Shown here piece after piece: positions 1-64,000 of a stretch of DNA of 64,000 nt. How positions within the stretch are numbered: position 1 is the first letter of the stretch; every line of letters starts with the position of its first letter. A program made the translations under genes and the position numbers. Under the pieces are notes generated by a model, which saw only the letters and a list, made by a program, of their open reading frames with translations, ran no database searches and was not told the DNA's origin. The stretch is taken from contig DPHC01000014.1 in NCBI GenBank assembly GCA_003523055.1, positions 60,312 through 124,311 on the forward strand, given 5' to 3'. The stretch is from Dehalococcoidia bacterium. Its GTDB lineage: Bacteria > Chloroflexota > Dehalococcoidia > Lucifugimonadales > UBA3495.

Positions 1-542
1 TTTTGCGGGTCAGGGTATGTCCAGTAAGATTCACCTTGGTATTGAATACTGCTTCCTAGAGATTGAGTGAACCCTTTTCGTATGACGATTGCTACTTTAT
101 TAGAGATTTGTTGCCCTAGTACAGATATGATTAGAGACTCATACAAGTCAGTACTTCTGGTATTGTGAAAACCCAAGTGGCTAGCAATAACTTGAGTCAT
201 TACACCGTCAGTAGCACAAATATCATAGAATCCCTGAATGTTTTGGTCCATACCTAAGAGCCATTCAATCTTACGTTTAATTAAATATTTACTATCGGAA
301 TCTGTCGGGCCAGTTAATATACTGCAACTTACAGGGCTAAAAGGAGATTGGATTTTCTGCCTTAATTCTACCAAAATAGGCTCCATATAAGACGCTGGCA
401 ATATAGCACGTTTATGAATGAATTCATCTGTATCAGGGTCAATATGGTCTAATCCATTATAGTTAGAACTACCAGCAGTCAATTGCAGATCAAAAGGGAA
501 ATTTACATCTAGTTTTATGATGTCAGAATTTATGTTGTTCAT
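1..542 (-). CDS. HhH-GPD DNA glycosylase (AlkA / 3-methyladenine glycosylase II-like), C-terminal part runs off the window
   Basis: Not in the ORF track because it is open at the window edge. My translation of the minus strand from ATG (complement of 540-542) gives MNNINSDIIKLDVNFPFDLQLTAGSSNYNG...TDLYESLIISVLGQQISNKVAIVIRKGF. This looks like an AlkA-type N-terminal domain followed by the start of the HhH-GPD core (LxxxIxGQQxS). Confidence 0.5.
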   Translation of the reverse strand, partial: MNNINSDIIKLDVNFPFDLQLTAGSSNYNGLDHIDPDTDEFIHKRAILPASYMEPILVELRQKIQSPFSPVSCSILTGPTDSDSKYLIKRKIEWLLGMDQNIQGFYDICATDGVMTQVIASHLGFHNTRSTDLYESLIISVLGQQISNKVAIVIRKGFTQSLGSSIQYQGESYWTYPDPQ

Positions 543-555
543 TTTATTAAATATA

Positions 556-1395
556 TCAGGAGTTTAAAATGTCGTTGATATTAGTGTAAGTCACGGCCAT
601 CAAAGTGTCTGAGTCTAATTCAGCATTCATCAGGTGCTCTAGAGATCTATGGTGTTTGACTACTGGGTAGTCACTACCTAATAGGATTTGCCTCGAACCT
701 ACTAACGATTCAACAGTTTTGTATACGTCACTGCTGTAAAGATAAGGAGCAGCAGCACTGTCAAAGTATACTTTACTTAGAATTGCTTTAATTTCAGGCA
801 TCAATGCATAAAATGGTAAGCCTCCACCAAAATGCGCACAAATAATAATATTGTTTTGGAAGTTGCGTATGAATTCTATAATTTTACTAGGATATGTTTT
901 TCCTTTACCGGAATACGGATGCCCTAGAGGTTCTGAGGAATGTAAAACTACAGGAAGACTATATTTCTCACAGAATTGCATTATTGGAGTGAATTCTACA
1001 GATGAAGTGAGGTCTATATTTTGAGTGTCAGGATGTATTTCTCCTACTCCCTTTGCCCCATTTTTAAAGCATCTTTCTAATTCATATAAGGCTTTATCAC
1101 CCCATTTAGGATTTATTGAACAAAATGGAATTAACCTTCCAGGGTATTTGTTTGATGAATCTATTAAATAGTCATTCATATCTGACGCTAGTTCGATATC
1201 TGTCCATCCCATGCCAAGGGTGACGGATTTATTTATGTTTGATTCATCCATACTTTGGATTAAAGATTCTACATCCGATGGAGGTGCGGATTTTTGAAAA
1301 AGCTCAGCGTAAGTAGCATCTACCATGAGTAATTGTTCATGGGAAAGCCTGTGATTTTTAGGAAATATATGAGTATGGCTATCTATAATCATCAT
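556..1395 (-). CDS. Amidohydrolase-2 family metal-dependent hydrolase (TIM barrel)
   Basis: 279 aa. It has an N-terminal IDSHTHIFP metal-binding motif plus GVGEIHP, VVLHSSEP, AHFGGG and LGSDYP motifs typical of this family. Confidence 0.7.
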   Translation of the reverse strand: MMIIDSHTHIFPKNHRLSHEQLLMVDATYAELFQKSAPPSDVESLIQSMDESNINKSVTLGMGWTDIELASDMNDYLIDSSNKYPGRLIPFCSINPKWGDKALYELERCFKNGAKGVGEIHPDTQNIDLTSSVEFTPIMQFCEKYSLPVVLHSSEPLGHPYSGKGKTYPSKIIEFIRNFQNNIIICAHFGGGLPFYALMPEIKAILSKVYFDSAAAPYLYSSDVYKTVESLVGSRQILLGSDYPVVKHHRSLEHLMNAELDSDTLMAVTYTNINDILNS

Positions 1396-1466
1396 GAAAC
1401 AGAATACTTCATATTACTATGCGCGTCAAAGATTTGAATCGACAGATCGATTATAATGTTTATTGA

Positions 1467-1889
1467 TTGATTAAAAACATAAAGGAATTGACGAGAATGC
1501 AGGAACTAAATGTTGCCTACATACAACGGTTAATAGATAAACGGAACCTTGTTTCAAACACCATTTTATTATTTGTGACCTGCGGTTTTTTCTGGGTGTA
1601 TTGGTTGTATCTTATAGCAAGTGATTTAAACCGCTTGAATGGCATAGAATGGGAGAAAAGCCAGTGGATTTTTATGCTCTCTAACCCGCTGGGGTGGATT
1701 TTATTGATGGCCCACGTTGTAAATTGCTGGCATTTACTGACGGGAGTTTCGAAATTTAAAATGGGTTTAATAGTTTTAGCTTTCGGAGGCGGGATACTAT
1801 CAGTTATACGAATCCAGTATTTGTTAAACAGAATATGGGAAGGTAACCAGACTTATTACTGGCCACCAGATTTTTCTGATACTAAATAG
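1467..1889 (+). CDS. Small integral membrane protein, DUF4234-like
   Basis: 140 aa with hydrophobic helices. The TCGFFWVYWLYLIASDLNRL segment resembles the DUF4234 signature. The ORF-track start is TTG; an ATG at 1497 (MQELNV) is an alternative start. Confidence 0.35.
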   Translation: MIKNIKELTRMQELNVAYIQRLIDKRNLVSNTILLFVTCGFFWVYWLYLIASDLNRLNGIEWEKSQWIFMLSNPLGWILLMAHVVNCWHLLTGVSKFKMGLIVLAFGGGILSVIRIQYLLNRIWEGNQTYYWPPDFSDTK

Positions 1890-1893
1890 ATAA

Positions 1894-3156
1894 TTATTGG
1901 CGGACTTGTCCATTTCCTATGCCCACCCATTTGTATGAAGTTAATTCACGTAAACCCAAAGGCCCGCGAGCATGGAATTTTTGAGTGCTTATGCCTACTT
2001 CGGCTCCAAAACCAAATTGTGATCCATCTGTAAATCTTGTGCTAGCATTAACAAAAACTGCAGCAGCATCGACATTTCGTGTAAATACATTTTGAGATTC
2101 TTGATTTTCACTTAAGATAACTTCAGTGTGGCCTGAACCATATTTTTGTATGTGTTGTAATGCATCTGAGAGTGAATCCATTGTTTTAATGGATAATACA
2201 AGTGATAAAAATTCAGTACCCCAGTCATCATCCGTAGCCTCTTTAATCAGATTACTAGGTTTATATTGAATGGTTTCTAAGACTTCTTTGTCGCATCTTA
2301 CTTCCACTTGATTCTTTGTTAAGTCTTCAATTAATTGTATGAGCATCTGTTTGTCAGCATTTTTATGAACCAACACAGTATCTAACGCATTACAAACGGT
2401 TGGTCTTTGTGTTTTAGAATTAATTATTATTGGTATTACTTTACTTGGATCTGCTTCTTCATCTACAAATGCATGACAAACGCCTACGCCTCCGGCAACA
2501 ACAGGCATAGTTGCATTTTCATAAACATAGTTTATTAATTGGCTTCCTCCCCGTGGTACTAATAAATCTATGTATTCATTCAACTGTAATATCTCGTTGA
2601 CGACACTACGGTCTGTATTCGTAATTAACCCGACACAAGTTTCTGGCAGCCCAGTTGACGTTAAAGATTCTTTTAATATATCAACCAATATTTTATTAGA
2701 GTTGATGCTTTCTTTTCCTCCTCTAAGTAAAGCTGCATTTCCAGATTTTATTGCTAGGCATCCAATATCAATCGTCACGTTAGGACGACTTTCATAAATG
2801 GATGCCAAAACACCTAATGGTACTCGGATTTTTTTAAGATCAATCCCATTGTAGAGAGTTTTCTGTTCAATTATTTCACCTACAGGATCTTTTAAGTCTT
2901 TGATAGTCAGCACATCATTTGCCATTGTCTGAATTCGATCTTTGTTTAACATAAGCCTGTCTAACATTTGATCATTCAAACCTAATTGCTTTGCTTCTTG
3001 GCAGTCGATATTATTGGCGTTGATTATTTGGTCTGTTTTTTTTATAAGAAGGTGTGCTACTTTTTTTAAAACCTCGTTTCGCAGTTCTGTACTAGACACA
3101 GATAATACTGTAGACGATTTTTTTGTTTCTGATGCTATTTTAATTAAATTGCTCAT
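1894..3156 (-). CDS. proA: Gamma-glutamyl phosphate reductase
   Basis: 420 aa of the aldehyde dehydrogenase fold, with typical ProA segments (IYESRPNVT, LLRGGKE, VCNA, GHTE, VNASTRFTDG). It overlaps proB by 4 nt. Confidence 0.9.
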   Translation of the reverse strand: MSNLIKIASETKKSSTVLSVSSTELRNEVLKKVAHLLIKKTDQIINANNIDCQEAKQLGLNDQMLDRLMLNKDRIQTMANDVLTIKDLKDPVGEIIEQKTLYNGIDLKKIRVPLGVLASIYESRPNVTIDIGCLAIKSGNAALLRGGKESINSNKILVDILKESLTSTGLPETCVGLITNTDRSVVNEILQLNEYIDLLVPRGGSQLINYVYENATMPVVAGGVGVCHAFVDEEADPSKVIPIIINSKTQRPTVCNALDTVLVHKNADKQMLIQLIEDLTKNQVEVRCDKEVLETIQYKPSNLIKEATDDDWGTEFLSLVLSIKTMDSLSDALQHIQKYGSGHTEVILSENQESQNVFTRNVDAAAVFVNASTRFTDGSQFGFGAEVGISTQKFHARGPLGLRELTSYKWVGIGNGQVRQ

Positions 3157-4298
3157 AATGTTATCAAATTATCTTTATGTATGATCTCTTCTCCGTAATT
3201 ATAGCCTAATTCCGATTCTATCAATTTAGATTGTTTCCCCAGAACTTTTTTTATATCGTTCGATGAGTAATTAGTAATGCCACAAGCAAAAGGCTCAGGT
3301 TTAGAAGCGGTGTTTATGTATATAACATCTCCTCTATTAAATTCACCGTTAATAGTTGTAATTCCTGAAGGTAATAAACTAGCATTTTGGTTAAGAGCTA
3401 CCTCTGCTCCAAGGTCTACTGTGATAGAAGCATTTTGATGGCTGGTTACTATTGCTAACATCCAAGTTTTACGAGATTCAAGTCGTCCTTCTTTAGGTCT
3501 GAATAAAGTTCCGACCTGATTTCCAGCAGCAGCTTCTATTAAAACATTATGTGTGTTTCCATTACATAAAATCATTGGAATTCCAGCAGACGTCACTAAT
3601 CTGGCAGCTTCAATTTTTGTAACCATACCACCACGTGCCCAGGGGTTTATATTATTTCCAATCATTTGAGTAATACTGTCATCTATTACTGAGACTTCCT
3701 CTACTAATACTGCTGTTTCATTCACATTAGGATCTTTGTCATATAGTCCGTCAGTGTCACTTAATATGATCAGAAGATCTGCGTCTATCAGATTGGCAAC
3801 CAGAGCTGACAATCTATCGTTATCACCAAACACAGTACTTATTTCTTCAACGGCAACAACGTCATTCTCGTTTAGGATTGGTAACACATTTACATTTAGT
3901 AGGCTTAAGAGAGTGTTTTTAATATTTAAATAGGATTGTCTATTGGTTAAATCATTGCTGGTAAGCAGTGTTTGGGCTGTAAATATTTCAGATTTTCCAA
4001 ATGCTTCCTGATAATAATTCATTAGTCTGCTTTGACCTATAGCTGCCAAAACTTGACGAGACACTATGTTCTTTTTTGTTTGGTTATCAGGGTTATGATT
4101 AATTATTTCTCTTCCTGCAGCTATAGCTCCAGATGAAATAAATACTACTTCATGCCCAGATTGCACTAGATTGACTATTTGATCGACAATCTGATTTACT
4201 GAATTCTCATTTAATTGAGTGTGTTCCTCACCTTTTGTGAGAACAGCGGTTCCAGCTTTAATTACTATTCTTTTATATTTCTTTTCCATATTACCCAT
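3153..4298 (-). CDS. proB: Glutamate 5-kinase with C-terminal PUA domain
   Basis: 381 aa. It shows the amino-acid kinase fold (RIVIKAGTAVLT, FISSGAIAAG, FGDNDRLSA, LSDTDGLY) and a PUA-like C-terminus. It is operonic with proA. Confidence 0.9.
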   Translation of the reverse strand: MGNMEKKYKRIVIKAGTAVLTKGEEHTQLNENSVNQIVDQIVNLVQSGHEVVFISSGAIAAGREIINHNPDNQTKKNIVSRQVLAAIGQSRLMNYYQEAFGKSEIFTAQTLLTSNDLTNRQSYLNIKNTLLSLLNVNVLPILNENDVVAVEEISTVFGDNDRLSALVANLIDADLLIILSDTDGLYDKDPNVNETAVLVEEVSVIDDSITQMIGNNINPWARGGMVTKIEAARLVTSAGIPMILCNGNTHNVLIEAAAGNQVGTLFRPKEGRLESRKTWMLAIVTSHQNASITVDLGAEVALNQNASLLPSGITTINGEFNRGDVIYINTASKPEPFACGITNYSSNDIKKVLGKQSKLIESELGYNYGEEIIHKDNLITL

Positions 4299-4470
4299 GA
4301 TTACGTCTGATTATAAATCTTCATCGCCCTGAATTGTCATAATTTCGGATACTTTTATTGTAAAAAATACTTTACAATCAGATTGTATCAATTTTTGAAT
4401 TACTTTAGTCGTTGAATTATTAGTGACTTGTTAGTATATTCTATTAGAGATTAATAACATTTATAGGCTT

Positions 4471-7400
4471 ATGTCATCACAAGGTATTGGATATTATATC
4501 AACCCAATAATCTCGCCTGAATCTAAAAAACGATTTGGAGACACATTGGGTAGTGCTGTTAAAGTTGGCAGCAGAGGGAAAGAAGCTATTATATCGCTTC
4601 TTGAGGAAACGCACGCCCACAAACCGTTGTTGATAATAACACCTAAACAATCAGACGCTCGAAAATTATCTAGTGATCTAACCACATATTTTGGTTCCAA
4701 CCGTTCTGTAATGCTATTCCCAGACTCAGATGTTTTACCTTTTGAACGACTCGTAGTGGATACAAGAACCACTAATGAAAGATTAATCGCATTATCCAAT
4801 ATAAGTAGTTCAAATAACATTGATAATTCTCATCCAATTTTAATATCTTCTATAGGGGCGGCTCTTCGCAAGACATTAAGCCCTGCTATATTCACTGCTG
4901 AATTGACAGGCAATGTCACACTATCTCAAGGGTTAGAACTAAACAGCATTGAAGAATTCCTAAACAGGTTAGTAAATATGGGATATAAAAATGTATCCTT
5001 AGTTGAAGCTCCAGGGTCTTTCAGCCACAGAGGAGGAATTATAGACGTATATCCTCCAAATCTGTTATATCCGATCAGAATAGATTTATGGGACACTATC
5101 ATCGAAACTATTAAAGAATTTGATGTCAATACTCAGAGATCTATAGGTACTACTGCAGATGTTTTTGAAATCATATGTGCAGGTGAGCAACTGAGTTGTT
5201 GTATTGATTCAAGCGACTTAAAGGCCAAGATAAAGAAATTGGATTTTTCAAACTGCAATAGTGACATAACATCAAGAATTTCTGAAGAATTAGAATTGCT
5301 AACTGAGGCACCAGACTTGGAATCCGCTGAATTTTTTAATGGATTTTACAACCAATGCTCCTTAATAGATTACATAACTGACGACTTTTTAGTTATTTTA
5401 GATCGACCCGATTTAATTGAACATGAAGCTATTGGATTGCAAAGTAAATTTGATGTGGTCAAAGTTTCTAGGCAAGAGAGAGGAGAACTACCCAAACATT
5501 TCCCGGACCCATACTTTAGCTGGCCTGATATAGACATTTATAAATATAGTAAATCTGTTGTGAAGCTAGATCATTTTGGAATTGATGATGAAGATGTAAG
5601 TAATTTGTTCCTCACCCCTAAGCAATATGCAGGCAATTTAGAAGCCCTGGTAGAAGATATGTCTTCTCTAAATTCTATGGATATTAATGTGATGGTTAGT
5701 CGACAGTCTTTTGCTAGACTGAATAGTGTGCTCACGGATCAGGAACTGACCAATTATTATCCAATAGATACATTCTCTATAGACTCGCTACGGCCTGGTT
5801 GTTGTTATTTGATTGACGGTAATTTATCTAGCGGTTGGTCTGTGTCGTTAAATGATGGGAACAAAATAAATGTATTGACCGATAATGAAATGTTTGGCAT
5901 CAGTAGAACTTCGGTTAATAGTAATTCAGGCAATGAAAAGAAATATAATGGCTTTCAATCTCTGCATGAATTAACAGTGGATTCTTATGTGGTACATATA
6001 GATCATGGTATTTCCAAATTTGTAGGATTAACTACTATGAATGCTTTTTCTGATAAAGAATATTTGATACTGGAATATGCGCAAGAAGATAAATTATATG
6101 TACCAACAGACCAGTTACACAGAGTTTCTCCATTTGTAGGCACCTCAGATCAGGCGCCAGCACTTACCCGGTTAGCTTCAACTGAATGGACTAAATTAAA
6201 GCAAAAAGTTAAAGAATCAGCACAGGAATTGGCTAAAGAACTTCTAGATGTTCAAGTGGAAAGAGAGGCTCACACAGGAATGTCTTTTCCTGAAGACACC
6301 GTATGGCAAGAAGAATTTGAACAGTCATTTATATACACTGAAACAGTCGATCAAATGCAGGCGATAATTGAAGTTAAAACTGATATGCAATCAACTAAGC
6401 CGATGGATAGGCTGATTTGTGGGGATGTAGGTTATGGAAAGACAGAAGTAGCGCTGAGGGCGGCTTTTAAAGTTGTAGCGGAAGGTATGCAAGTTGCTAT
6501 ATTAGTTCCTACTACTGTACTAGCTCAACAGCACCTTAGCACGTTTAGTGAACGGTTACACCCATATTCTATGATAGTCGATTCTCTTAGCAGATTTAGA
6601 ACCAAAAAAGAACAAATAGAAGTTTTAGAGAAACTCCAAAATGGAACCGTAGATGTAGTTATAGGTACTCATAGATTGCTGCAGTCTGATGTTGGGTTTA
6701 AAAACTTAGGGTTAATAGTAGTGGATGAAGAGCAACGATTTGGAGTCATGCATAAAGAATTACTCAAGAAACTTCGTCGCTCAGTTGATATTATTTCTAT
6801 TAGTGCTACTCCGATTCCTAGAACACTGAATATGGCATTGTCGGGTATAAAAGACATGAGTATCATGTACACCCCACCTGACCTCAGATTGCCTGTTAAA
6901 ACATTTGCTTGTGAATATAGTGAGGAAGTAATTGTAGATGCTGTGATGCGAGAAATTGAAAGAGAAGGTCAAGTGTTTTTTGTGCACAATAGGGTAAAGA
7001 CTATGCCTGACGTTGTTCAGAAATTGAGAGAACTGATGCCAAGTGTTAGTTTTTCTTACGCTCATGGAAGAATGAATGAAGACGAATTAGAATCTGCGAT
7101 GCTTAAATTCGCTCAAAAAGAATCTGATGTATTGGTATGCACGACTATAATTGAGTCAGGTATAGACTTGCCTAATGTAAATACAATAATTCTCGATAGA
7201 GCGGATAGATTTGGGTTGTCCCAAATGTACCAATTACGAGGGAGAGTCGGGCGAGGAGAACGACGAGCTTATGCATATCTGATGGTTCCTAGAGGAAGAA
7301 GCATAACAGAAAATGCAGAACGTCGTATAGAAGCTATAATGGAAGCGTCAGAATTAGGCGCAGGTTTCCAAATTGCTATGCGAGACTTAGAAATAAGAGG

Positions 7401-7992
7401 AGCAGGTAATATTTTAGGGTCTGCACAGAGTGGTCATATTAAATCTGTGGGGTTGGAGCTATATAGCCAAATATTAAGCCAGGCAGTAGAAGATCTTAAC
7501 CCACAAGAAAGGAATGCATCTAAAACAGTTGAAGCTTTTGGGCGAGATTTGGCTATTATAGATCTGCCTGTAGAAGCATATATTCCGGATGATTATATAA
7601 GCCATTTGCCATCTAAACTTGGAGTATATCATAGGCTTTCAAAATCTATGTCGGATGAGGACGTTATAGATATGAAAGATGAATTACGCGATAGATTTGG
7701 AGTTTTACCTTTGCCAGTTGAGAAACTATTTGACATTATAGGAGTTAGGAATTTCGCATCTACTTTGGGTGTTAAAATTATTAAACATATAGATAACGCA
7801 GCTTCTATTGGTTTCATTGAAGATTTTGGAGGAGCTAAGTATGCGTTACAGAAAGCCCTAGGTCCAACTATAAGTGTTCAAGGATCAGATATCAGAGCTC
7901 CGCTGAAACAAGATACAGATATATTAGAATTAATAACCAACGTACTTACTCGATTCAAAATCTTTAAATCTAGATTAGAGAGAATGGTTTGA
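4471..7992 (+). CDS. mfd: Transcription-repair coupling factor
   Basis: 1173 aa. It has a UvrB-homology N-terminus, a CarD-like region (VVHIDHGISKFVGL) and superfamily 2 helicase motifs (GDVGYGKTEVA, VVDEEQRFGV, SATPIPRT, LRGRVGRG). The TRG/D7 C-terminus is present. Confidence 0.92.
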   Translation: MSSQGIGYYINPIISPESKKRFGDTLGSAVKVGSRGKEAIISLLEETHAHKPLLIITPKQSDARKLSSDLTTYFGSNRSVMLFPDSDVLPFERLVVDTRTTNERLIALSNISSSNNIDNSHPILISSIGAALRKTLSPAIFTAELTGNVTLSQGLELNSIEEFLNRLVNMGYKNVSLVEAPGSFSHRGGIIDVYPPNLLYPIRIDLWDTIIETIKEFDVNTQRSIGTTADVFEIICAGEQLSCCIDSSDLKAKIKKLDFSNCNSDITSRISEELELLTEAPDLESAEFFNGFYNQCSLIDYITDDFLVILDRPDLIEHEAIGLQSKFDVVKVSRQERGELPKHFPDPYFSWPDIDIYKYSKSVVKLDHFGIDDEDVSNLFLTPKQYAGNLEALVEDMSSLNSMDINVMVSRQSFARLNSVLTDQELTNYYPIDTFSIDSLRPGCCYLIDGNLSSGWSVSLNDGNKINVLTDNEMFGISRTSVNSNSGNEKKYNGFQSLHELTVDSYVVHIDHGISKFVGLTTMNAFSDKEYLILEYAQEDKLYVPTDQLHRVSPFVGTSDQAPALTRLASTEWTKLKQKVKESAQELAKELLDVQVEREAHTGMSFPEDTVWQEEFEQSFIYTETVDQMQAIIEVKTDMQSTKPMDRLICGDVGYGKTEVALRAAFKVVAEGMQVAILVPTTVLAQQHLSTFSERLHPYSMIVDSLSRFRTKKEQIEVLEKLQNGTVDVVIGTHRLLQSDVGFKNLGLIVVDEEQRFGVMHKELLKKLRRSVDIISISATPIPRTLNMALSGIKDMSIMYTPPDLRLPVKTFACEYSEEVIVDAVMREIEREGQVFFVHNRVKTMPDVVQKLRELMPSVSFSYAHGRMNEDELESAMLKFAQKESDVLVCTTIIESGIDLPNVNTIILDRADRFGLSQMYQLRGRVGRGERRAYAYLMVPRGRSITENAERRIEAIMEASELGAGFQIAMRDLEIRGAGNILGSAQSGHIKSVGLELYSQILSQAVEDLNPQERNASKTVEAFGRDLAIIDLPVEAYIPDDYISHLPSKLGVYHRLSKSMSDEDVIDMKDELRDRFGVLPLPVEKLFDIIGVRNFASTLGVKIIKHIDNAASIGFIEDFGGAKYALQKALGPTISVQGSDIRAPLKQDTDILELITNVLTRFKIFKSRLERMV

Positions 7993-8552
7993 TGATGAGT
8001 GAAAAGAAAATAAATAATCACATAAAAAGCCAAGCTTCTGTTAAACAGTTGTGTATTTACTTGGTTTTGTTTGCTGCATTTATTATTTCATGTAACTCAG
8101 ATGCCGCACCTGATGCCAATAAAGCTATTGATTTTCAATATATTCTATATGACTCAGAAAACACTAAAATTGATTTTGCTACACTTTATGACAAACCTAT
8201 TATATTGAATTTTTGGGCTGGGCTTTGTCCTCCATGTAGGGCAGAAATGCCAGATTTTCAGTTGTTTCATGAACAATACGGTTCACAAGTAACTGTAATC
8301 GGAATTGATGTTGGTAAATACACAGGATTGGGTTCTAAAAAAGATGCGTTACGACTAATTGAACAATTGAATGTGGATTATGTAATAGGCGGAACATCAG
8401 AAAGCAATATAATAGAATTATATGAAGTATATGGGTTACCTACAACTGTATTTATTGACTCCGATCAAAATATTATCAGAACATGGTCTGGAGCGGTTAA
8501 CTTAGAAAAACTAAGAGACATCGGTCTCAGCATGATAGAATCTAGCCAATAA
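7989..8552 (+). CDS. TlpA/ResA-like periplasmic thiol:disulfide oxidoreductase (Cys form, CPPC), probable lipoprotein
   Basis: 187 aa. It has a signal peptide with a lipobox-like IISC, the Trx-fold motif ILNFWAGLCPPCRAEMPDF and GLPTTVFID. Its start overlaps the mfd stop (ATGA). Confidence 0.75.
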   Translation: MMMSEKKINNHIKSQASVKQLCIYLVLFAAFIISCNSDAAPDANKAIDFQYILYDSENTKIDFATLYDKPIILNFWAGLCPPCRAEMPDFQLFHEQYGSQVTVIGIDVGKYTGLGSKKDALRLIEQLNVDYVIGGTSESNIIELYEVYGLPTTVFIDSDQNIIRTWSGAVNLEKLRDIGLSMIESSQ

Positions 8553-8554
8553 TT

Positions 8555-8631
8555 CGGGGTGTAGCGCAGCTTGGTAGCGCGCATCGTTCGGGACGATGAG
8601 GCCGTAGGTTCGAATCCTATCACCCCGACCA
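8555..8631 (+). tRNA. tRNA-Pro (anticodon CGG)
   Basis: Hand-folded cloverleaf. Acceptor CGGGGTG/CACCCCG, D arm GCGC/GCGC, anticodon stem CATCG/CGATG with loop TTCGGGA, T arm GTAGG-TTCGAAT-CCTAT, discriminator A and an encoded CCA. Confidence 0.85.
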
Positions 8632-8660
8632 AACAATTAACGTTTTCATAGGAGTTAAAA

Positions 8661-9155
8661 ATGAATGTATTACAGCCGATAGCCAAAGAAGTAGCTGAAT
8701 TGCTTAAGTCAACAAATCAGACATTGTGTGTTTCAGAGTCATCAGCCGGTGGACTTATATCTGCTACATTGGTGTCCATACCAGGGGCATCTAATTATTA
8801 TGTAGGTGGAGCAGTGATTTATACAAGAGTGGCTCAAAAAGGATTACTGCTAGTGGAAGATAAAGCAATAGAACATATGAGGGCTAGCACAGAAGAATAT
8901 GCTACTTTGAATGCAGAGACGATCAAGAGCGCACTGTCGACAGACTGGGCTTTAAGTGAGACTGGAGCAAGTGGCCCGACTGGCAACAGATATGGAGATT
9001 CTTCTGGACATGCATGCATTGCTGTGGCAGGACCAGTTTCTAGATCTATAACCGTTGAAACTGGCGACACAGACAGAGAAGCTAATATGTGGGTATTTGC
9101 AACTAAAGCCCTAAATCTTTTACGAGATTGTATAAATGATTCCCAATCCGCCTAA
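8661..9155 (+). CDS. pncC: Stand-alone CinA C-terminal domain protein (nicotinamide-nucleotide amidase PncC-like)
   Basis: 164 aa. The segments TLCVSESSAGGLISATL and SETGASGPTG are typical of the CinA/PncC deamidase domain. Confidence 0.7.
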   Translation: MNVLQPIAKEVAELLKSTNQTLCVSESSAGGLISATLVSIPGASNYYVGGAVIYTRVAQKGLLLVEDKAIEHMRASTEEYATLNAETIKSALSTDWALSETGASGPTGNRYGDSSGHACIAVAGPVSRSITVETGDTDREANMWVFATKALNLLRDCINDSQSA

Positions 9156-10333
9156 TCAGATGTGATTTCAACATTTTTAAATGCGGGCATTACCTGTTCA
9201 GAGAATTTCTGCATTTGTTCTAATAGTACGTTTTGAGGAGTTCCCATAGGCAGACTGACACCAATTCTTTCTAGCCCTGGATATTTTTGTTCAAGTTGTT
9301 TAAGTTTTTCTATAATCAAGTCGGCAGACCCTGCAAGGAATCCTCCATTCTTTTCGGCGTCTTCAATAGTGGGTAAACCAGCTGTAGGAGCTTTGTCTGA
9401 GTTTGACATGTCCTCTATTTGCTGATCTGACAAAGCCTTCACTAGCCTCAGAGGGGCAAACATTTTGAGGTTTTCTTCATAGTATTCAGCAGCTGCTTTC
9501 AGTGCTTGCTCTTTAGAATCATCGATAAAGAAATGGTAACCGATACTTAATTTTTCTCCTAAGGCAATATTTTGGCCGGTTTTCTGATACGCTTCCTGAA
9601 ATTTTTCTATTATTTCGTTCATGGCACCTCCTTCTGCGGATCCACCGCCTATAACCCCGTTTATGTTGTGTTTGGCCATGAAATTTAATGCTCTTTCAGA
9701 TCCACTCTGTATTGGTTGCCAACATTCAATAGGCAAGCTTTTGGGTCGTGGAACCAGTGTTATTTCTTTTAGGTCGTACCCTCTATATGGCACTTCGGGT
9801 GGAATAGTGTAATTTTTACCTTTGTGCGAGAACGATTCGTTGTTGAAAGCCTTAAATATTATTTCCACTTGTTCTTCGAAGAGCTCTCTGTTTGACTCTT
9901 GGTCTAATAAAGGAGCTCCAAATGATTCGACTTCTCGGGTATGATAGCCTCTTCCTACTCCAAAAGTTACTCTGCCGTTAGTCAATACATCGGCCGTTGC
10001 CCAATCCTCGGCTAATCTCAGTGGATGCCACATAGGTGCTATATTAAAACCACAACCTATACGTAATTTTTGGGTAAGATGTGACAAATGAACCCCTAGC
10101 AGTACTATATTGGGTAAACATTCATATCCTTCTGGTTGGAAATGGTGTTCGGCCATCCACAGAGTGTCATATCCTCCAGAATCCATTTGCTTAGCTAAAG
10201 CTGTCATTTTATCAAAAGCAGTACATAAGTGGTCATTGGAATATTTCCGATCATTTACTGGAGTTCCTTTGTAACCTACGTTGTCCATATCTACGTGACC
10301 TGCATATAAGCTGTCAAATTTAGTGATAGGCAT
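9152..10333 (-). CDS. Luciferase-like monooxygenase (LLM) class flavin-dependent oxidoreductase
   Basis: 393 aa. It shows a bacterial-luciferase TIM-barrel pattern (LWMAEHHF, GRVTFGVGRGY, FEEQVEII). It overlaps the convergent pncC-like gene by 4 nt. Confidence 0.7.
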   Translation of the reverse strand: MPITKFDSLYAGHVDMDNVGYKGTPVNDRKYSNDHLCTAFDKMTALAKQMDSGGYDTLWMAEHHFQPEGYECLPNIVLLGVHLSHLTQKLRIGCGFNIAPMWHPLRLAEDWATADVLTNGRVTFGVGRGYHTREVESFGAPLLDQESNRELFEEQVEIIFKAFNNESFSHKGKNYTIPPEVPYRGYDLKEITLVPRPKSLPIECWQPIQSGSERALNFMAKHNINGVIGGGSAEGGAMNEIIEKFQEAYQKTGQNIALGEKLSIGYHFFIDDSKEQALKAAAEYYEENLKMFAPLRLVKALSDQQIEDMSNSDKAPTAGLPTIEDAEKNGGFLAGSADLIIEKLKQLEQKYPGLERIGVSLPMGTPQNVLLEQMQKFSEQVMPAFKNVEITSD

Positions 10334-10464
10334 GTTAATCCTCCAAGTTTTGTGGTTGTGACCATTGTATTAATTAGGGTTCCATTGTCAATCTGCATAT
10401 TTTGATTTACGTAAGCATATACATTTTGCATTTATGTTCTATAATGAGTTTGGGGTGAATAACC

Positions 10465-10896
10465 ATGATTGGTTTCAACGTTTATACATTCATAATGCCG
10501 GCAGTAAAATCAATAGCTAGTGCTATTATGTCTGGCTTGTTTGGGATACTACTGGGCTGGTTAGCAATTTTCCTTAATAGATCTTTAGGATATGCTTGGG
10601 GATATGAAGTGCATTTGATGATATACCTGCTCTTCATAGGATTTGGATCTGGATTAGGAGCTTATTTGCCTTGGATAAACTCAGAAGTCAGTAAATATAC
10701 CCGATGGGTTGTTTTACTTATAGCTTGCTGTATAGGTACTGTAGGTGCTATAGCTGGTTATAGGTATGGATTAATCTCTGATGTTGAGTGGCTCAATATG
10801 GCTTTCACAATTGATTTCAAGACACATCGTGGTGGAATACTGTTCGCTACGATTTTTATGTGTTCCATTGGTATTTATAGAGAATTAAAAAATTAA
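10465..10896 (+). CDS. Hypothetical integral membrane protein (about 4 TM helices)
   Basis: 143 aa and strongly hydrophobic. I recognise no family signature. Confidence 0.4.
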   Translation: MIGFNVYTFIMPAVKSIASAIMSGLFGILLGWLAIFLNRSLGYAWGYEVHLMIYLLFIGFGSGLGAYLPWINSEVSKYTRWVVLLIACCIGTVGAIAGYRYGLISDVEWLNMAFTIDFKTHRGGILFATIFMCSIGIYRELKN

Positions 10897-12141
10897 TTAA
10901 TCTTCTTTAGTCACTGCTCTGTTTAATACAGTGACTACAGCTGCCAATAAAACAAGCATGCTTCCATTTATTATTAGAGCTAATTTGCTGCTTAGGATAT
11001 TGCCTAAATAAGCTACTTCCAAGTGCCCCACTGGTCCAATTCCTGCTCCAACCACCCATGTTCCCATAGCTTTTCCTCGTTCCTCAGGTCCTACCATAGA
11101 TTGAATTAAAGTTTGATGAACTATATCTGTAGCTCCGGCCATAGCATTAATTACGAATACTGCAAGTATCATAAATATCAGGCTATTTGAAGCAGATAAC
11201 ATGAATTGACCAACCCCAAATCCAATTATTAGGAATACTATTAACTTTATGTTACCAGTACTGGATTTAAGAGAAACAACCATAAAAGTGCTGAATATGC
11301 CTCCTATGAATTTTGTAGCATTCAATACACCTAAAGTGATACCTCCAGCGCCTAGAGTTTGTGCGACTAACACTGGAATTAAGACTTGATATGAGAATCC
11401 GAATATTTCAGTAAATGTTATTGATATTAATAACACTTGAATGGCTTTGTTCCTACTGATTAATTTTAAATAATTAAAGATATCTGATAAAGCTTGAGAT
11501 TTAGAAGAATGGATTCTTGTATTTTCAGTTTTGATTAAAAGCGCTATCAAAGAGCTTAATATGTAAATGACACTCATGAGGTAAAAACCATATCCAGGGC
11601 TAATGGTGGCTATTAAAATCCCTGCTAGAATTGACCCAGTTATTCCACCGAGTCGATTTGATAAATTTATTAACGCCATAGCATTTAAAGCTGAATTATG
11701 ATTATTGATTTGGTACGCAAAAGTGTGCCTAGTCGTTATTTGGAAAGAATTTGCTGTTCCTAATAAAAGAGTTAACATGCTTAATGTCAGGAGTGTTAAC
11801 TCCGAATATATACTCAAAAATCCCATTGTAAGAGATACAGCTGATAATGATAAAGATGCGCCAATGATTAACATTCTTCTGTCTAAAATGTCGGATAAGA
11901 TACCAGCCGTTATGCCACCAAATAAAAATGGAACCTGGCGGATTGCAAATATTATTCCAACAGACACTACAGATTCATCAATTTGATAGGCTACCCACCC
12001 AAGTAATACCTGTTGAATTCCTTGAGATAAATACTCTAAATAAGATGATGCCCATAGAGCTCTGAAATTATGAGACTTGAAAGTGTTTAAACTTTGTAGG
12101 ATGGTTTTCAAATAAATTAATCCACTTATGATCTGAGTCAT
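10897..12141 (-). CDS. MFS transporter
   Basis: 414 aa with about 12 hydrophobic segments. The loop GILSDILDRRMLI matches the MFS motif A region (GxxxDRxGRR-like). Confidence 0.72.
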   Translation of the reverse strand: MTQIISGLIYLKTILQSLNTFKSHNFRALWASSYLEYLSQGIQQVLLGWVAYQIDESVVSVGIIFAIRQVPFLFGGITAGILSDILDRRMLIIGASLSLSAVSLTMGFLSIYSELTLLTLSMLTLLLGTANSFQITTRHTFAYQINNHNSALNAMALINLSNRLGGITGSILAGILIATISPGYGFYLMSVIYILSSLIALLIKTENTRIHSSKSQALSDIFNYLKLISRNKAIQVLLISITFTEIFGFSYQVLIPVLVAQTLGAGGITLGVLNATKFIGGIFSTFMVVSLKSSTGNIKLIVFLIIGFGVGQFMLSASNSLIFMILAVFVINAMAGATDIVHQTLIQSMVGPEERGKAMGTWVVGAGIGPVGHLEVAYLGNILSSKLALIINGSMLVLLAAVVTVLNRAVTKED

Positions 12142-12213
12142 GAGTTTAACATAAGTGTGTTCTTTTAATATTATTAAAGCTGATTAATTGAAGCGCGTCG
12201 CACAAAACTTGAA

Positions 12214-13149
12214 ATGATTGCCCATTTCTGGCAACATGGAGGTATGGAAATTGGTGCATTTAAATTTAACGATGATATCCCTGAATTGATCAACCCTTCG
12301 GTAATAGCTATGATTAAACCTTGGGTAGACGTTGGCAAAGTAGGGACAGTATCTCTTAATAGAATAGAGAGATTTCTTGGTGCTACCGACGTGGGGCAAC
12401 TTGAAAAGCCAGGAAGATTTTTCGATTTTACACGTTATAGACCTACTATGAAGTTTGTTCAAGGCAAACGAACCATGAGAGTGCCAAATACTTATATAAA
12501 GCATGCTAGGTCTGAAAAAGGTCAAGATTACCTCTTTCTTCACTTGTTTGAACCTCATTCAAATGGTGAAGAATACGTGGAATCAATATTAGAAATCATC
12601 AAGCACTTTAACGTCTCTAGATATTGCCGAGTAGGAGCTATGTATGATGCAGTTCCTCATACTCGCCCATTGTTGATTACCGGCGCAATTGGAAAAGTTC
12701 CCCAACTTACCCAAGTAGAACATTTGAAATTGAGACAAAGCAATTATCAAGGACCTACTACTATTATGAATCTTTTGGCTGTAGGCCTTGAAGATATGGA
12801 ACTTGAGACTATAAATTTTATGGCGCATCTTCCACAATACGCACAATTAGAAGAAGATTATACAGGTGTATCAAGGATGATTGAAGTATTATCCTCGATT
12901 TATTCGGATATTCCAAAAGACTTGTCTCCAATAAGGAGAGGTCAACGCCAATACAGAGAATTGACTAAAGCTGTAGAAAACAATTCAGAATTAAAAGCTC
13001 TAATAGAACAAATGGAATCTATGTATGACTCAGAAAGAGAAGCTGAATCTGTAACTACTGACAATACAAACATCGACAGTCCGAATTTATCACCAGAAAT
13101 CGAAAGTTTCCTCAATGAGATCGGACAACAATTAGAAGATGACAATTAG
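12214..13149 (+). CDS. PAC2 (proteasome assembly chaperone 2-like) family protein
   Basis: 311 aa. The pattern PSVIAMIKPWVDVGKVG ... FDFTRYRP ... LFLHLFEPH ... VPHTRPLLITG matches my memory of bacterial PAC2-family proteins, and the C-terminus is acidic. The true start may be ATG at 12244 (MEIGAF). Confidence 0.5.
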   Translation: MIAHFWQHGGMEIGAFKFNDDIPELINPSVIAMIKPWVDVGKVGTVSLNRIERFLGATDVGQLEKPGRFFDFTRYRPTMKFVQGKRTMRVPNTYIKHARSEKGQDYLFLHLFEPHSNGEEYVESILEIIKHFNVSRYCRVGAMYDAVPHTRPLLITGAIGKVPQLTQVEHLKLRQSNYQGPTTIMNLLAVGLEDMELETINFMAHLPQYAQLEEDYTGVSRMIEVLSSIYSDIPKDLSPIRRGQRQYRELTKAVENNSELKALIEQMESMYDSEREAESVTTDNTNIDSPNLSPEIESFLNEIGQQLEDDN

Positions 13150-13162
13150 AAATTAACTTTTT

Positions 13163-13238
13163 TGGTGGCACCGGGTGGGCTCGAACCACCGACCTAGCGC
13201 TTATGAAGCGCCCGCTCTAACCCCTGAGCTACGGTGCC
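13163..13238 (-). tRNA. tRNA-Met (anticodon CAT; elongator type, or a lysidine-modified tRNA-Ile2)
   Basis: The reverse complement folds as acceptor GGCACCG/CGGTGCC, D arm GCTC/GAGC, anticodon stem GGCGC/GCGCT with loop TTCATAA, and T arm GGTGG-TTCGAGC-CCACC, with A-CCA encoded. G1-C72 is paired, so it is not an initiator. Confidence 0.85.
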
Positions 13239-13281
13239 AACCTGAACTTAATGGGCCAGACGCTTATAAGTCCGATAAATG

Positions 13282-13310
13282 ATGTTAACCGCGAGAATTA
13301 TAACTGTCAA
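13282..13310 (-). promoter_or_regulatory. Putative sigma70-type promoter for tRNA-Met
   Basis: On the minus strand there is a perfect -35 TTGACA (13310-13305), a 17 nt spacer and a -10 TAACAT (13287-13282), about 40 nt upstream of the tRNA 5' end. AT-rich genomes give many chance matches. Confidence 0.3.
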
Positions 13311-13560
13311 TATTATATTGGCTATGAAACTTTAAAATAATTCACCAAACGGCTACTTAGGTAATCCTGCGATAAAATCTTAAAGAAGCTATCCTGGACA
13401 GTGATACAGTTCATATGATTTTATTCAGACACCAAGAATTTCAGGTGCACTAAATTGAATAGACGTGGCAACTCAGAAATTGGAACACAGTAGTTCCTGA
13501 AATCGATGTGTATTACATGGTTCTGGGTATTATATTAATAGTACAGGTTTGCCAGCAGCT

Positions 13561-14475
13561 TTAAGTAAAATCTAAGTTCCCACTTCTCCCACCAGATTTT
13601 TTCATAACTTTTATATCAGATATGACCATTTGACGGTCTGATGCTTTTGCCATGTCATATATAGTGAGGGCGGCTATTGAAACAGCTGTTAAAGCCTCCA
13701 TTTCAACGCCAGTTTTGCCTGATGTTTTCGCATACCCCAGAATAGTGATAGAGTTAGATTTTTCGTTTATAGACAGTTCTATTTCTACTTTGTCTAATGG
13801 TAGTGGATGGCATAAAGGAATTAATTCTGAAGTTTTTTTGGCTCCCATGATTCCTGCAATTTTAGCTACCGTAAATACGTCCCCTTTATTTACCAGCCCG
13901 TCTTGTATCAGTTTTAAAGTCTCCGGTTTCATAATAATTGTGCTTGTGGCAGTGGCTTCTCTAACCGTTATATCTTTATCACCAACATCTACCATTGATG
14001 CATTTCCATTTTCGTCAATATGCGTAAGAGTCTGGTCTGATTTAAATTCATTCACAGTTTCTATTCCTTTTTCAGCTAATTCACTGGCTGCGTAGGCCAA
14101 CTTATCGGCTAATTCATTGCCAGGGTTGCCAGAATGGCCTTTCACCCAATGCCAGGTGATTGATTGTTTAGATGCTTCTGAATCTAATAAAGTCCATAGT
14201 TCTTTGTTAACATTCCGTTTCCAGTTCTTTGTCATGGAATTTATCACGTACGTACTATCTGAAAATATTTCAACGGAAGATCCAATTTCCAGGTATTTCA
14301 AACCTTCTATAACAGCTGTGATTTCCATTTGATTATTAGTAGTTTGTACATTGTTTCCGGAAATTTTTTGAACTATTGTTCCTTCTTTGATGATAATTGC
14401 TGCCCAGCCCCCGGGCCCAGGATTACCTTTGCAGGATCCATCTGTATATATTTGGTAGTAATTGGGATTTGCCAA
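13561..14475 (-). CDS. Fusion protein: N-terminal RNase HI domain plus C-terminal cyclic pyranopterin monophosphate synthase (MoaC)
   Basis: 304 aa in one uninterrupted ORF. Residues 1 to about 135 carry the RNase HI DEDD set (IYTDGSC, NNQMEITAV, IFSDSTYV, GNELADKLA) and the HWVKGHSG motif. Residues about 148-304 are MoaC (LTHIDENGNASMVDVGDKDITVREA, LIPLCHPL, TGVEMEALTA). It lies 1 nt downstream of moaA. Confidence 0.8.
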   Translation of the reverse strand: MANPNYYQIYTDGSCKGNPGPGGWAAIIIKEGTIVQKISGNNVQTTNNQMEITAVIEGLKYLEIGSSVEIFSDSTYVINSMTKNWKRNVNKELWTLLDSEASKQSITWHWVKGHSGNPGNELADKLAYAASELAEKGIETVNEFKSDQTLTHIDENGNASMVDVGDKDITVREATATSTIIMKPETLKLIQDGLVNKGDVFTVAKIAGIMGAKKTSELIPLCHPLPLDKVEIELSINEKSNSITILGYAKTSGKTGVEMEALTAVSIAALTIYDMAKASDRQMVISDIKVMKKSGGRSGNLDFT

Positions 14476-14476
14476 G

Positions 14477-15493
14477 TTACCCGCCTATGTGGAACATTTC
14501 TATTTTAGGTTTCTGGTTATCATCGTTTTTGAAAGTTGATCGTTCTTCTGAATATCTGTCTTTACGATTGCCCCATGTTTTCGAGATTAAATCATAGATT
14601 TGCTGGTCAGTTCCCCCTGTTCTCAACATGTCTCTTAAGTCTATCCCGCCACTAGCGAATAGGCAGGTTACAAGTTTACCGTCTGTGCTCAATCGAGCTC
14701 TTGAACATTGAGAACAAAAAGGCTGAGTTACAGAGCAAATTATCCCTATTTCACCCTCTCCATCGGTGTATTTATATCTATTAGCGACTTCTCCAGGGTA
14801 GTTTTTATCAATTGGCACTATTGGTAATTCCTGATTGAGGATGTGAATAATATCTTCTCCGGACAGTACTTCATTTTGATTCCAATGGTTTTGATTTCCG
14901 ACGTCCATGTATTCTATAAACCTCAAAGTGTATCCATTCGATTTACAGTATTTGGATAACTCGAGTATGGTGTGATCATTAACTCCTTTTTGGACAACAC
15001 AGTTTATTTTAATTGGAGTCAATTCTACTGTTTTGGCCGCTTCTATCCCTTCTAAAACTGACGATACGGAGAATCCTCTGCCATTCATTTTGCCGAAAAC
15101 CTCTTCGTCTAATGAATCTAGGCTTATAGTTATTCTGTTCAATCCCGCATCTTTCAAAAGTTTTGCTTGGGATTTCAATAAATATGCGTTAGTAGTCATA
15201 GCTATGTCTGTAATGTTTGAAATTGTAGAGAGCATTTTTATGAGATCAGATATGTTTGCCCTTAGAAGGGGCTCTCCACCAGTAAGTCTTAATTTAGTTA
15301 CGCCCAAGGTTGAAAATATGTTTGCTAACCTTGATATTTCTTCAAAAGTTAGTATCTCTTCTTTAGGCAGAAACTTGTAAGCTACTCCAAATGTTTCTTT
15401 GGGCATGCAATAAGGGCATCTGAAATTACATTTATCGGTTACAGATATTCGTAAATCTTTTAAAGGTCTATTAAATGTGTCTACAATATCCAT
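14477..15493 (-). CDS. moaA: GTP 3',8-cyclase (molybdenum cofactor biosynthesis protein A), radical SAM
   Basis: 338 aa. It has the CNFRCPYC radical-SAM cluster motif, a C-terminal CSQCSRARL auxiliary cluster region and a terminal GG. Confidence 0.9.
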   Translation of the reverse strand: MDIVDTFNRPLKDLRISVTDKCNFRCPYCMPKETFGVAYKFLPKEEILTFEEISRLANIFSTLGVTKLRLTGGEPLLRANISDLIKMLSTISNITDIAMTTNAYLLKSQAKLLKDAGLNRITISLDSLDEEVFGKMNGRGFSVSSVLEGIEAAKTVELTPIKINCVVQKGVNDHTILELSKYCKSNGYTLRFIEYMDVGNQNHWNQNEVLSGEDIIHILNQELPIVPIDKNYPGEVANRYKYTDGEGEIGIICSVTQPFCSQCSRARLSTDGKLVTCLFASGGIDLRDMLRTGGTDQQIYDLISKTWGNRKDRYSEERSTFKNDDNQKPKIEMFHIGG

Positions 15494-15555
15494 GTTCTTA
15501 GCCTTTGCTTAATTTTGATGTAAGTTTTCCTAAGTAGATACTATTATACAACATA

Positions 15556-16149
15556 CTATTTGTTTAATATTTTCAGTAATTTCCAAGCTGCATCGCCTCT
15601 GTGACTGATATTGTTTTTGGTTTCAGAATTTAGGTTAGCCATAGTGGTTTTCAGAGTTGGCAAGTAAAAAATCGGATCATATCCAAATCCATGATTTCCA
15701 GACGGGGTTAGGCTTATGGCACCAGAAATACTTCCTTGTACAATTAATGGTATGTCTGTTAAACCTACAACTGCAATGCAACAAATAAATCTGGCCGTTC
15801 TATTGATAGCAGGTATGTCTTTCATGTTGTTTAAAATTAATTCTACCCGTTGGGCGTCATTGAAAGTTGGCTCGCCATAACGAGCCGAATGAATTCCTGG
15901 TTCTCCGTTTAATGCATCAATTGTTAGTCCAGAATCGTCTGCTAAACATGGCACATTTGTTTGTTTAAAGCCAAAATGAGCTTTGATTAAAGCATTTTCT
16001 CTAAATGTAAGACCTGTTTCTTCGGCTTGGATTTGAACACCATAATCTGCCAACGATTCTAATCCTATATTAAGAGGAGATAATATATTTTGATATTCTT
16101 CCAGTTTCCCAGAGTTTTGAGTTGCGATTACTAACTTATCAGTGTGCAT
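15556..16149 (-). CDS. rdgB: dITP/XTP pyrophosphatase (Ham1/RdgB family)
   Basis: 197 aa with the motifs ATQNSGKLEEY, ADDSGL, PGIHSARY, GFGYDPIF and SHRG. Confidence 0.85.
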   Translation of the reverse strand: MHTDKLVIATQNSGKLEEYQNILSPLNIGLESLADYGVQIQAEETGLTFRENALIKAHFGFKQTNVPCLADDSGLTIDALNGEPGIHSARYGEPTFNDAQRVELILNNMKDIPAINRTARFICCIAVVGLTDIPLIVQGSISGAISLTPSGNHGFGYDPIFYLPTLKTTMANLNSETKNNISHRGDAAWKLLKILNK

Positions 16150-16153
16150 TTAT

Positions 16154-17353
16154 TTAAATGTCCCCAGTTGATTTGAGTATTTCAATTTCTTCTGGGCCGA
16201 ACTCTAACCAACCTGAGAATATTTCATCATTGTGTTCCCCTAATCTTGGCCCGGAATTAGTTATTTCTCCCGGGGTTTGATCAAATTTAGGGATGACTCC
16301 GATCATTTTTGTGCTACCAGAAATATGATCGTTTACTTCTATTATATTTTCTCTGGCGGCAATATGTTTATCTCTTGATATATCTTCGTGGTCATAAACT
16401 TGCCCAACAATACCTCCAGATGGGATTAATGCGTCCAGGACTTCTTTGGCAGTTTTGTCTTTAAACCATTCTTGCATTTCGTTATTTAACGAATCACTGT
16501 TTTTAATGCGTGATTCGTTACTGTGGTAGAGCTGATCCGTTAACAGTTTGTCCAGTCCCATAGCCTTTACTAAAGATTCCCAAGTGTTTTGGGATGTAGC
16601 TGATAGCCCTACCCATTTTTGATCACCAGCTTGATATAGGTTTCTGGGTGCAGCATCGGGAAAATCGTTGCCTACTCTACTTCTATTTATGCCTAATTCA
16701 TTAAACATAGTAACGTAGGGAATCATTAATCTCATTAACGGTTCGTACAAGCTCAAATCTATAATTTGGCCCTTCGTTGAGGTACCAGTAATATCTCTGT
16801 TATATAGTGCCATCATACCTGACATAGCTCCAAAAACTCCTGATACTAGATCCGCTAGTGGTAAAGGAGGTAAATTAGGAGGGCCATCAGGAAATCCAGA
16901 CATGTTGACATACCCACTCATACATTCTGCAATGGTGCCAAACCCGGGGCGGTTTTTATAAGGCCCTGTTTGCCCAAACCCAGAATATCGTAAGATTACT
17001 AATTTAGGATTAGAATCATGAAGTTCTTCGGGCCCTATTCCCCATTTTTCCAATGTGCCAGGCCTAAACCCTTCAATGAGAATATCTACTTGTTTAACTA
17101 ATTTTTTTAAGATTGCTTGGCCTGCTTCACTTTGGAGATTCAGAGTGATGGATTTTTTGTTCCGTGAATGTACTTTCCACCATATGGATTCTTCATCAAG
17201 AAAAGGCCCCCAATTTCTTAAAGGATCTCCAGCTCCTGGTTTTTCGACTTTGATCACCTCTGCGCCGAAATCTGCTAATAAGCTACTGGCAGTCCCCCCT
17301 GCGATAATCATTGAAAGATCTAAAACTTTTACGCCTTTTATTGGTCCGCTCAT
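16154..17353 (-). CDS. Family III CoA-transferase (CaiB/BaiF type)
   Basis: 399 aa. It has the typical N-terminus GVKVLDLSMIIAGGTASSLLADFGAEVIKVEKPGAGDP. Confidence 0.8.
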   Translation of the reverse strand: MSGPIKGVKVLDLSMIIAGGTASSLLADFGAEVIKVEKPGAGDPLRNWGPFLDEESIWWKVHSRNKKSITLNLQSEAGQAILKKLVKQVDILIEGFRPGTLEKWGIGPEELHDSNPKLVILRYSGFGQTGPYKNRPGFGTIAECMSGYVNMSGFPDGPPNLPPLPLADLVSGVFGAMSGMMALYNRDITGTSTKGQIIDLSLYEPLMRLMIPYVTMFNELGINRSRVGNDFPDAAPRNLYQAGDQKWVGLSATSQNTWESLVKAMGLDKLLTDQLYHSNESRIKNSDSLNNEMQEWFKDKTAKEVLDALIPSGGIVGQVYDHEDISRDKHIAARENIIEVNDHISGSTKMIGVIPKFDQTPGEITNSGPRLGEHNDEIFSGWLEFGPEEIEILKSTGDI

Positions 17354-17371
17354 GATTACATCCCCGTAGTT

Positions 17372-18220
17372 TTAATTATTAAAGAATTTTTGTATTTCAG
17401 ATAGAGTTTCTTTTGGGTATTCCAAAGGTAAAAAATGCGATCCAAATCCCATAGGTATTACAGTGGCTTGGTCAGTCATAGATTTCCATTCTAAGATTGC
17501 TGGATCTTCAGGGTCTTGAGCTCCATCATAATTACCTAGTAACAATAAATATTCACCTGTTAAATGGGTGAAATATTTGTTCACTTCCATACCGTATCGT
17601 GTTTCATAATAATGGGCTTCAACTTCAGGAGGGCATCTCAGTTGGATTGTGCCGTCCTCTAATTCCATAGTTCCTCCGTTTAAATATCCTGTGAACGATT
17701 CTTCAGACCAGTTCTTAAATACTGTTCGGTTCCTATATGCTTCGTAAAGAACTTTAAGTGATGCCCAGTTTCTACGCTTGTTTCTTGTTCTTCCCAATCT
17801 TACGGCTAGTTGTTCTGGCGAAAGAACGGAGGAACGATTACGTAGTGTCGTTTCTGTCAACGCAATTTTTTTGTATGTTCCAGGTAATAAATGAGAAGCC
17901 ATTAATGTGACTAGCCCTCCTGAAGAATGTCCTACGCCATGCAAATTTGTTAAATTGAGTTTTTGTATGAAGGCAGCTACGTCTTGGCCTACTAGTTCAA
18001 AATCAAAATCACCTTCTGGCTGATCTGTTTCTCCATGCCCTCTTTGATTCAAACAAATCACATGAAAATTGCTGGAAAGCTCTGATGCATAGGAATTCCA
18101 AACATCTGCACAAAGGCCAGTCGCATGTACCATAAGCAAAGGAGGAGAAGATTCATTACCCCAATCTAAATAATGTTGAGTTATGCCGTTAGCTTTTATA
18201 TATTTACTGATTGGATTCAA
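17372..18220 (-). CDS. Alpha/beta-fold hydrolase
   Basis: 282 aa. It has an oxyanion-region LLMVHATG, a nucleophile elbow GHSSGG and a C-terminal His region (GSHFLPLE). Confidence 0.7.
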   Translation of the reverse strand: MNPISKYIKANGITQHYLDWGNESSPPLLMVHATGLCADVWNSYASELSSNFHVICLNQRGHGETDQPEGDFDFELVGQDVAAFIQKLNLTNLHGVGHSSGGLVTLMASHLLPGTYKKIALTETTLRNRSSVLSPEQLAVRLGRTRNKRRNWASLKVLYEAYRNRTVFKNWSEESFTGYLNGGTMELEDGTIQLRCPPEVEAHYYETRYGMEVNKYFTHLTGEYLLLLGNYDGAQDPEDPAILEWKSMTDQATVIPMGFGSHFLPLEYPKETLSEIQKFFNN

Positions 18221-18383
18221 TTATTTCCTGCCTTATGTTGTATTAATTTGATGTTATAGTAACAAACTTTGTATTGCTAGTTGATGAGATGACTGAATTT
18301 TATACTATTAGTTACTATTATGAACGTATCTACTATGTTATAATTTCAGTCGCTTTGTAGTTCTATTTGAGAGGGAAAGAAAG

Positions 18384-18767
18384 ATGCCTGTTGAATATGT
18401 GATTCAATATGGAATGATTGGAATTCTTACTATCGTTGCAATTCTTATACCTACTAGTTTGATTCTATTGTCTTGGGTAGCAGAAAAATTAGGACTCAGG
18501 CCTAATAATTACTCCCAAGTCAAATCTGACCCATATGAATGTGGCATGGAAGCGATAGGTGGCCCATGGCATAAATTCAATTTCAAATACTATATGTACG
18601 CAGTCTTATTTGTGATATTTGATGTAGAAGTGATATTTTTATACCCATGGGCAGTTAGATTTTTAGATTTGTCATTGTTTGCCTTGGTCGAAATGTTTGT
18701 ATTCTTAGGGATTTTATTAATCGGGTGGTTATATGCCTGGCGTAAAACTGACCTGGAGTGGAGATAA
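18384..18767 (+). CDS. nuoA: NADH-quinone oxidoreductase subunit A
   Basis: 127 aa with three TM helices and the motifs YECG and [11 protein letters not shown]. It is the first gene of the nuo cluster. Confidence 0.85.
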
Positions 18768-19381
18768 CATTGGTTAACGAAAACTCTATGGATGGCATGT
18801 CGATGTCTGAAAGATCTCTTCCAACAGATAAACAGGAAGGAATCCAAATTGAAAATCTTATAAATGATTCCGTTGCGCCTATTAAAACTGATGCAATTGA
18901 TGTTCCGGACGATTTAAAAAATAATCTTGTTGTTACATCAGTAGATGCTTTGCTTAATTGGGGTAGAAAATCTGCTCTTTGGCCAGTTTCTTTCGGCCTA
19001 GCATGCTGCGCCTTTGAAATGATGGCTACTGCCATGAGTAGATTTGATTTGTCTAGATTTGGTATGGAAGTATTTAGGGCATCACCAAGGCAAGCTGATT
19101 TGCTAATCATAGCAGGCACTGTTACATGGAAAATGGCGCCTGCTATTAAAAGGATATATGATCAAATGCCGGACCCGAAATGGGTGATTTCTATGGGTGT
19201 CTGTGCTACAAGCGGGGGGCCGTATTATGGATCTTACAGTGTTGTACCTGGAGTGGACCATATCATTCCTGTAGACGTTTACGTTCCAGGATGTCCTCCT
19301 CGCCCAGATGCTTTGCTATATGGAGTAATGGAATTACATGAAAAAATCAAGAAAACAAAAAATATTAAAAAGATAGATTAA
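18758..19381 (+). CDS. nuoB: NADH-quinone oxidoreductase subunit B
   Basis: 207 aa with the N2-cluster motifs [20 protein letters not shown] and PGCPPRP. There is an N-terminal extension of about 50 aa, so the true start may be an internal Met. Confidence 0.9.
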
Positions 19382-19824
19382 TGCCGATAATAGACTTACA
19401 TACAGATTTTGTAGCCGAACAATTAAGCTCAAAATTTCCAGAAGAACACTTTACTGCAGATAGTAATTGTGTTTGGGTTCCTTCAGCAATCATCGCTAAT
19501 GTGTGTTCATTTCTTAAAACTGAAAAGGATTTTAGAATTGACTATTTAAATTCTATTACAGCGGTAGATTTTATTGATCATTTCGCCATTGTGTACCATT
19601 TAAGTTCTATAGAAACTCAGAATAGAATCACACTGAAATGCCATTTGTATGGAAGAGATGATTTAAGCATAGATTCTGTTCTGAATATTTGGCAAGGAGC
19701 AGATTTTCAAGAACGAGAAATTTGGGACTTGATGGGCATTAAATTTAATGGTCGGCCCAACATGAAAAGACTATTACTATGGGAAGGATTTGAAGGCCAC
19801 CCACTTAGAAAGGATTTCTTGTAG
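19381..19824 (+). CDS. nuoC: NADH-quinone oxidoreductase subunit C
   Basis: 147 aa with FQEREIWDLMGIKFNGRP and LRKDF. This is a short form. Confidence 0.85.
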   Translation: MPIIDLHTDFVAEQLSSKFPEEHFTADSNCVWVPSAIIANVCSFLKTEKDFRIDYLNSITAVDFIDHFAIVYHLSSIETQNRITLKCHLYGRDDLSIDSVLNIWQGADFQEREIWDLMGIKFNGRPNMKRLLLWEGFEGHPLRKDFL

Positions 19825-19831
19825 GTTTATA

Positions 19832-20941
19832 ATGAATATTAAAACTGAACCAATGACAATAAATATAGGACCGCAACATCCAAGTACTCATGGAGTGTTT
19901 AGAATCAGGGTCAGCTTCGATGGAGAAGACATTGTTGAAGTAGAGCCTATTTTTGGTTATTTGCATCGAGGCACTGAAAAACTGGCAGAGGAAAGAAACT
20001 ATGTTCAAATAGTGACTTTAACTGATAGATTGGATTACACAGCCTCAATGACCAATAATCAAGCTTATTGCCTAGCAGTAGAAAAACTTTTAGGAGTTGA
20101 GGCTCCAATAAGAGCGAAATATCTAAGAACACTTACGGCCGAATTACAGCGAATTGCTAGCCATCTAATAGCAGTCGGATTTTTCTTACAAGAACTGGGA
20201 ACATTCGGAGGAACTCCATTGATGTACGCATTCAGATCAAGAGAACGTATTTTAGATATGTTTGAGATGTTGTGTGGTGCCCGTATCACTCTGAGTTATA
20301 TGCGTCCAGGAGGAGTTTTTTGGGATACTTCATCAGAATTTTGGGAAGCATTAAATTCATTTTTAGAGGATTTCCCTGATGAATTGTCGGAAATGGAAGA
20401 TCTTTTACTTAATAATGAAATCTTGATGGTTAGAACCAAAAACGTAAGCCCTCTCACCGCAGAAAAAGCTATTAATAGCTCATTGAGCGGACCAGTACTG
20501 AGAGCTAGCGGCGTAAAGATGGATCTTAGAGCCATTGACCCTTACGATGCTTATAACCTTGTAGAATTCGATGTGCCAGTTGGTGCCAATGGAGATAATT
20601 ACGATCGATTCTGGGTCAGAATGCAGGAAGTCAGACAGAGTCTTAGAATCATAGCGCAATGTAAAGATCAGATTGAACCCGGTCCATATCGCCTAGAATT
20701 GCCGAAAGTGATTAGGGCGGAAGATGGAGCAGAAGCTTATGCTACAGTCGAAGCACCTAAAGGTGAGTTAGGATTCTATTTGGTCAGTGATGGAAGCATA
20801 TCGCCTTATCGCATGAAGATCAGATCTCCTTCATTAATTAACTTAAGTGCTATTAATCAGATGTTAGTGGGATGGAAATTAGCGGATATGATAGTAACTT
20901 TAGGTAGTATTGATATAAACATGGGAGAAGTTGATAGATGA
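19832..20941 (+). CDS. nuoD: NADH-quinone oxidoreductase subunit D
   Basis: It begins MNIKTEPMTINIGPQHPSTHGVFR and ends with the DINMGEVDR motif. I moved the start to ATG 19832, just after the nuoC stop; the ORF-track start at 19790 overlaps nuoC. Confidence 0.9.
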   Translation: MNIKTEPMTINIGPQHPSTHGVFRIRVSFDGEDIVEVEPIFGYLHRGTEKLAEERNYVQIVTLTDRLDYTASMTNNQAYCLAVEKLLGVEAPIRAKYLRTLTAELQRIASHLIAVGFFLQELGTFGGTPLMYAFRSRERILDMFEMLCGARITLSYMRPGGVFWDTSSEFWEALNSFLEDFPDELSEMEDLLLNNEILMVRTKNVSPLTAEKAINSSLSGPVLRASGVKMDLRAIDPYDAYNLVEFDVPVGANGDNYDRFWVRMQEVRQSLRIIAQCKDQIEPGPYRLELPKVIRAEDGAEAYATVEAPKGELGFYLVSDGSISPYRMKIRSPSLINLSAINQMLVGWKLADMIVTLGSIDINMGEVDR

Positions 20942-22149
20942 ACTGCCAACTAGAAGGGTTTTATCAAACCAACTTCATCTATAGATCCCTTCACGACATC
21001 ATGTCTGGATTGGTTCCATGCAATCTGTCCATAATTTTGTCAGGGTTAATGTTTGCATTCTTACTAGTGAATCTACTTTTGGCTAGTACAGCAATAATGA
21101 CTTGGGGCGAAAGACGACTGCTTGGACGTTTCCAAACGAGGATCGGACCAAATAGATGGGGTCCTTTCGGACTACTACAACCTATTGCAGACCTAGTAAA
21201 ACTACTGTTCAAAGAAAATTTGATTCCAACTGGTGCAGATAAATTTCTGTTTATTATAGCTCCAATAATAATTATGGTGCCTGTAATAATGGTAATGGGA
21301 GTTATCCCGTTGGCACCAGGCGTTGCGATGGCTAACTTGAATATAGGGATACTATATATTTTGGCTATTACTTCAGTATCTTCTCTAGGTATATTCATTG
21401 CTGGCTGGGCATCTAACAATAGGTTCGCAATTTTTGGAGCCGTTAGAGGAGTAGCTGTGCTCATAAGCTATGAAGTACCTGTCGTGATTTCTCTGTTGGG
21501 AATTGTTGTTGTAACTGGTTCTATGTCATTGTTAGATATAGTTGAAGCTCAGGCATTGCCGTTCATAATGGTGCAACCCATGGCTTTGTTAGTATTTTTT
21601 ATAGGAAGTAGCGCAGAGATGAATCGCACTCCATTCGATATAGCTGAAGCTGAGTCAGAAATTATAGCCGGCTATCATATCGAATTTAGCGGAATAAAAT
21701 TTGCAGTGATCCAAGCCGCTGAATATGGAGCTATGATAGTAACTTCGATTATCATAGCTGTAGTGTTTTTGGGAGGCTGGTCAGGGCCTTTACCATTAAC
21801 GCTAGGGTGGTTATGGCTGATTATAAAAGTGTTGGTAGTGATTTTCGTGTTCACTTGGGTCAGGGCGACATTTCCAAGACTCAGAATTGATCAAATAATG
21901 GCTTTTTGTTGGAAAGGTCTGTTGCCAATGAGCTTGATAAATCTTTTTGCGGTAGTAATAGAAACATTTATATTGAAAGGATCTGAGAATTCTTTAAGTT
22001 TAATAGATTTATGGATCATGTGTGTTATCAACACAATCTTAGCAGTTATAACAGTGATAGTACTTAACAAGTTGGTGTCAACTAAAATTGATCCAGCTAT
22101 GTCCAAATCTCAGTCGTTTTCCTCACGAAAACTTTCCCTAAGAAACTAG
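20938..22149 (+). CDS. nuoH: NADH-quinone oxidoreductase subunit H
   Basis: 403 aa and polytopic, with the motifs ERRLLGRFQTRIGPNRWGPFGLLQPIAD and NRTPFDIAEAESEIIAGYHIEFSG. Confidence 0.9.
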   Translation: MNCQLEGFYQTNFIYRSLHDIMSGLVPCNLSIILSGLMFAFLLVNLLLASTAIMTWGERRLLGRFQTRIGPNRWGPFGLLQPIADLVKLLFKENLIPTGADKFLFIIAPIIIMVPVIMVMGVIPLAPGVAMANLNIGILYILAITSVSSLGIFIAGWASNNRFAIFGAVRGVAVLISYEVPVVISLLGIVVVTGSMSLLDIVEAQALPFIMVQPMALLVFFIGSSAEMNRTPFDIAEAESEIIAGYHIEFSGIKFAVIQAAEYGAMIVTSIIIAVVFLGGWSGPLPLTLGWLWLIIKVLVVIFVFTWVRATFPRLRIDQIMAFCWKGLLPMSLINLFAVVIETFILKGSENSLSLIDLWIMCVINTILAVITVIVLNKLVSTKIDPAMSKSQSFSSRKLSLRN

Positions 22150-22157
22150 GAGTAGAA

Positions 22158-22724
22158 ATGTACGGTATTGAAATGGTAAAAGGTTTAATGGTAACGTTGA
22201 AAAATTTTTCTAAAAAACCTGTGACTATACAATACCCGGAACAACGGATCGCTCAACATCCCAGATTCCGTGGTGAAGAATTTACTTGGTATGAAGAACG
22301 TTGCACCGGATGTGCTTCATGTGCGAAATATTGCCCATTGGGAATTATTGAAATAGTTACTGCTCCAAGCGACACTGCAGTCAAACAAGGTGATAAATAC
22401 CAATTGGAAAAATTTGATATAAGCATATCAAGGTGCATGTTTTGTGGCTTATGCGTTGAAGCGTGCCCATATGATGCTTTGTTTATGGGCAGTGGTTTTG
22501 AAGAGGGTAAATACACAAGAGATGATATGGTAATTACTATAGACCAATTGCGTAATTCCCCCAAAAACCCATCTACCTGGTACAGGCCACAATTGGAATC
22601 CAAAAACTATGACCCACGAAATGGCCAGCAATTAACATGGAAAGATGTAGGTAGAGAGGGATGGTCTTGGCATAAAGAAGAGAAGGCTGGCATGAGAATT
22701 AATAAGGAAAATAAGGTCAATTAG
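22158..22724 (+). CDS. nuoI: NADH-quinone oxidoreductase subunit I (2x[4Fe-4S])
   Basis: 188 aa with two ferredoxin motifs, CTGCASCAKYCP and CMFCGLCVEACP. Confidence 0.9.
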   Translation: MYGIEMVKGLMVTLKNFSKKPVTIQYPEQRIAQHPRFRGEEFTWYEERCTGCASCAKYCPLGIIEIVTAPSDTAVKQGDKYQLEKFDISISRCMFCGLCVEACPYDALFMGSGFEEGKYTRDDMVITIDQLRNSPKNPSTWYRPQLESKNYDPRNGQQLTWKDVGREGWSWHKEEKAGMRINKENKVN

Positions 22725-22731
22725 TAATTGC

Positions 22732-23274
22732 ATGATTGAGAATATTATTTTTGCGATTTTTGCATTTGGAGCTCTTCTGGGCGCTACAACTATGATAGCA
22801 CTGAAGGATTTGTTTAGATCTGCGCTGTGCCTTGTGGTAGTGTTCATATCTATAGCAGGAATATACGTTTTACTGAATGCGGAATTTTTAGCTGTCGTGC
22901 AGGTTCTTGTCTACGTTGGCGCGATTTCAATTCTGATAATATTTGCAGTGATGCTTTCTGAAGATGTTAAAACAGCCAATACGTCTAATAAGTTTCAAAT
23001 CCCCGCCATCATTCTATGTGGAGCCGTATTGGCTTTGTTGTTGATATCAATGGCTTCAACAGACTGGCATGTCATTTCATATATGAATGCTAGTATTGTA
23101 GAAACAGCTCAGATTGAATCATTGAATCCAGCATATAATGGAGACAATGTTAAATTTTCTCTGGCATCATTGTTACTTACCGAATATGTATTAGCATTTG
23201 AACTAGTCTCAGTTTTGTTATTGGCGTCTTTAATTGGGGCATTAACATTAATGAGAGGGAGAGATAAGCAATAA
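22732..23274 (+). CDS. nuoJ: NADH-quinone oxidoreductase subunit J
   Basis: 180 aa of hydrophobic sequence with the segment VVQVLVYVGAISILIIF, in the expected position in the operon. Confidence 0.85.
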   Translation: MIENIIFAIFAFGALLGATTMIALKDLFRSALCLVVVFISIAGIYVLLNAEFLAVVQVLVYVGAISILIIFAVMLSEDVKTANTSNKFQIPAIILCGAVLALLLISMASTDWHVISYMNASIVETAQIESLNPAYNGDNVKFSLASLLLTEYVLAFELVSVLLLASLIGALTLMRGRDKQ

Positions 23275-23600
23275 TGTCTTTGGAAACTGTTTTAGGATTA
23301 GCAGCTATATTGTTTGTTATTGGAATTTTTGGAGTGTTAACCAAAAAAAATATAATTGCTGTTTTTATGTCATTGGAACTAATGTTTAATTCAATAAACT
23401 TAACGTTTGTCGGCATAGGGCATTATATTATGCCTGCACGCATCGCTACTGAAATGGGATCTGTAATGACAGGGCAAATTTTCGCTATTTTTGTTATAAC
23501 CGTAGCAGCTGCCGAAATAGCTGTTGGATTGGGAATAGTATTTGCACTTTATAGAGTGAATGGCTCAATTGAACTTAAGACAGATATTGGAGCTAATTAG
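23274..23600 (+). CDS. nuoK: NADH-quinone oxidoreductase subunit K
   Basis: 108 aa with three TM helices and the motifs SLELMFNSINL and AAAEIAVGL. Confidence 0.85.
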   Translation: MSLETVLGLAAILFVIGIFGVLTKKNIIAVFMSLELMFNSINLTFVGIGHYIMPARIATEMGSVMTGQIFAIFVITVAAAEIAVGLGIVFALYRVNGSIELKTDIGAN

Positions 23601-23605
23601 TAATA

Positions 23606-23800
23606 ATGTGGATGGAATTTAAAAAAGCAAACAATTTGATATCAGCTGAAATTTGGAAAGAAGCAATTGAAGCCGAAGGATTACCGGTAAGAATTTTACC
23701 AGAGAAAGGATTGGCTGATTGGGCAGAAAATAATCCTTTTGTAATCTACATTCCTAAAGGGAAAGAACACGTAGCAGATGAAATTGTGAGGAAACTGTGA
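23606..23800 (+). CDS. Small soluble DUF2007-like protein (putative signal-transducing fold) embedded in the nuo operon
   Basis: 64 aa. The segment NNLISAEIWKEAIEAEGLPVRILPE resembles the DUF2007 N-terminal pattern (xxxEAxxxxxxLExxGIxxxV). It starts 5 nt after the nuoK stop, and its TGA overlaps the GTG start of nuoL. Confidence 0.45.
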   Translation: MWMEFKKANNLISAEIWKEAIEAEGLPVRILPEKGLADWAENNPFVIYIPKGKEHVADEIVRKL

Positions 23801-25797
23801 CGATGGGAGGCTTAAACATTTGGGGAATATTTCTTGCACCATTATTAAGTTTCTTTATTATAGCTTTAGTGATTAGACCTTTTGCTAAACGATATCAATG
23901 GATTAGTCCATACATATTGATATCCGCGCTAGGCGTGTCATTTATATTGTCAGTTAAATTGTTGGCAGACACTGTATTAGGTGATGGAGGCAACTATATA
24001 TCAACTTATACATGGTTGGTTATCAATGAATCGGCCATTATAGATATTGGAGCTTTTATAGACCCTTTGAGTTCTATTACCCTAGTTGTAGTTGTGTTAG
24101 TTAGTTTATTAGTACAAATATATTCAATCGGATATATGCATGGAGATAAAAGCTACAGCAGATATTTTTCATTCATGGCACTTTTTACCGCTTCCATGAT
24201 AGGCCTAGTTTTATCCTCTAATATAGTCCAACTATATGCTTTTTGGGAACTTGTGGGATTGTCCAGTTATTTATTAATAGGGTTTTGGAATGAGAGACCT
24301 GCGGCAGCGGCAGCAGCTAAAAAAGCATTTATAATAACTAGAATAGGCGATGTAGGGTTTTTAATAGCGATATTGCTATTAGTTAAATTTTCTTTCAATT
24401 CCTCTCCCAATATCAACGTCTTTCACATTCCAGACATATGTACCATTGGAACTCCAGGAGTCATCATTTCTGGAACCCTTATGACACTCATAACGTTGGG
24501 TATTGTTTCTGGAGCCATGGGTAAATCGGCTCAATTCCCTTTCCATACGTGGTTACCTGACGCAATGGAAGGACCAACCCCTGTAAGCGCTTTGGTTCAT
24601 TCTGCAACAATGGTGGCAGCAGGAGTGTTTTTATTAGGAAGATTATATCCATTTATTAGCAACTCACAGACCACAATGTTGGTAATCGCAGCAGTAGGGG
24701 CTTTTACAGCTGTATTTGCCGCTACTATGGGACTTGTTGTTAATGATATAAAGAGAGTTCTTGCGTACTCCAGCATAAGCCAACTAGGCTATATGGTTGC
24801 GGCGATAGGATTGGGAGGGTTTGCACCAGCTATATTCCATTTGATAACTCACGCATTTTTTAAAGCTTTGTTATTCTTGGGATCTGGAAGTGTTAATCAT
24901 GCTACCGGAACATTTGATATGAGGCAAATGGGTGGACTGAAGAAGGAAATGCCTTGGACGTATACTCTCATGGGCATAGGTTGTATAAGTTTAATAGGAT
25001 TGCCACCTTTATCAGGATTTTGGAGTAAAGATGAAATAATATTAACGGCTTGGGAAAAGATGCTCCATGGTTCAAGTTTTTACTTAATGATACTTATTGC
25101 TCTAGGTGCTGGCATTGTATTGACTGCTTTTTATACTTGGAGAATGTTTAATATGACGTTCCTTGGAGACAACAGAGCTGCACATGAAGAAAAAAGTAAT
25201 GATGGTCACGTTACACCTCAAATTCACGAATCTCCAGCAGTAATGGTGGCTCCAATGGTTGTGTTAGCTATTCCTGCTATTTTCATAGGATTCTTTGTGA
25301 ATCCTATGATTGATGTAATAATACCTGCCCACTGGCTAAATGAATTTCTAATGTCCAGTGTACTGTTTCACGGATCTGGGCATCATGCTCTTGAATTCAA
25401 TATATTTGTGGCTATAGGTTCGACTTGCCTAGGAATATTAGGAATCGTGACTGGAATTATGTATTCTAGGAAAACTAAAAATGTTAGCGTTGAACCGTTA
25501 GAAAAAATGGGTCTAGTGTATAAAATACTTAGTAATAAATATTATCTAGATACGCTTTATGAAGACGTTATTGTTAAGAATGTATTCCAAAAGAGATTGG
25601 TGAGCATAACAGCAATATTTGATAAATATATAGTTGATGGCATATCAGGTGTTATCGGATTTACGGTTAAGAATATGGGTTATGTTGCAGGGCTAGCCCA
25701 AAATGGGAACATACAGTTTTATACTTTTGTAATAACTTTAGGAGGAGTGACCGGGTTAATTATATTACTTGTGTACACTCCAGGATTGGGTGGTTAA
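23797..25797 (+). CDS. nuoL: NADH-quinone oxidoreductase subunit L
   Basis: 666 aa of the antiporter-like type (FWELVGLSSYLLIGFW, KSAQFPFHTWLPDAMEGPTPVSALVHSATMV). The start is GTG 23797 or ATG 23803. Confidence 0.9.
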   Translation: MTMGGLNIWGIFLAPLLSFFIIALVIRPFAKRYQWISPYILISALGVSFILSVKLLADTVLGDGGNYISTYTWLVINESAIIDIGAFIDPLSSITLVVVVLVSLLVQIYSIGYMHGDKSYSRYFSFMALFTASMIGLVLSSNIVQLYAFWELVGLSSYLLIGFWNERPAAAAAAKKAFIITRIGDVGFLIAILLLVKFSFNSSPNINVFHIPDICTIGTPGVIISGTLMTLITLGIVSGAMGKSAQFPFHTWLPDAMEGPTPVSALVHSATMVAAGVFLLGRLYPFISNSQTTMLVIAAVGAFTAVFAATMGLVVNDIKRVLAYSSISQLGYMVAAIGLGGFAPAIFHLITHAFFKALLFLGSGSVNHATGTFDMRQMGGLKKEMPWTYTLMGIGCISLIGLPPLSGFWSKDEIILTAWEKMLHGSSFYLMILIALGAGIVLTAFYTWRMFNMTFLGDNRAAHEEKSNDGHVTPQIHESPAVMVAPMVVLAIPAIFIGFFVNPMIDVIIPAHWLNEFLMSSVLFHGSGHHALEFNIFVAIGSTCLGILGIVTGIMYSRKTKNVSVEPLEKMGLVYKILSNKYYLDTLYEDVIVKNVFQKRLVSITAIFDKYIVDGISGVIGFTVKNMGYVAGLAQNGNIQFYTFVITLGGVTGLIILLVYTPGLGG

Positions 25798-27297
25798 ATG
25801 ATTGATTTCCCAGGACTATTGTCGTTAATAATTTGGTTACCTGTGATAGCTGCTATTTTATTATTTATTTTTCCTATTAAAGACCAGAATATTCGTTTGA
25901 TTGTCCTAGCCGTTACAGTGATAGATGCATTATTAGCATTAATGATTTTTGTGGGATTTGATAAACAAGCACCTTTCGGATCATTCCAGTGGACAGATAA
26001 ATTGATGTGGATAGACACTTCACTGTTACAGTCCCAATACTATGTCGGCGTTGATGGGTTAAGCGCCCCTATGGTGTTACTCACTTCTATTTTAGGAGTT
26101 TGCGCAGTGATTGCTTCTTGGAATATCAAAACTAGAGTGCGAGAATACTTTATATGGTTGCTAATACTCCAAACAGCGATATTGGGAGTTTTCACATCTT
26201 TGGATTTGCTATTGTTCTTTGTCTTTTGGGAACTTGAATTGATACCAATGTTCATGTTGATTTCGGGATGGGGTTCGGGTAGAAAAGACTACTCTTCAAT
26301 GAAATTCTTGATTTTTACTATATTGGGTGGAGCTTTTATTTTAATCGGCATTCTAATGACATTTTTTACTGCAGATCCCCACACTCTAGATATTACGTTG
26401 TTGTTGTCGAATGCAGGTGGCAATTTGATTCAACTAGGATTTTATGGAGCCTCGTTCGTATACCTGTGTTTCTTCTTAGGATTTGCCATTAAATTACCGG
26501 TGTGGCCTCTACACACTTGGCTTCCAGATGCCCACACTGACGCACCTACAGCTGCGAGTATTATATTGGCTGGTGTGATGTTGAAAATGGGAGGATATGG
26601 ACTAATACGAATCAATGTTAGTTTGTTTCCATTACAAACGGTAGCTTACTCATATGCTATTGTTTTACTCGGAGTAATAAGTGTATTGTACGGAGCCATC
26701 ATGACTCTAAAGCAAACTGATTTGAAAAGATTGATTGCATATTCTAGTGTTAGCCATATGGGACTAGTATTAATTGGCATAGGATCATTCTCCTCATCTG
26801 GATTGACTGGAGCAAGCATGCAATTATTCACCCATGGAACTATTACTGGGTTATTATTCCTATGCGTAGGAATAATATATGATAAATCTCATACGAGAAG
26901 TATTCCTGAATTAGGAGGGCTATTTGTTAAAATGCCTTTAGTTGCTGTTGCGTTTACTATTGGAGGATTAGCATCTTTAGGATTACCGGCCCTTAGTGGA
27001 TTTGTCGCTGAAATATTGGTATTTAGTGGAGCTTTTATAAGTTTCCCTGTAATGACTGTTCTATCTGTACTGGGCATTATTTTAGCTGCTGGATATATAT
27101 TGTGGATGATAGAAAGAATTTTGTTTGGTTCTATCAAACCAGCAGTTCAATACGTGTCTGATGCATCAATACTAGAAGCGGTTCCTATAGCTATTTTGGT
27201 GGTACTTATTGTAGGGTTAGGGATATTTCCAAGCTTATTAATCGATGTCTTGGATCAGGCTATATTACCTATTATAACTAATTTTGGAGGCAATTAA
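25798..27297 (+). CDS. nuoM: NADH-quinone oxidoreductase subunit M
   Basis: 499 aa with the motifs FWELELIPMF, KLPVWPLHTWLPDAHTDAPTAASIILAGVMLK and AYSSVSHMG. Confidence 0.9.
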   Translation: MIDFPGLLSLIIWLPVIAAILLFIFPIKDQNIRLIVLAVTVIDALLALMIFVGFDKQAPFGSFQWTDKLMWIDTSLLQSQYYVGVDGLSAPMVLLTSILGVCAVIASWNIKTRVREYFIWLLILQTAILGVFTSLDLLLFFVFWELELIPMFMLISGWGSGRKDYSSMKFLIFTILGGAFILIGILMTFFTADPHTLDITLLLSNAGGNLIQLGFYGASFVYLCFFLGFAIKLPVWPLHTWLPDAHTDAPTAASIILAGVMLKMGGYGLIRINVSLFPLQTVAYSYAIVLLGVISVLYGAIMTLKQTDLKRLIAYSSVSHMGLVLIGIGSFSSSGLTGASMQLFTHGTITGLLFLCVGIIYDKSHTRSIPELGGLFVKMPLVAVAFTIGGLASLGLPALSGFVAEILVFSGAFISFPVMTVLSVLGIILAAGYILWMIERILFGSIKPAVQYVSDASILEAVPIAILVVLIVGLGIFPSLLIDVLDQAILPIITNFGGN

Positions 27298-27300
27298 TCT

Positions 27301-28821
27301 ATGAATGGTTATGATATATTTTTAATTGCTCCTGGCTTATCAGTAGTATTAATAGGGTTTGTAATTCTTGTTACTGATCTGGTCTTGAAAAATGATCGCA
27401 TATTATGGAAAATCGCTTTGGCATTACTATCAATCCCGCTTCTTTTTTGTTTAATACAATTTCAAATGCTAGATGAACAAGGTACAGTCTATTTAGCTGG
27501 TTCCTCAGGAATTTTAGATGGAAAATTTAATGTTGATTTGTTTTCAATTTGTCTTCAAATCCTATTAATAATGGCCGTAGGTGCTACCATACTTATTTCA
27601 GCTGATTATGTTCAGAATCAATTGGGATTCTCAGGAGAATATTACACATTGATGCTGTTCTCTGCTGCTGGCATGATGACATTAGTGTGTGCTTCTGAGT
27701 TAATATTAATTTATATTGGATTAGAACTTACAAGTTTACCAATAGCATTGTTGATCGCTTTGAAACTAACACGATCATCCACTGCCGCTGCTTTAAAATT
27801 TCTTGTTATTAGCGCATTAAGTTCAGCTATAATGCTATATGGAATGGCTTTTTTGTTTGGGTTTACAGGCACTACAGTTATTCCGGAAATATCTCAATTG
27901 ATTATCCAAACTGGTCCCAATCTTAGCATTAATTCGAACACGATATTTATAGTGGCTGTAATTTTAATAATTGTCGGATTAGGATTCAAACTATCGATTG
28001 TTCCATTTCATTTGTGGATACCAGATGTTTATCAATCTGGGCCAACCCCCATTATTGGTTTTTTGTCCGTTGCGAGTAAAGCGGCAGCCTTCTCTTTGTT
28101 TTTAAGAATTGCTTACCAAGTATTCGGTGAAGTGGCTATAAATTGGACTTTATTGATTTCAATTCTTGCAGTCGCTTCAATGATTTTAGGTAATATTATG
28201 GCAATTATTCAATCTAACGTGAAGAGATTGATTGGCTTTAGCACTATCGCTCACGCCGGATATTTGTTGATTGGAGTTGCTTCTATAGTGTCTATTGACC
28301 AAGAAACTAATGTTCTAAGCCTTACTGTAATAGGTGGAGCTTCAGTGGTGTTTTACTTAATAGCCTACACATTTGCTAACTTAACTATGTTTGGAGCTGT
28401 TACAATTGTTGGATGCCATAATAAAACAGACGATTTGTCTGCATATAAAGATTTGTTTAGAAGAGCTCCACAAGTGGCTATTTTAATGGCTATTTCATTA
28501 ATAGCGTTAATAGGTATACCTCCTACTGGAATATTTATCTCAAAATTTTATGTTTTTACTGCTGCTATGGAATCCGGTTTAACGTGGTTGGTTATTATAG
28601 GAGTAGTTAACAGTGTAGTATCTGCCTACTATTATGTACGTATAATAAAAACAATTTTCTCTTCTGATGGAGAAGAAAGCGAAGACTCAAAAATTATAGT
28701 GCCGTTGCCTGCACTAGTATCAATGTATGTAAGTTCTGTTCTGACGATTACAATAGGAGTATTCCCGTCAGTATTAATTAATTTATTGGAAAAGGCGACA
28801 TCTATATTGTCTGGTATATGA
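27301..28821 (+). CDS. nuoN: NADH-quinone oxidoreductase subunit N
   Basis: 506 aa with the motifs LELTSLP, VPFHLWIPDVYQSGPTP and GFSTIAHAGY. Confidence 0.9.
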   Translation: MNGYDIFLIAPGLSVVLIGFVILVTDLVLKNDRILWKIALALLSIPLLFCLIQFQMLDEQGTVYLAGSSGILDGKFNVDLFSICLQILLIMAVGATILISADYVQNQLGFSGEYYTLMLFSAAGMMTLVCASELILIYIGLELTSLPIALLIALKLTRSSTAAALKFLVISALSSAIMLYGMAFLFGFTGTTVIPEISQLIIQTGPNLSINSNTIFIVAVILIIVGLGFKLSIVPFHLWIPDVYQSGPTPIIGFLSVASKAAAFSLFLRIAYQVFGEVAINWTLLISILAVASMILGNIMAIIQSNVKRLIGFSTIAHAGYLLIGVASIVSIDQETNVLSLTVIGGASVVFYLIAYTFANLTMFGAVTIVGCHNKTDDLSAYKDLFRRAPQVAILMAISLIALIGIPPTGIFISKFYVFTAAMESGLTWLVIIGVVNSVVSAYYYVRIIKTIFSSDGEESEDSKIIVPLPALVSMYVSSVLTITIGVFPSVLINLLEKATSILSGI

Positions 28822-28825
28822 GGGT

Positions 28826-29689
28826 ATGAAAATGGATCTAGTAGCTATAATTTTTAATTCGATAAACCCTGAAGCTGTAAAACTTGCTGAAAAAATCTAT
28901 AATAAAATATCCCCAATGCAAAACACGTGGATTATTGCCGCAGATGACATTAAATCATCAGAAGACAAAATTAAAAAAACCGATTTAATAATAACTGTTG
29001 GAGGTGATGGAACGATCCTAAGAGCCAATAGAGTTTCAGCAAAATTTCAAATCCCAATTTTAGGTATTAACATGGGAAGATTGGGATTCATGACTGAATT
29101 GACGGCTGAAGAGGCATTAGATCACATAGAAGAGTACCTAATCCAACCAATGGGATCTGAAAGCCGTAATATGTTGCAAAGCACAATTGTTTCCAAAACT
29201 TTTGAAGAGAATAAAGGACCTCATCATGCTTTAAATGACATAGTTTTAGCTAGAGGAACATCTTCACGAGTAGTAACGATTAGAGTTAAAGTTGATGGAG
29301 CTGATTTAACAGTATTTAGATCAGATGCTGTAATTGTATCCAGCGCCACTGGTAGCACGGGATATAATTTATCTGTGGGCGGCCCGATATTGGATCCGTT
29401 GTCAAACAATATAATTATTAAACCCGTTGCGGCTCACATAGGTCTTTCAACCGGCATTGTTTTGAATTATGATTCTAGTGTAGAAATGATTGTAGAAGGA
29501 GAACAATCAGCTATTATGAGTATAGACGGAAGTTATGATTATCCACTTATACCAGGAGATACGGTGATTATTACGCAAAGTAACTTAAAAGCTCAATTTG
29601 TTAGATCTAATCCTTCTAATCATTTTTACAAAACATTGACTCGTAGACTGGGGTTCGGGTTAGATAGATCTAGAGCGGTTAGGTATTAA
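28826..29689 (+). CDS. nadK: NAD kinase
   Basis: 287 aa with the motifs GGDGTILRA, NMGRLGFMTE, NDIVL and SSATGSTGYNLSVGGPIL. It starts 4 nt after nuoN. Confidence 0.85.
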   Translation: MKMDLVAIIFNSINPEAVKLAEKIYNKISPMQNTWIIAADDIKSSEDKIKKTDLIITVGGDGTILRANRVSAKFQIPILGINMGRLGFMTELTAEEALDHIEEYLIQPMGSESRNMLQSTIVSKTFEENKGPHHALNDIVLARGTSSRVVTIRVKVDGADLTVFRSDAVIVSSATGSTGYNLSVGGPILDPLSNNIIIKPVAAHIGLSTGIVLNYDSSVEMIVEGEQSAIMSIDGSYDYPLIPGDTVIITQSNLKAQFVRSNPSNHFYKTLTRRLGFGLDRSRAVRY

Positions 29690-29693
29690 TAAT

Positions 29694-30239
29694 ATGGATT
29701 CAAACAAAATAGAAAAACAAATTTCCACTACCCCAATTTATTCTGGTAAATTGCTCTCGATTAGAAAAGATATTATTGAACTTCCAAATGGTGCAAACAC
29801 AACCAGGGAATGTGTAAGTCACACACCAGTTGTATGTATGCTGCCAATCGACGAAAATGGATATGTACATATGGTAAAGCAATACAGGTATGCAGTTGAA
29901 ACTTTACTCTTAGAAATACCGGCTGGCGGTATTGAAATGGGAGAACAGCCAGAAAAAGCTGCAGTCAGAGAGCTTCAAGAAGAAATTGGTATGACTTGCA
30001 GTGACCTAATACCTTTAGGAGGATTTTGGTTAACTCCCGGTTGGTGTGATGAGTACATGTATTCATTTTTAGCTAAAGGTTTATCTGAAGCTAAATTGAA
30101 AGCAGATGATGATGAAAATATATCAGTTGTCAAAATACCTTTTAATGAGTTGGTTAGAGAAGTTAAATCAGGGTTGATTCAGGATGTCAAAACCATCGCT
30201 ACTGTATTATTGGCCGAAAATTATTTAATTGTTTCGTAA
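29694..30239 (+). CDS. NUDIX hydrolase, ADP-ribose pyrophosphatase-like
   Basis: 181 aa. It has the Nudix box GGIEMGEQPEKAAVRELQEEIGM and an NudF-like context (QYRYAVETLLLEIPAG). Confidence 0.72.
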   Translation: MDSNKIEKQISTTPIYSGKLLSIRKDIIELPNGANTTRECVSHTPVVCMLPIDENGYVHMVKQYRYAVETLLLEIPAGGIEMGEQPEKAAVRELQEEIGMTCSDLIPLGGFWLTPGWCDEYMYSFLAKGLSEAKLKADDDENISVVKIPFNELVREVKSGLIQDVKTIATVLLAENYLIVS

Positions 30240-30315
30240 ATATATCTTGGACTCATGAGTAGGATATGAGATACTTATGTATTGTATACGTTTTAGGAAG
30301 AAGGGGGAACATTCA

Positions 30316-31995
30316 ATGCTAGAACACGATGTCTTAGTTGTAGGTGCCGGCTTGGCAGGTATGCGAGCGGCTATTGCAGCAAGTGCAGCAGGCGCTAATG
30401 CTGCTATTATTAGTAAAGTTCATCCAGTGAGGAGTCACTCTAATGCTGCACAAGGGGGCATAAATGCAGCTTTGTCAGACCGTGGTGACGCTTGGGAAGA
30501 TCACGCCTATGACACTGTTAAGGGTAGTGATTTTTTATGCGATCAAGACGCTGTAGAAGTGATGTGTAAAGCAGCAGGCCAATCACTTATAGACATGGAA
30601 CACTTTGGTGTGACATTTTCTAGAGATGACGAAGGTAAACTAGGAACTAGAGCATTTGGAGGACAAAGAAGGCAACGAACGTTCTTTGTGGGTGATTTTA
30701 CAGGACAGGCCCTGCTTCATGTTATGTTTGAACAACTTATTAAATCAGGAGTTAGAAAATATGAAGAATGGTTTGTTACTTCACTAATCATTGAAGAAGG
30801 CCAAGTAGCAGGAGTTATGGCTCTAGAAATAAGAACTGGGGAAATATTTGCTATAAGAGCCAAGACTGTAATATTTGCTACCGGCGGTTGCGGCCGAGTT
30901 TTTGAACCAAGCACCAATGCATTGATAGTTACTGGAGATGGAATGTCATTGGCATACAAAGCCGGAGCTCACTTGATGGATATGGAAATGGTTCAATACC
31001 ACCCTACTACTCTCGCAGGAAGTGGAGTATTACTGTCTGAAGCAGCTAGAGGAGAAGGAGCCTATTTAATAAATAAAGACGGAGATAGGTTTATGCAAAC
31101 CTACGCTCCCAATATGTTGGAATTGGCATCTAGAGACGTTGTCTCTAGATCTGAGCAAACAGAAATTAATGAAGGTAGAGGAGTTAATGGATGCGTGTAT
31201 CTTGATGTAAGGCATCTAGGTGAAAAACTAATAATGGAAAAACTTTGGCAAATTAGAGAATTAGGTATGGATTTAGCCGGAGCTGATATGATAAAAGAAC
31301 CAGTTCCAATTCGTCCTGGCATGCATTATATAATGGGTGGTATTAAGACGGACATAGATGGTTTAACCAATATTGATAGAGTTTATGCAGCTGGTGAATG
31401 TGCTAACGTTAGTGTACATGGCGGAAATAGATTGGGAGCCAATTCGCTGCTAGATACTATAGTGTTTGGAGAACGTTCTGGTAACCATGCAGCAGCAGCA
31501 TCCAAATCTTCTAATTTCATTAAATTTGACGAAGAGGCACGCGTAAGAGAAGAAAAAGAAAAAATACAAGGTATATTGGATCGTCCTCAAAATGGTGACA
31601 GGATTGCTAAGTTGAGATTAGCTATGGGCACTTCGATGAATGATAACCTTGCAGTGTATAGAGATGCAAAAGGTATGCAGCAAAGTGTTGAAGACATTAA
31701 AAATTTCAAAGAAAGATATAAAAATCTTCCTGTAGATAGTAAAGGAAAGATCTTTAATACTGACCTTATATTCCATTTAGAACTTGGGTTCATGCTTGAC
31801 TGTGCAGAAGCCATCGCCTCAAGCGGATTAGAACGTAAAGAAAGTAGAGGAGCTCAAAGTAGACTGGATTATCCTGAGCGTGATGACGAAAATTGGTTAA
31901 AACATATATTAGTAAAAAATACTGAAAACGGGCCAGAGTTATCCACTTCAGAAGTGTCTATAACTCAATGGACTCCAGTAGAGAGGACGTATTAA
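30316..31995 (+). CDS. sdhA: Succinate dehydrogenase / fumarate reductase flavoprotein subunit
   Basis: It begins [19 protein letters not shown] and has the [11 protein letters not shown] site (covalent-FAD His), HPTT and [19 protein letters not shown] moved the start to ATG 30316, which follows an AGGAAGAAGGGGG SD-like tract; the ORF-track start is 30277. Confidence 0.9.
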
Positions 31996-31997
31996 TT

Positions 31998-32966
31998 ATG
32001 AACGTGACATTAAAAATAAAACGATTTGACCCTGATGGTAGTTCCACACAATCTTATTGGGAAGAATTCGCAGTTGACGTATTAGACAATGCAACAGTTT
32101 TGGATGCACTAATACAGGTTAGAGAAGAGAACGATGGAACGTTGAGTTTAAGATGCTCTTGCAGGAGCGCTATATGTGGTTCCTGCGCAATGCGCATTAA
32201 TGGCCAAGGTTCATTGGCATGTAAAACTCCGGCATCTGATGCAATGATTGATGGAGTGATTACTGTTGAGCCAGCCGGAAACATGCCTGTTGTGAAAGAT
32301 CTAGTAACTAATTTCGACGTTTTTTGGGACAAAATATATCAAGTAACACCTTATCTGCTTCCTGAAGGACCAGAACCAGAAGCAGAGTATATTGCCTCTA
32401 ATGAATCGATGCTCCACCTTTCAGGAGTTACAGCATGTATCATGTGTGGTTCATGCGTATCAGACTGTACAGTGTTGGAAGTTGACCCGTCTTTTTTGGG
32501 ACCTGCCGCACTTGCTAAAGCTTATAGATTTACAGCTGATCCGAGAGATGGCAATGAAAATGGAGTTTCAACTCAGAGGCTTAAAGATTTAGGCGAAAAA
32601 TCCGGAATGTGGGATTGCACCAGATGTATGGCTTGCATAACCGCTTGCCCTAAAGGAGTTGATCCAATGGATAGAATTATGGCACTGCGAGAACAGGCCA
32701 TGGATGCTGGATTCACGAATAATAATGGCGCAAGACATGCGCAAGCATTCGTGGATTTGATAGGGCACGGAGGATCACTAGATGAGCTTAAACTACCAGT
32801 TAAAACAGTAGGTATGTTTAATATCCCTGCTTTATTGTCTTATGTCCCAGTAGGCATTAGAAGTTTACGGCGAGGGAAACTTCCTAGTATATTCCACAAG
32901 AAAATCTATGAAGTTGAAAAAGTCACTCATTTGGTTAAAAAATTAGAAAAAGCAAATAAAGAATAA
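31998..32966 (+). CDS. sdhB: Succinate dehydrogenase / fumarate reductase iron-sulfur subunit with extended C-terminus
   Basis: It has a [2Fe-2S] motif (CSCRSAICGSCAM) and two further Cys clusters (CIMCGSCVSDC, CTRCMACITACP). About 90 extra C-terminal residues are present. I set the start at ATG 31998 (MNVTLKIKRFDP). Confidence 0.85.
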   Translation: MNVTLKIKRFDPDGSSTQSYWEEFAVDVLDNATVLDALIQVREENDGTLSLRCSCRSAICGSCAMRINGQGSLACKTPASDAMIDGVITVEPAGNMPVVKDLVTNFDVFWDKIYQVTPYLLPEGPEPEAEYIASNESMLHLSGVTACIMCGSCVSDCTVLEVDPSFLGPAALAKAYRFTADPRDGNENGVSTQRLKDLGEKSGMWDCTRCMACITACPKGVDPMDRIMALREQAMDAGFTNNNGARHAQAFVDLIGHGGSLDELKLPVKTVGMFNIPALLSYVPVGIRSLRRGKLPSIFHKKIYEVEKVTHLVKKLEKANKE

Positions 32967-33000
32967 AAAATAATATAGTATTTTAAGAGAGGCGTTAACA

Positions 33001-33882
33001 ATGAAATTTGCATTTTATCCTGGGTGTGTATCACGAGGTGGATGCCCAGAATTATACGTAGCAGCTAATTTAGTATGTGATAAATTAGGTATAGAATTAG
33101 AAGAAATGCCCGGAGCGTCATGCACTGGCGCAGGTGTTCTACAAGAAAAAAACAGATTATTGGGAGATGTTCTCAACGCTCGAACATTTGCTATGGCAGA
33201 AAAAATCGGTTCTCCAATAATGACAATATGTAGTACCTGTCAAGGAGTGATGGCTCAAGCAAGATACAGGATGAGTCAGGACTCAGATTATCTTGCTGAA
33301 GTGAATTCACACCTGGCGGATGAAGGACTTCATTATTCCGGAGATATTGAAATCAAACATTTGCTATGGGTATTGATAGAAGATTATGGATTAGACAAAC
33401 TATTACCTTTAATAACTAAACCTCTTAAAGGTATTCGACTCTCTCCTTTTTACGGATGTTATATTGTAAGACCTTCTGTAGAACTGCAAACTGATGATAA
33501 TCCAGAAAGAAAAGTAGCGTTAGAGACGCTGATAGAAGCATTAGGTGCAGTTTTAGTGGATTTCGAAGGTAAGACTAAATGTTGTGGATTCCCAATTCTT
33601 ACAATAAATCCTAAAAACTCTATGTCTATGGTTGCGAAGCACACAAGTGATGTAAAAGACCTCGGAGCAGACGCTATGGTAACTCCCTGTCCTTTATGTC
33701 ATTTGAACTTAGATGGTTTCCAGCCTAAGGCAGCAGCTCAGGCCGGGAGATCTATTGATATGCCTATCATACACCTTCCTCAAATGCTAGGAATGGCCAT
33801 GGGTATCTCACCTAAAGAATTGGGTATGAAACGACATATAGTCAGTACTAGTAAATTAGAAGTAAAGCTGCAGAAAGCTTAG
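33001..33882 (+). CDS. CCG-domain (HdrB-like) subunit of type E succinate:quinone oxidoreductase / thiol-type fumarate reductase
   Basis: 293 aa with no TM helices. It has two Cys-rich CCG-type repeats (YPGCVSRGGCPE...CSTCQG and FYGCYIVRP...KCCGFP...PCPLCHLNLD). It directly follows sdhAB. Confidence 0.75.
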   Translation: MKFAFYPGCVSRGGCPELYVAANLVCDKLGIELEEMPGASCTGAGVLQEKNRLLGDVLNARTFAMAEKIGSPIMTICSTCQGVMAQARYRMSQDSDYLAEVNSHLADEGLHYSGDIEIKHLLWVLIEDYGLDKLLPLITKPLKGIRLSPFYGCYIVRPSVELQTDDNPERKVALETLIEALGAVLVDFEGKTKCCGFPILTINPKNSMSMVAKHTSDVKDLGADAMVTPCPLCHLNLDGFQPKAAAQAGRSIDMPIIHLPQMLGMAMGISPKELGMKRHIVSTSKLEVKLQKA

Positions 33883-35189
33883 TAAGTCTTAGATAACTCT
33901 GACAAAGTAGATTCAATGGCTTGTTTGGTAACGTCAATGTCTTCCTGCGTGTGGGCCGCTGAGGGGTAAAATTTTTGTGGCCACGCCTTTAGAATCCCTC
34001 TATCTAATAACCCTGAGTTGAATTTAGCTTGGAATATATTGTCATTAGACAAACCATCTCGGTAATTAGTAACTGTTTGATCAGTGAAAAAGAGACCAAA
34101 TATTTGATTTTCTCCGCAAATTTGAACCGGTATATTATAGGTTTCGCAAGTTGATGCTATAAAAGCTCTAATTTGAGCTCCAGTGTCACTTATCTTATCG
34201 TATATATTAGATTGTTTTAACTCTTTCAACGTTGCGATACCGGCGCTGCAAGCTATGGGATTACCGTTTAAAGTACCTGTTTGGGTTACGAATCCATCAG
34301 ATTCACTGGATATTTCAAATGATGCCATAATTTCACTGTTACCAGTTACTGCGGCTAATGGATATCCTCCGCCCATTATTTTTCCAACACAAGCGAGATC
34401 AGGAGTTACTCCGTAGTATTGTTGAGCCCCACCGTATGCTAATCTGAAGCCTGTTACAACTTCATCAAAAATTAAGGGGATGCCGTGTTTTTTAGTTAAA
34501 TCTCTTAAACCTTGTAAGAATCCTGGTTGTGGCGCAATCACTCTTTGCAATGGCTCTACTATTACGGCAGCTAAATCATCCTTATGAGCTTCTATAATTT
34601 GAGCCGTCGTTTGGAGATCGTTGAAGGGAGCGGCTAGTACTAAATCTGATATAGCCCTTGGTATTCCTGCACTGTTTGCTTGGCTTTCAGGGTATTCTAA
34701 TGAAGCGGTTGGGGTTACGCTCATAAGAGCATAATCGCTACTTCCGTGAAATCCACCTTCAAATTTTAATATTTTCTCTTTCTTAGTAAAGGCTCTACAA
34801 ATCCTCATCGCTTGAAATGTTGCATCTGTGCCGCTTACTGTAAAACGTACTTTTTCAGCGCAAGGGATAGCGTCACAGAGCATTTCTGCTAATTCAACTG
34901 CTTTTTCATGCGTTGCAAAGAATGTACTTCCAGATTCCACTGCTTTGATTACTGCTTCAGTCACAGCGGGGGAAGCATGGCCTAAAATCATAGGACCTGA
35001 TCCCATCAACCAATCTATATACTGGTTTCCACTGACATCCCATACTTTAGATCCTTGCCCTTTTTGCACTAGGAATGTTTGATGGTCTCCAACTTTAATA
35101 TTTCCATTTGTACCATCAGGCATGTATAGCTTGGCTTTATTGATTAGGTTTTCTTCTTGGTTAGTTGTGACCTTAGGTGATCTTTCCAT
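33879..35189 (-). CDS. Class III (PLP) aminotransferase, glutamate-1-semialdehyde aminomutase-like
   Basis: 436 aa with the motifs GSGPMILGHASP, DEVVTGFRLAYGGAQ and CVGKIMGGGYPLAAV. It lacks the HemL N-terminal GGVNSPVRAF signature, so it is probably not the bona fide hemL. Confidence 0.75.
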   Translation of the reverse strand: MERSPKVTTNQEENLINKAKLYMPDGTNGNIKVGDHQTFLVQKGQGSKVWDVSGNQYIDWLMGSGPMILGHASPAVTEAVIKAVESGSTFFATHEKAVELAEMLCDAIPCAEKVRFTVSGTDATFQAMRICRAFTKKEKILKFEGGFHGSSDYALMSVTPTASLEYPESQANSAGIPRAISDLVLAAPFNDLQTTAQIIEAHKDDLAAVIVEPLQRVIAPQPGFLQGLRDLTKKHGIPLIFDEVVTGFRLAYGGAQQYYGVTPDLACVGKIMGGGYPLAAVTGNSEIMASFEISSESDGFVTQTGTLNGNPIACSAGIATLKELKQSNIYDKISDTGAQIRAFIASTCETYNIPVQICGENQIFGLFFTDQTVTNYRDGLSNDNIFQAKFNSGLLDRGILKAWPQKFYPSAAHTQEDIDVTKQAIESTLSELSKTY

Positions 35190-35193
35190 AACG

Positions 35194-36126
35194 TTAACTA
35201 TTTTTCTCCATGACGTCTACTAATTCTTGAACACTGGCAATAGAATTGTCGAAAGCAATTTTTTCTTCCGCTGTTAAACTTATCTCTATAACTTTCTCAA
35301 TTCCATTAGCACCAATTTTTACAGGTACTCCAACGCATAGGCCATTAACACCATATTCACCTTCTAGGGACACGCATGCAGGAAGAATCCGTTTTTTGTC
35401 CAGTAGTATAGATTCAACCATTTGTGTTATGGATGCTGAAGGAGCGTAGAATGCACTGCCGGTCTTTAATAAACCAACTATCTCAGCTCCACCATCTCTG
35501 GTTCTTTGTACTAAAGACTGTATTGTATTCGCATCAAGCATCTCTGTTATTGGGATTCCTCCTATGGTTGTATAACGTACTAGCGGCACCATATCGTCTC
35601 CATGTCCGCCGAGTACATATGCTTGGACATCTTCTACAGATACGTCTAATTCCTGTGCTATGAAGGTTCTGAATCTTGCAGTGTCTAATACTCCTGCCAT
35701 TCCTAGCACTCGGTTTCTAGAGAATCCGCTGACTTTCAATATGTTGTGCACCATAGCGTCCAAAGGGTTAGTAACAGGCATAATTATGCAGTTAGGGGAG
35801 TATTTAACTATCTCTTGTGTTACTGCTGCAGTGATTTTCATGTTAGTTAGCAGTAAGTCATCTCTACTCATTCCAGGTTTCCTTGCTATGCCAGCAGTAA
35901 TTACTACTACGTCTGAGTCTTGTGTGGCTTCGTAACTGTTGCTACCTATTATGGATGAATCGGATCCAATAACAGGGCCTGATTCTGCCATGTCTAGTGC
36001 TTTGCCTTGAGGTAAATCTTCTACCACATCTACTAAGACTACATCAGCGTATCCTAGTTGGTGGAGTCGCTGTGCAGTAGTAGCACCTACATTTCCTGAT
36101 CCTACTACGGTTACTTTTTGTCTCAT
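35194..36126 (-). CDS. mdh: Malate dehydrogenase (LDH-like family)
   Basis: 310 aa with the motifs [31 protein letters not shown] and [11 protein letters not shown]. Confidence 0.9.
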
Positions 36127-36168
36127 TGATAGTTCTCTCCTTGTATTATTGTAAGTTTTAAGTATGAG

Positions 36169-38397
36169 TTATATTTGATCAAGAATAGAGTTAAGAGTGT
36201 CGCTTGGTCTCATAGCTTTAGAAATAAGTTCTTCATCTGGTAGGTAATATCCTCCGATGTCTATTGGTTTTCCTTGAACTTCTATTAATTCTTGAACAAT
36301 GTTCTCTTGATTCGTAGTGATTTCACGAGCAATCTCAGTAAAAATATTTTGAAGTTCAGGATCATCGGTTTGTCGAGAAATTGCTTGTGCCCAATACATA
36401 GCTAAATAAAAATGACTTCCGCGGGTGTCTAATTCACTCACACGACGAGATGGCGCGCGACTGTTTTCTAAGTGATCTCCAATAGCCGTATCTAAGGTTT
36501 CAGCTAGAATTTTAGCACGGTTATTGTTGTGGACAGCTGCATAATGTTCGAAAGATGCCACTAGTGCACAAAATTCACCTAATGAATCCCATCTTAAATG
36601 CCCTTCTTCTACGAATTGTTGGACATGCCTAGGCGCCGACCCACCTGCTCCGGTTTCAAACATTCCTCCACCTTCGAGTAATGGAACAACTGAAAGCATT
36701 TTGGCACTTGTGCCTAATTCTAAAATTGGGAATAAGTCAGTTAGGTAATCTCTGAGTACATTACCTGTAACGGATATGGTGTCTTTATTCTCTCTGCATC
36801 TTACCAAGGTATAATTCATAGCGTCAACAGGAGACATGATTTGGATGTCTAACCCAGTAGTGTCATGATTTGGTAGGTATTTTTTTACTTTTTTGATTTG
36901 TTCAGCATCGTGTGGGCGATCAGGATCTAGCCAAAATATAGCGGGAGTTCCAGTAATTCTAGCTCTATTAACAGCCAGCTTCACCCAATCCTCCATTGCC
37001 GCATCTTTGGTTTGGCACATCCTGAAAATATCATCTTTTTCAACTGCCTGTTCCATCAGGGTTGTGCCTGATTCATCTTTAACACGAATAATTCCCTTGC
37101 TAGGAGCTTCGAAAGTTTTGTTATGAGATCCGTATTCTTCTGCCTGTGCAGCCATAAGACCTACGTTAGAAACACTACCAATTGTTGCTGGGTTAAAAGC
37201 TCCATTTTTCTGGCAATCTTCAATGGTTGCTTGATAAATAGTTGCGTAAGATCGGTCAGGTATCATCGCAATTGTGTCATGTAATTCATTGTCAGGCCCC
37301 CACATACGGCCTCCGTCACGTACAATTACTGGCATCGTTGCATCGATGATCATATCACTTGGTACATGTAAGTTTGTTATGCCTCTACTAGAGTTAACCA
37401 TTCCAAGTTCGGGTCTTACGGTATATACGTTCTGAATGTCCGATTCAATTTCTTTACGCTGGGTTTCAGGTAAAGATTGTATTTTGGTATACAGCTCGGC
37501 AACGCCGTTGTCAGGATTTATACCTAACTCACGAAATACCGTAGAGTGTTTTTCTAATACGTCTTTATAATATATTGAAACACAGTGGCCAAAAATAATT
37601 GGGTCAGAGACCCGCATCATAGTAGATTTTATGTGTAATGAAAGTAAAATACCGTCATTTTTTGCATTTTCCATTTCTTGAGCATAGAATTTTCTTAGTC
37701 CGGTTACGCTCATGGCCGAGCAATCTATTATTTCATTAGCAACCAAAGATATATCGTCTTTTAGTATGGTTGTATCACCATTTACCGATTCAAATTCAAT
37801 TACTCCGGAGCCTGATGTTGAAATTGTTACAGATTTTTCGGTTCCGAAGAAGTCGCCATCAGACATATGCGCCACGCGAGTTTTAGAAACTTTTGGCCAA
37901 TCTTGCATCATTGAGTGTGGATTCCTTTTACCATGAGCTTTGACAGCAGTTGGAGCTCTGCGGTCTGAATTCCCTTCTCGTAGTACGGGATTCACTGCGC
38001 TTCCTAACACTTTAGAATAAACAGCTACTATGGCTCGTTCTTCTTCAGTTTTAGGTTCGTCAGGATAGTTTGGTATGTCATACCCTTTGTCCTGCAGCTC
38101 TGCGATAGCTGATTTCAATTGAGGTATAGATGCACTTATGTTGGGGAGTTTTATGATGTTAGCTATTGGCTCGAAGCAAAGTTCTCCGGCCATTGTTAAA
38201 TAGTCGGGGATTCTTTGTTCAGTGGTAAGTTTATCAGGAAAATTAGCAATTATTCGTCCTGTTAATGATATATCCCATTCCTTTAATTCGATACCAGCAT
38301 GTTTGGTAAATGCTCTAACAATCGGTAACAATGAATATGTTCCTAAAGCGGGTGCTTCGTCAGTTTTAGTGTAAATAATATAGGATTCGTCTGCCAT
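36169..38397 (-). CDS. icd: Monomeric NADP-dependent isocitrate dehydrogenase
   Basis: 742 aa, the length and sequence pattern of monomeric IDH ([47 protein letters not shown]). Confidence 0.9.
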
Positions 38398-38513
38398 TAA
38401 TATTCTCCTAGATTAGTACTTATGCGTAACATTAATCGCGATATATTCATATCCGATTAGGTATACTAATCTGCCATTGTCGATATTATACAGCCGCTAG
38501 TAACAGTTGACCA

Positions 38514-40544
38514 CTATAGATTTAATATTTGTTTTTGTAATAGGCTAGGATTATTAGTTGGAGACTGGCAAACATGGTTTTCGCACAGGAAAACTGTAGG
38601 TTTATTATCAATTAACGTTTTTCCCTGCAGCAACTGATAATCTTTTATATTATCTACATCAGATAATATAACTTTGTTGGGCAAGAAATTAGAGTGTAAG
38701 AGTTCAAAGAGGACATCAAAATCTGAGCTCTTATCCCCGTGTAAAATCACGAACTCTTCTCCATGAGTAAGATACATGTCAAGGCAACACAACCAGGTTC
38801 CAGCTGCTGATGGAGCACGGTTCATAATTGGAACTATGCCTTTTAATGATTTTTCACTTATTGACTCATATGACGGATTACCTGTTAATTTGTACAATTT
38901 CAATAAAATTTTAGTAGCAGAAGATGCTCCGCAAGGTTGAGCATTGTCAAATATTGTTTTAGGTCTTGTTAAAATGATTTCTTCTTGAGAGCTTGTATCG
39001 TAAAAGCAACCATCTGATTCTTCCCAAAACAATGTACACATTAAATTAGCTATTTCAATGGATCTCTGTAAATACTCCTGGTCCAAAGTATTTTCATATA
39101 GTGTTAGTAATCCATCGGAAAACAGAGCGTAATCTTCTAATGCACCATGAATTTTAGATACACCATCTCGCCAAATTCTGTTTACGTGACCGTTATCAAG
39201 TACCAGATTGTTTATTAAAAACTTTGCGTTTTTTTTGGCTATTTCAAGATAATCAGGTCGATTTAGTACTGTTGCGGCCTCTGATAAAGCCTTTAACATC
39301 ATACAATTCCAAGATAATATAATTTTATCATCTTTAAATGGAGGTATCCTGTTATAACGATGTTTCAACAGAATTGAGTTCAGCTGTGAAATTTTGGCCA
39401 CTGATATGGGATCTTTCTCATTAGGGTCAATTTTTTTATCTCTGATATTAAGTATATTTTTGCTTTCAAAATTCCCTTCAGGGCTAATTTTGTAATAATC
39501 TGCTGCGATTGTTGCTAGGTCTTCAGGCAGAATACCTGTTAATTCATCAAAATCCCATACAAAATATTTCCCTTCTATTCCTTCACTATCTGCATCTTGA
39601 GAGGAGTAAAATCCTCCTCCGGAATCCAGCATGTCTCTTATTGTGTAATCAATCACCTCTGTAACTACAGATTTGTATTTTTCGTTCTTAGTTATTAAAT
39701 AGGCATTCAGGTATAGCTGAGTTAATAAAGCATTGTCATACAACATTTTCTCGAAATGTGGGACGAGCCAAAATGAGTCGGTGGAGTACCGATGAAATCC
39801 TCCTCCAATTTGGTCATATATACCACCTTCCATCATGTTATCTAGGGTTTTAATTACCATTTCTAATGCCGACGAGTCCTTATAAGTTTTAAAATATTGT
39901 AATAGGAATTCTAAAGTCATTGGTTGAGGAAATTTTGGAGAAGAACCGAACCCGCCATTTTGGTAATCAAAATGTTTTTTTAGGGCGGTTGCTGCAGTTT
40001 TTAATATTTCTTCTGACAACAATCCATCTTGAGTGGACATTGCCATGTTCTGTTTTATCTGTTCTGTTATTTGTGAAGTAACTTTTATAATTTCTTCTTG
40101 TTTTGTATTGTACGCTTGGGAGATTGACCGGAGCAGAGTTGGGAACCCTGGCATACCATGTCGATCTTCTGGGGGGAAATATGTTCCAGAAAAAAAAGGT
40201 TGTTGCTCTGGTGTTAAAAATACTGTCATTGGCCACCCACCACTGCCTGTCATCATTTGTACTGCTTCCATAAATATTGCATCTATGTCGGGTCTTTCTT
40301 CTCGGTCAACTTTTATATTGATGAATAAATCATTCATAATAGAAGCAATCTGAGGATTTTCAAAAGATTCAGCCTCCATTACATGGCACCAATGGCAAGC
40401 AGAATACCCAATACTTAATAAAATCGGCTTCTTATCATTTTTGGATTTTTCTAAAGCTTCTGCCGACCAAGGATACCAATCAACAGGATTGTTAGCATGC
40501 TGTAATAAATAAGGACTTGTTTCGTTTATTAACCTATTTGGCAT
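38514..40544 (-). CDS. Thioredoxin-domain protein, YyaL/DUF255 family with a six-hairpin glycosidase-like C-terminal domain
   Basis: It has [17 protein letters not shown], then [13 protein letters not shown] (CxxC). The long alpha-helical C-terminal region is typical of YyaL/SSP411. I set the start at the internal ATG 40544 (MPNRLINE); the ORF-track start is 40586. Confidence 0.85.
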
Positions 40545-40619
40545 TTCGTTGTATACCCTCTCTAATGTATAATTTAAATATAACACTTTGTATATCTAAT
40601 AGGCAGGAGTAGAACAAAC

Positions 40620-41174
40620 ATGAAGTCATTCTTTTTAATAATTTTGTTAACGGTGTGTCTTTCTTGTTCTGTAAACCAAAGTAAAACAAACACATCGGAT
40701 ATTCTATCAAACGATTCAGATGAGGTAACCACTCAGTTCAATGAATCAGATATGATTATTGATAAAATAGATGATTTTTCTCTGATGTCAGCAACTGGAC
40801 AAATAGTGAATAAATCAGAAATGATGAATGAAGGACCGTTTTTTTTATTCTCAACCTCCGAATATTGAGGAACCTGTAAGCGCGAGTTACGCGCATTACA
40901 CCCTATTGCACAGACTTACCCTGGGGTAAAAATATATGTCATTTCCATGGATTCAAAGGAAAATCTAGGTAAAGCGGATCAAAAGAGGATTGAAAAAGGA
41001 TATACATGGGTGATGTATACCCCAGTAGCCAATGCTTTGGACGTTTTAAATATACATTCGAGATCGAACAAACTAGCTGTTAACGCCCAAGGTGAAGTTA
41101 TTTATAGAGATTCTATAGGTAAGGGTAACGCTGAAGAATGGGAAGAACTGTTTCTGAGGTTGAGCCGGTCGTAG
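40620..41174 (+). CDS. Secreted Trx-fold (TlpA/redoxin-like) selenoprotein; TGA at 40866-40868 read as selenocysteine (U83), giving the redox motif U-G-T-C
   Basis: The two ORF-track entries (40620..40868 and 40947..41174) are in the same frame and are separated by a single TGA plus 26 sense codons. The joined 184-aa product reads ...GPFFLFSTSEY-U-GTCKRELRALHPIAQTYPGVKIYVISMDSKEN...AVNAQGEVIYRD... This aligns with the FWxxWCxxC...V.V... layout of the Cys paralog at 7989..8552. A SECIS-like hairpin follows immediately, and selA is in the window. Confidence 0.7.
40875..40900 (+). promoter_or_regulatory. Putative bacterial SECIS hairpin
   Basis: The lower stem TGTAA (40875-40879) pairs with TTACA (40896-40900), with A40895 bulged. 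The upper stem GCGCG (40880-40884) pairs with CGCGC (40890-40894). The apical loop is AGUUA and contains GU. The stem begins 7 nt after the UGA, and the loop lies about 17-21 nt downstream of it. Confidence 0.55.
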
Positions 41175-41184
41175 AGGCTAGTTT

Positions 41185-42963
41185 TCAGGTTATTGTTTTA
41201 TGAGAGACTTCCAAATTGATCCTGTTGACTAAATTTTCTATTGGTATTGGACCAAGATTAGTACCATCACGTAACCTTACGGATACAGTTTTATCGGCTT
41301 CTTCGGAGTCTCCCATTACGATCATGTATGGGATTTTCTGCATTTGGGCGTCTCTTATTTTAGCGTTCATACGATCACGTCGTGAATCAACATTTGTTCT
41401 TACTCCTGCCAGTGTTAATTCATGTTTAACAGTTTCTGCGTAATCTAAATGTCTATCAGAAATTGGTATAATGATTGCTTGAACAGGCGAAAGCCAGACT
41501 GGGAATGCGCCGCCGTAATGCTCAATTAAAACTCCTATAAATCTTTCTATAGATCCAAATATAGCCCGGTGTATCATATAAGGTTGAGTCCTGTCACCAT
41601 TGTCATCTTGGTATACGAGTTTAAATCGTTCTGGTAAATTGAAGTCGAATTGGATAGTTGTGCACTGCCAGTCTCTGTCAAGTGCGTCTTTTATATTGAT
41701 ATCTATTTTGGGGCCATAAAATGCCCCTCCACCTCCATCAATGGTATAAGGTAGATTTCTAGATTCTATAGCTCTTTTTAATGAATTGGTAGAATGTTCC
41801 CACATTTCGACTTCACCGACTGATTTTTCTGGTTTTGTAGATAAGGCTATGGAATAATCCATGAACCCGAATGCCGACAATAGTTCGAACGTTAGGTCTA
41901 ACACTTTACCAATTTCATCTTCTATTTGGGATGGAGTGCAAAATATGTGAGCGTCATCTTGGGTAAATCCACGGACTCTCATTAAGCCATGTAAAACTCC
42001 GCTTCTTTCGTATCTGTAGACTGTACCTAACTCGGATAATTTGAGAGGCAATTCTCTATAACTTCTTAATGATGATTTATAAACCATGATGTGGAATGGG
42101 CAATTCATAGGTTTCAAATAATATTGTTGTTCATCAATTTCCATCGGGGCGTACATGTTTTCGTTGTAAAATCCTAAGTGCCCGCTGGTTTCCCATAAAT
42201 TAGCTTTCCCTATATGTGGTGAATATACAGGTTCATAATCATGATTAGTGTGCAAATCCCTCCAATATTGTTCTATGATAGCTCTCAGTCTAGCTCCTTT
42301 TGGATTCCATACAGTAAGTCCTGGTCCGATTTCTTCGTGTGTGGAATATAAATCGAGAGCTTTGCCAAGAGTCCTATGATCTCGTTTTTCTGCTTCAGAT
42401 AAGTTTGTTAAGTGTTGTTCTAGAGCTTCTTTATTTTCGAACGCTGTTCCGTATATTCTTTGTAACATTGTATTATTTTCGTTGCCGCGCCAGTACGCTC
42501 CAGCTATATTCAGTAATTTAAAGGCTTTTATGTCTTTAGTACTATGAACATGCGGACCTTGGCATAAGTCTTCAAATGTTCCGTGCGAAAAAGTAGATAT
42601 TGCTACTTCTGGGGACAAATTATCGATCAATTCAATTTTGTAAGGTTGGTTATCAAATTTTTCTAGAGCGGCATTTTTGGCAAGTTCTGTACGTTCAAAA
42701 GAATGATTGCTGGCAATGATTTTTTTCATTAAAGATTCAATGGTTTCTAAATCTTCGGGAGTAAACGGAACGCTTACTTCAAAATCATAATAGAAGCCAT
42801 CTTTTGTAGCAGGTCCTATCCCGATTTTGGCTTCCGGAAATAGTTGTAAAACAGCGTCTGCCATTACATGTGCAGCTGAATGCCGAATTTTTTGGCGGAG
42901 TATATCAATTGGATCCTCATCAGAATCTAAAGGTGAAAATTCCAATGTATTATTATCTAACAT
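41185..42963 (-). CDS. thrS: Threonine--tRNA ligase (no N-terminal TGS domain)
   Basis: 592 aa. It has an editing/SAD region (HSAAHVMADAV, GFYYDF), class II catalytic motifs (YLKPMNCPFH, FTQDDAHIF, GAFYGPKID) and an anticodon-binding C-terminus. Confidence 0.92.
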   Translation of the reverse strand: MLDNNTLEFSPLDSDEDPIDILRQKIRHSAAHVMADAVLQLFPEAKIGIGPATKDGFYYDFEVSVPFTPEDLETIESLMKKIIASNHSFERTELAKNAALEKFDNQPYKIELIDNLSPEVAISTFSHGTFEDLCQGPHVHSTKDIKAFKLLNIAGAYWRGNENNTMLQRIYGTAFENKEALEQHLTNLSEAEKRDHRTLGKALDLYSTHEEIGPGLTVWNPKGARLRAIIEQYWRDLHTNHDYEPVYSPHIGKANLWETSGHLGFYNENMYAPMEIDEQQYYLKPMNCPFHIMVYKSSLRSYRELPLKLSELGTVYRYERSGVLHGLMRVRGFTQDDAHIFCTPSQIEDEIGKVLDLTFELLSAFGFMDYSIALSTKPEKSVGEVEMWEHSTNSLKRAIESRNLPYTIDGGGGAFYGPKIDINIKDALDRDWQCTTIQFDFNLPERFKLVYQDDNGDRTQPYMIHRAIFGSIERFIGVLIEHYGGAFPVWLSPVQAIIIPISDRHLDYAETVKHELTLAGVRTNVDSRRDRMNAKIRDAQMQKIPYMIVMGDSEEADKTVSVRLRDGTNLGPIPIENLVNRINLEVSHKTIT

Positions 42964-43117
42964 TTCTCATGTCCGTATATTAGGATAACTCGATTATAAC
43001 CTAAATTATATGAATTAATTAGTAGCTTAAGTCTTAATTAGAATACAATTCGTGCCGTATTTAAGCAGAGATTGATGTGATATCCTATGAATATAACATA
43101 GTTAAGTCGGGGAATTG

Positions 43118-44222
43118 ATGGATGAATTGAAAGACAATTGCATACTACTGCAATCTAGAATTTTAGAAATAGTGGGGCGTCTTTGACGTAGAAAAAAAGC
43201 TAAAAAAAATTTCTGAAATCGAGCAGGAATCTTCAGCCAATGATTTTTGGCTTGATCACCCTACTGCTAACACTAAAATGCAAGAATTGGCTACTTTGAA
43301 AAACACTGTCAATTTCTGGACCGGTCTAAGTGCAAAACTAGAATCTTTGATTGAATTAATTGAATTAGCTTTATCTGAAAACGACTTTTCTATTTCCAGT
43401 GTGGTCGCATCAGATATTGAAGAAATAAAAAATAGCTTAGAACAAGAAGAATTTAAGCTATTATTGTCAGGAGTATACGATATCAGACCAGCGATTTTAT
43501 CAATTCATGCAGGAGCAGGCGGTACAGACTCGCAAGATTGGGCAGAAATGCTGTTTAAAATGTACTCTGGTTGGTGTCAACTTCATGCGAGACCGATCCA
43601 AATTTTAAATACTGCATACGGAGAAGATGCTGGATTCCGTTCTGTTACACTGCAGATAGGAGGGGATTTTGCATTTGGTTATCTGGAAAAAGAAAATGGA
43701 GTGCATAGATTAGTAAGGCAGTCTCCATTTGATCCAAGTAATGCAAGACATACATCATTTGCGGTGGTTGAGGTAATTCCAATGGCGTCTGAAAGCTCTG
43801 ACCCGCCCATTCGTGCAGAGGACATAAAAATGGATGCTTTTAGATCTAGCGGGCCTGGTGGTCAAAACGTTCAAAAAGTTGCTTCTGCTGTTAGATTAAC
43901 CCATTTACCCTCAGGTATTGTGGTGTCTTGCCAAACTGAAAGATCGCAATTTCAAAACCGTGAATATGCGATGCGTCTATTAAGTTCTAGATTATTGGCT
44001 TTAGAAAAAGAACGTAAAGAAAGAGAGCTTGCTGAACTCAGAGGCGAAAGGATTTCTCCAGAATGGGGAAATCAAATTAGAAGTTATGTGTTACATCCCT
44101 ATAAACAAGTGAAGGATCATCGTACCAATTTCACTAGCAGTGATCCAGTGACAGTTTTGGAAGGCCATATAGATGATTTTATAAAATCATCTATGGTCCA
44201 AATGTTAGGTGAAGCTTCCTAA
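43118..44222 (+). CDS. prfB: Peptide chain release factor 2, expressed by +1 programmed frameshift: join(43118..43183,43185..44222)
   Basis: Frame 0 reads MDELKDNCILLQSRILEIVGRL and then TGA. After a +1 slip at CTT TGA C, the reading continues DVEKKLKKISEIEQESSANDFWLDHPTANTKMQEL... and joins the 314-aa ORF-track entry in frame (43278-43185 = 93 nt). The SPF (RQSPFD) and GGQ (SGPGGQNVQKV) motifs are present. The total is about 367 aa, typical for RF2. Confidence 0.9.
43172..43187 (+). promoter_or_regulatory. RF2 autoregulatory +1 frameshift site (internal SD-like GUGGGG, then CUU UGA C)
   Basis: The sequence is GTGGGGCGTCTTTGAC. The G-rich SD-like element lies 3 nt upstream of the slippery CTT, followed by an in-frame TGA with a 3' C, matching the canonical prfB site. 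Confidence 0.85.
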
Positions 44223-44280
44223 AACTTTTTACAAATGTACCGTTTAAGAAACTGTTGACAGCGCTTTGTATGGCGCTACA

Positions 44281-45486
44281 TTACATGTCTAGAATGTGGC
44301 CCATTTTTTCTTTTTTAGTATCCAAATAAGGTAGATTTTCCTCGGTAATGGAGCCTTGTATTGGGATACGTTCCGTTACCTCGAGGTTGAAGCCGGATAA
44401 TCCAGCTATTTTTTGCGGGTTATTAGTCAATAATCTTAGTTTAGTGACATTCAAATCATAAAGAATTTGTGCGCCGATACCATAGTGTCTTAGATCACTG
44501 TCGAATCCTAGTTTTTTATTCGCTTCTATTGTATCTAACCCGGTATCTTGCAAAGAGTAAGCTTTAATTTTGTTATGAAGTCCAATGCCACGACCTTCTT
44601 GTCTCATGTATAAAAACACACCTCTGCCTTCTTTCCCAATTAATTCAAGAGATTTTTCAATTTGTTCACCACAGTCACAGCGTAAGCTGCCTAATGATTC
44701 TCCAGTCAAACAAGCGCTGTGCACTCTTGTGAGAATTTCATCTCCTGCTTCCCATTCTCCGATTGTTAAAGCCACATGTTCACCTGGTTCTACGGTACTC
44801 TCATATCCTATAATTTTGAATTCTCCATATTTGGTTGGCATTTTGGCTTCCGCTACTTTGTTAATGAGATTTTCAGTTCCTCTTCTGTAAGCTATTATTT
44901 GTGCGATGCTTAGAATTTTTATACCATGTTGTTCTGAAAATGTTTCCAAATCATTCATTCTGGACATTGTGCCATCTTCATTCATTATTTCGCATATCAT
45001 GCCAGCAGGGTACAACTTTGACAGCTTGCAAAGGTCTATTGTAGCTTCGGTATGCCCTGCCCGAGCTAATACTCCACCGGGGTTGGCTCGTAACGGGAAT
45101 AGATGACCTGGTTTAATAAAATCGGTTGAAACCGTATCAGAATCAATTAAAGCTTTAACTGTAGCAGCTCTATCCTGAGCTGATATACCTGTTTCGGTAT
45201 TGACTTTGTGGTCTACAGAGACAGTGAATGCAGTAGCTGCTGGCCCGTCCCATACATCTGGATTAGACATAAGTGGAAGGTTTAGCTCATCTAATCTAGC
45301 ACCTTCCATTGGGATACATACGAGCCCTCTAGCATGAGTTACCATAAAGTTTACTGCGGTGGAATTTACGAATTCAGCGGCCATTAATAAGTCGCCTTCG
45401 TTTTCTCTATTTTCGTCATCTACGACTATAAGCATTTTGCCGGCTTGTAAGTCTTTGATACCCTCTTCCATGCTACAAAGAGTCAT
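44281..45486 (-). CDS. ribBA: Bifunctional 3,4-dihydroxy-2-butanone-4-phosphate synthase / GTP cyclohydrolase II
   Basis: 401 aa. The N-terminal half matches RibB (VVDDENRENEGDL, HTEA) and the C-terminal half matches RibA (VHSACLTGESLGSLRCDCG, EGRGIGL). Confidence 0.9.
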   Translation of the reverse strand: MTLCSMEEGIKDLQAGKMLIVVDDENRENEGDLLMAAEFVNSTAVNFMVTHARGLVCIPMEGARLDELNLPLMSNPDVWDGPAATAFTVSVDHKVNTETGISAQDRAATVKALIDSDTVSTDFIKPGHLFPLRANPGGVLARAGHTEATIDLCKLSKLYPAGMICEIMNEDGTMSRMNDLETFSEQHGIKILSIAQIIAYRRGTENLINKVAEAKMPTKYGEFKIIGYESTVEPGEHVALTIGEWEAGDEILTRVHSACLTGESLGSLRCDCGEQIEKSLELIGKEGRGVFLYMRQEGRGIGLHNKIKAYSLQDTGLDTIEANKKLGFDSDLRHYGIGAQILYDLNVTKLRLLTNNPQKIAGLSGFNLEVTERIPIQGSITEENLPYLDTKKEKMGHILDM

Positions 45487-45500
45487 ATTATTCCTACCTT

Positions 45501-46070
45501 TTAAGTGGCATTCATTACATATTTAGCCAATATATCGACTTCTAAATTTACTGTTGTCCCAATCGTCAAAGAGTCTAAATTCGTATGAGTAAAACTATAT
45601 GGTATCACACAAATTGTAAAGGATGTAGGAGTGCATTTAGTCACGGTTAAGCTTATTCCATTTACTGCAACATAGCCTTTTTCAACGATAAATTTATTGT
45701 ATGAAGAAGGGTAATCTATTGTAATAAAAAACGAATCATCTTGTGCGGTTATAGAAGTGACGTTTCCGGTGGTATCTATATGCCCTTGGACATAGTGTCC
45801 ACCGAACCTGCTACTTACAGACATTGCTCTTTCTAAATTGATTTTATCGCCGTTTTTTAAAGCGTGTACATTTGTTCTTTCTAACGTTTCAGGGGACACA
45901 TCAACCGAAAAACCTTCTTTTGTGAATTTAGTGATAGTCAGGCAAATTCCGTTAGTAGATATACTGTCACCAACATGCGCATCGTCTAAAACCAATGAAC
46001 ATTGAATAACTAATTCGTTATCTTCCAATTGGTGTACTGTACCTACTTCTTCGATAATACCAGTAAACAT
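45501..46070 (-). CDS. ribE: Riboflavin synthase (alpha chain)
   Basis: 189 aa. It has the MFTGIIEEVG N-terminus and duplicated lumazine-binding repeats (NGICLTI, NGISLTV). Confidence 0.88.
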   Translation of the reverse strand: MFTGIIEEVGTVHQLEDNELVIQCSLVLDDAHVGDSISTNGICLTITKFTKEGFSVDVSPETLERTNVHALKNGDKINLERAMSVSSRFGGHYVQGHIDTTGNVTSITAQDDSFFITIDYPSSYNKFIVEKGYVAVNGISLTVTKCTPTSFTICVIPYSFTHTNLDSLTIGTTVNLEVDILAKYVMNAT

Positions 46071-46071
46071 C

Positions 46072-47169
46072 TCAAACCTTCTTTTTTCTGTTTTTTATAT
46101 ACCCAGCAACTAGAACATCATTTTCGTTTGTAGTGATATGTATGTTTTCTAATTTTATAGAATCTACCATAGACTGTGTTCCGAGTCCTCCAATAGGGCT
46201 TCTAGCGTTAGTTCCACCAATTATCATAGGAGCTATAAATGCGTATACTTTATCTACTAAATTGTTATCAAACATAGTCCCAAGTACTTGGCTGCCGCCT
46301 TCTATTAAGATATTTACAAAGCCAATTTCGGCTAGTTGATTTATTAATGAATGCGGATCTATTCTCCCATCCGACGCAGGGCTGCAAATAAGTATTTGTG
46401 TATCCCCAGGGAAGCAACGTGTGTTGCTTTGAACTGTTGTAGCTATTATAGTTCGCCCTGGTTGTTTGAAGAGGTTAGCGGTTGGTAACGTTCGTAATTT
46501 ACTGTCAAGTACGATTCTTGTAGGTTGACGGTCACTCCAAGCGATTCCGTTATCATCTCTTGCTGTTAATAATGGGTCGTCGGAATTAACTGTATTGATA
46601 CCTACGATGATTGCATCTGATTGACGGCGTATTTGGTGGACTATACGTCTGGAAATATCATTGCTTATCCATTTAGAATCTCCTGTTTCGGTGCAGATTT
46701 TCCCATCTAAAGTCATAGCGAATTTTGCTGTGAAAAAAGGTTCTCCAGTATTTATGAATTTTTTAAACCCTTCATACAATAAGCCGCAATTATTTGGCGA
46801 TGGCCATGGTAGTATTGCTATTCCGTTATTTTTTAGTTCTTGGACACCCTTACCTGAAACTAATGGATTTGGGTCTTCGCATCCTATGTAAACAGTTCGA
46901 ATGCCTGATTCGATTATGCGTTTAGTGCAAGGTCCTGTTCTGCCATAATGGCAACAAGGCTCAAGCGTTACATATAATTCACATTCGGAAAGATCTGCCA
47001 TAGCATTGTCAATGGCGACAACTTCAGCATGAGATCCTCCTACAGGTTGTGTAACTCCTTGGCTAACTACGGCTCCGTTTTTTGTTATAACTGCACCTAC
47101 CGAAGGGTTCGGACTCGTATTACCTAAGTTTTCTGAGGCTAGGCTTTCTGCTATTTTATTTGCTTCCAT
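46072..47169 (-). CDS. ribD: Bifunctional riboflavin biosynthesis protein RibD (pyrimidine deaminase / uracil reductase)
   Basis: 365 aa. It has the CMP/dCMP deaminase zinc motif (HAEV...LEPCCHYGRTGPC) and a RibD_C reductase domain (KFAMTLDGK, EGG). Confidence 0.9.
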   Translation of the reverse strand: MEANKIAESLASENLGNTSPNPSVGAVITKNGAVVSQGVTQPVGGSHAEVVAIDNAMADLSECELYVTLEPCCHYGRTGPCTKRIIESGIRTVYIGCEDPNPLVSGKGVQELKNNGIAILPWPSPNNCGLLYEGFKKFINTGEPFFTAKFAMTLDGKICTETGDSKWISNDISRRIVHQIRRQSDAIIVGINTVNSDDPLLTARDDNGIAWSDRQPTRIVLDSKLRTLPTANLFKQPGRTIIATTVQSNTRCFPGDTQILICSPASDGRIDPHSLINQLAEIGFVNILIEGGSQVLGTMFDNNLVDKVYAFIAPMIIGGTNARSPIGGLGTQSMVDSIKLENIHITTNENDVLVAGYIKNRKKKV

Positions 47170-47190
47170 GTATTAGCAACCTTGAATAAT

Positions 47191-47769
47191 TTAGGCCTGG
47201 TCATTTGAGAAATTTTCGTAATATTTACTAGGGGTCGGATCTACTTGACCTTGGTATTTACTTCCTAATCCTTCTGAGCCATATAATCTAGTCGCAGGGG
47301 TGGTTAATTCCAAAAACGAAATTTGGCCTATTTTCATACCATGAAACAATGTGATTGGTAAATTTGAGAGATTGCTTAATTCAAGAGTCAAATGTCCTTT
47401 CCATCCGGGATCTACAAAGCCTGCAGTTGAATGTATAACTAAACCTAGCCTTCCTAAGCTGCTCTTTCCTTCTAATCTAGCAACTAAAAAATCAGGTAAT
47501 TCTATATTTTCGGTGGTGCTTCCTAACACAAACTCTCCGGGGTGGAGTATAAATGGAGTTTGTTCATCTATGTTTACTACTTCGGTTAAGTCATCTAAGC
47601 TTTCACGTACATCAATATAAGGTCTTAGAGAATTACTAAACACTAAAACTTTATTATCAAAATGTAAGTCGACACTAGCAGGTTGTACATCATTGTCATC
47701 TAAAGGTGATATTACAATATGCCCTTGTTTTATATATTCTAGAATGGTGTTGTCGCTTAATACGCTCAT
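47191..47769 (-). CDS. dcd: dCTP deaminase
   Basis: 192 aa with the motifs GKSSLGRLGL, HSTAGFVDPGWKG and LTLEL. Confidence 0.88.
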   Translation of the reverse strand: MSVLSDNTILEYIKQGHIVISPLDDNDVQPASVDLHFDNKVLVFSNSLRPYIDVRESLDDLTEVVNIDEQTPFILHPGEFVLGSTTENIELPDFLVARLEGKSSLGRLGLVIHSTAGFVDPGWKGHLTLELSNLSNLPITLFHGMKIGQISFLELTTPATRLYGSEGLGSKYQGQVDPTPSKYYENFSNDQA

Positions 47770-47793
47770 GTTTTATCCTTATTCAGCTATTGC

Positions 47794-49035
47794 TTATCCT
47801 TTGAAATCTACTCTACCATTGATTAGAGCTCGAGACATTACATGTTTGTGAATTTCTGAAGTTCCACCACCTATACGTGCATGTCGAAGTAATCTATACC
47901 AGTGAGGTATGGGCATGTCTAACGTTTCTCCAAGTCCTCCGAATATTTGCATAATTTTATCGATGCTACGGCACCCCCATTCTCCTGCGCAATATTTTAT
48001 CATTGATGCTTCCACTCTCACGTCTTTCCCTTGGTCAGCTTGCAGGGCTGTTTCACGAGCTAATGATCTAAGGCTCATAATATCTATATATACATCTGAG
48101 ATCATCCATTGAATTGCTTGGCGTTCTGATATTGGTACACCGTATGTGATTCTTTGGTTTGCCCATTCTATAGCCATCTCCAAGGCTCTAGTTAGAATTC
48201 CGATGGCCATAGAGCCTCTAAGTAACCTGTCATGATGAACCAACCACTTTTGGCCTAGGTTGAATCCTTGCCCGATTTCCCCTAGTATTTTAGTTTGCGG
48301 AACCCGAACTCCATCTAAATGAACATAAAACTGCTGGGATTTTGTCGGAGTGATCCATATTTTTATTGGGTCGAATGATAGACCTTCGCTAGGATTATCA
48401 ACTATGAACATGGTTATACCGCCTCTTTGGCGTTTTGAATCATCTGTTACTGCTTGTACCAGCAGAAAATCTGCAGATGCTGCTCCTGAGATATACATTT
48501 TTGTCCCAGTTAATACCCATTCATCTCCATCTTTAATAGCTTTAGTCTGCATCATTCCGCCTGGGTCAGAACCAGCCTGGGGTTCAGTTTGGCAAAAAGC
48601 GTAATTTAAGTCTCCATTTATTGCAGGTATCACATATTGTGATTCCTGTTCAGACGAGCAGGAATCGAGCATCATCATTGGCACAGGAGAAGTAGGCAAT
48701 TGAACTATACTACGATGTATCTCTTCATCCATAACCACATGACCTAGAGCACCCATACCCCCACCACCATATTTTTCTGGTACAAACAAAGTATATATAC
48801 CTGTGTCTTTAGAAATTTTTTCTAGTTTATCCCATGTATTCTGAGGAAGAGTTCCAACCACACCTAGAACAGTTTCTGCGATTCCTTTCGGTCCACTGTC
48901 ATCTCCTTCTTGGGGGGGATTTGACAAGTATTCTGATTCAAGCGGGAAACATTCTTTTTCTACTATTTCTCGAATTGTTAATTTTAATGCTTCTAATTCT
49001 GGCGGAAGGCTTTGGCTTGGCATTATTCTCCTCAA
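47794..49035 (-). CDS. Acyl-CoA dehydrogenase family protein
   Basis: 413 aa with the motifs CQTEPQAGSD, GTKMYISGA and IFGGLG. The C-terminal helical domain is present. The start may be the internal MPSQSL. Confidence 0.82.
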   Translation of the reverse strand: MRRIMPSQSLPPELEALKLTIREIVEKECFPLESEYLSNPPQEGDDSGPKGIAETVLGVVGTLPQNTWDKLEKISKDTGIYTLFVPEKYGGGGMGALGHVVMDEEIHRSIVQLPTSPVPMMMLDSCSSEQESQYVIPAINGDLNYAFCQTEPQAGSDPGGMMQTKAIKDGDEWVLTGTKMYISGAASADFLLVQAVTDDSKRQRGGITMFIVDNPSEGLSFDPIKIWITPTKSQQFYVHLDGVRVPQTKILGEIGQGFNLGQKWLVHHDRLLRGSMAIGILTRALEMAIEWANQRITYGVPISERQAIQWMISDVYIDIMSLRSLARETALQADQGKDVRVEASMIKYCAGEWGCRSIDKIMQIFGGLGETLDMPIPHWYRLLRHARIGGGTSEIHKHVMSRALINGRVDFKG

Positions 49036-49100
49036 ACATCTAGCAGTATGCTATGATTTTTTTTAGTTTGTATGTTTAGATTCCTTAAGAAGTTGGTGGG

Positions 49101-49292
49101 TTAGTGGAATGGACAAACAAATAGAAAGGAAGATTGTAAGTAGGGATCATTTTCAAGGTTTTCAGAAATTTTGCTATATTTTAATTCTGGAGGCGTATCT
49201 GACATGGCAGCTGAGACAGATCCAAATATGGACATTCCGAGTGAAATTGTTAGTATTATACCTGTAGATATAGCTACGAAACGAATTTTCAT
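49101..49292 (-). CDS. Hypothetical small secreted or membrane-anchored protein
   Basis: 63 aa. It has an N-terminal signal/anchor (MKIRFVAISTGIILTISLGMSIFGSVSA) and no recognisable family. Confidence 0.3.
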   Translation of the reverse strand: MKIRFVAISTGIILTISLGMSIFGSVSAAMSDTPPELKYSKISENLENDPYLQSSFLFVCPFH

Positions 49293-49441
49293 TTTATTTC
49301 CATTTTTTATCTAGATGCCTTTGTTTGTGAACTAATTGTATAACGTAGTAAAATATTTATCTAGGTAATAAGAGGATCGTTGAGAGTAATTACTAGTCAC
49401 TTAACTTAATAGAAAGAAAATAGTAAAGGTAGGGAACTGAA

Positions 49442-50803
49442 ATGGAATATCGAAACATTCCAAGTGTCGAGGCTGTGATAAATACAGATTCCTTGAAAGA
49501 ATTGTCAGGTGAATACCCACGGGAATGGCTAGTAGATATTACTAGGCTACAAATATCTAATAACAGAATTGGAATCAAGGAAGGACACCCCGTTAAGAAT
49601 GCTGAAATTATTTCTATGGAAGTAGTGGACTATGTGAAAAATATCATGTCAGTTAAACCACGCGATGTGATCAATGCATCAGGCGTTATTATACATACTA
49701 ATCTAGGTAGGGCCCCTTTGAGTGAAGACAGTATAACATCAGCAATGAAATGTTCTGAAGGATATAGTGACTTAGAATTTGACCTGGAATCAGGTAAAAG
49801 AGGAGCACGATTGGCATCGGTTAAATCATTATTGACTCAACTTACGCAAGCCGAAGATGCTGTTGTAGTAAACAATAATGCAGCGGCTTTATTATTGGCT
49901 TTGTCTGCTTTGTGCACTGGTAAAGAGGTAATAGTGCCAAGAAGCGAAGCTATCGAAATCGGAGGAGGGTTCAGAATACCAGACGTATTATCACAAAGTG
50001 GAGCCACGTTGGTGGATATTGGGACTACTAATAGGACATATATATCTGATTATGAAAGAGCAATTTCTGATAACACTGGAGCTTTTCTAAAAGCCCATTC
50101 TAGTAATTTTGTTATTACTGGTTTTACCCATGAGGTAAGTACTAAAGAATTGTCAATTATAGGTAAAAAGCATGGAATTCCGGTAATGCATGATGTAGGC
50201 AGTGGAGCTTTTTTGGATACTAGTGTTTATGGATTAACTCATGAGCCTACTCCTCAAGAAAGTATAGCTGATGGGGCAGATTTGGTATTTTTTTCTGGCG
50301 ATAAATTATTAGGAGGCCCACAATCAGGAATAATAATTGGTAAGAAAGCATATATATCTGTGTTAGAGCGACACCCTATGATGCGCGCTATACGTATGGA
50401 TAAGATGAATTTAGCAGCTTTATCTACTACTTTGGGACACTATCTGAAAAATGAAGCCCTCACTAAGATACCAGTTTGGAAAATGATTTCTACTACAAAT
50501 TCGGAATTGATGCAGAGGCTGCAAGCAATAATACAGCAATGTCAGACAGGGGTTAGTATCCAAGAATCTGAATCTGCTATTGGAGGGGGGAGTTTGCCAG
50601 GAGAAACAATTCCCACAAAAGTTTTGAGTATAGACTGTTCTTTATTAGGAGTTTCTGCTGAAAAAATGCAGAGTGATTTTCGTAAATTGAGAATACCAAT
50701 TGTAGTAAGAATAGAAAACGAAAAAGTTATAATAGATCCTAGAACCATCTCTCCTGCCGATGACGAATATGTAAAACTGGCGTTACAATCGGTTTTAAAA
50801 TAG
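49442..50803 (+). CDS. selA: L-seryl-tRNA(Sec) selenium transferase
   Basis: 453 aa. It has the characteristic N-terminus (IPSVEAVINTD), then INASGVIIHTNLGRAPL, VVNNNAAALLL and a PLP-Lys region (FFSGDKLLGGPQSGIIIGKK). Confidence 0.87.
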   Translation: MEYRNIPSVEAVINTDSLKELSGEYPREWLVDITRLQISNNRIGIKEGHPVKNAEIISMEVVDYVKNIMSVKPRDVINASGVIIHTNLGRAPLSEDSITSAMKCSEGYSDLEFDLESGKRGARLASVKSLLTQLTQAEDAVVVNNNAAALLLALSALCTGKEVIVPRSEAIEIGGGFRIPDVLSQSGATLVDIGTTNRTYISDYERAISDNTGAFLKAHSSNFVITGFTHEVSTKELSIIGKKHGIPVMHDVGSGAFLDTSVYGLTHEPTPQESIADGADLVFFSGDKLLGGPQSGIIIGKKAYISVLERHPMMRAIRMDKMNLAALSTTLGHYLKNEALTKIPVWKMISTTNSELMQRLQAIIQQCQTGVSIQESESAIGGGSLPGETIPTKVLSIDCSLLGVSAEKMQSDFRKLRIPIVVRIENEKVIIDPRTISPADDEYVKLALQSVLK

Positions 50804-50846
50804 CATATTATAGATTTAGTGAAAATGTTAATTTTATAGGTGTACT

Positions 50847-51599
50847 TTGAAAGATTATATTATTTTACATACTGCAGGACAGAGTTCCTGGCATTGGAGC
50901 AAGGTTTGGGCTTTGATGACAGCTCCGAGACAGCATCCGCCTAAACTTTATAAGAAGAATTTAGATGTAACGTTATTAGACCTCCCAGGGCATGGCTCTA
51001 ATTCCCATAATGACACTAACCAGATTATGAGAAATGAATGTATATATGAATTAGAGCAACTAGTTAAAAACAAGAAGATGGACAATTATATAATAGTCGC
51101 TCATGGTTTTTCTGCTAGTTTAGTTTTGGAGGCTTTGAATTCGATAGAAAATTTACCATCTAAAATAGTTTTAATTAGCGGAATAGTAGCACCATCTGGT
51201 AAAAACTTAATTTCTTTATTACCATTGAAATCTAAATTGTTATATCAGATTGTTATGATTAAATCCAAATTGTTAAGAAAATCAGTAAAATTGTCAGCAA
51301 ATTCTATAAAGTCTTATGTGTGTAACGGCATGGACACTATGTCAACAATCCAAGCGTTAGGTTTTTACGAAGGCGTACCGTCACAAATGCTAGAGGAAAA
51401 AACTGGCGATATCGAAGTCCCAGAGACTGTAGAAATAATATACGTCAAATTAACTAACGACAATTTATTTCCTGCCTCTTTGCAAGAACAAGTTGCACAT
51501 TCATTAGGAGCGAGTTCCATAATAGAATTTAATGGGTGCCATCAAGCCTCTTTAGAGAAGCCGAATGAAATGGCAGAATTACTTTTGTCCTTACAGTAA
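50847..51599 (+). CDS. Alpha/beta hydrolase-like protein (divergent)
   Basis: 250 aa with a TTG start. The motifs LDLPGHGSN and VAHGFSASL (a variant nucleophile elbow) are present, plus a C-terminal GCHQASLE His region. Confidence 0.45.
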   Translation: MKDYIILHTAGQSSWHWSKVWALMTAPRQHPPKLYKKNLDVTLLDLPGHGSNSHNDTNQIMRNECIYELEQLVKNKKMDNYIIVAHGFSASLVLEALNSIENLPSKIVLISGIVAPSGKNLISLLPLKSKLLYQIVMIKSKLLRKSVKLSANSIKSYVCNGMDTMSTIQALGFYEGVPSQMLEEKTGDIEVPETVEIIYVKLTNDNLFPASLQEQVAHSLGASSIIEFNGCHQASLEKPNEMAELLLSLQ

Positions 51600-51644
51600 C
51601 ATTTTTTTTATTAATGACTTTTATATCTAAGAGAAAGGTTATTC

Positions 51645-52283
51645 ATGCAGATCATAGTTAGACAAATGAATGAATTTGACATAGAAGATCTTCTTATTAT
51701 TGAAAAAGAAGCATTCTTCCCATTGACTATAGGAACTTCATTCAATATACAGCTTAAAAATAAGTATTCTAAATATATGGTTGCTGAAAAAAGTTACGTT
51801 AAGCCAATCGAGAACAGCAATCACCTTCTTTTTAAAAAAACAATCAAGTTATGTGCGAATTTATTTGGTATAATACCGCTATGGTTGATAAAATCTCCGT
51901 CTCCTGCCAGAGAAGTATTGGGTTACGTAGGGGTCTGGTTCCAGGGCGATGAGGCTCATATTTCAGAAATCGCCGTTAAGGTATCATACAGAGGTACAGG
52001 AATTGGAGAGCTATTGTTGATAAGTGCTATGAGAGTGGCAATAAACAATGGATCTTTGCAGATGGGATTGGAGGCTAGAATTTCTAATATTATAGCTCAA
52101 AGACTTTACGAAAAGTACGGATTTGAATTAAATGGAGTAAGAAAAAGGTATTACTCTGATAATAGAGAAGATGCTGTTATTATGACGACAGCAATGATTC
52201 ACAGTAAAGAATATCAGGCCAAATTTATAGCATTGCAGGAAAGATACTTGGAGTCAGGTAAAAGTATAAATATTATACTTTAG
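51645..52283 (+). CDS. GNAT family N-acetyltransferase (RimI-like, with an internal insertion)
   Basis: 212 aa. It has the acetyl-CoA binding motif VKVSYRGTGIGELLL and the LEARISNIIAQRLYEKYGF core. An insertion of about 45 aa precedes the core. Confidence 0.65.
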   Translation: MQIIVRQMNEFDIEDLLIIEKEAFFPLTIGTSFNIQLKNKYSKYMVAEKSYVKPIENSNHLLFKKTIKLCANLFGIIPLWLIKSPSPAREVLGYVGVWFQGDEAHISEIAVKVSYRGTGIGELLLISAMRVAINNGSLQMGLEARISNIIAQRLYEKYGFELNGVRKRYYSDNREDAVIMTTAMIHSKEYQAKFIALQERYLESGKSINIIL

Positions 52284-52345
52284 TTTTATGAGGTATTTGA
52301 AGAAATAGGTTAAGTTAACTAACTTGCCTTAATGGTGTGGAATTT

Positions 52346-52939
52346 ATGGTAGTAATAGGTCTAACTGGCGGAATAGCAACAGGTAAAAGCGAAGCTTCAC
52401 GGATTCTAGAAGAATTGGGGGCTACCTTAATCAATGCTGACCTGATTGGGCATGAAGCTTATAAACAAGGGTCAGTAGGTTGGGAAAGTGTAGTACAGGC
52501 ATTCGGTAAAGGCATATTAGATGAGTCTAATGAGATAGACCGTACTAAGCTTGGGACTATAGTATTTGCTGACAAAGATCAACTTGAAATTCTTAATGGG
52601 ATAATGCACCCGATCATGGAACAACTTGTGGATGAACGTATCCATGAATTTAAAGCTATGGGTCTTCATGTAATCATAGTGGAGGCAGCTTTAATGTTTG
52701 AAGCAGGATGGGATAAATTAGTAGATATAGTATGGGTTACTGACGCTCCCCAAGAAATTGTTGTTGAAAGATTGCTACAAAGAAACGGATTCGACAAAGA
52801 TGAATCTGAAAAACGTATCAATTCTCAAATGGCCCGGCACTTAAGATTGGGAAAAGCTGACTTGGTGTTAACAAATAATGGTGACCTAAATGACTTCAAA
52901 AATGGTATATTAAATGCTTGGGAAACATTAACTAGATAG
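52346..52939 (+). CDS. coaE: Dephospho-CoA kinase
   Basis: It begins MVVIGLTGGIATGKSE (P-loop) and has ADLIGHE and VEAALMFEAGW. The ORF-track start (GTG 52337) lies 3 codons upstream. Confidence 0.85.
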   Translation: MVVIGLTGGIATGKSEASRILEELGATLINADLIGHEAYKQGSVGWESVVQAFGKGILDESNEIDRTKLGTIVFADKDQLEILNGIMHPIMEQLVDERIHEFKAMGLHVIIVEAALMFEAGWDKLVDIVWVTDAPQEIVVERLLQRNGFDKDESEKRINSQMARHLRLGKADLVLTNNGDLNDFKNGILNAWETLTR

Positions 52940-52955
52940 GAGAAGGTAAGAGACA

Positions 52956-53849
52956 ATGGTAGATGTATCAAAAACTGAATCAAAAGAATATGCGATAGAA
53001 GAATTTTTAATAAAAGAAAAACCATACTACAAGCCAGTGGGAGATGAAGAAGAGCTTTTTAATGCGGCTTATAAATCTCATATACCTTTGTTATTAAAAG
53101 GGCCAACAGGGTGTGGTAAAACAAGATTTGTTGAATATATGGCGTGGAAATTAGGAAGACCAATGACAGTTGTCAAAAATAAAAAATCTTCTTCTGAGGA
53201 AGATACACAGAAACAAATCCCATTAGTGACAATCGCATGCCACGAGGATTTGACAGCTAGCGACTTGGTAGGTAGATATCTTTTAGACGCAAATGGCACT
53301 AAATGGATGGATGGACCCATGACTAGAGCCGTTAAAAATGGAGCTATATTGTATTTGGATGAAGTCGTAGAAGCCCGAAAAGACACTACTGTTTTGATTC
53401 ACCCTCTAACCGACCATCGTAGAGTTCTACCGATAGAGAAAACGGGAACAATTATTGAAGCTGATGACAACTTCTTGCTATGCATGTCTTACAATCCACA
53501 TTATCAGAGCGCTTTGAAGGACATAAAGCAAAGCACGAGACAAAGATTCATATCAGTTGAATTTGACTATCCGCCTGTAGATGTGGAAGCTGAAATAGTA
53601 TTTCAAGAAAGTGGATGTACTGAAGACCAGGCTAACTCACTCGCTAGATTGGGTGAAAAAATAAGACATTTGAAAGATAGCGGTTTGCAAGAAGGAGCTA
53701 GTACTAGATTACTAATATATGCTGGAAGGTTAATTAAAGAAGGAATTACTCCTAGAAGAGCTTGCCAAGTCGCAATCGTATGGACTTTAACCGACGAGCC
53801 AGATTTACAGAGAAGTATAGAAGAAGTAGTTTCTTCGATCTTTGAATAG
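52956..53849 (+). CDS. MoxR-class AAA+ ATPase of the CbbQ/NirQ/NorQ subfamily
   Basis: 297 aa with Walker A LLKGPTGCGKTR and Walker B ILYLDEVVEA. The length and the C-terminal lid (GASTRLLIYAGRL) match the CbbQ/NorQ type. Confidence 0.85.
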   Translation: MVDVSKTESKEYAIEEFLIKEKPYYKPVGDEEELFNAAYKSHIPLLLKGPTGCGKTRFVEYMAWKLGRPMTVVKNKKSSSEEDTQKQIPLVTIACHEDLTASDLVGRYLLDANGTKWMDGPMTRAVKNGAILYLDEVVEARKDTTVLIHPLTDHRRVLPIEKTGTIIEADDNFLLCMSYNPHYQSALKDIKQSTRQRFISVEFDYPPVDVEAEIVFQESGCTEDQANSLARLGEKIRHLKDSGLQEGASTRLLIYAGRLIKEGITPRRACQVAIVWTLTDEPDLQRSIEEVVSSIFE

Positions 53850-53852
53850 AAA

Positions 53853-54449
53853 ATGCAAGAGTTCTCGCTTACAGATCTTCAAAATGTTTTGAATAAAAAA
53901 TCTCCCGCTGATGCAGGCAATGAAGAGAACTATATGCCTGCAGCGGTAATGGTTTTAATATATTTGAAGAATGGAGAGTATTCTATACTTCTGAATAAAC
54001 GTTCTGAATTAGTGGAGCACCATAAGGGAGAGATGTCATTTCCTGGAGGAGCAAAAGACCCTGTAGACAATGATTTTCTTGATACTGCTCTTAGAGAAAC
54101 TGAAGAAGAAATGGGAATTAGTAAATCGGATATCACTGTGTTGGGCAGATTAGACGACGTAATTACTAGAAGCAATTTTATTGTCAAAGTATACGTTGGA
54201 ACAATTGAATATCCTTACCAATTTAACCCTAGCATTGAAGAAATAGCAGAAGTAGTTGAAATTCCAATTTCAAATTTATTGTCATCAGATAACCATAGTA
54301 TAGAAACTAGATGGGACGGAAAAATTTTTAATGATGTAATAACTTATGCTTTTCAAAATTACTTAGTCTACGGAGCTACAGCTATCATTCTGGCTCAGTT
54401 TCTAGACATAGTATCGGATAATTTTGTAATGAAGGAGAGCCTCATTTGA
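53853..54449 (+). CDS. NUDIX hydrolase, CoA pyrophosphatase-like
   Basis: 198 aa. It has the Nudix box PGGAKDPVDNDFLDTALRETEEEMGI, preceded by ILLNKRSELVEHHKGEMSF (the CoAse-type LLTxR...H.G motif). Confidence 0.68.
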   Translation: MQEFSLTDLQNVLNKKSPADAGNEENYMPAAVMVLIYLKNGEYSILLNKRSELVEHHKGEMSFPGGAKDPVDNDFLDTALRETEEEMGISKSDITVLGRLDDVITRSNFIVKVYVGTIEYPYQFNPSIEEIAEVVEIPISNLLSSDNHSIETRWDGKIFNDVITYAFQNYLVYGATAIILAQFLDIVSDNFVMKESLI

Positions 54450-57400
54450 GTATTGAAGACTGGAATCAACTAGAACAATCATTGAAAACGCTACCAGGAA
54501 CTGTGGAAGATGCTTACGTCGAGTCAAAAAACGTGATGCAAGAAGTGTTTAGTGATGATGAGTTGTTACTGTGGGGAAAAGAAGGACTCTCAATCGGAAC
54601 CCAGACGGTTCGCTCCTGGGAAGCTGCTATTGAATATTTTAATGTGAGTCACTTAGTAGTTAAATCTTTAGCATTTCCTTCATTCATGCAATGGGCTCGG
54701 TGTGGGACACATTTGTCTCAAGATGCACCTTCGTTGGCATCATCGTTTTTCAATGTAAGCCCATCTATAGTCACCAATTTACGACCTCAATATATTCCTA
54801 GATGGGTTGGTTTAGGACGAAGTCTCTACAAAGGAACTTGGAAATCAGGAAATTTGGCCTCTAAATTTTTTGAAATGAGCCCAGAATTAGTACGGAACCT
54901 ACCTTTTTGGGATTTAGAAATATTTGCATCTATTTTGGAAACCATATCTGGTAAATCTTATGAGGTAGCATCAGATTGTTTGGACTTAGGAGCAACTGTG
55001 TTGCCGGCAATGAGCCGTGAACGAGAAGTCTTTTTGTCGATGTTGCGCTCATTAACCGATACTAGTTGGAGAGAAGTTAAAAGTTGCTTAGAGGTTGTGC
55101 CAAGGGCCGCAAAAGAAATTGATGAAGGTCAAATCGGAAGATTTTTGAAACTAGGAGAAAAATTAGCTAAAACAGGAATGAAAGACACATCAAGATTTTT
55201 ATCGGATGGCACCCAGGCATTGAGTGGGCTGGAATCAAATACCCACGGCCATATCATAGATTTGTGTGAGACTCTGCTGGGAGAAGATCCAGATGCTGTC
55301 CAGCCATTTTTAAAAAGCCTAGAGCAAGCATTGGACTTAGTAACACTTGCTCAATTAGATCAATGGTTTAGCAAAGGCGTTGACCTTATCAAAGAGAACA
55401 AAGAAACTGGGCTTGCATATTTCAAAATAGAATCTAATACGTCAGAGACAGTATTAAACACGCTGTCTTCTAGTGTTGATCTGGATTTGATTAAAGGAAT
55501 CATCAATATGTATTGCACTGCTTTGTCTGGCCAAGAATTACAGATTAGCAACAGCCAAGAATTAGTAGATAAAGGCATTGGATGGATTGACGGTAGTTGG
55601 GCTTCAACCGATGGTACCCAAGTGTTTCTACCATCAATAGTTGATCAATATGATGATAAAGCTGCTAATTTCTCGTGGTTTAAAGTTATAGCTACCCATC
55701 AAGTAGCTCGATTAGAATTTGGTAGCTTTGAGTTTGAATTTGAAAAACCGTCAGTTGTGTTTAGTAACAGGCGAAAGGAAACGGAACAGGCTAAATCAGA
55801 GCGACTCCAGAAATTGGGACAACCAGATGATGCAGGGAATATACGGACATACACAGATATTGGAAAATTATTTAATTTATTTGAAGAATCTAAATTAGCA
55901 TTCGATATATTCACAGTATTAGAAGATTGCCGACTGGACCACATTATTAAAACTATGTATCCAGGAATAAAAACAGCTACAAAACAGATCCAAGATGACG
56001 CTATATTGAAAAGGCCAGAATTGACAGAACTCCCCTTGAAAGAAGCAATGGTGGAATTATTGATCAGGTTTAGCTTGGATCAGTTCAACAGTTTACAAGT
56101 TCCTACAGAGTATGAAGAAGTAGTAAACACTTTAGCAAATTTAGTTAATACATTGCGCAATGCGGATTCCACAGTAGAGGACTCAGCTGAAGCTACAATT
56201 AGAGCGTATGAAATTATTTCAAAGATCATCAACGATACAAAACCTGAAGAAGAATGGAAAGATGAGGACTTAGAAGACCAACTAGAACAATTTGATGAAG
56301 ACGAATTTGAATCATTAGTTGAAAAATTGCAACAGGCAATGGAAATGTCAGGAGAAGATGGAGATGGAGATGGAGATCCATATGACTCACCTTCCCCTGT
56401 AGAGTATAGAGGTGATTTTAAACCAGAAATGGTTCAATTAATGTCCAAATTGCAAAGCGATGCTGCTGATGGTGGGGATGATCAACCTTTGAGCCAGGAA
56501 GAATTAGAACAATTATTACAAGAGAGTAATGATTTAGAGCTTGATGCGGAACAAGGAGAATTAGATGCAGGAATGTTTGCAGCTTTTGTTGAAAATATAA
56601 TGAAAGAAGCTGGAATGCCACCACCCGATGGAGATCCAGGAGATGGCCAATCACCAGTTCTATCTGCAGGAGAGGAAGAAGGTGAACTTGAGGCTCAAGA
56701 GCCGAAAACGTTTGCTTATGATGAATGGGATTTCAGAGCAGATGATTACAAACCTAGATGGTGCATTGTGAAGGAAAAAGTAATAGAGGAAGGAGAACAA
56801 TCTTTCTATACTGAAGCCATAGCAAATTATTCAGGCATATTGGCCCATATCAAGCGCCAATTTGAATTAATAATGCCAGAAACCTGGAGAAAGACTTACC
56901 GATTGGTAGATGGTGAAGACATTGATTTAAACGCGGCATTAGAAGCTGTAGCTGATTTACGTATGGGAATTCCTCCGGATGATAAAATTTACTGGCGCCG
57001 TAATAAAGTAGAAAGAGATGTAGCAGCAGTATTCCTTTTGGATATGAGCGCTTCTACCGCAGAGGCAATAGACGAAGGTAAACAGACCACTGATGACAGT
57101 GATGCCCCTGATGATCCAGTAGAGTACATGGTATGGCTCAGGAGACGACGTGAAGGTTTAACCAGGCGTAACTATAAAAGAATAATTGATTTAGAGAAAG
57201 AGAGCGCCGCATTGATAACCCAGGCAATAGAATCTATAGGTGACCAATATGGAATATACGGATTTTCTGGATATGGTCGAGAGAATGTGGAATTTTATGT
57301 CATAAAAGATATAGATGAACCATTTAATGACACTATTAAACGGAGAATAGATAAAATCACCCCTTTGCATGCTACCAGAATGGGAGCCTCAATTAGACAT

Positions 57401-57703
57401 GCTATTACTAAATTAGAAAACCGCGACGCTACAACAAAAATAATGTTCTTAATCAGTGATGGTAGACCACAAGACAGAGGATATAGCAGAGAAGGGGTAG
57501 AAAAAGAATATGCAGTACATGACACTCATCAAGCATTAATTGAAGCAAGGCGGAAGAATATAATACCGTTTTGTCTTACTGTAGATAAGGCTGGGCATGA
57601 CTATCTGAAAGACATGTGTGGGGATATGGGCTATGAAGTCCTAGATAATATATGGTCTTTGCCAGAGCGTTTACCTATGCTATATCGCAATTTAACGAAG
57701 TAA
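54446..57703 (+). CDS. Large CbbO/NorD-like protein with a C-terminal von Willebrand factor A (VWA) domain
   Basis: 1085 aa with a TTG start 7 nt after GAAGGAGAG, overlapping the NUDIX stop. It has the family-typical YDEWDFRADDYKPRWC motif and the MIDAS motif FLLDMSASTAE, plus ...YGFSGYGRENVEF... and ISDGRPQD. A long helical N-terminal region and a strongly acidic linker are also present. Confidence 0.75.
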   Translation: MSIEDWNQLEQSLKTLPGTVEDAYVESKNVMQEVFSDDELLLWGKEGLSIGTQTVRSWEAAIEYFNVSHLVVKSLAFPSFMQWARCGTHLSQDAPSLASSFFNVSPSIVTNLRPQYIPRWVGLGRSLYKGTWKSGNLASKFFEMSPELVRNLPFWDLEIFASILETISGKSYEVASDCLDLGATVLPAMSREREVFLSMLRSLTDTSWREVKSCLEVVPRAAKEIDEGQIGRFLKLGEKLAKTGMKDTSRFLSDGTQALSGLESNTHGHIIDLCETLLGEDPDAVQPFLKSLEQALDLVTLAQLDQWFSKGVDLIKENKETGLAYFKIESNTSETVLNTLSSSVDLDLIKGIINMYCTALSGQELQISNSQELVDKGIGWIDGSWASTDGTQVFLPSIVDQYDDKAANFSWFKVIATHQVARLEFGSFEFEFEKPSVVFSNRRKETEQAKSERLQKLGQPDDAGNIRTYTDIGKLFNLFEESKLAFDIFTVLEDCRLDHIIKTMYPGIKTATKQIQDDAILKRPELTELPLKEAMVELLIRFSLDQFNSLQVPTEYEEVVNTLANLVNTLRNADSTVEDSAEATIRAYEIISKIINDTKPEEEWKDEDLEDQLEQFDEDEFESLVEKLQQAMEMSGEDGDGDGDPYDSPSPVEYRGDFKPEMVQLMSKLQSDAADGGDDQPLSQEELEQLLQESNDLELDAEQGELDAGMFAAFVENIMKEAGMPPPDGDPGDGQSPVLSAGEEEGELEAQEPKTFAYDEWDFRADDYKPRWCIVKEKVIEEGEQSFYTEAIANYSGILAHIKRQFELIMPETWRKTYRLVDGEDIDLNAALEAVADLRMGIPPDDKIYWRRNKVERDVAAVFLLDMSASTAEAIDEGKQTTDDSDAPDDPVEYMVWLRRRREGLTRRNYKRIIDLEKESAALITQAIESIGDQYGIYGFSGYGRENVEFYVIKDIDEPFNDTIKRRIDKITPLHATRMGASIRHAITKLENRDATTKIMFLISDGRPQDRGYSREGVEKEYAVHDTHQALIEARRKNIIPFCLTVDKAGHDYLKDMCGDMGYEVLDNIWSLPERLPMLYRNLTK

Positions 57704-58915
57704 TTTAGCGAGTTCTATCAAAGCGATATTGGCTGCTCGTCTTCTAATTATAACCCTTCTTGGAGCTAGGGTTAGAGGGATTTCAGTAAAAGTATTCTCG
57801 TGCGAAATTGATATGAATATCTGGCTAGTATTAGTCGATGGATTAGACTCCAAAGAAGTTGACCCGGCAATGCCTACACCATAGTCAGATCCAAACTGGT
57901 TTCTTACTGCTAAACTCATGGCATTGGCAGTTTCTTGACTTACAAATCCATGCTTGTTTATGATTGATTCTGGTACTCCGTAAAAAATAGCTACTTCGGA
58001 GGTATTGACAGTTAATCCTCCTTTATAGAACTTATCACTTTCCGGTGCATCTGTTATGGTACTAGCTAATATTCCGCCAGTGCCACATTCTATTGTAGAT
58101 AAAGTTTTGTCTATCCTGTTTAAATGCTCTGCTATAGATTGTTGAGGAGTATATTCGTCAAATCCCCATACGAATTCTTCTAATGCATCAACGATATCTT
58201 TCTCCATCGGTTTTATCATAGAATCAGCTTGAGATTCAGTTCGAGCTCTAGCGATGATTCTTAGATGTATGCCATCTTGTTTGGAATATATCCCGAGATA
58301 AGGGTTTTCTTGACCGAAGTGAGGGCTTAAAATCTCGTCTATTTTACCTTCTGATAACCCCATAGTTTTTATGGTCCGAGTTAAGGTTATTTCTTGATTG
58401 CTTATCATCTGTAATGAAGGACGTATTTGCTCTTCCCAAAGAGGGTGCATTTCTGAAGGAGGGCCTGGTAAAGATATTATGATTTTGCCTGATTTTTCTA
58501 CCCACCAGCCTGGAGCAGTACCGTATTTGTTGGGAACGAATTTAGCTGATGGTATTAAATGTGCTTGTTTTATGTTTGTATTTGGCATATCTTGACCCCG
58601 GGAAGCGAAATGTTTTTTCAGTTGTTCTACGATTTCTGTTTGGATTACAGGTGTTTCATTCATTGCTATAGATATCGCTTCACGAGTTAAGTCGTCTTGC
58701 GTTGGTCCTAGCCCTCCAGTAGTGATAATTAAATCAGCTTTTTGCAACGATGATTCGACTGCTCGAACTAACATGTCTATATCATCACCGACGATAGAAA
58801 TACCGTTTAGAACAATTCCTAATGATGGCAATTTTGAAGCTATCCACGAGGAATTAGTGTCGGTTAATTCTCCCATCAATAATTCATGCCCAATAGACAG
58901 TATGTAAGCCTGCAT
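57692..58915 (-). CDS. cinA: Competence/damage-inducible protein CinA (MoCF-binding domain plus PncC deamidase domain)
   Basis: 407 aa with the motifs ILSIGHELLMGELTDTNS, ITTGGLGPTQDDLT and a C-terminal ECGTGGILAS. It overlaps the convergent VWA gene by 12 nt. Confidence 0.85.
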   Translation of the reverse strand: MQAYILSIGHELLMGELTDTNSSWIASKLPSLGIVLNGISIVGDDIDMLVRAVESSLQKADLIITTGGLGPTQDDLTREAISIAMNETPVIQTEIVEQLKKHFASRGQDMPNTNIKQAHLIPSAKFVPNKYGTAPGWWVEKSGKIIISLPGPPSEMHPLWEEQIRPSLQMISNQEITLTRTIKTMGLSEGKIDEILSPHFGQENPYLGIYSKQDGIHLRIIARARTESQADSMIKPMEKDIVDALEEFVWGFDEYTPQQSIAEHLNRIDKTLSTIECGTGGILASTITDAPESDKFYKGGLTVNTSEVAIFYGVPESIINKHGFVSQETANAMSLAVRNQFGSDYGVGIAGSTSLESNPSTNTSQIFISISHENTFTEIPLTLAPRRVIIRRRAANIALIELAKLLR

Positions 58916-58945
58916 AATTCTCTCTAAATCTAGTTACTTAACTAT

Positions 58946-59485
58946 TTACGGAGTTGTTGGAGGATATGGCGGTTCAATGGCTAATTTATTTATCACAAAT
59001 GCCCATTCTTGGGCTACTGTGAAGATGCTCTCTTCATTTACAAGTTTTATGTATTGGAATGTACCATCAGGTGTAGTAGTTCCCATGCTGAATTCAAATG
59101 TATAGCCTCCACGTTCTGTTACACGAACAACAGATTCTGGTGGATCTAGTCCATATGAAGAAAGGGGTTCTTTTGCTTTAGGAAGTTCACGTTCTACTGC
59201 AGGGCCTCCTAATAAAAATGGAGTTCCACTCCATTTTGGTCCATGGACTTGTACAGGCGGGTCTCCCCCAATAAACCATGCGTTACCACCGGGTGCTTTA
59301 CTAAATGTTACATCAAAAGTTTTGTGAATGACTTCTATTTTTATTAAATCTGAATCGTTAACTCTGTAAAGCCATTTTCTATCTACGTGTTTTTTGTCAT
59401 CAGGTTGATTAACCCAATAATATGTGGCAGATCCTCCTACTAATGCTAATATTATTACTAATAGAATTGTTAATCTAATATTCAA
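58946..59485 (-). CDS. DUF4340-like membrane-anchored protein associated with the GldG ABC module
   Basis: 179 aa. It has an N-terminal TM anchor (LTILLVIILALVGG) and beta-rich repeats. It sits immediately downstream of the GldG-like gene, which is where DUF4340 proteins usually occur. Confidence 0.45.
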   Translation of the reverse strand: MNIRLTILLVIILALVGGSATYYWVNQPDDKKHVDRKWLYRVNDSDLIKIEVIHKTFDVTFSKAPGGNAWFIGGDPPVQVHGPKWSGTPFLLGGPAVERELPKAKEPLSSYGLDPPESVVRVTERGGYTFEFSMGTTTPDGTFQYIKLVNEESIFTVAQEWAFVINKLAIEPPYPPTTP

Positions 59486-59488
59486 TGC

Positions 59489-61309
59489 TTACCTTCTGAC
59501 CCACCATGTACTAATAGCTGCTAATCCAAGCAAGCCAGGTATTATGAACCATGATGAAAATCTGACAAAGTCATGTTCGTTTTTGTCTAAATTGAACTCC
59601 CGATATTCAAATGATCGATCTCGAATGGATATTAGAGAGTAGTCTCCTAAGACATAATTGACTGTGTTAAGCAGTAGATTAGCACCACCCCCACGCTCCA
59701 AGAAAGTGTTAGATGCAAAATCCGAGTCTCCAAATATAACCATGTTTGTCAGTTGGTTGGGGTCAGGTGCTTCAGTTAACGCAGGGCCTCCTACTGGGCC
59801 AACTGCTAGCATGTATGCAGAGGAAAAAAACGGCCCTATTGGATCGGAGTTTTCTTCTCCAGGAAGGATAGGTTCAGTTCTGGTAGTGTCTCCTATTAAG
59901 AAACTAGCGTATGACGACATCGTCAACGGTACGGGCCACCTAAGTTGATCTTGAATCGGTATGATACTCGCTGCACCTGGCATAAATGTAAGGCCTAATT
60001 GAGATTGGTCAGTGCTGGTTATACTTCTTAAGGCGTTGATCATTATTGTGGCTTGTTGTGGGTCTAATAGTTCAAATTCTTCTTGGCCTATATCATTCAG
60101 ATTCAAAGGTATGGCTCTAAGTGTCTTTGGATTATCAGTCACACTTTGCTCCATATCTAAAATATATCCGGGTTGTATCAACATTCCCCAGGTAGCAAGT
60201 AAAGATCTAAACGAATCAGGTGAATCAGGATCTGCAAAAAATATCAATGTACTTGATTCCCTTCTATCTGAATCATCAGAATTTTTCCCTAACAAATATT
60301 TATGTAAGACTTCAGCATGGGAGTCTGGTAGATCTAATGTTGGGCCTGCAATAACTAACAAGGCTGCATCGTCCGGCACTGATACATCAACGTTAGATAG
60401 ATCCCACGTTAAAGGTAGAGTTTCATAATTGTCTTGGTTCAATTTCTCTGTGAGCTTTGAATACCCTTTAGGTGACATTGATAGGATGGATTTTTCACCA
60501 TGCCCTTCTAAGAAGTAAATTTTCTTTTGTCCCTTGCTAGTAGCTATTAGTATACTAGTATATAGATCTTGCTCCAGTTTACTGTATGCATTATCTGTGG
60601 GTATAACAATAGATTTGAGGTTAATATCATCCGCAGTGACAACTATCGACTCATAAGCGTTGACTCCGTAAGACCTTGCTAAGTCTGGTTCTAGATCCGG
60701 ATCACGGATTTCAAAATTGAATTTAGTCGTTCTTTTTTCAAACTCGCTTAACATATCTGTCACTTTTGTAAATCTGGTTAAAGCATCTACATTTTCGCTA
60801 ATGTCTGAAGGATAAAACGCGATAGCTTGCACGGGTTGCTCTAGATTTTTCAGCAATTCAGTGGTGCTATTGGATAAGCTGAATTGGTTGTTGGCTGTTA
60901 AGTCGAAACGTTTATTATTGTCTAAAGACACGAGATTGATTATTACAACTATAACTACAAATACACTTATCATGATTAAAGTATTAGCGCCGTACTTGCC
61001 GCTTCTACTCAGGAATCCGGCTGTTACTTTACTGATGAAAATAAATCCCATGCTGACCAGGAGAATGAGCCCCATAGCAATTAAGATTAGAGCATACGGT
61101 AAAAGGCTTTTTATGAACATAAGTATTATTAAACCCAATATAGTTGATAATATTGCTCCGATTAAAATAGGGGTGGCGTAAGTTGATACTGTTCCAACTA
61201 TTGAACTTAATAATCCAGTATTTAGTGGTTGTACTTTAGCTTCCTGAGACACTCTTTCACTTCTGCTTAGGCGCCTCCAGTCACGGTTTCTGTTATTAGG
61301 GGTTTGCAC
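59489..61309 (-). CDS. GldG-family ABC-transporter auxiliary protein (ABC-type uncharacterized transport system)
   Basis: 606 aa. It has N- and C-terminal TM anchors flanking a large extracytoplasmic domain (IYFLEGHGE, VIFGDSDFASN). It is operonic with the ABC-2 permease and ATPase. Confidence 0.68.
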   Translation of the reverse strand: MQTPNNRNRDWRRLSRSERVSQEAKVQPLNTGLLSSIVGTVSTYATPILIGAILSTILGLIILMFIKSLLPYALILIAMGLILLVSMGFIFISKVTAGFLSRSGKYGANTLIMISVFVVIVVIINLVSLDNNKRFDLTANNQFSLSNSTTELLKNLEQPVQAIAFYPSDISENVDALTRFTKVTDMLSEFEKRTTKFNFEIRDPDLEPDLARSYGVNAYESIVVTADDINLKSIVIPTDNAYSKLEQDLYTSILIATSKGQKKIYFLEGHGEKSILSMSPKGYSKLTEKLNQDNYETLPLTWDLSNVDVSVPDDAALLVIAGPTLDLPDSHAEVLHKYLLGKNSDDSDRRESSTLIFFADPDSPDSFRSLLATWGMLIQPGYILDMEQSVTDNPKTLRAIPLNLNDIGQEEFELLDPQQATIMINALRSITSTDQSQLGLTFMPGAASIIPIQDQLRWPVPLTMSSYASFLIGDTTRTEPILPGEENSDPIGPFFSSAYMLAVGPVGGPALTEAPDPNQLTNMVIFGDSDFASNTFLERGGGANLLLNTVNYVLGDYSLISIRDRSFEYREFNLDKNEHDFVRFSSWFIIPGLLGLAAISTWWVRR

Positions 61310-61310
61310 G

Positions 61311-62054
61311 CTACCTCCAGCGACGAGATTCTAGGATTCTTATTGATAAAAAGACGAATAAAATCGTTATACTTAGGAAATAGACCACGTCATGTGAATC
61401 TATTATTCCCTTATGAAAGTCATCAAAATGGCTTTTAATACCTAGTTCTTGTATTAATGTTGCCCAAAACCCTGTCACCATTGTTGAAGCGTAATCTGCG
61501 AAATATAAAATTAACAAAGTTCCCATTGCTACTACAGCGGCAACGATTTGGTTGCTTGTTAATGTTGACGTTAATAGACCAATAGAAAGAGTTAGAGTGC
61601 CATATAAGATTATCCCGAGATAACCCGAGTAAATAGGGCCGGGGTCGGGATCTCCGAAAATAAACAGTAAAATTGGATAATAAGCTGTCATGGCTATCAT
61701 AAACATTAAGAATATGAAGCTTGCGATGAATTTACCCAAGATAATCTCCCAATCTCTTACAGGAGAGGTAAGCAGTAACTCTATAGTTCCCAGTTTTTGC
61801 TCTTCTGATATTAACCTCATTGTTAATATAGGCGATATTAATATTAGAATTAGTGTTATGCCGCCAAATGTGGAAGCTCCGAAATCAATGCCTACAAAAA
61901 ACTTTGTTAATGAAGCCTCTGGGAATGGGCTACCCATATCTATTGTGAAAAACACTCCAGTTCCGAGTAGAAATATCATACCTACTATGTAACCGGTAGG
62001 GCTTGTGAAGAAGAATTGGATTTCTTTTAAAATGATTGCTCGTAATCCACGCAT
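61311..62054 (-). CDS. ABC-2 type transporter permease (GldF-like)
   Basis: 247 aa with 6 predicted TM helices and the ISEEQKLGTIELLLTSPV motif typical of ABC-2/GldF permeases. Confidence 0.75.
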   Translation of the reverse strand: MRGLRAIILKEIQFFFTSPTGYIVGMIFLLGTGVFFTIDMGSPFPEASLTKFFVGIDFGASTFGGITLILILISPILTMRLISEEQKLGTIELLLTSPVRDWEIILGKFIASFIFLMFMIAMTAYYPILLFIFGDPDPGPIYSGYLGIILYGTLTLSIGLLTSTLTSNQIVAAVVAMGTLLILYFADYASTMVTGFWATLIQELGIKSHFDDFHKGIIDSHDVVYFLSITILFVFLSIRILESRRWR

Positions 62055-63032
62055 TTAAAGTTCCTCTGATGTGGTTAGTTTTAAGAAGATATCTTCTAGG
62101 CTCATTGACGTCATTTGCATACTAAGGAGGCTACAATCATTTTCTATTATTATTCTGGAAATGTTGTCTCGGATGTCTAAATCGTTTTCTGTAGTTATTT
62201 CAAATGAAGTTTTTTCTCTGTCATTGGTCCGTTTAATATTTGTCACTCCTGGGATTTGTTCTAATAAAGGTTGAATTTTTACTCTGGTTTTAGATATTTC
62301 TAGAGAAATATGTTGAGTTGACTGCAATGTTTCAGCTAAGTTAGTAGGAGTATCTTCTGCTACAATTTTACCTTGGTTAATTATTAAAACTCTCCCACAT
62401 ACCATACTGACCTCAGGAAGAATATGACTACTCAAAACAACAGTCTGTTGCCTGCCAATATCTTGAATTAATCTACGGGTTTCAACGACTTGGATAGGAT
62501 CTATCCCTATGGTTGGTTCATCCAACACTAATATTTCTGGTTCATGGAGTATAGCCTGAGCGATTCCTACTCGTTGTCTGTATCCTTTAGAGAGTTTCCC
62601 AATAATAGTGTTGTAATAATCTTCTAACCGGCACGTCTCGATCACATCAGGTAGTTTGGTATTAATTTGCTTGGATCCTAAGCCTCGCAAAGATGCCATG
62701 AACTTAAGGTAGCTTTTCACAGTCATATCTGTATGTAAAGGAACAGTTTCCGGTAGGTATCCAATTTTTCGTCGGCATTCAAGAGATTGCCCTACAATAT
62801 CCATACCGTCAATTGTAACTTTGCCACGAGTTGGGGGCATGTAACCTGTCAAAATGCGCATAGTAGTAGTTTTACCGGCTCCATTTGGGCCTAAAAATCC
62901 TAAAATTTCGCCTCTTTGAACTTTAAAATCTACATTATCTATAGCTGGTTGCGGCCCATAATAATGAGTTAGGCTGCTTGCTTCTATAATAAAATCTTCG
63001 TTATGTTCGGTCATTTCCCTGCCTGAGTACAA
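62055..63032 (-). CDS. ABC transporter ATP-binding protein (GldA-like)
   Basis: 325 aa with Walker A GPNGAGKTT, the signature LSKGYRQRV, Walker B LVLDEPTIGID and a C-terminal accessory domain. Confidence 0.88.
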   Translation of the reverse strand: MYSGREMTEHNEDFIIEASSLTHYYGPQPAIDNVDFKVQRGEILGFLGPNGAGKTTTMRILTGYMPPTRGKVTIDGMDIVGQSLECRRKIGYLPETVPLHTDMTVKSYLKFMASLRGLGSKQINTKLPDVIETCRLEDYYNTIIGKLSKGYRQRVGIAQAILHEPEILVLDEPTIGIDPIQVVETRRLIQDIGRQQTVVLSSHILPEVSMVCGRVLIINQGKIVAEDTPTNLAETLQSTQHISLEISKTRVKIQPLLEQIPGVTNIKRTNDREKTSFEITTENDLDIRDNISRIIIENDCSLLSMQMTSMSLEDIFLKLTTSEEL

Positions 63033-63104
63033 TATTTTTATTAAATTGTACTATAAGTTGACTGATGATATTCTATACAACGAGTTTTGCCAAGTGGAGA
63101 AAGA

Positions 63105-63515
63105 ATGCATCTAGCGATAGACGGCTTCGATGGAGAAGCAAAAAAGTTATGGGATAAAGAACTTATTACACAGTTTTTGATTGAATATCCTGATGCATTG
63201 AAAATGCACAGAATTACAGAACCCAAGGTGGTGAACTACGAAGATCCCAAAGGAACTGATTCAGGAATTTCAGGATTTGTTATCATTGCTGAAAGCCATA
63301 TTAGTATTCATACTTTTCCTGATCGTAATTACGTTAATATAGACATATTTTCCTGTAAAGCCTTTGATAATGAAAAAGCACTGAATGATGCAAAAAAATT
63401 ACTTGGATTGAAAAACGTTAAAACTTGGGTATTAGATAGAGGTTTGGAATGGTTGAGCTCAGCAGAAGGTCAGCGGCAGATGGATGCACAACGAACCGAA
63501 TTGTCTCCTGACTAG
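63105..63515 (+). CDS. speH: S-adenosylmethionine decarboxylase proenzyme (small prokaryotic class)
   Basis: The self-processing motif AESHISIHTFPD is present, with YVNIDIFSC. I set the start at ATG 63105 behind a GGAGA SD; the ORF-track TTG is at 63087. Confidence 0.85.
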   Translation: MHLAIDGFDGEAKKLWDKELITQFLIEYPDALKMHRITEPKVVNYEDPKGTDSGISGFVIIAESHISIHTFPDRNYVNIDIFSCKAFDNEKALNDAKKLLGLKNVKTWVLDRGLEWLSSAEGQRQMDAQRTELSPD

Positions 63516-63533
63516 TGAATACATCGGGAAATA

Positions 63534-64000
63534 TGCTACCAGATAAATCGTCCAATATGTTTTTGGGTATGGATTATTCACATTTGGAAACAATTGTTCC
63601 AGATTGTGTAATAGTTCCAATTCCATATGACAGCACAGTTTCTTTTAACACGGGATCCAGACATTCTCCTAAAGCAATTATCCAAGCATCAATTGAATTA
63701 GAAGATTATGATTGGGAAACTGGAGTTAATTTTGCTGACTATGTTATTTGGACTACCGCACCTATTGACGCTGATATGAGGGGCCCAGAGTACATGCTGT
63801 CCAAAATAAAAACAGTTATCAATGACTTAATTTCTCAAAATTGTTTAATTGGTCTTATCGGAGGTGAACACTCTATTAGTGTTGGAGGAGCTCAAGCTTT
63901 TTCAGAAAACTTTGATGATTTTTCAGTTCTGTATCTTGATGCTCATGCTGATCTGAGAGACGAATACATGGGAACCAAATGGGGGCATGCCTCAGGAGCT
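63534..64000 (+). CDS. speB: Agmatinase / ureohydrolase family protein, 3' end runs off the window
   Basis: Not in the ORF track because it is open-ended. My translation from ATG 63534 gives MLPDKSSNMFLGMDYSHLETIVPDCVIVPIPYDSTVSFNTGSRHSPKAI...GLIGGEHSISVGG...VLYLDAHADLRDEY. These are the arginase-fold metal motifs GGEHS and DAHxD. It is adjacent to speH. Confidence 0.8.

Follow-up and report, generated by a model that had tools for sequence, protein, structure and literature searches.

A putative ResA-like selenoprotein of a marine Dehalococcoidia bacterium, annotated as two hypothetical proteins

Two short open reading frames (ORFs) on the forward strand of a 64-kb stretch of DNA from a marine Dehalococcoidia bacterium (the whole stretch is referred to here as the window) very probably constitute a single gene, 40620..41174, encoding a 184-residue selenoprotein in which the UGA at 40866-40868 is recoded as selenocysteine (Sec). 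In the public records the two halves are listed as HCG91402.1 and HCG91403.1, each a 'hypothetical protein' of a marine Dehalococcoidia metagenome-assembled genome (MAG), so that the gene is indeed the unannotated one that an earlier note on this DNA had reported. The selenoprotein is new, or at least publicly unannotated; its type is already known, since the first catalogue entries for selenoproteins with a thioredoxin (Trx) fold and a UxxC motif date from 2004-2008 (Kryukov and Gladyshev 2004; PMC1794560; PMC2398784; PMC13188914).

The features of the gene, and the genes for UGA use discussed with it, are the following.

40605..40609 (+): Shine-Dalgarno-like AGGAG, 10 nt 5′ of the ATG, read off the sequence
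40620..41174 (+): coding sequence of the proposed selenoprotein, complete; 184 codons including Sec83, stop codon TAG at 41172-41174, a lone in-frame TGA; profile matches cross the TGA (family alignment A2)
40620..40670 (+): predicted N-terminal signal peptide with a lipobox-like Cys (MKSFFLIILLTVCLSC, followed by S), read from the sequence
40866..40868 (+): proposed codon for selenocysteine (Sec83), UGA, opening the U-G-T-C redox motif; aligned to the first Cys of CxxC, with TGA at every other non-Cys homolog site examined
40875..40877 (+): Cys86 codon, the putative resolving Cys of UxxC; the SECIS stem has its 5′ base here, and column C86 of A2 is invariant
40875..40900 (+): putative bacterial SECIS hairpin of 10 bp, with A40895 bulged and AGUUA (40885-40889) as its apical loop; same register and covarying pairs among 44 TGA forms
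41064..41072 (+): S149-N150-K151, the family S-x-K motif at the site of the cis-Pro loop of ResA/TlpA (alignment to 2m72); the K is invariant
43118..44222 (+): prfB (RF2), in two frames, with a programmed +1 frameshift site CTT TGA C at 43181-43187; TIGR00020, 398 bits from model position 47
49442..50803 (+): selA (L-seryl-tRNA(Sec) selenium transferase), intact; PF03841, 447 bits; SelA in public records

Reading frame and genomic setting

The ORFs 40620..40868 (82 aa) and 40947..41174 (75 aa) share one frame, and the TGA at 40866-40868 is the sole stop separating them, both as stated in the earlier note. The 26 codons between this TGA and the ATG at 40947 are likewise free of stops and translate as GTCKRELRALHPIAQTYPGVKIYVIS, and reading through the TGA gives the 184-codon product that had been described, ending at the TAG at 41172-41174. 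TGA-joined ORF pairs with 110 or more codons number 21 in the window; 20 of them lie wholly within other long ORFs and are shadow frames. The pair described here is the only one in otherwise vacant space, between a DUF255/DsbH-like gene and thrS, and therefore stands above what chance supplies; the same scan (TGA-joined pairs of at least 110 codons) gave no further TGA-interrupted gene in the window outside shadow ORFs. A promoter and terminator scan around the selenoprotein gene gave nothing above shuffle expectation, and no DNA similar to the locus was present in the plasmid collection.

Exact copies of the 82-aa half are present on 34 contigs and of the 75-aa half on 30 contigs (JGI, ENA, Logan, Tara and NCBI assemblies). 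A 96%-identical variant, found at ten loci, is split in the same way at the same TGA, does not differ in the hairpin, and shares with the window the gene order IDH - DsbH-like - selenoprotein gene - thrS - prfB. Past the TGA, the window and locus L001 are separated by ~9 changes that are nonsynonymous and ~4 that are synonymous, a distance too short for purifying selection to be demonstrable.

The DsbH-like gene (38514-40586, leftwards transcribed) encodes a 690-aa DUF255/Thioredox_DsbH protein with a CHWC motif; it divergently adjoins the selenoprotein gene and is syntenic in close relatives. Elsewhere in the window, complex I (nuo) genes occupy 18384-28821, apparently as one forward-strand cluster (nuoA, B, C, D, H and L identified by Pfam), followed at 30277-33882 by succinate dehydrogenase/fumarate reductase-like flavoprotein, Fe-S and CCG-domain genes; this region is an ordinary respiratory context, unconnected to the selenoprotein.

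Homologs and the hairpin 3′ of the TGA

Homology extends across the TGA. With Sec replaced by Cys, the joined protein matches Pfam AhpC-TSA (PF00578) at 29.3 bits (cut-off 26), passing the gathering score in the profile search that the earlier note had proposed; the match covers residues 48-121, spanning position 83. The dsbE profile aligns over residues 41-179, below that model's cut-off. Exhaustive phmmer searching with the 101 residues after the TGA alone retrieves 38 relatives, so that Trx-fold homology is present downstream of the TGA as the selenoprotein reading supposes. Eleven of the 38 are full length (139-274 aa) with C-x-x-C at the aligned site (e.g. ATWCPVCRSEL and SPYCGTCRGEL), and the rest are mostly C-terminal fragments of 70-100 aa that start just past the motif. 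A profile search adds more full-length and fragment relatives, the named ones being 'SAR202 cluster bacterium' and 'Dehalococcoidia bacterium', and among all named matches the clade is restricted to Dehalococcoidia/Chloroflexota. A word-indexed protein search with the joined sequence (U replaced by C) gave no match, which is attributed to database entries being short and fragmentary and does not show that homologs are absent.

Residue U83 lies opposite the first Cys of CxxC in ten full-length Cys homologs (alignment A2, in which the aligned full-length relatives are 22-44% identical in amino acids), and the same motif is seen in the sequence of the eleventh (P0036). DNA was retrieved for nine of the fragment proteins (P0012, P0046, P0085, P0087, P0098, P0105, P0020, P0024 and the strain variant P0009) and for P0017. 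In all retrieved cases the frame of the fragment, followed upstream, crosses a single TGA and enters an N-terminal half containing a signal sequence and the strand that precedes the active site; TGA contexts among the retrieved homologs are SEY-U-GTC, SRY-U-GKC, TTW-U-PVC, ATT-U-GVC, TTW-U-PTC and TPN-U-GTC. P0017 (L012, 286-837), another of the 38 relatives, is full length with W at the Sec position; the DNA there is TGA, the protein was apparently called with code 4, and the W is an annotation artefact able to mislead alignments.

Scanning of GTDB species genomes gave 24 loci, all in Dehalococcoidia/Chloroflexota MAGs, with TGA at the active-site codon in every one (24/24); this is not an unbiased Sec/Cys ratio, because the search pattern was the narrower alignment A5, built from Sec-form fragments, and the sample is biased toward the 'MKEVYP' Sec subclade. 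The distinct TGA sequences number 46 (44 in alignment A6, plus L056 and L057), at ~50 sites, and none has TAA or TAG at that codon. Of the clusters obtained at 50% identity, approximately two thirds appear to be Sec forms. The TGA thus falls where the earlier note had placed it, at the first Cys of CxxC: Cys homologs have C-x-x-C there and the other homologs have TGA at exactly that codon. Natural termination of homologs at this point, which would have spoken for a true stop, was not seen; the Cys forms continue through it with C-x-x-C.

In other Dehalococcoidia, including many of the GTDB loci, two or three Sec paralogs stand in tandem arrays (L041 at 813, 1600 and 2399; L038 at 811, 1600 and 2398; L017 at 1488 and 2480; L018 at 2471 and 3239), and tandem Sec paralogs are also present in L026, L027, L033, L034, L036, L037, L039, L040 and L042. 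The arrays of L017-L019 adjoin a UvrD/PcrA helicase gene, and in L018 a GRDB (glycine/sarcosine/betaine reductase B family) gene is located near the array. L038 has a second in-frame stop at ~2386, four codons 5′ of the Sec TGA at 2398 (F-stop-ATT-U-PTC), where the L041 ortholog has Trp; possible explanations are decay of this copy, an error and a second site of recoding. Two contig ends (L011 1-45 and the end encoding the C-terminus of P0110) translate as GDVYKRQ and LSLIHI, which we take to be Nextera adapter read-through, i.e. untrimmed adapter in public contigs.

The hairpin described in the earlier note, with 10 bp at 40875-40900, one bulged A and an AGUUA loop, was recovered by folding and has a minimum free energy (MFE) of -13.3 kcal/mol (z = -2.5; 4/200 shuffles as stable). 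The model for bacterial SECIS (bSECIS) elements has a loop of 3-9 nt, an upper stem of 4-16 bp, a G in the first two loop positions, a UGA-loop distance of 16-37 nt and an MFE <= -7.5 (PMC13188914). The window hairpin lies within all of these constraints (PMC13188914), with a 5-nt loop, a 10-bp stem, a spacing of 16 nt and the above energy, in agreement with the bacterial SECIS geometry that had been claimed for it; loop positions 2-3 are G then U. The codons for C-K-R-E-L-R-A-L-H make up the hairpin, with GAG UUA (Glu-Leu) supplying the loop.

Alignment A6, of 44 distinct TGA forms, is gap-free and has a fixed register, in which two codons separate the UGA from the Cys codon and two more separate the Cys codon from GAG UUR, the Glu-Leu codons of the loop, with the 3′ arm after these. 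For the structure 12-19/25-33 in these sequences, 92.9% of cells are paired and both sides are changed in six of the eight pairs (50 cells). None of 500 shuffles was as good, a statistic that overstates independence and is not a probability because the 44 sequences are related, many of them from one clade or from tandem paralogs; the changes recur in several motif subclades. Moving the partner by one to three columns gives 17-62% pairing. Pair 18-26 is C-G in 30 sequences, U-A in 13 and U-G in one, coupling a synonymous third position (GCC/GCU) with the second base of an Arg/Gln codon, and this covariation is therefore not explicable by protein-level selection. In L044 and L045 the Glu is replaced by Ala and the loop is still G-U-U. 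The hairpin is thus conserved with compensatory changes, the outcome on which the earlier note had made its reading depend.

Cys forms keep two to five of the eight pairs and have weak folds, with one exception at 6/8. That exception is P0018 (L046 1253-1300; ATWCPVCRSELRRM), in which six of the eight SECIS-register pairs and a GAGUUG loop persist; a recent change from Sec to Cys may have left these as a fossil SECIS. L011, the nearest relative, has a weaker hairpin with a 4-bp stem and a 7-nt loop, 15 nt from the UGA. No RNA family in Rfam matches the locus, the only match being a chance one to sR3 (E = 0.65).

Selenocysteine machinery and alternative readings

The presence of selA at 49442..50803, as given in the earlier note, is supported by its PF03841 match, and we know of no role for SelA besides making Sec-tRNA(Sec). 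The genes selB, selC (tRNA-Sec) and selD were not found within the 64-kb window. The frameshift site in prfB is of the canonical autoregulatory type and is preceded by GGGG, and ORF lists give only the downstream part of the gene (43278..44222). This CUU UGA C site, together with the 8 of 54 genes in the window that end in TGA, indicates that UGA is a genuine stop read by RF2 in this organism, and reassignment of TGA (code 4 or 25) was rejected on the same two grounds. Dehalococcoidia genomes with 46-49 selenoprotein genes are listed in BSepDB (PMC13326102).

If the TGA were simply a true stop, the locus would be a pseudogene or two independent small genes, with the downstream ORF either untranslated or started at the ATG at 40947. 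The two public entries (HCG91402.1 and HCG91403.1) and the presence of RF2, by which TGA serves as a stop elsewhere, accord with such an arrangement, but it is very improbable given that 46 distinct and highly divergent homologs have TGA, and never TAA or TAG, at the same codon, that the 26 codons between the TGA and the ATG are conserved as protein and include the invariant Cys86, that neither half alone forms the Trx fold, and that the hairpin covaries. The chance that a sequencing or assembly error made TGT or TGC into TGA is negligible; although the source is a metagenome-assembled genome, the exact halves recur on 34 and 30 contigs from separate assemblies and 10/10 loci of the 96% variant are split identically, and the same TGA in ~30 independent assemblies and in that variant argues against such an error.

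Readthrough of the UGA with a residue other than Sec is slightly less remote than either of these and is still improbable. The residue would be Cys, inserted by a tRNA-Sec-like Cys tRNA and a SelB-type factor, or Trp from near-cognate reading, and the hairpin would be a generic recoding signal. Consistent with this, selA is the only part of the Sec machinery seen in the window, sequence alone does not identify the inserted residue, and one public call renders the TGA of a homolog as W, although that call is a code-4 artefact. It is opposed by the intact selA, with its single role known to us, 8.6 kb away and by a hairpin whose spacing and G-U apical loop are those of SelB-dependent bSECIS elements. 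Dehalococcoidia have moreover been reported with up to 49 selenoproteins (PMC13326102). Recoding of the UGA as Sec is the reading followed below.

Predicted fold, mechanism and relation to known families

The N-terminus consists of a short charged segment, a hydrophobic run and a conserved Cys, and the linker that follows has low pLDDT in the model of the homolog P0019. At least 70% of the full-length homologs (A2) have this Cys following the hydrophobic run. The lipoprotein-like signal suggests a membrane tether, and the protein is probably a membrane-tethered lipoprotein, not a freely secreted one. Of the earlier description as a secreted TlpA/redoxin-like protein, the signal-like N-terminus and the Trx-fold profile matches hold, and free secretion is disfavored by an N-terminus that looks like a lipoprotein signal.

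P0019 is the closest full-length Cys homolog (31% identity), and its AF2 model has a domain with pLDDT >90. ResA is the top Foldseek match to this model (TM 0.85-0.89 on target), and DsbE, DsbF and Etrx are also matched; a ResA-like thioredoxin fold is predicted for the family from this model, which is that of the Cys homolog and not of the window protein. In the PDB, the family profile matches ResA, CcmG/DsbE, StoA, DsbF and the Etrx lipoproteins of pneumococcus, the lowest E value being 1e-18. The U-G-T-C motif occupies residues 83-86 at the start of helix 1, with Sec replacing the first Cys. A Prx-type peroxidase was considered and rejected on the motif S-E-Y-U-G-T-C, which does not conform to the peroxidatic P-x-x-x-T-x-x-C; Sec occupies the Thr position of TxxC, and the motif is therefore of the Trx-type UxxC and not of the Prx-type TxxC/TxxU.

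A cis-Pro loop, placed ahead of the penultimate beta-strand, is near-universal in the Trx fold and defines most Trx-fold oxidoreductases; the departure of this family from that pattern is robust. In this family, [QR]-S-[TSN]-K is present in 53/53 rows of alignment A7, with an invariant Lys and with Pro absent from the ten preceding positions, and the family Ser is opposite the cis-Pro in the alignment to 2m72. Because the family is without the cis-Pro, a ResA-type mechanism is an analogy.

What we infer for selenium insertion, cellular location, substrate and redox partner is as follows. SelB and tRNA-Sec would recode the UGA at 40866-40868 as Sec, directed by the SECIS hairpin at 40875-40900, and the product would be an extracytoplasmic, probably lipid-anchored ResA/TlpA/DsbE-like Trx-fold thiol-disulfide oxidoreductase whose active site is U83-G-T-C86. 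On the model of ResA/TlpA, Sec83 would be the exposed nucleophile attacking a substrate disulfide or other oxidised sulfur, Cys86 would resolve the mixed intermediate to give an intramolecular selenenylsulfide, and a membrane electron donor would re-reduce the selenenylsulfide and so recycle the enzyme.

The ResA/TlpA/CcmG(DsbE)/StoA/Etrx proteins are the best PDB profile matches and the best structural matches to the P0019 model, and they have a redox motif at the start of helix 1, as does the window family, and an N-terminal membrane anchor or lipoprotein signal, for which the window family has a putative counterpart; the window family differs in having Sec for the nucleophilic Cys and no cis-Pro. 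It scores 25-48 bits against the NCBIfam models for ResA (NF002854) and dsbE (TIGR00385), far below their curated cut-offs of 123-170, and therefore resembles the ResA/DsbE class without being an equivalog. Within the window, nothing visibly connects the gene with a cytochrome c maturation operon.

Among selenoproteins, the families named 'Prx-like thiol:disulfide oxidoreductase' and 'thiol:disulfide interchange protein' (PF00578 / PF13098), and the GOS 'Prx-like 1/3', similarly have a bacterial Trx fold with Sec first in UxxC, Cys homologs, and a bSECIS directly 3′ of the UGA, and the window protein passes the PF00578 gathering score. However, these families have been described mainly from Deltaproteobacteria and anonymous marine reads, and the window clade is from Dehalococcoidia/Chloroflexota in all named matches; it also has S-x-K in place of the cis-Pro, and the window protein stays below the cut-off of every NCBIfam model. 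The same is true of four other family members, and this lack of an NCBIfam model at cut-off accounts for annotation pipelines splitting the family's genes, which they can be expected to go on doing. NF053656, 'TUGYCR motif thioredoxin fold (seleno)protein', is a curated Trx-fold model with UxxC-type chemistry, to which L012 has a weak match of 22 bits, where 100 would be required; its motif is a different one, there is no match to it from the window protein, and NF053656 and the window family are separate.

The paralog at 7989..8552 carries FWAGLCPPCRAEMPDF, as the earlier note had it. This TlpA-like lipoprotein (CPPC) has the same genome and fold class, a similar size and a lipoprotein-like N-terminus in common with the selenoprotein, but is a Cys form with a canonical cis-Pro loop (GLPTTVF), an AhpC-TSA score of 56 bits and no in-frame TGA. 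Its gene is transcribed rightwards, overlaps the end of mfd and is followed by a tRNA-Pro gene.

Joining the two halves corrects a misannotation that recurs in public Dehalococcoidia/SAR202 genomes, where one redox enzyme is given as two hypothetical proteins or its TGA is read as Trp, and extends the known genes of an abundant marine lineage by a putative extracytoplasmic selenoprotein. The hairpin is a clean, covariation-backed SECIS example that could seed a family model. Understanding of how selenoproteins work is unchanged, and some additional value lies in the family-wide misannotation, in the Sec predominance and tandem expansion in Dehalococcoidia, and in the missing cis-Pro. A bolder reading, which we consider rather unlikely, is that these proteins are a Dehalococcoidia-restricted clade of ResA-like lipoproteins in which Sec predominates, the SECIS is near-fixed and formed from C-x-x-E-L-[RQ] codons, and the cis-Pro is replaced by the invariant S-x-K together with Y-R, and that the clade constitutes a distinct cell-surface selenoenzyme. 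If so, the enzyme might be, for example, peroxidase-like or a selenenylsulfide-based reductase for an extracellular substrate, and would be important to the abundant marine SAR202/Dehalococcoidia.

Follow-up and report, generated by a model that had tools for sequence, protein, structure and literature searches.

A CbbQ/NorQ-type ATPase and a long NorD/CbbO-type adaptor encoded with coaE and a Nudix gene in Dehalococcoidia

Introduction

NorQ and NorD carry out the insertion of non-haem FeB into the cytochrome c-dependent NO reductase, cNOR (PDB codes 9qh4-9qhg; PMC9976466, PMC13036017). CbbQ and CbbO form a Rubisco activase, represented by CsoCbbQ of Halothiobacillus (PDB code 5c3c) and CbbQ2 of Acidithiobacillus (PDB code 6l1q) (PMC4660213, PMC8718961). 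No CbbO structure has been deposited, and the solved structures with which the adaptor is compared here are those of NorD. For all characterised systems of this type the target is a metalloenzyme or Rubisco (PMC9976466, PMC13036017).

The pair presented here, an ATPase (Q) and a VWA adaptor (O), would share with CbbQ/CbbO the combination of an AAA+ hexamer with one VWA adaptor. Its surroundings are different. Unlike NorQD, the locus has neither norCB nor a denitrification context, and the operon partners of Q and O are coaE and a Nudix gene, not the client. Unlike CbbQ/CbbO, the pair occurs in a genome without Rubisco, in a housekeeping context and not in a cbb or carboxysome one.

Results

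The window, a stretch of 64,000 nucleotides, comes from a marine Dehalococcoidia (SAR202-like) genome of 1.79 Mb. Four genes follow one another on its + strand in the order coaE, Q, Nudix, O, and the coordinates of all their features refer to this strand. The dephospho-CoA kinase gene coaE (52337..52939; TIGR00152 164 bits, cut-off 65.6) is the only copy in the genome, with a single PF01121 match. Its start is more probably ATG 52346 than GTG 52337, because homologues begin M[LFV]VIGLTGG. It is followed by Q (52956..53849), a CbbQ/NorQ-type MoxR AAA+ ATPase of 297 aa, by the gene of a 198-aa Nudix hydrolase of the CoA-diphosphatase type (53853..54449), and by O (54446..57703), a long NorD/CbbO-type VWA adaptor of 1085 aa with a TTG start.

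The successive junctions are a gap of 16 nt, a gap of 3 nt and an overlap of 4 nt, in agreement with the original prediction, which had placed coaE 16 nt before Q and had noted the tight coupling of the Nudix gene on both sides. The spacer between the coaE TAG (52937-52939) and the Q ATG carries the Shine-Dalgarno-like stretch GGAGAAGG. The Q TAG is separated from the Nudix ATG by AAA, while the Nudix TGA and the O TTG share TTGA, with GAAGGAG upstream. No + strand terminator was found inside this tightly spaced or overlapping group, whose genes have Shine-Dalgarno-like sequences. The four genes thus appear to form one housekeeping operon and would be co-transcribed. The conserved neighbours selA, rarA/mgsA, a GNAT gene and cinA are housekeeping genes, and the earlier claim that no known client lies nearby holds.

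Q contains the Pfam domains AAA_5 and CbbQ_C, both with E about 1e-30. Its best solved relatives are CbbQ proteins (337 bits to 5c3c and 319 bits to 6l1q), and it matches NorQ with 299 bits to 9qhd and 291 bits to 9qh4. The predicted Walker motifs are present, Walker A as GPTGCGKT (residues 49-56, 53100..53123) and Walker B as ILYLDE (residues 131-136, 53346..53363). As in NorQ, there is a helix-2-insert motif, GRYLLDANGT (residues 106-115, 53271..53300), which fits the pattern GRxLL/IxxxxT that touches the NorD finger (PMC13036017). Unlike NorQ, Q has by alignment an extra variable low-complexity loop between helix 1 and strand 2 (residues 70-89, 53163..53222), which occurs in Q of Dehalococcoidia and is missing from the Thermoleophilia Q of locus L028.

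The adaptor O exceeds the solved NorD proteins (638-646 aa) by about 440 aa, because it has a 343-aa N-terminal extension and a longer acidic linker. The extension (residues 1-343, 54446..55474) is predicted by AF2 to be an α-solenoid of 19 helices, with a pLDDT of 93.7 and a pTM of 0.87; a fold search with the predicted model gave no natural structural match at E<=0.001. The solenoid consists of degenerate hairpin repeats of 38-40 aa, found in the long form only. No internal repeats are detected by BLAST self-comparison; profile-profile comparison by hhalign relates the units 56-96, 94-133, 131-171 and 281-320 with a probability of 86-96%, and two FF..SP 20-mers occur at residues 101 and 141. 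The oversized helical N-terminus with repeats, for which a structure prediction had been proposed, is in this way borne out. The loop GTWKS (residues 130-134, 54833..54847, in LYKGTWKSS), located between solenoid helices 7 and 8, is invariant in a 30-sequence and in a 21-sequence set. The family of the extension comprises 569 clusters and is found at the N-terminus of proteins of roughly 1000-1130 aa, with the exception of one likely chimeric protein (P0140).

The remaining part of O follows the plan of NorD. An α/β region like NorD's N-terminal domain (residues 345-635, 55478..56350) has pLDDT values of mostly 60-92, lower in loops, and the match of residues 344-412 to Paracoccus NorD 36-114 is a weak profile match, by itself not significant. 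The short-form O of family f6 begins at this region. The end of the α/β region is overlapped by an acidic, mostly disordered linker (residues 600-755, 56243..56710), assigned from composition and from a pLDDT of <50 over much of its length, which is the counterpart of the NorD linker. Residues 756-1085 (56711..57700) contain the finger, the VWA domain and the hydrophobic C-terminal tail LPMLYRNLTK; they match NorD 9qhd_G with E 5e-34, and NorD VWA chains are their top Foldseek matches. The two motifs that had been named in the prediction are located here: YDEWDF (residues 758-763, 56717..56734) opens the region aligned to the finger-containing NorD segment 354-473, and DMSAST (residues 866-871, 57041..57058) is the DxSxS motif of the MIDAS site, whose distal residues T977 and D1005 are likewise invariant.

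Unlike NorD, O has a conserved basic insert of 34 aa after the MIDAS motif (residues 877-910, ...DAPDDPVEYMVWLRRRREGLTRRNYKR, 57074..57175). It is a signature of long O in Dehalococcoidia; the short form of f6 carries a shorter version, and neither Actinomycetota relatives nor NorD have a counterpart. Across 30 sequences, the most distant of them 45% identical, the columns of O, the N-terminal extension included, have a mean identity of 72%. The solenoid and the basic insert are presumably client- or partner-binding surfaces. In sequence, Q and O retain the elements of the NorQD "finger-in-pore" machine, and domains, motifs and the NorD and CbbQ matches agree that they are a genuine pair of the CbbQ/NorQ and CbbO/NorD types.

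The Nudix protein matches PF00293, and the CoA pyrophosphatase model PRK10707 with 102.6 bits, short of the curated NCBIfam cut-off (134). In the PDB it is closest to NUDT7, NUDT11 and the CoA pyrophosphatase of D. radiodurans. In common with the CoA diphosphatases NUDT7, NudL/PRK10707 and DR1184 (PDB code 1nqz), it has an FPGG-containing pre-motif and a conserved Nudix box; by alignment with NUDT7, the NuCoA-like motif LLNKRSELVEHHKGEMSFPGG and the Nudix box GGAKDPVDNDFLDTALRETEEEMGI lie at residues 46-89 (53988..54119). From the PROSITE NuCoA signature the protein differs at two positions. Unlike those enzymes, it is encoded in the slot that separates Q from O, and fusions of it to CoaE occur elsewhere.

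The order Q-Nudix-O is kept in 26/26 loci of relatives with O 45-85% identical, so that the refuting case named beforehand, a Nudix gene not conserved in relatives, does not hold for this clade. In other Dehalococcoidia families the slot between Q and O holds a gene for a YfcE-type metallophosphoesterase (G228) or is empty (G195, G045), and such genomes carry the gene of this CoAse-type Nudix at another place. This Nudix is near-universal in Dehalococcoidia. Lineages without Q and O keep CoaE and Nudix together, even fused, at a locus syntenic with the operon, and the fusion family has diversified into at least 40 clusters. The variable slot, the Nudix genes elsewhere and the fusion therefore indicate that Nudix is mainly the partner of CoaE, and that the CoA enzymes do not need Q and O. 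The predicted arrangement is conserved among the relatives with O 45-85% identical, but the MoxR-VWA module does not have Nudix as an integral, universal component.

In each of the 26 Dehalococcoidia loci compared, coaE directly precedes Q, and it does so in the distant families f2 (G300), f5, f11 and f13 as well. This adjacency spans families with G+C from 30% to 69%, and in one genome (G292) coaE and Q are still together with O inverted. In another (G159), Q-Nudix-O is present and coaE lies on the same contig at a distance of about 110 kb. The coaE-Q link is the most persistent one, within Dehalococcoidia only. The N-terminal extension of O is confined to the coaE-linked clade, and so is the MIDAS-side insert, apart from its shorter form in f6.

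Long O was found in 264 of the 401 Dehalococcoidia genomes sampled (about two thirds) and in none of the other Chloroflexota classes sampled; the long-O systems form a distinct, Dehalococcoidia-specific clade of remodeller. Neither coaE nor Nudix occurs within about 10 kb of the short-form pair of f6 or of 15 Actinomycetota Q/O loci, and these pairs, like the long-O pair, are without a known client. Their ATPases are 52-67% identical to Q. Their adaptors have the NTD-like region, finger and VWA domain in common with O (30-50% identity C-terminally) and lack the solenoid, those of Actinomycetota also the MIDAS-side insert.

Rubisco was rejected as a client, since no RuBisCO_large was found anywhere in the 1.79-Mb genome (assembly missing 6%). 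The candidate cNOR was rejected since the only COX1-family gene, on another contig, is a full-length COX1 with a score of 520 bits, where a NorB would be expected to score weakly. None of about 50 loci examined links an alternative client, and no known client operon is regularly linked to the long-O clade, so that the puzzle posed by the prediction stands. The client is concluded to be encoded elsewhere in the genome.

Discussion

Q and O are taken to build a MoxR-type remodelling machine. By homology to NorQD and CbbQO, a Q hexamer would hold one O (Q6:O1), the finger of O would enter the Q pore, its C-terminal tail would bind the Q ring, and its MIDAS site would capture an acidic residue of the client; by analogy with NorQD, rotation may stretch the linker. 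We give a probability of about 0.4 to the reading that the pair represents a new clade of remodeller tied to CoA-nucleotide metabolism. In its favour are the identity and motifs of Q and O, the conservation and spread of long O, the persistent coaE-Q adjacency with a single-copy coaE, the phosphoesterase nature of the slot genes, the restriction of the extension and the insert to the coaE-linked clade, and the tight gene spacing. The job of the pair, proposed just as tentatively, would be to repair or activate a cytoplasmic enzyme with a bound CoA-type nucleotide. The motor would pry the client open, and a CoA-derived ligand, tightly bound or damaged, would then leave. A co-transcribed phosphoesterase would destroy the ligand, here the Nudix, a CoA-diphosphatase by its inferred substrate, and in another family the YfcE phosphodiesterase; CoaE would complete CoA resynthesis. 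The model is the CbbQ/CbbO activase, which evicts a tightly bound phosphorylated ligand, and the cooperation of Rubisco activase with an inhibitor phosphatase may be a parallel. However, the coaE linkage is confined to one class and so may be inherited gene order. The synteny of selA, rarA and cinA around the operon is also conserved, and no candidate client was found. All this counts against the reading, as do the f6 and Actinomycetota loci that have neither coaE nor Nudix nearby, the distant coaE of G159, the Nudix encoded elsewhere or fused to CoaE where Q and O are missing, and the absence of any feature that sets linked CoaE proteins apart from unlinked ones.

Close to it stands the possibility that Q and O are an independent chaperone in a housekeeping operon, which serves the maturation or repair of an enzyme encoded elsewhere, in all probability a metalloenzyme typical of the aerobic marine lifestyle. 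In that case coaE and Nudix would be an unrelated CoA-turnover pair, and the interleaving would be historical and kept by co-expression alone. This is consistent with CoaE-Nudix as a unit of its own, fused at the locus syntenic with the operon minus Q and O, with the varying slot and the Nudix elsewhere in slot-empty genomes, with the relatives outside Dehalococcoidia that have no CoA genes nearby, and with the equally preserved neutral synteny. Long O tracks the aerobic marker COX1, PF00115 being present in 59/68 long-O genomes and in 4/28 without long O, and metalloenzymes or Rubisco are the targets of every characterised system (PMC9976466, PMC13036017). However, two unrelated pairs would not be expected to interleave as coaE-Q-Nudix-O, the coaE-Q adjacency outlasts the range of G+C and the inversion of O, and the loci examined link no alternative client.

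The same co-occurrence, together with the single COX1 gene of the genome and the membership of cNOR NorB in the COX1 superfamily, could suggest that Q and O are a metal-insertion maturation factor of an A-type heme-copper oxidase, analogous to NorQD acting on cNOR. This is improbable. Nine long-O genomes have no PF00115 match, among them G408, a single contig at 95% completeness, the two f109 members sampled (100% and 95% complete) and two members of f15, while G123, G307 and G325 have COX1 and no O. The cox genes never adjoin Q and O, and lifestyle and phylogeny both confound the correlation. A heme-copper oxidase is not an obligatory client.

Equally improbable is a role of CoaE itself as client or stable subunit, in which the solenoid of O would dock it and the motor would regulate or reactivate it. 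The restriction of the N-terminal extension to the coaE-linked clade and the stability of the coaE-Q adjacency would fit, but no insertion, tail or motif distinguishes linked from unlinked CoaE proteins, many related genomes run CoaE without Q and O, and G159 retains long O despite an unlinked, divergent CoaE. Although Q resembles CbbQ and NorQ and the C-terminus of O resembles NorD, a canonical CbbQO Rubisco activase, a canonical NorQD or a vWA-MoxR conflict/defence system is highly improbable, given the missing RuBisCO_large, the COX1 identity of the sole family member, the lack of PADLOC family matches beyond P-loop level, and a context that is housekeeping, single-copy and vertically inherited.

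The convergent cinA gene (57692..58915, - strand) shares 12 nt at its 3' end with the end of O. It is a synteny marker whose membership of the system is unsupported, and it also follows the CoaE-Nudix fusion gene in relatives that lack Q and O.

Operon and ATPase

The source genome belongs to a marine Dehalococcoidia bacterium (Chloroflexota) and is 1.79 Mb long and 93.8% complete; homologues carry the labels Dehalococcoidia, SAR202 cluster or Chloroflexota MAGs. Four genes follow each other on the forward strand: coaE (52337-52939), the gene of a 297-aa CbbQ/NorQ-type AAA+ ATPase, here called Q (52956-53849), a Nudix gene coding for 198 aa (53853-54449), and the gene of a 1085-aa NorD/CbbO-like VWA protein, here called O (54446-57703), which has a TTG start. 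These reading frames agree with those of the original prediction. The gap between coaE and Q is 16 nt and contains the Shine-Dalgarno-like sequence GGAGAAGG, the gap between Q and Nudix is 3 nt, and the Nudix stop overlaps the start of O by 4 nt (TTGA), with GAAGGAG upstream. Inside the operon, no terminator-like sites were found on the forward strand, and sites resembling promoters are no more frequent there than by chance. Q, Nudix and O are single copies; none has a paralogue in the genome. For coaE, the listed GTG start (52337-52346, giving MEFMVVIGL...) is probably wrong; the homologues begin with M[LFV]VIGLTGG, which would fit the ATG at 52346. At the other end, O (+) and cinA (-) are convergent and their 3' ends overlap by 12 nt at 57692-57703. 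This pairing is kept as far as the family of G195, where O is 43% identical.

Q contains the domains AAA_5 (PF07728) and CbbQ_C (PF08406), each with 104 bits. Walker A (GPTGCGKT) is found at residue 49 and Walker B (ILYLDE) at residue 131. The scores of the protein are 337 and 319 bits against structures of CbbQ, and 299 and 291 bits against those of NorQ. The helix-2-insert motif GRxLL/IxxxxT appears as GRYLLDANGT at residues 106-115 and is kept in all 36 aligned Q proteins, three of which have Lys in place of Arg. In the 2026 cryo-EM study of NorQD (PMC13036017) the motif GRxLLxxxxT grips the finger of NorD. By its core domains and this motif, Q is assigned to the CbbQ/NorQ subfamily of the MoxR AAA+ ATPases. 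A low-complexity loop of variable length, residues 70-89 (53163-53222), separates the Walker A helix from strand 2; it is present in Dehalococcoidia Q and missing in the Thermoleophilia Q of locus L028.

Architecture of the VWA protein

Residues 756-1085 of O align with the finger, the VWA domain and the C-terminal tail of NorD (E 5e-34), and PF00092 (VWA) also matches. In this section O 756-876 corresponds to NorD 354-473, within which the finger residues 403-448 are found, and the C-terminal LPMLYRNL aligns with NorD LPQIYRQL, the hydrophobic tail that binds the Q ring. The MIDAS is complete, with D866, S868, S870, T977 and D1005 invariant in 30 sequences. In a Foldseek search with the full-length model, NorD VWA chains rank first, and the other matches are generic VWA domains alone. 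The complete MIDAS, the finger, the tail and the position of the gene next to Q identify O as a predicted VWA adaptor of the NorD/CbbO type.

NorD's N-terminal domain is placed at about O 344-412 by a weak profile match which alone is not significant, and the shorter natural O of family f6 (about 707 aa) starts near the same residues. For these reasons O can be described as a canonical NorD/CbbO-like protein (approximately residues 345-1085) with three additions. The first is an N-terminal extension of 343 residues, for which the AlphaFold2 model is a solenoid of 19 helices (pLDDT 93.7, pTM 0.87). It is built of degenerate hairpin repeats of 38-40 residues; the units 56-96, 94-133, 131-171 and 281-320 were detected by hhalign with probabilities of 86-96%. 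The internal repeat noticed in the original prediction is borne out by this comparison, though not by BLAST self-comparison, which did not detect the repeats. The loop LYKGTWKSS is invariant in the extension. The second addition is a long acidic linker, and the third is a conserved insert of 34 residues directly after the DxSxS of the MIDAS, with a basic C-terminal half. This insert is missing in NorD and in the Actinomycetota relatives and is shortened in f6.

The fold search with the solenoid found no natural structural neighbours at E<=0.001. Only designed helical repeats and mTERF were matched (E>=0.008), which is uninformative on function. A profile of the extension collected 569 clusters at 50% identity in which, contig fragments aside, it is N-terminal in proteins of about 1000-1130 aa. 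The one other architecture is the singleton P0140, a metagenomic protein of 913 aa with PAS and HisKA followed by the extension at residues 370-690. This protein probably results from a chimeric assembly or from read-through in ORF calling.

Distribution

In an even sample of Chloroflexota, O occurs in 9 of 301 genomes, every one of them Dehalococcoidia. In an even sample of this class, 264 of 401 genomes have a match, mostly full-length forms with the extension (long O), with a minority of short forms or fragments. Relatives were found in 34 of 401 Actinomycetota genomes; they have about 610-880 aa and carry neither the N-terminal extension nor the MIDAS-side insert. Because of these three samplings the long-O clade is regarded as a class-level, mostly vertically inherited and core-like feature. 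As a variant within the Q/O remodeller family, the pair described here is real, conserved and undescribed.

MoxR-VWA machines of the Q/O type have few known clients, for example Rubisco and cNOR, to which the related motors CobST and BchID add chelatases. SAR202 ranks among the most abundant groups of bacteria in the dark ocean. A structurally distinct Q/O clade is present in about two thirds of the sampled Dehalococcoidia genomes, SAR202-cluster genomes included, and the operon is of interest chiefly as a well-defined experimental target.

One Actinomycetota group has a separate ORF of 361-364 aa between Q and an O of about 615-730 aa (L028:7845-8930, L109:11266-12360 on the reverse strand, and four more Actinomycetota loci). 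This ORF matches O residues ~271-436. Part of the Dehalococcoidia O may thus be a separate protein in this group, or the ORFs may be mis-called in DNA of high G+C, where they were called by homology without a gene finder.

Gene order and the CoA enzymes

The order coaE-Q-Nudix-O is kept in 26 of 26 Dehalococcoidia loci in a scan of the genome collection, with O identities from 85% down to 45% and with variable flanks. Loss of the Nudix gene in relatives, which the original prediction had named as a sign of chance adjacency, was therefore not seen in this clade. The position between Q and O (the slot) is variable over the families compared. G300 has coaE-Q-Nudix-O, and in G159 about 110 kb separate Q-Nudix-O from a divergent coaE. 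In G195 and G045 the slot is empty (coaE-Q-O) and Q and O, which in the window have the Nudix gene alone between them in one operon, are direct neighbours. In G228 the slot is occupied by a YfcE-family metallophosphoesterase, and in G292 O is inverted, with coaE and Q still together. These data shift the emphasis from a Nudix protein inside a MoxR-VWA module, as in the original prediction; the operon is better described as two interleaved pairs, Q/O and CoaE-Nudix.

CoaE is a dephospho-CoA kinase at equivalog level (TIGR00152, 164 bits, cut-off 65.6) and is the sole copy in the genome. The Nudix protein scores 102.6 bits against the CoA pyrophosphatase model PRK10707, below its cut-off of 134; its nearest solved relatives are the CoA diphosphatases NUDT7, NUDT11 and 1nqz. 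Aligned to NUDT7, it shows the Nudix box and an upstream motif ending in FPGG, which we take to be the NuCoA signature. Of 22 class genomes tested, 20 have a CoAse-type Nudix protein, and it is located elsewhere in the families with an empty or YfcE-occupied slot. A comparison of 32 linked, 15 unlinked and one fused CoaE revealed no distinguishing insertion or tail, and a CoaE specially adapted as partner of Q/O was rejected.

In G114, which has no Q/O, CoaE and Nudix are fused in a single ORF of 408 aa. Such fusions (384-417 aa, predicted to be bifunctional) form a real and diversified family in Dehalococcoidia lacking Q/O; clustering at 90% identity gives at least 40 clusters, and identities go down to 36%; no description of it was found in the literature searched. 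Fusion genes are located, for example, at L052:814-2040 on the reverse strand and at 8001-9200 in L114, L116 and L118. In the three contexts examined no Q/O is beside the fusion gene, and in two of them a convergent cinA follows it, as it follows O in the window. The fusion locus therefore looks like the window operon minus Q and O. By joining CoaE to a Nudix protein of the CoA-diphosphatase type, this family suggests that the synthesis of CoA is coupled to its breakdown.

Possible role of the Q/O pair

In the mechanical model, which is well supported by homology, a Q hexamer would hold one O, with the finger in the pore and the C-terminal tail on the ring. The MIDAS site would capture the client, and ATP-driven rotation would stretch the linker between the two anchor points (PMC13036017). 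Obvious candidates for the interface with a new client or partner are the solenoid and the MIDAS-side insert, both specific to the clade.

The long-O clade is persistently linked to the final step of CoA synthesis. A role of Q/O tied to CoA-nucleotide metabolism is suggested, with a probability of about 0.4, by three observations: the coaE-Q adjacency persists over families of 30%-69% G+C and over the inversion of O; phosphoesterases occupy the slot; and the N-terminal extension and the insert are confined to the coaE-linked clade (the insert, in a shortened form, also in f6). If the link is functional, Q/O would be the first AAA+ remodeller with a connection to CoA enzymology. A close alternative, itself a tentative one, is that Q/O is independent of the CoaE-Nudix pair and just shares its locus. 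In favour of this, CoaE and Nudix make up a unit that is self-sufficient where Q/O is missing, the position of the Nudix gene varies, and the relatives outside Dehalococcoidia, sampled in 15 Actinomycetota loci, have no CoA genes nearby. The linkage lies entirely within one class, and this class preserves neutral synteny as well. Here selA (window 49442-50803; loci L015-L026, L041 and L043) is next to coaE across deep divergences and in either orientation, so neutral synteny is strong and guilt-by-association needs caution. If the link is not functional, the clade still marks a client, probably one important for the physiology of these bacteria.

A more specific form of the CoA-linked role is unlikely, though it can be stated: long-O Q/O, CoaE and an exchangeable phosphoesterase would form an unrecognised cofactor-site repair system for CoA-dependent metabolism, in which the solenoid and the basic insert would serve to recognise a client that a damaged or dead-end CoA nucleotide has locked. 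Such a module would combine an activase with inhibitor disposal and resynthesis, on the analogy of Rubisco activase and its inhibitor phosphatase. No relevant paper linking NorQ, NorD or CbbQ with Nudix, coaE, SAR202 or Dehalococcoidia was found.

Candidate clients and neighbourhoods

A heme-copper oxidase client was considered, with COX1 present in 59 of 68 long-O genomes and in 4 of 28 without long O. This association is strong, yet confounded by lifestyle and phylogeny. Nine of the 68 long-O genomes lack COX1, among them G408 (a single contig), the two genomes sampled from family f109 (100% and 95% complete) and two long-O members of f15, and three COX1-positive genomes have no O; the oxidase is accordingly not regarded as an obligatory client. 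In two long-O genomes without a normal COX1 there are 770-aa open frames of the COX1 family that match PF00115 weakly (E ~1e-49) and have a size typical of quinol-dependent NO reductase (G439:C1:1061057-1062376 and G666:C3:77424-78743).

The original prediction had seen no Rubisco or NO-reductase client near Q/O, and this was confirmed. The sole PF00115 gene of the genome is a full-length COX1 (520 bits) on another contig and nothing NOR-like is found within about 5-9 kb of the operon; judged by PF00115 and neighbourhood, maturation of cNOR by a NorQD is rejected. A CbbQO Rubisco activase is rejected likewise, since the 93.8%-complete genome has no PF00016 match and so no Rubisco large subunit as client. 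A vWA-MoxR or anti-phage conflict system can be dismissed, because PADLOC gave weak P-loop hits to IetA alone and none for O or Nudix, and the housekeeping context is conserved.

The other conserved operon neighbours are housekeeping genes: selA, rarA/mgsA, a GNAT gene and cinA. A search for hidden recurrent neighbours in 17 Dehalococcoidia loci brought out selA, rarA/mgsA and cinA alone, and no conserved gene follows O. Across the neighbourhoods of relatives no candidate gene recurs, phosphoesterases loosely excepted. Phosphoesterases accompany Q/O in four independent settings: as Nudix, as YfcE, in f6 as a NadN/UshA-like nucleotidase, and in one Actinomycetota group as a metallophosphoesterase of 615 aa. 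The nucleotidase and the 615-aa enzyme are outside the slot and may be there by chance. Thermoleophilia-type loci have a divergent ilvB, with cydB/cydDC in one locus, and other Actinomycetota neighbourhoods contain, besides the metallophosphoesterase, an amidohydrolase, an MFS transporter and a fatty-acyl-AMP ligase. In f6, whose genomes lack COX1, the short-form Q/O is placed after a beta-lysine-type cluster (lysine-2,3-aminomutase/ATP-grasp/GNAT) and the nucleotidase, and it adjoins MgtE-like (MgtE-N/CBS) and Nramp metal-transporter genes (arrangement at L047:4893-6707 and L047:11127-13926).
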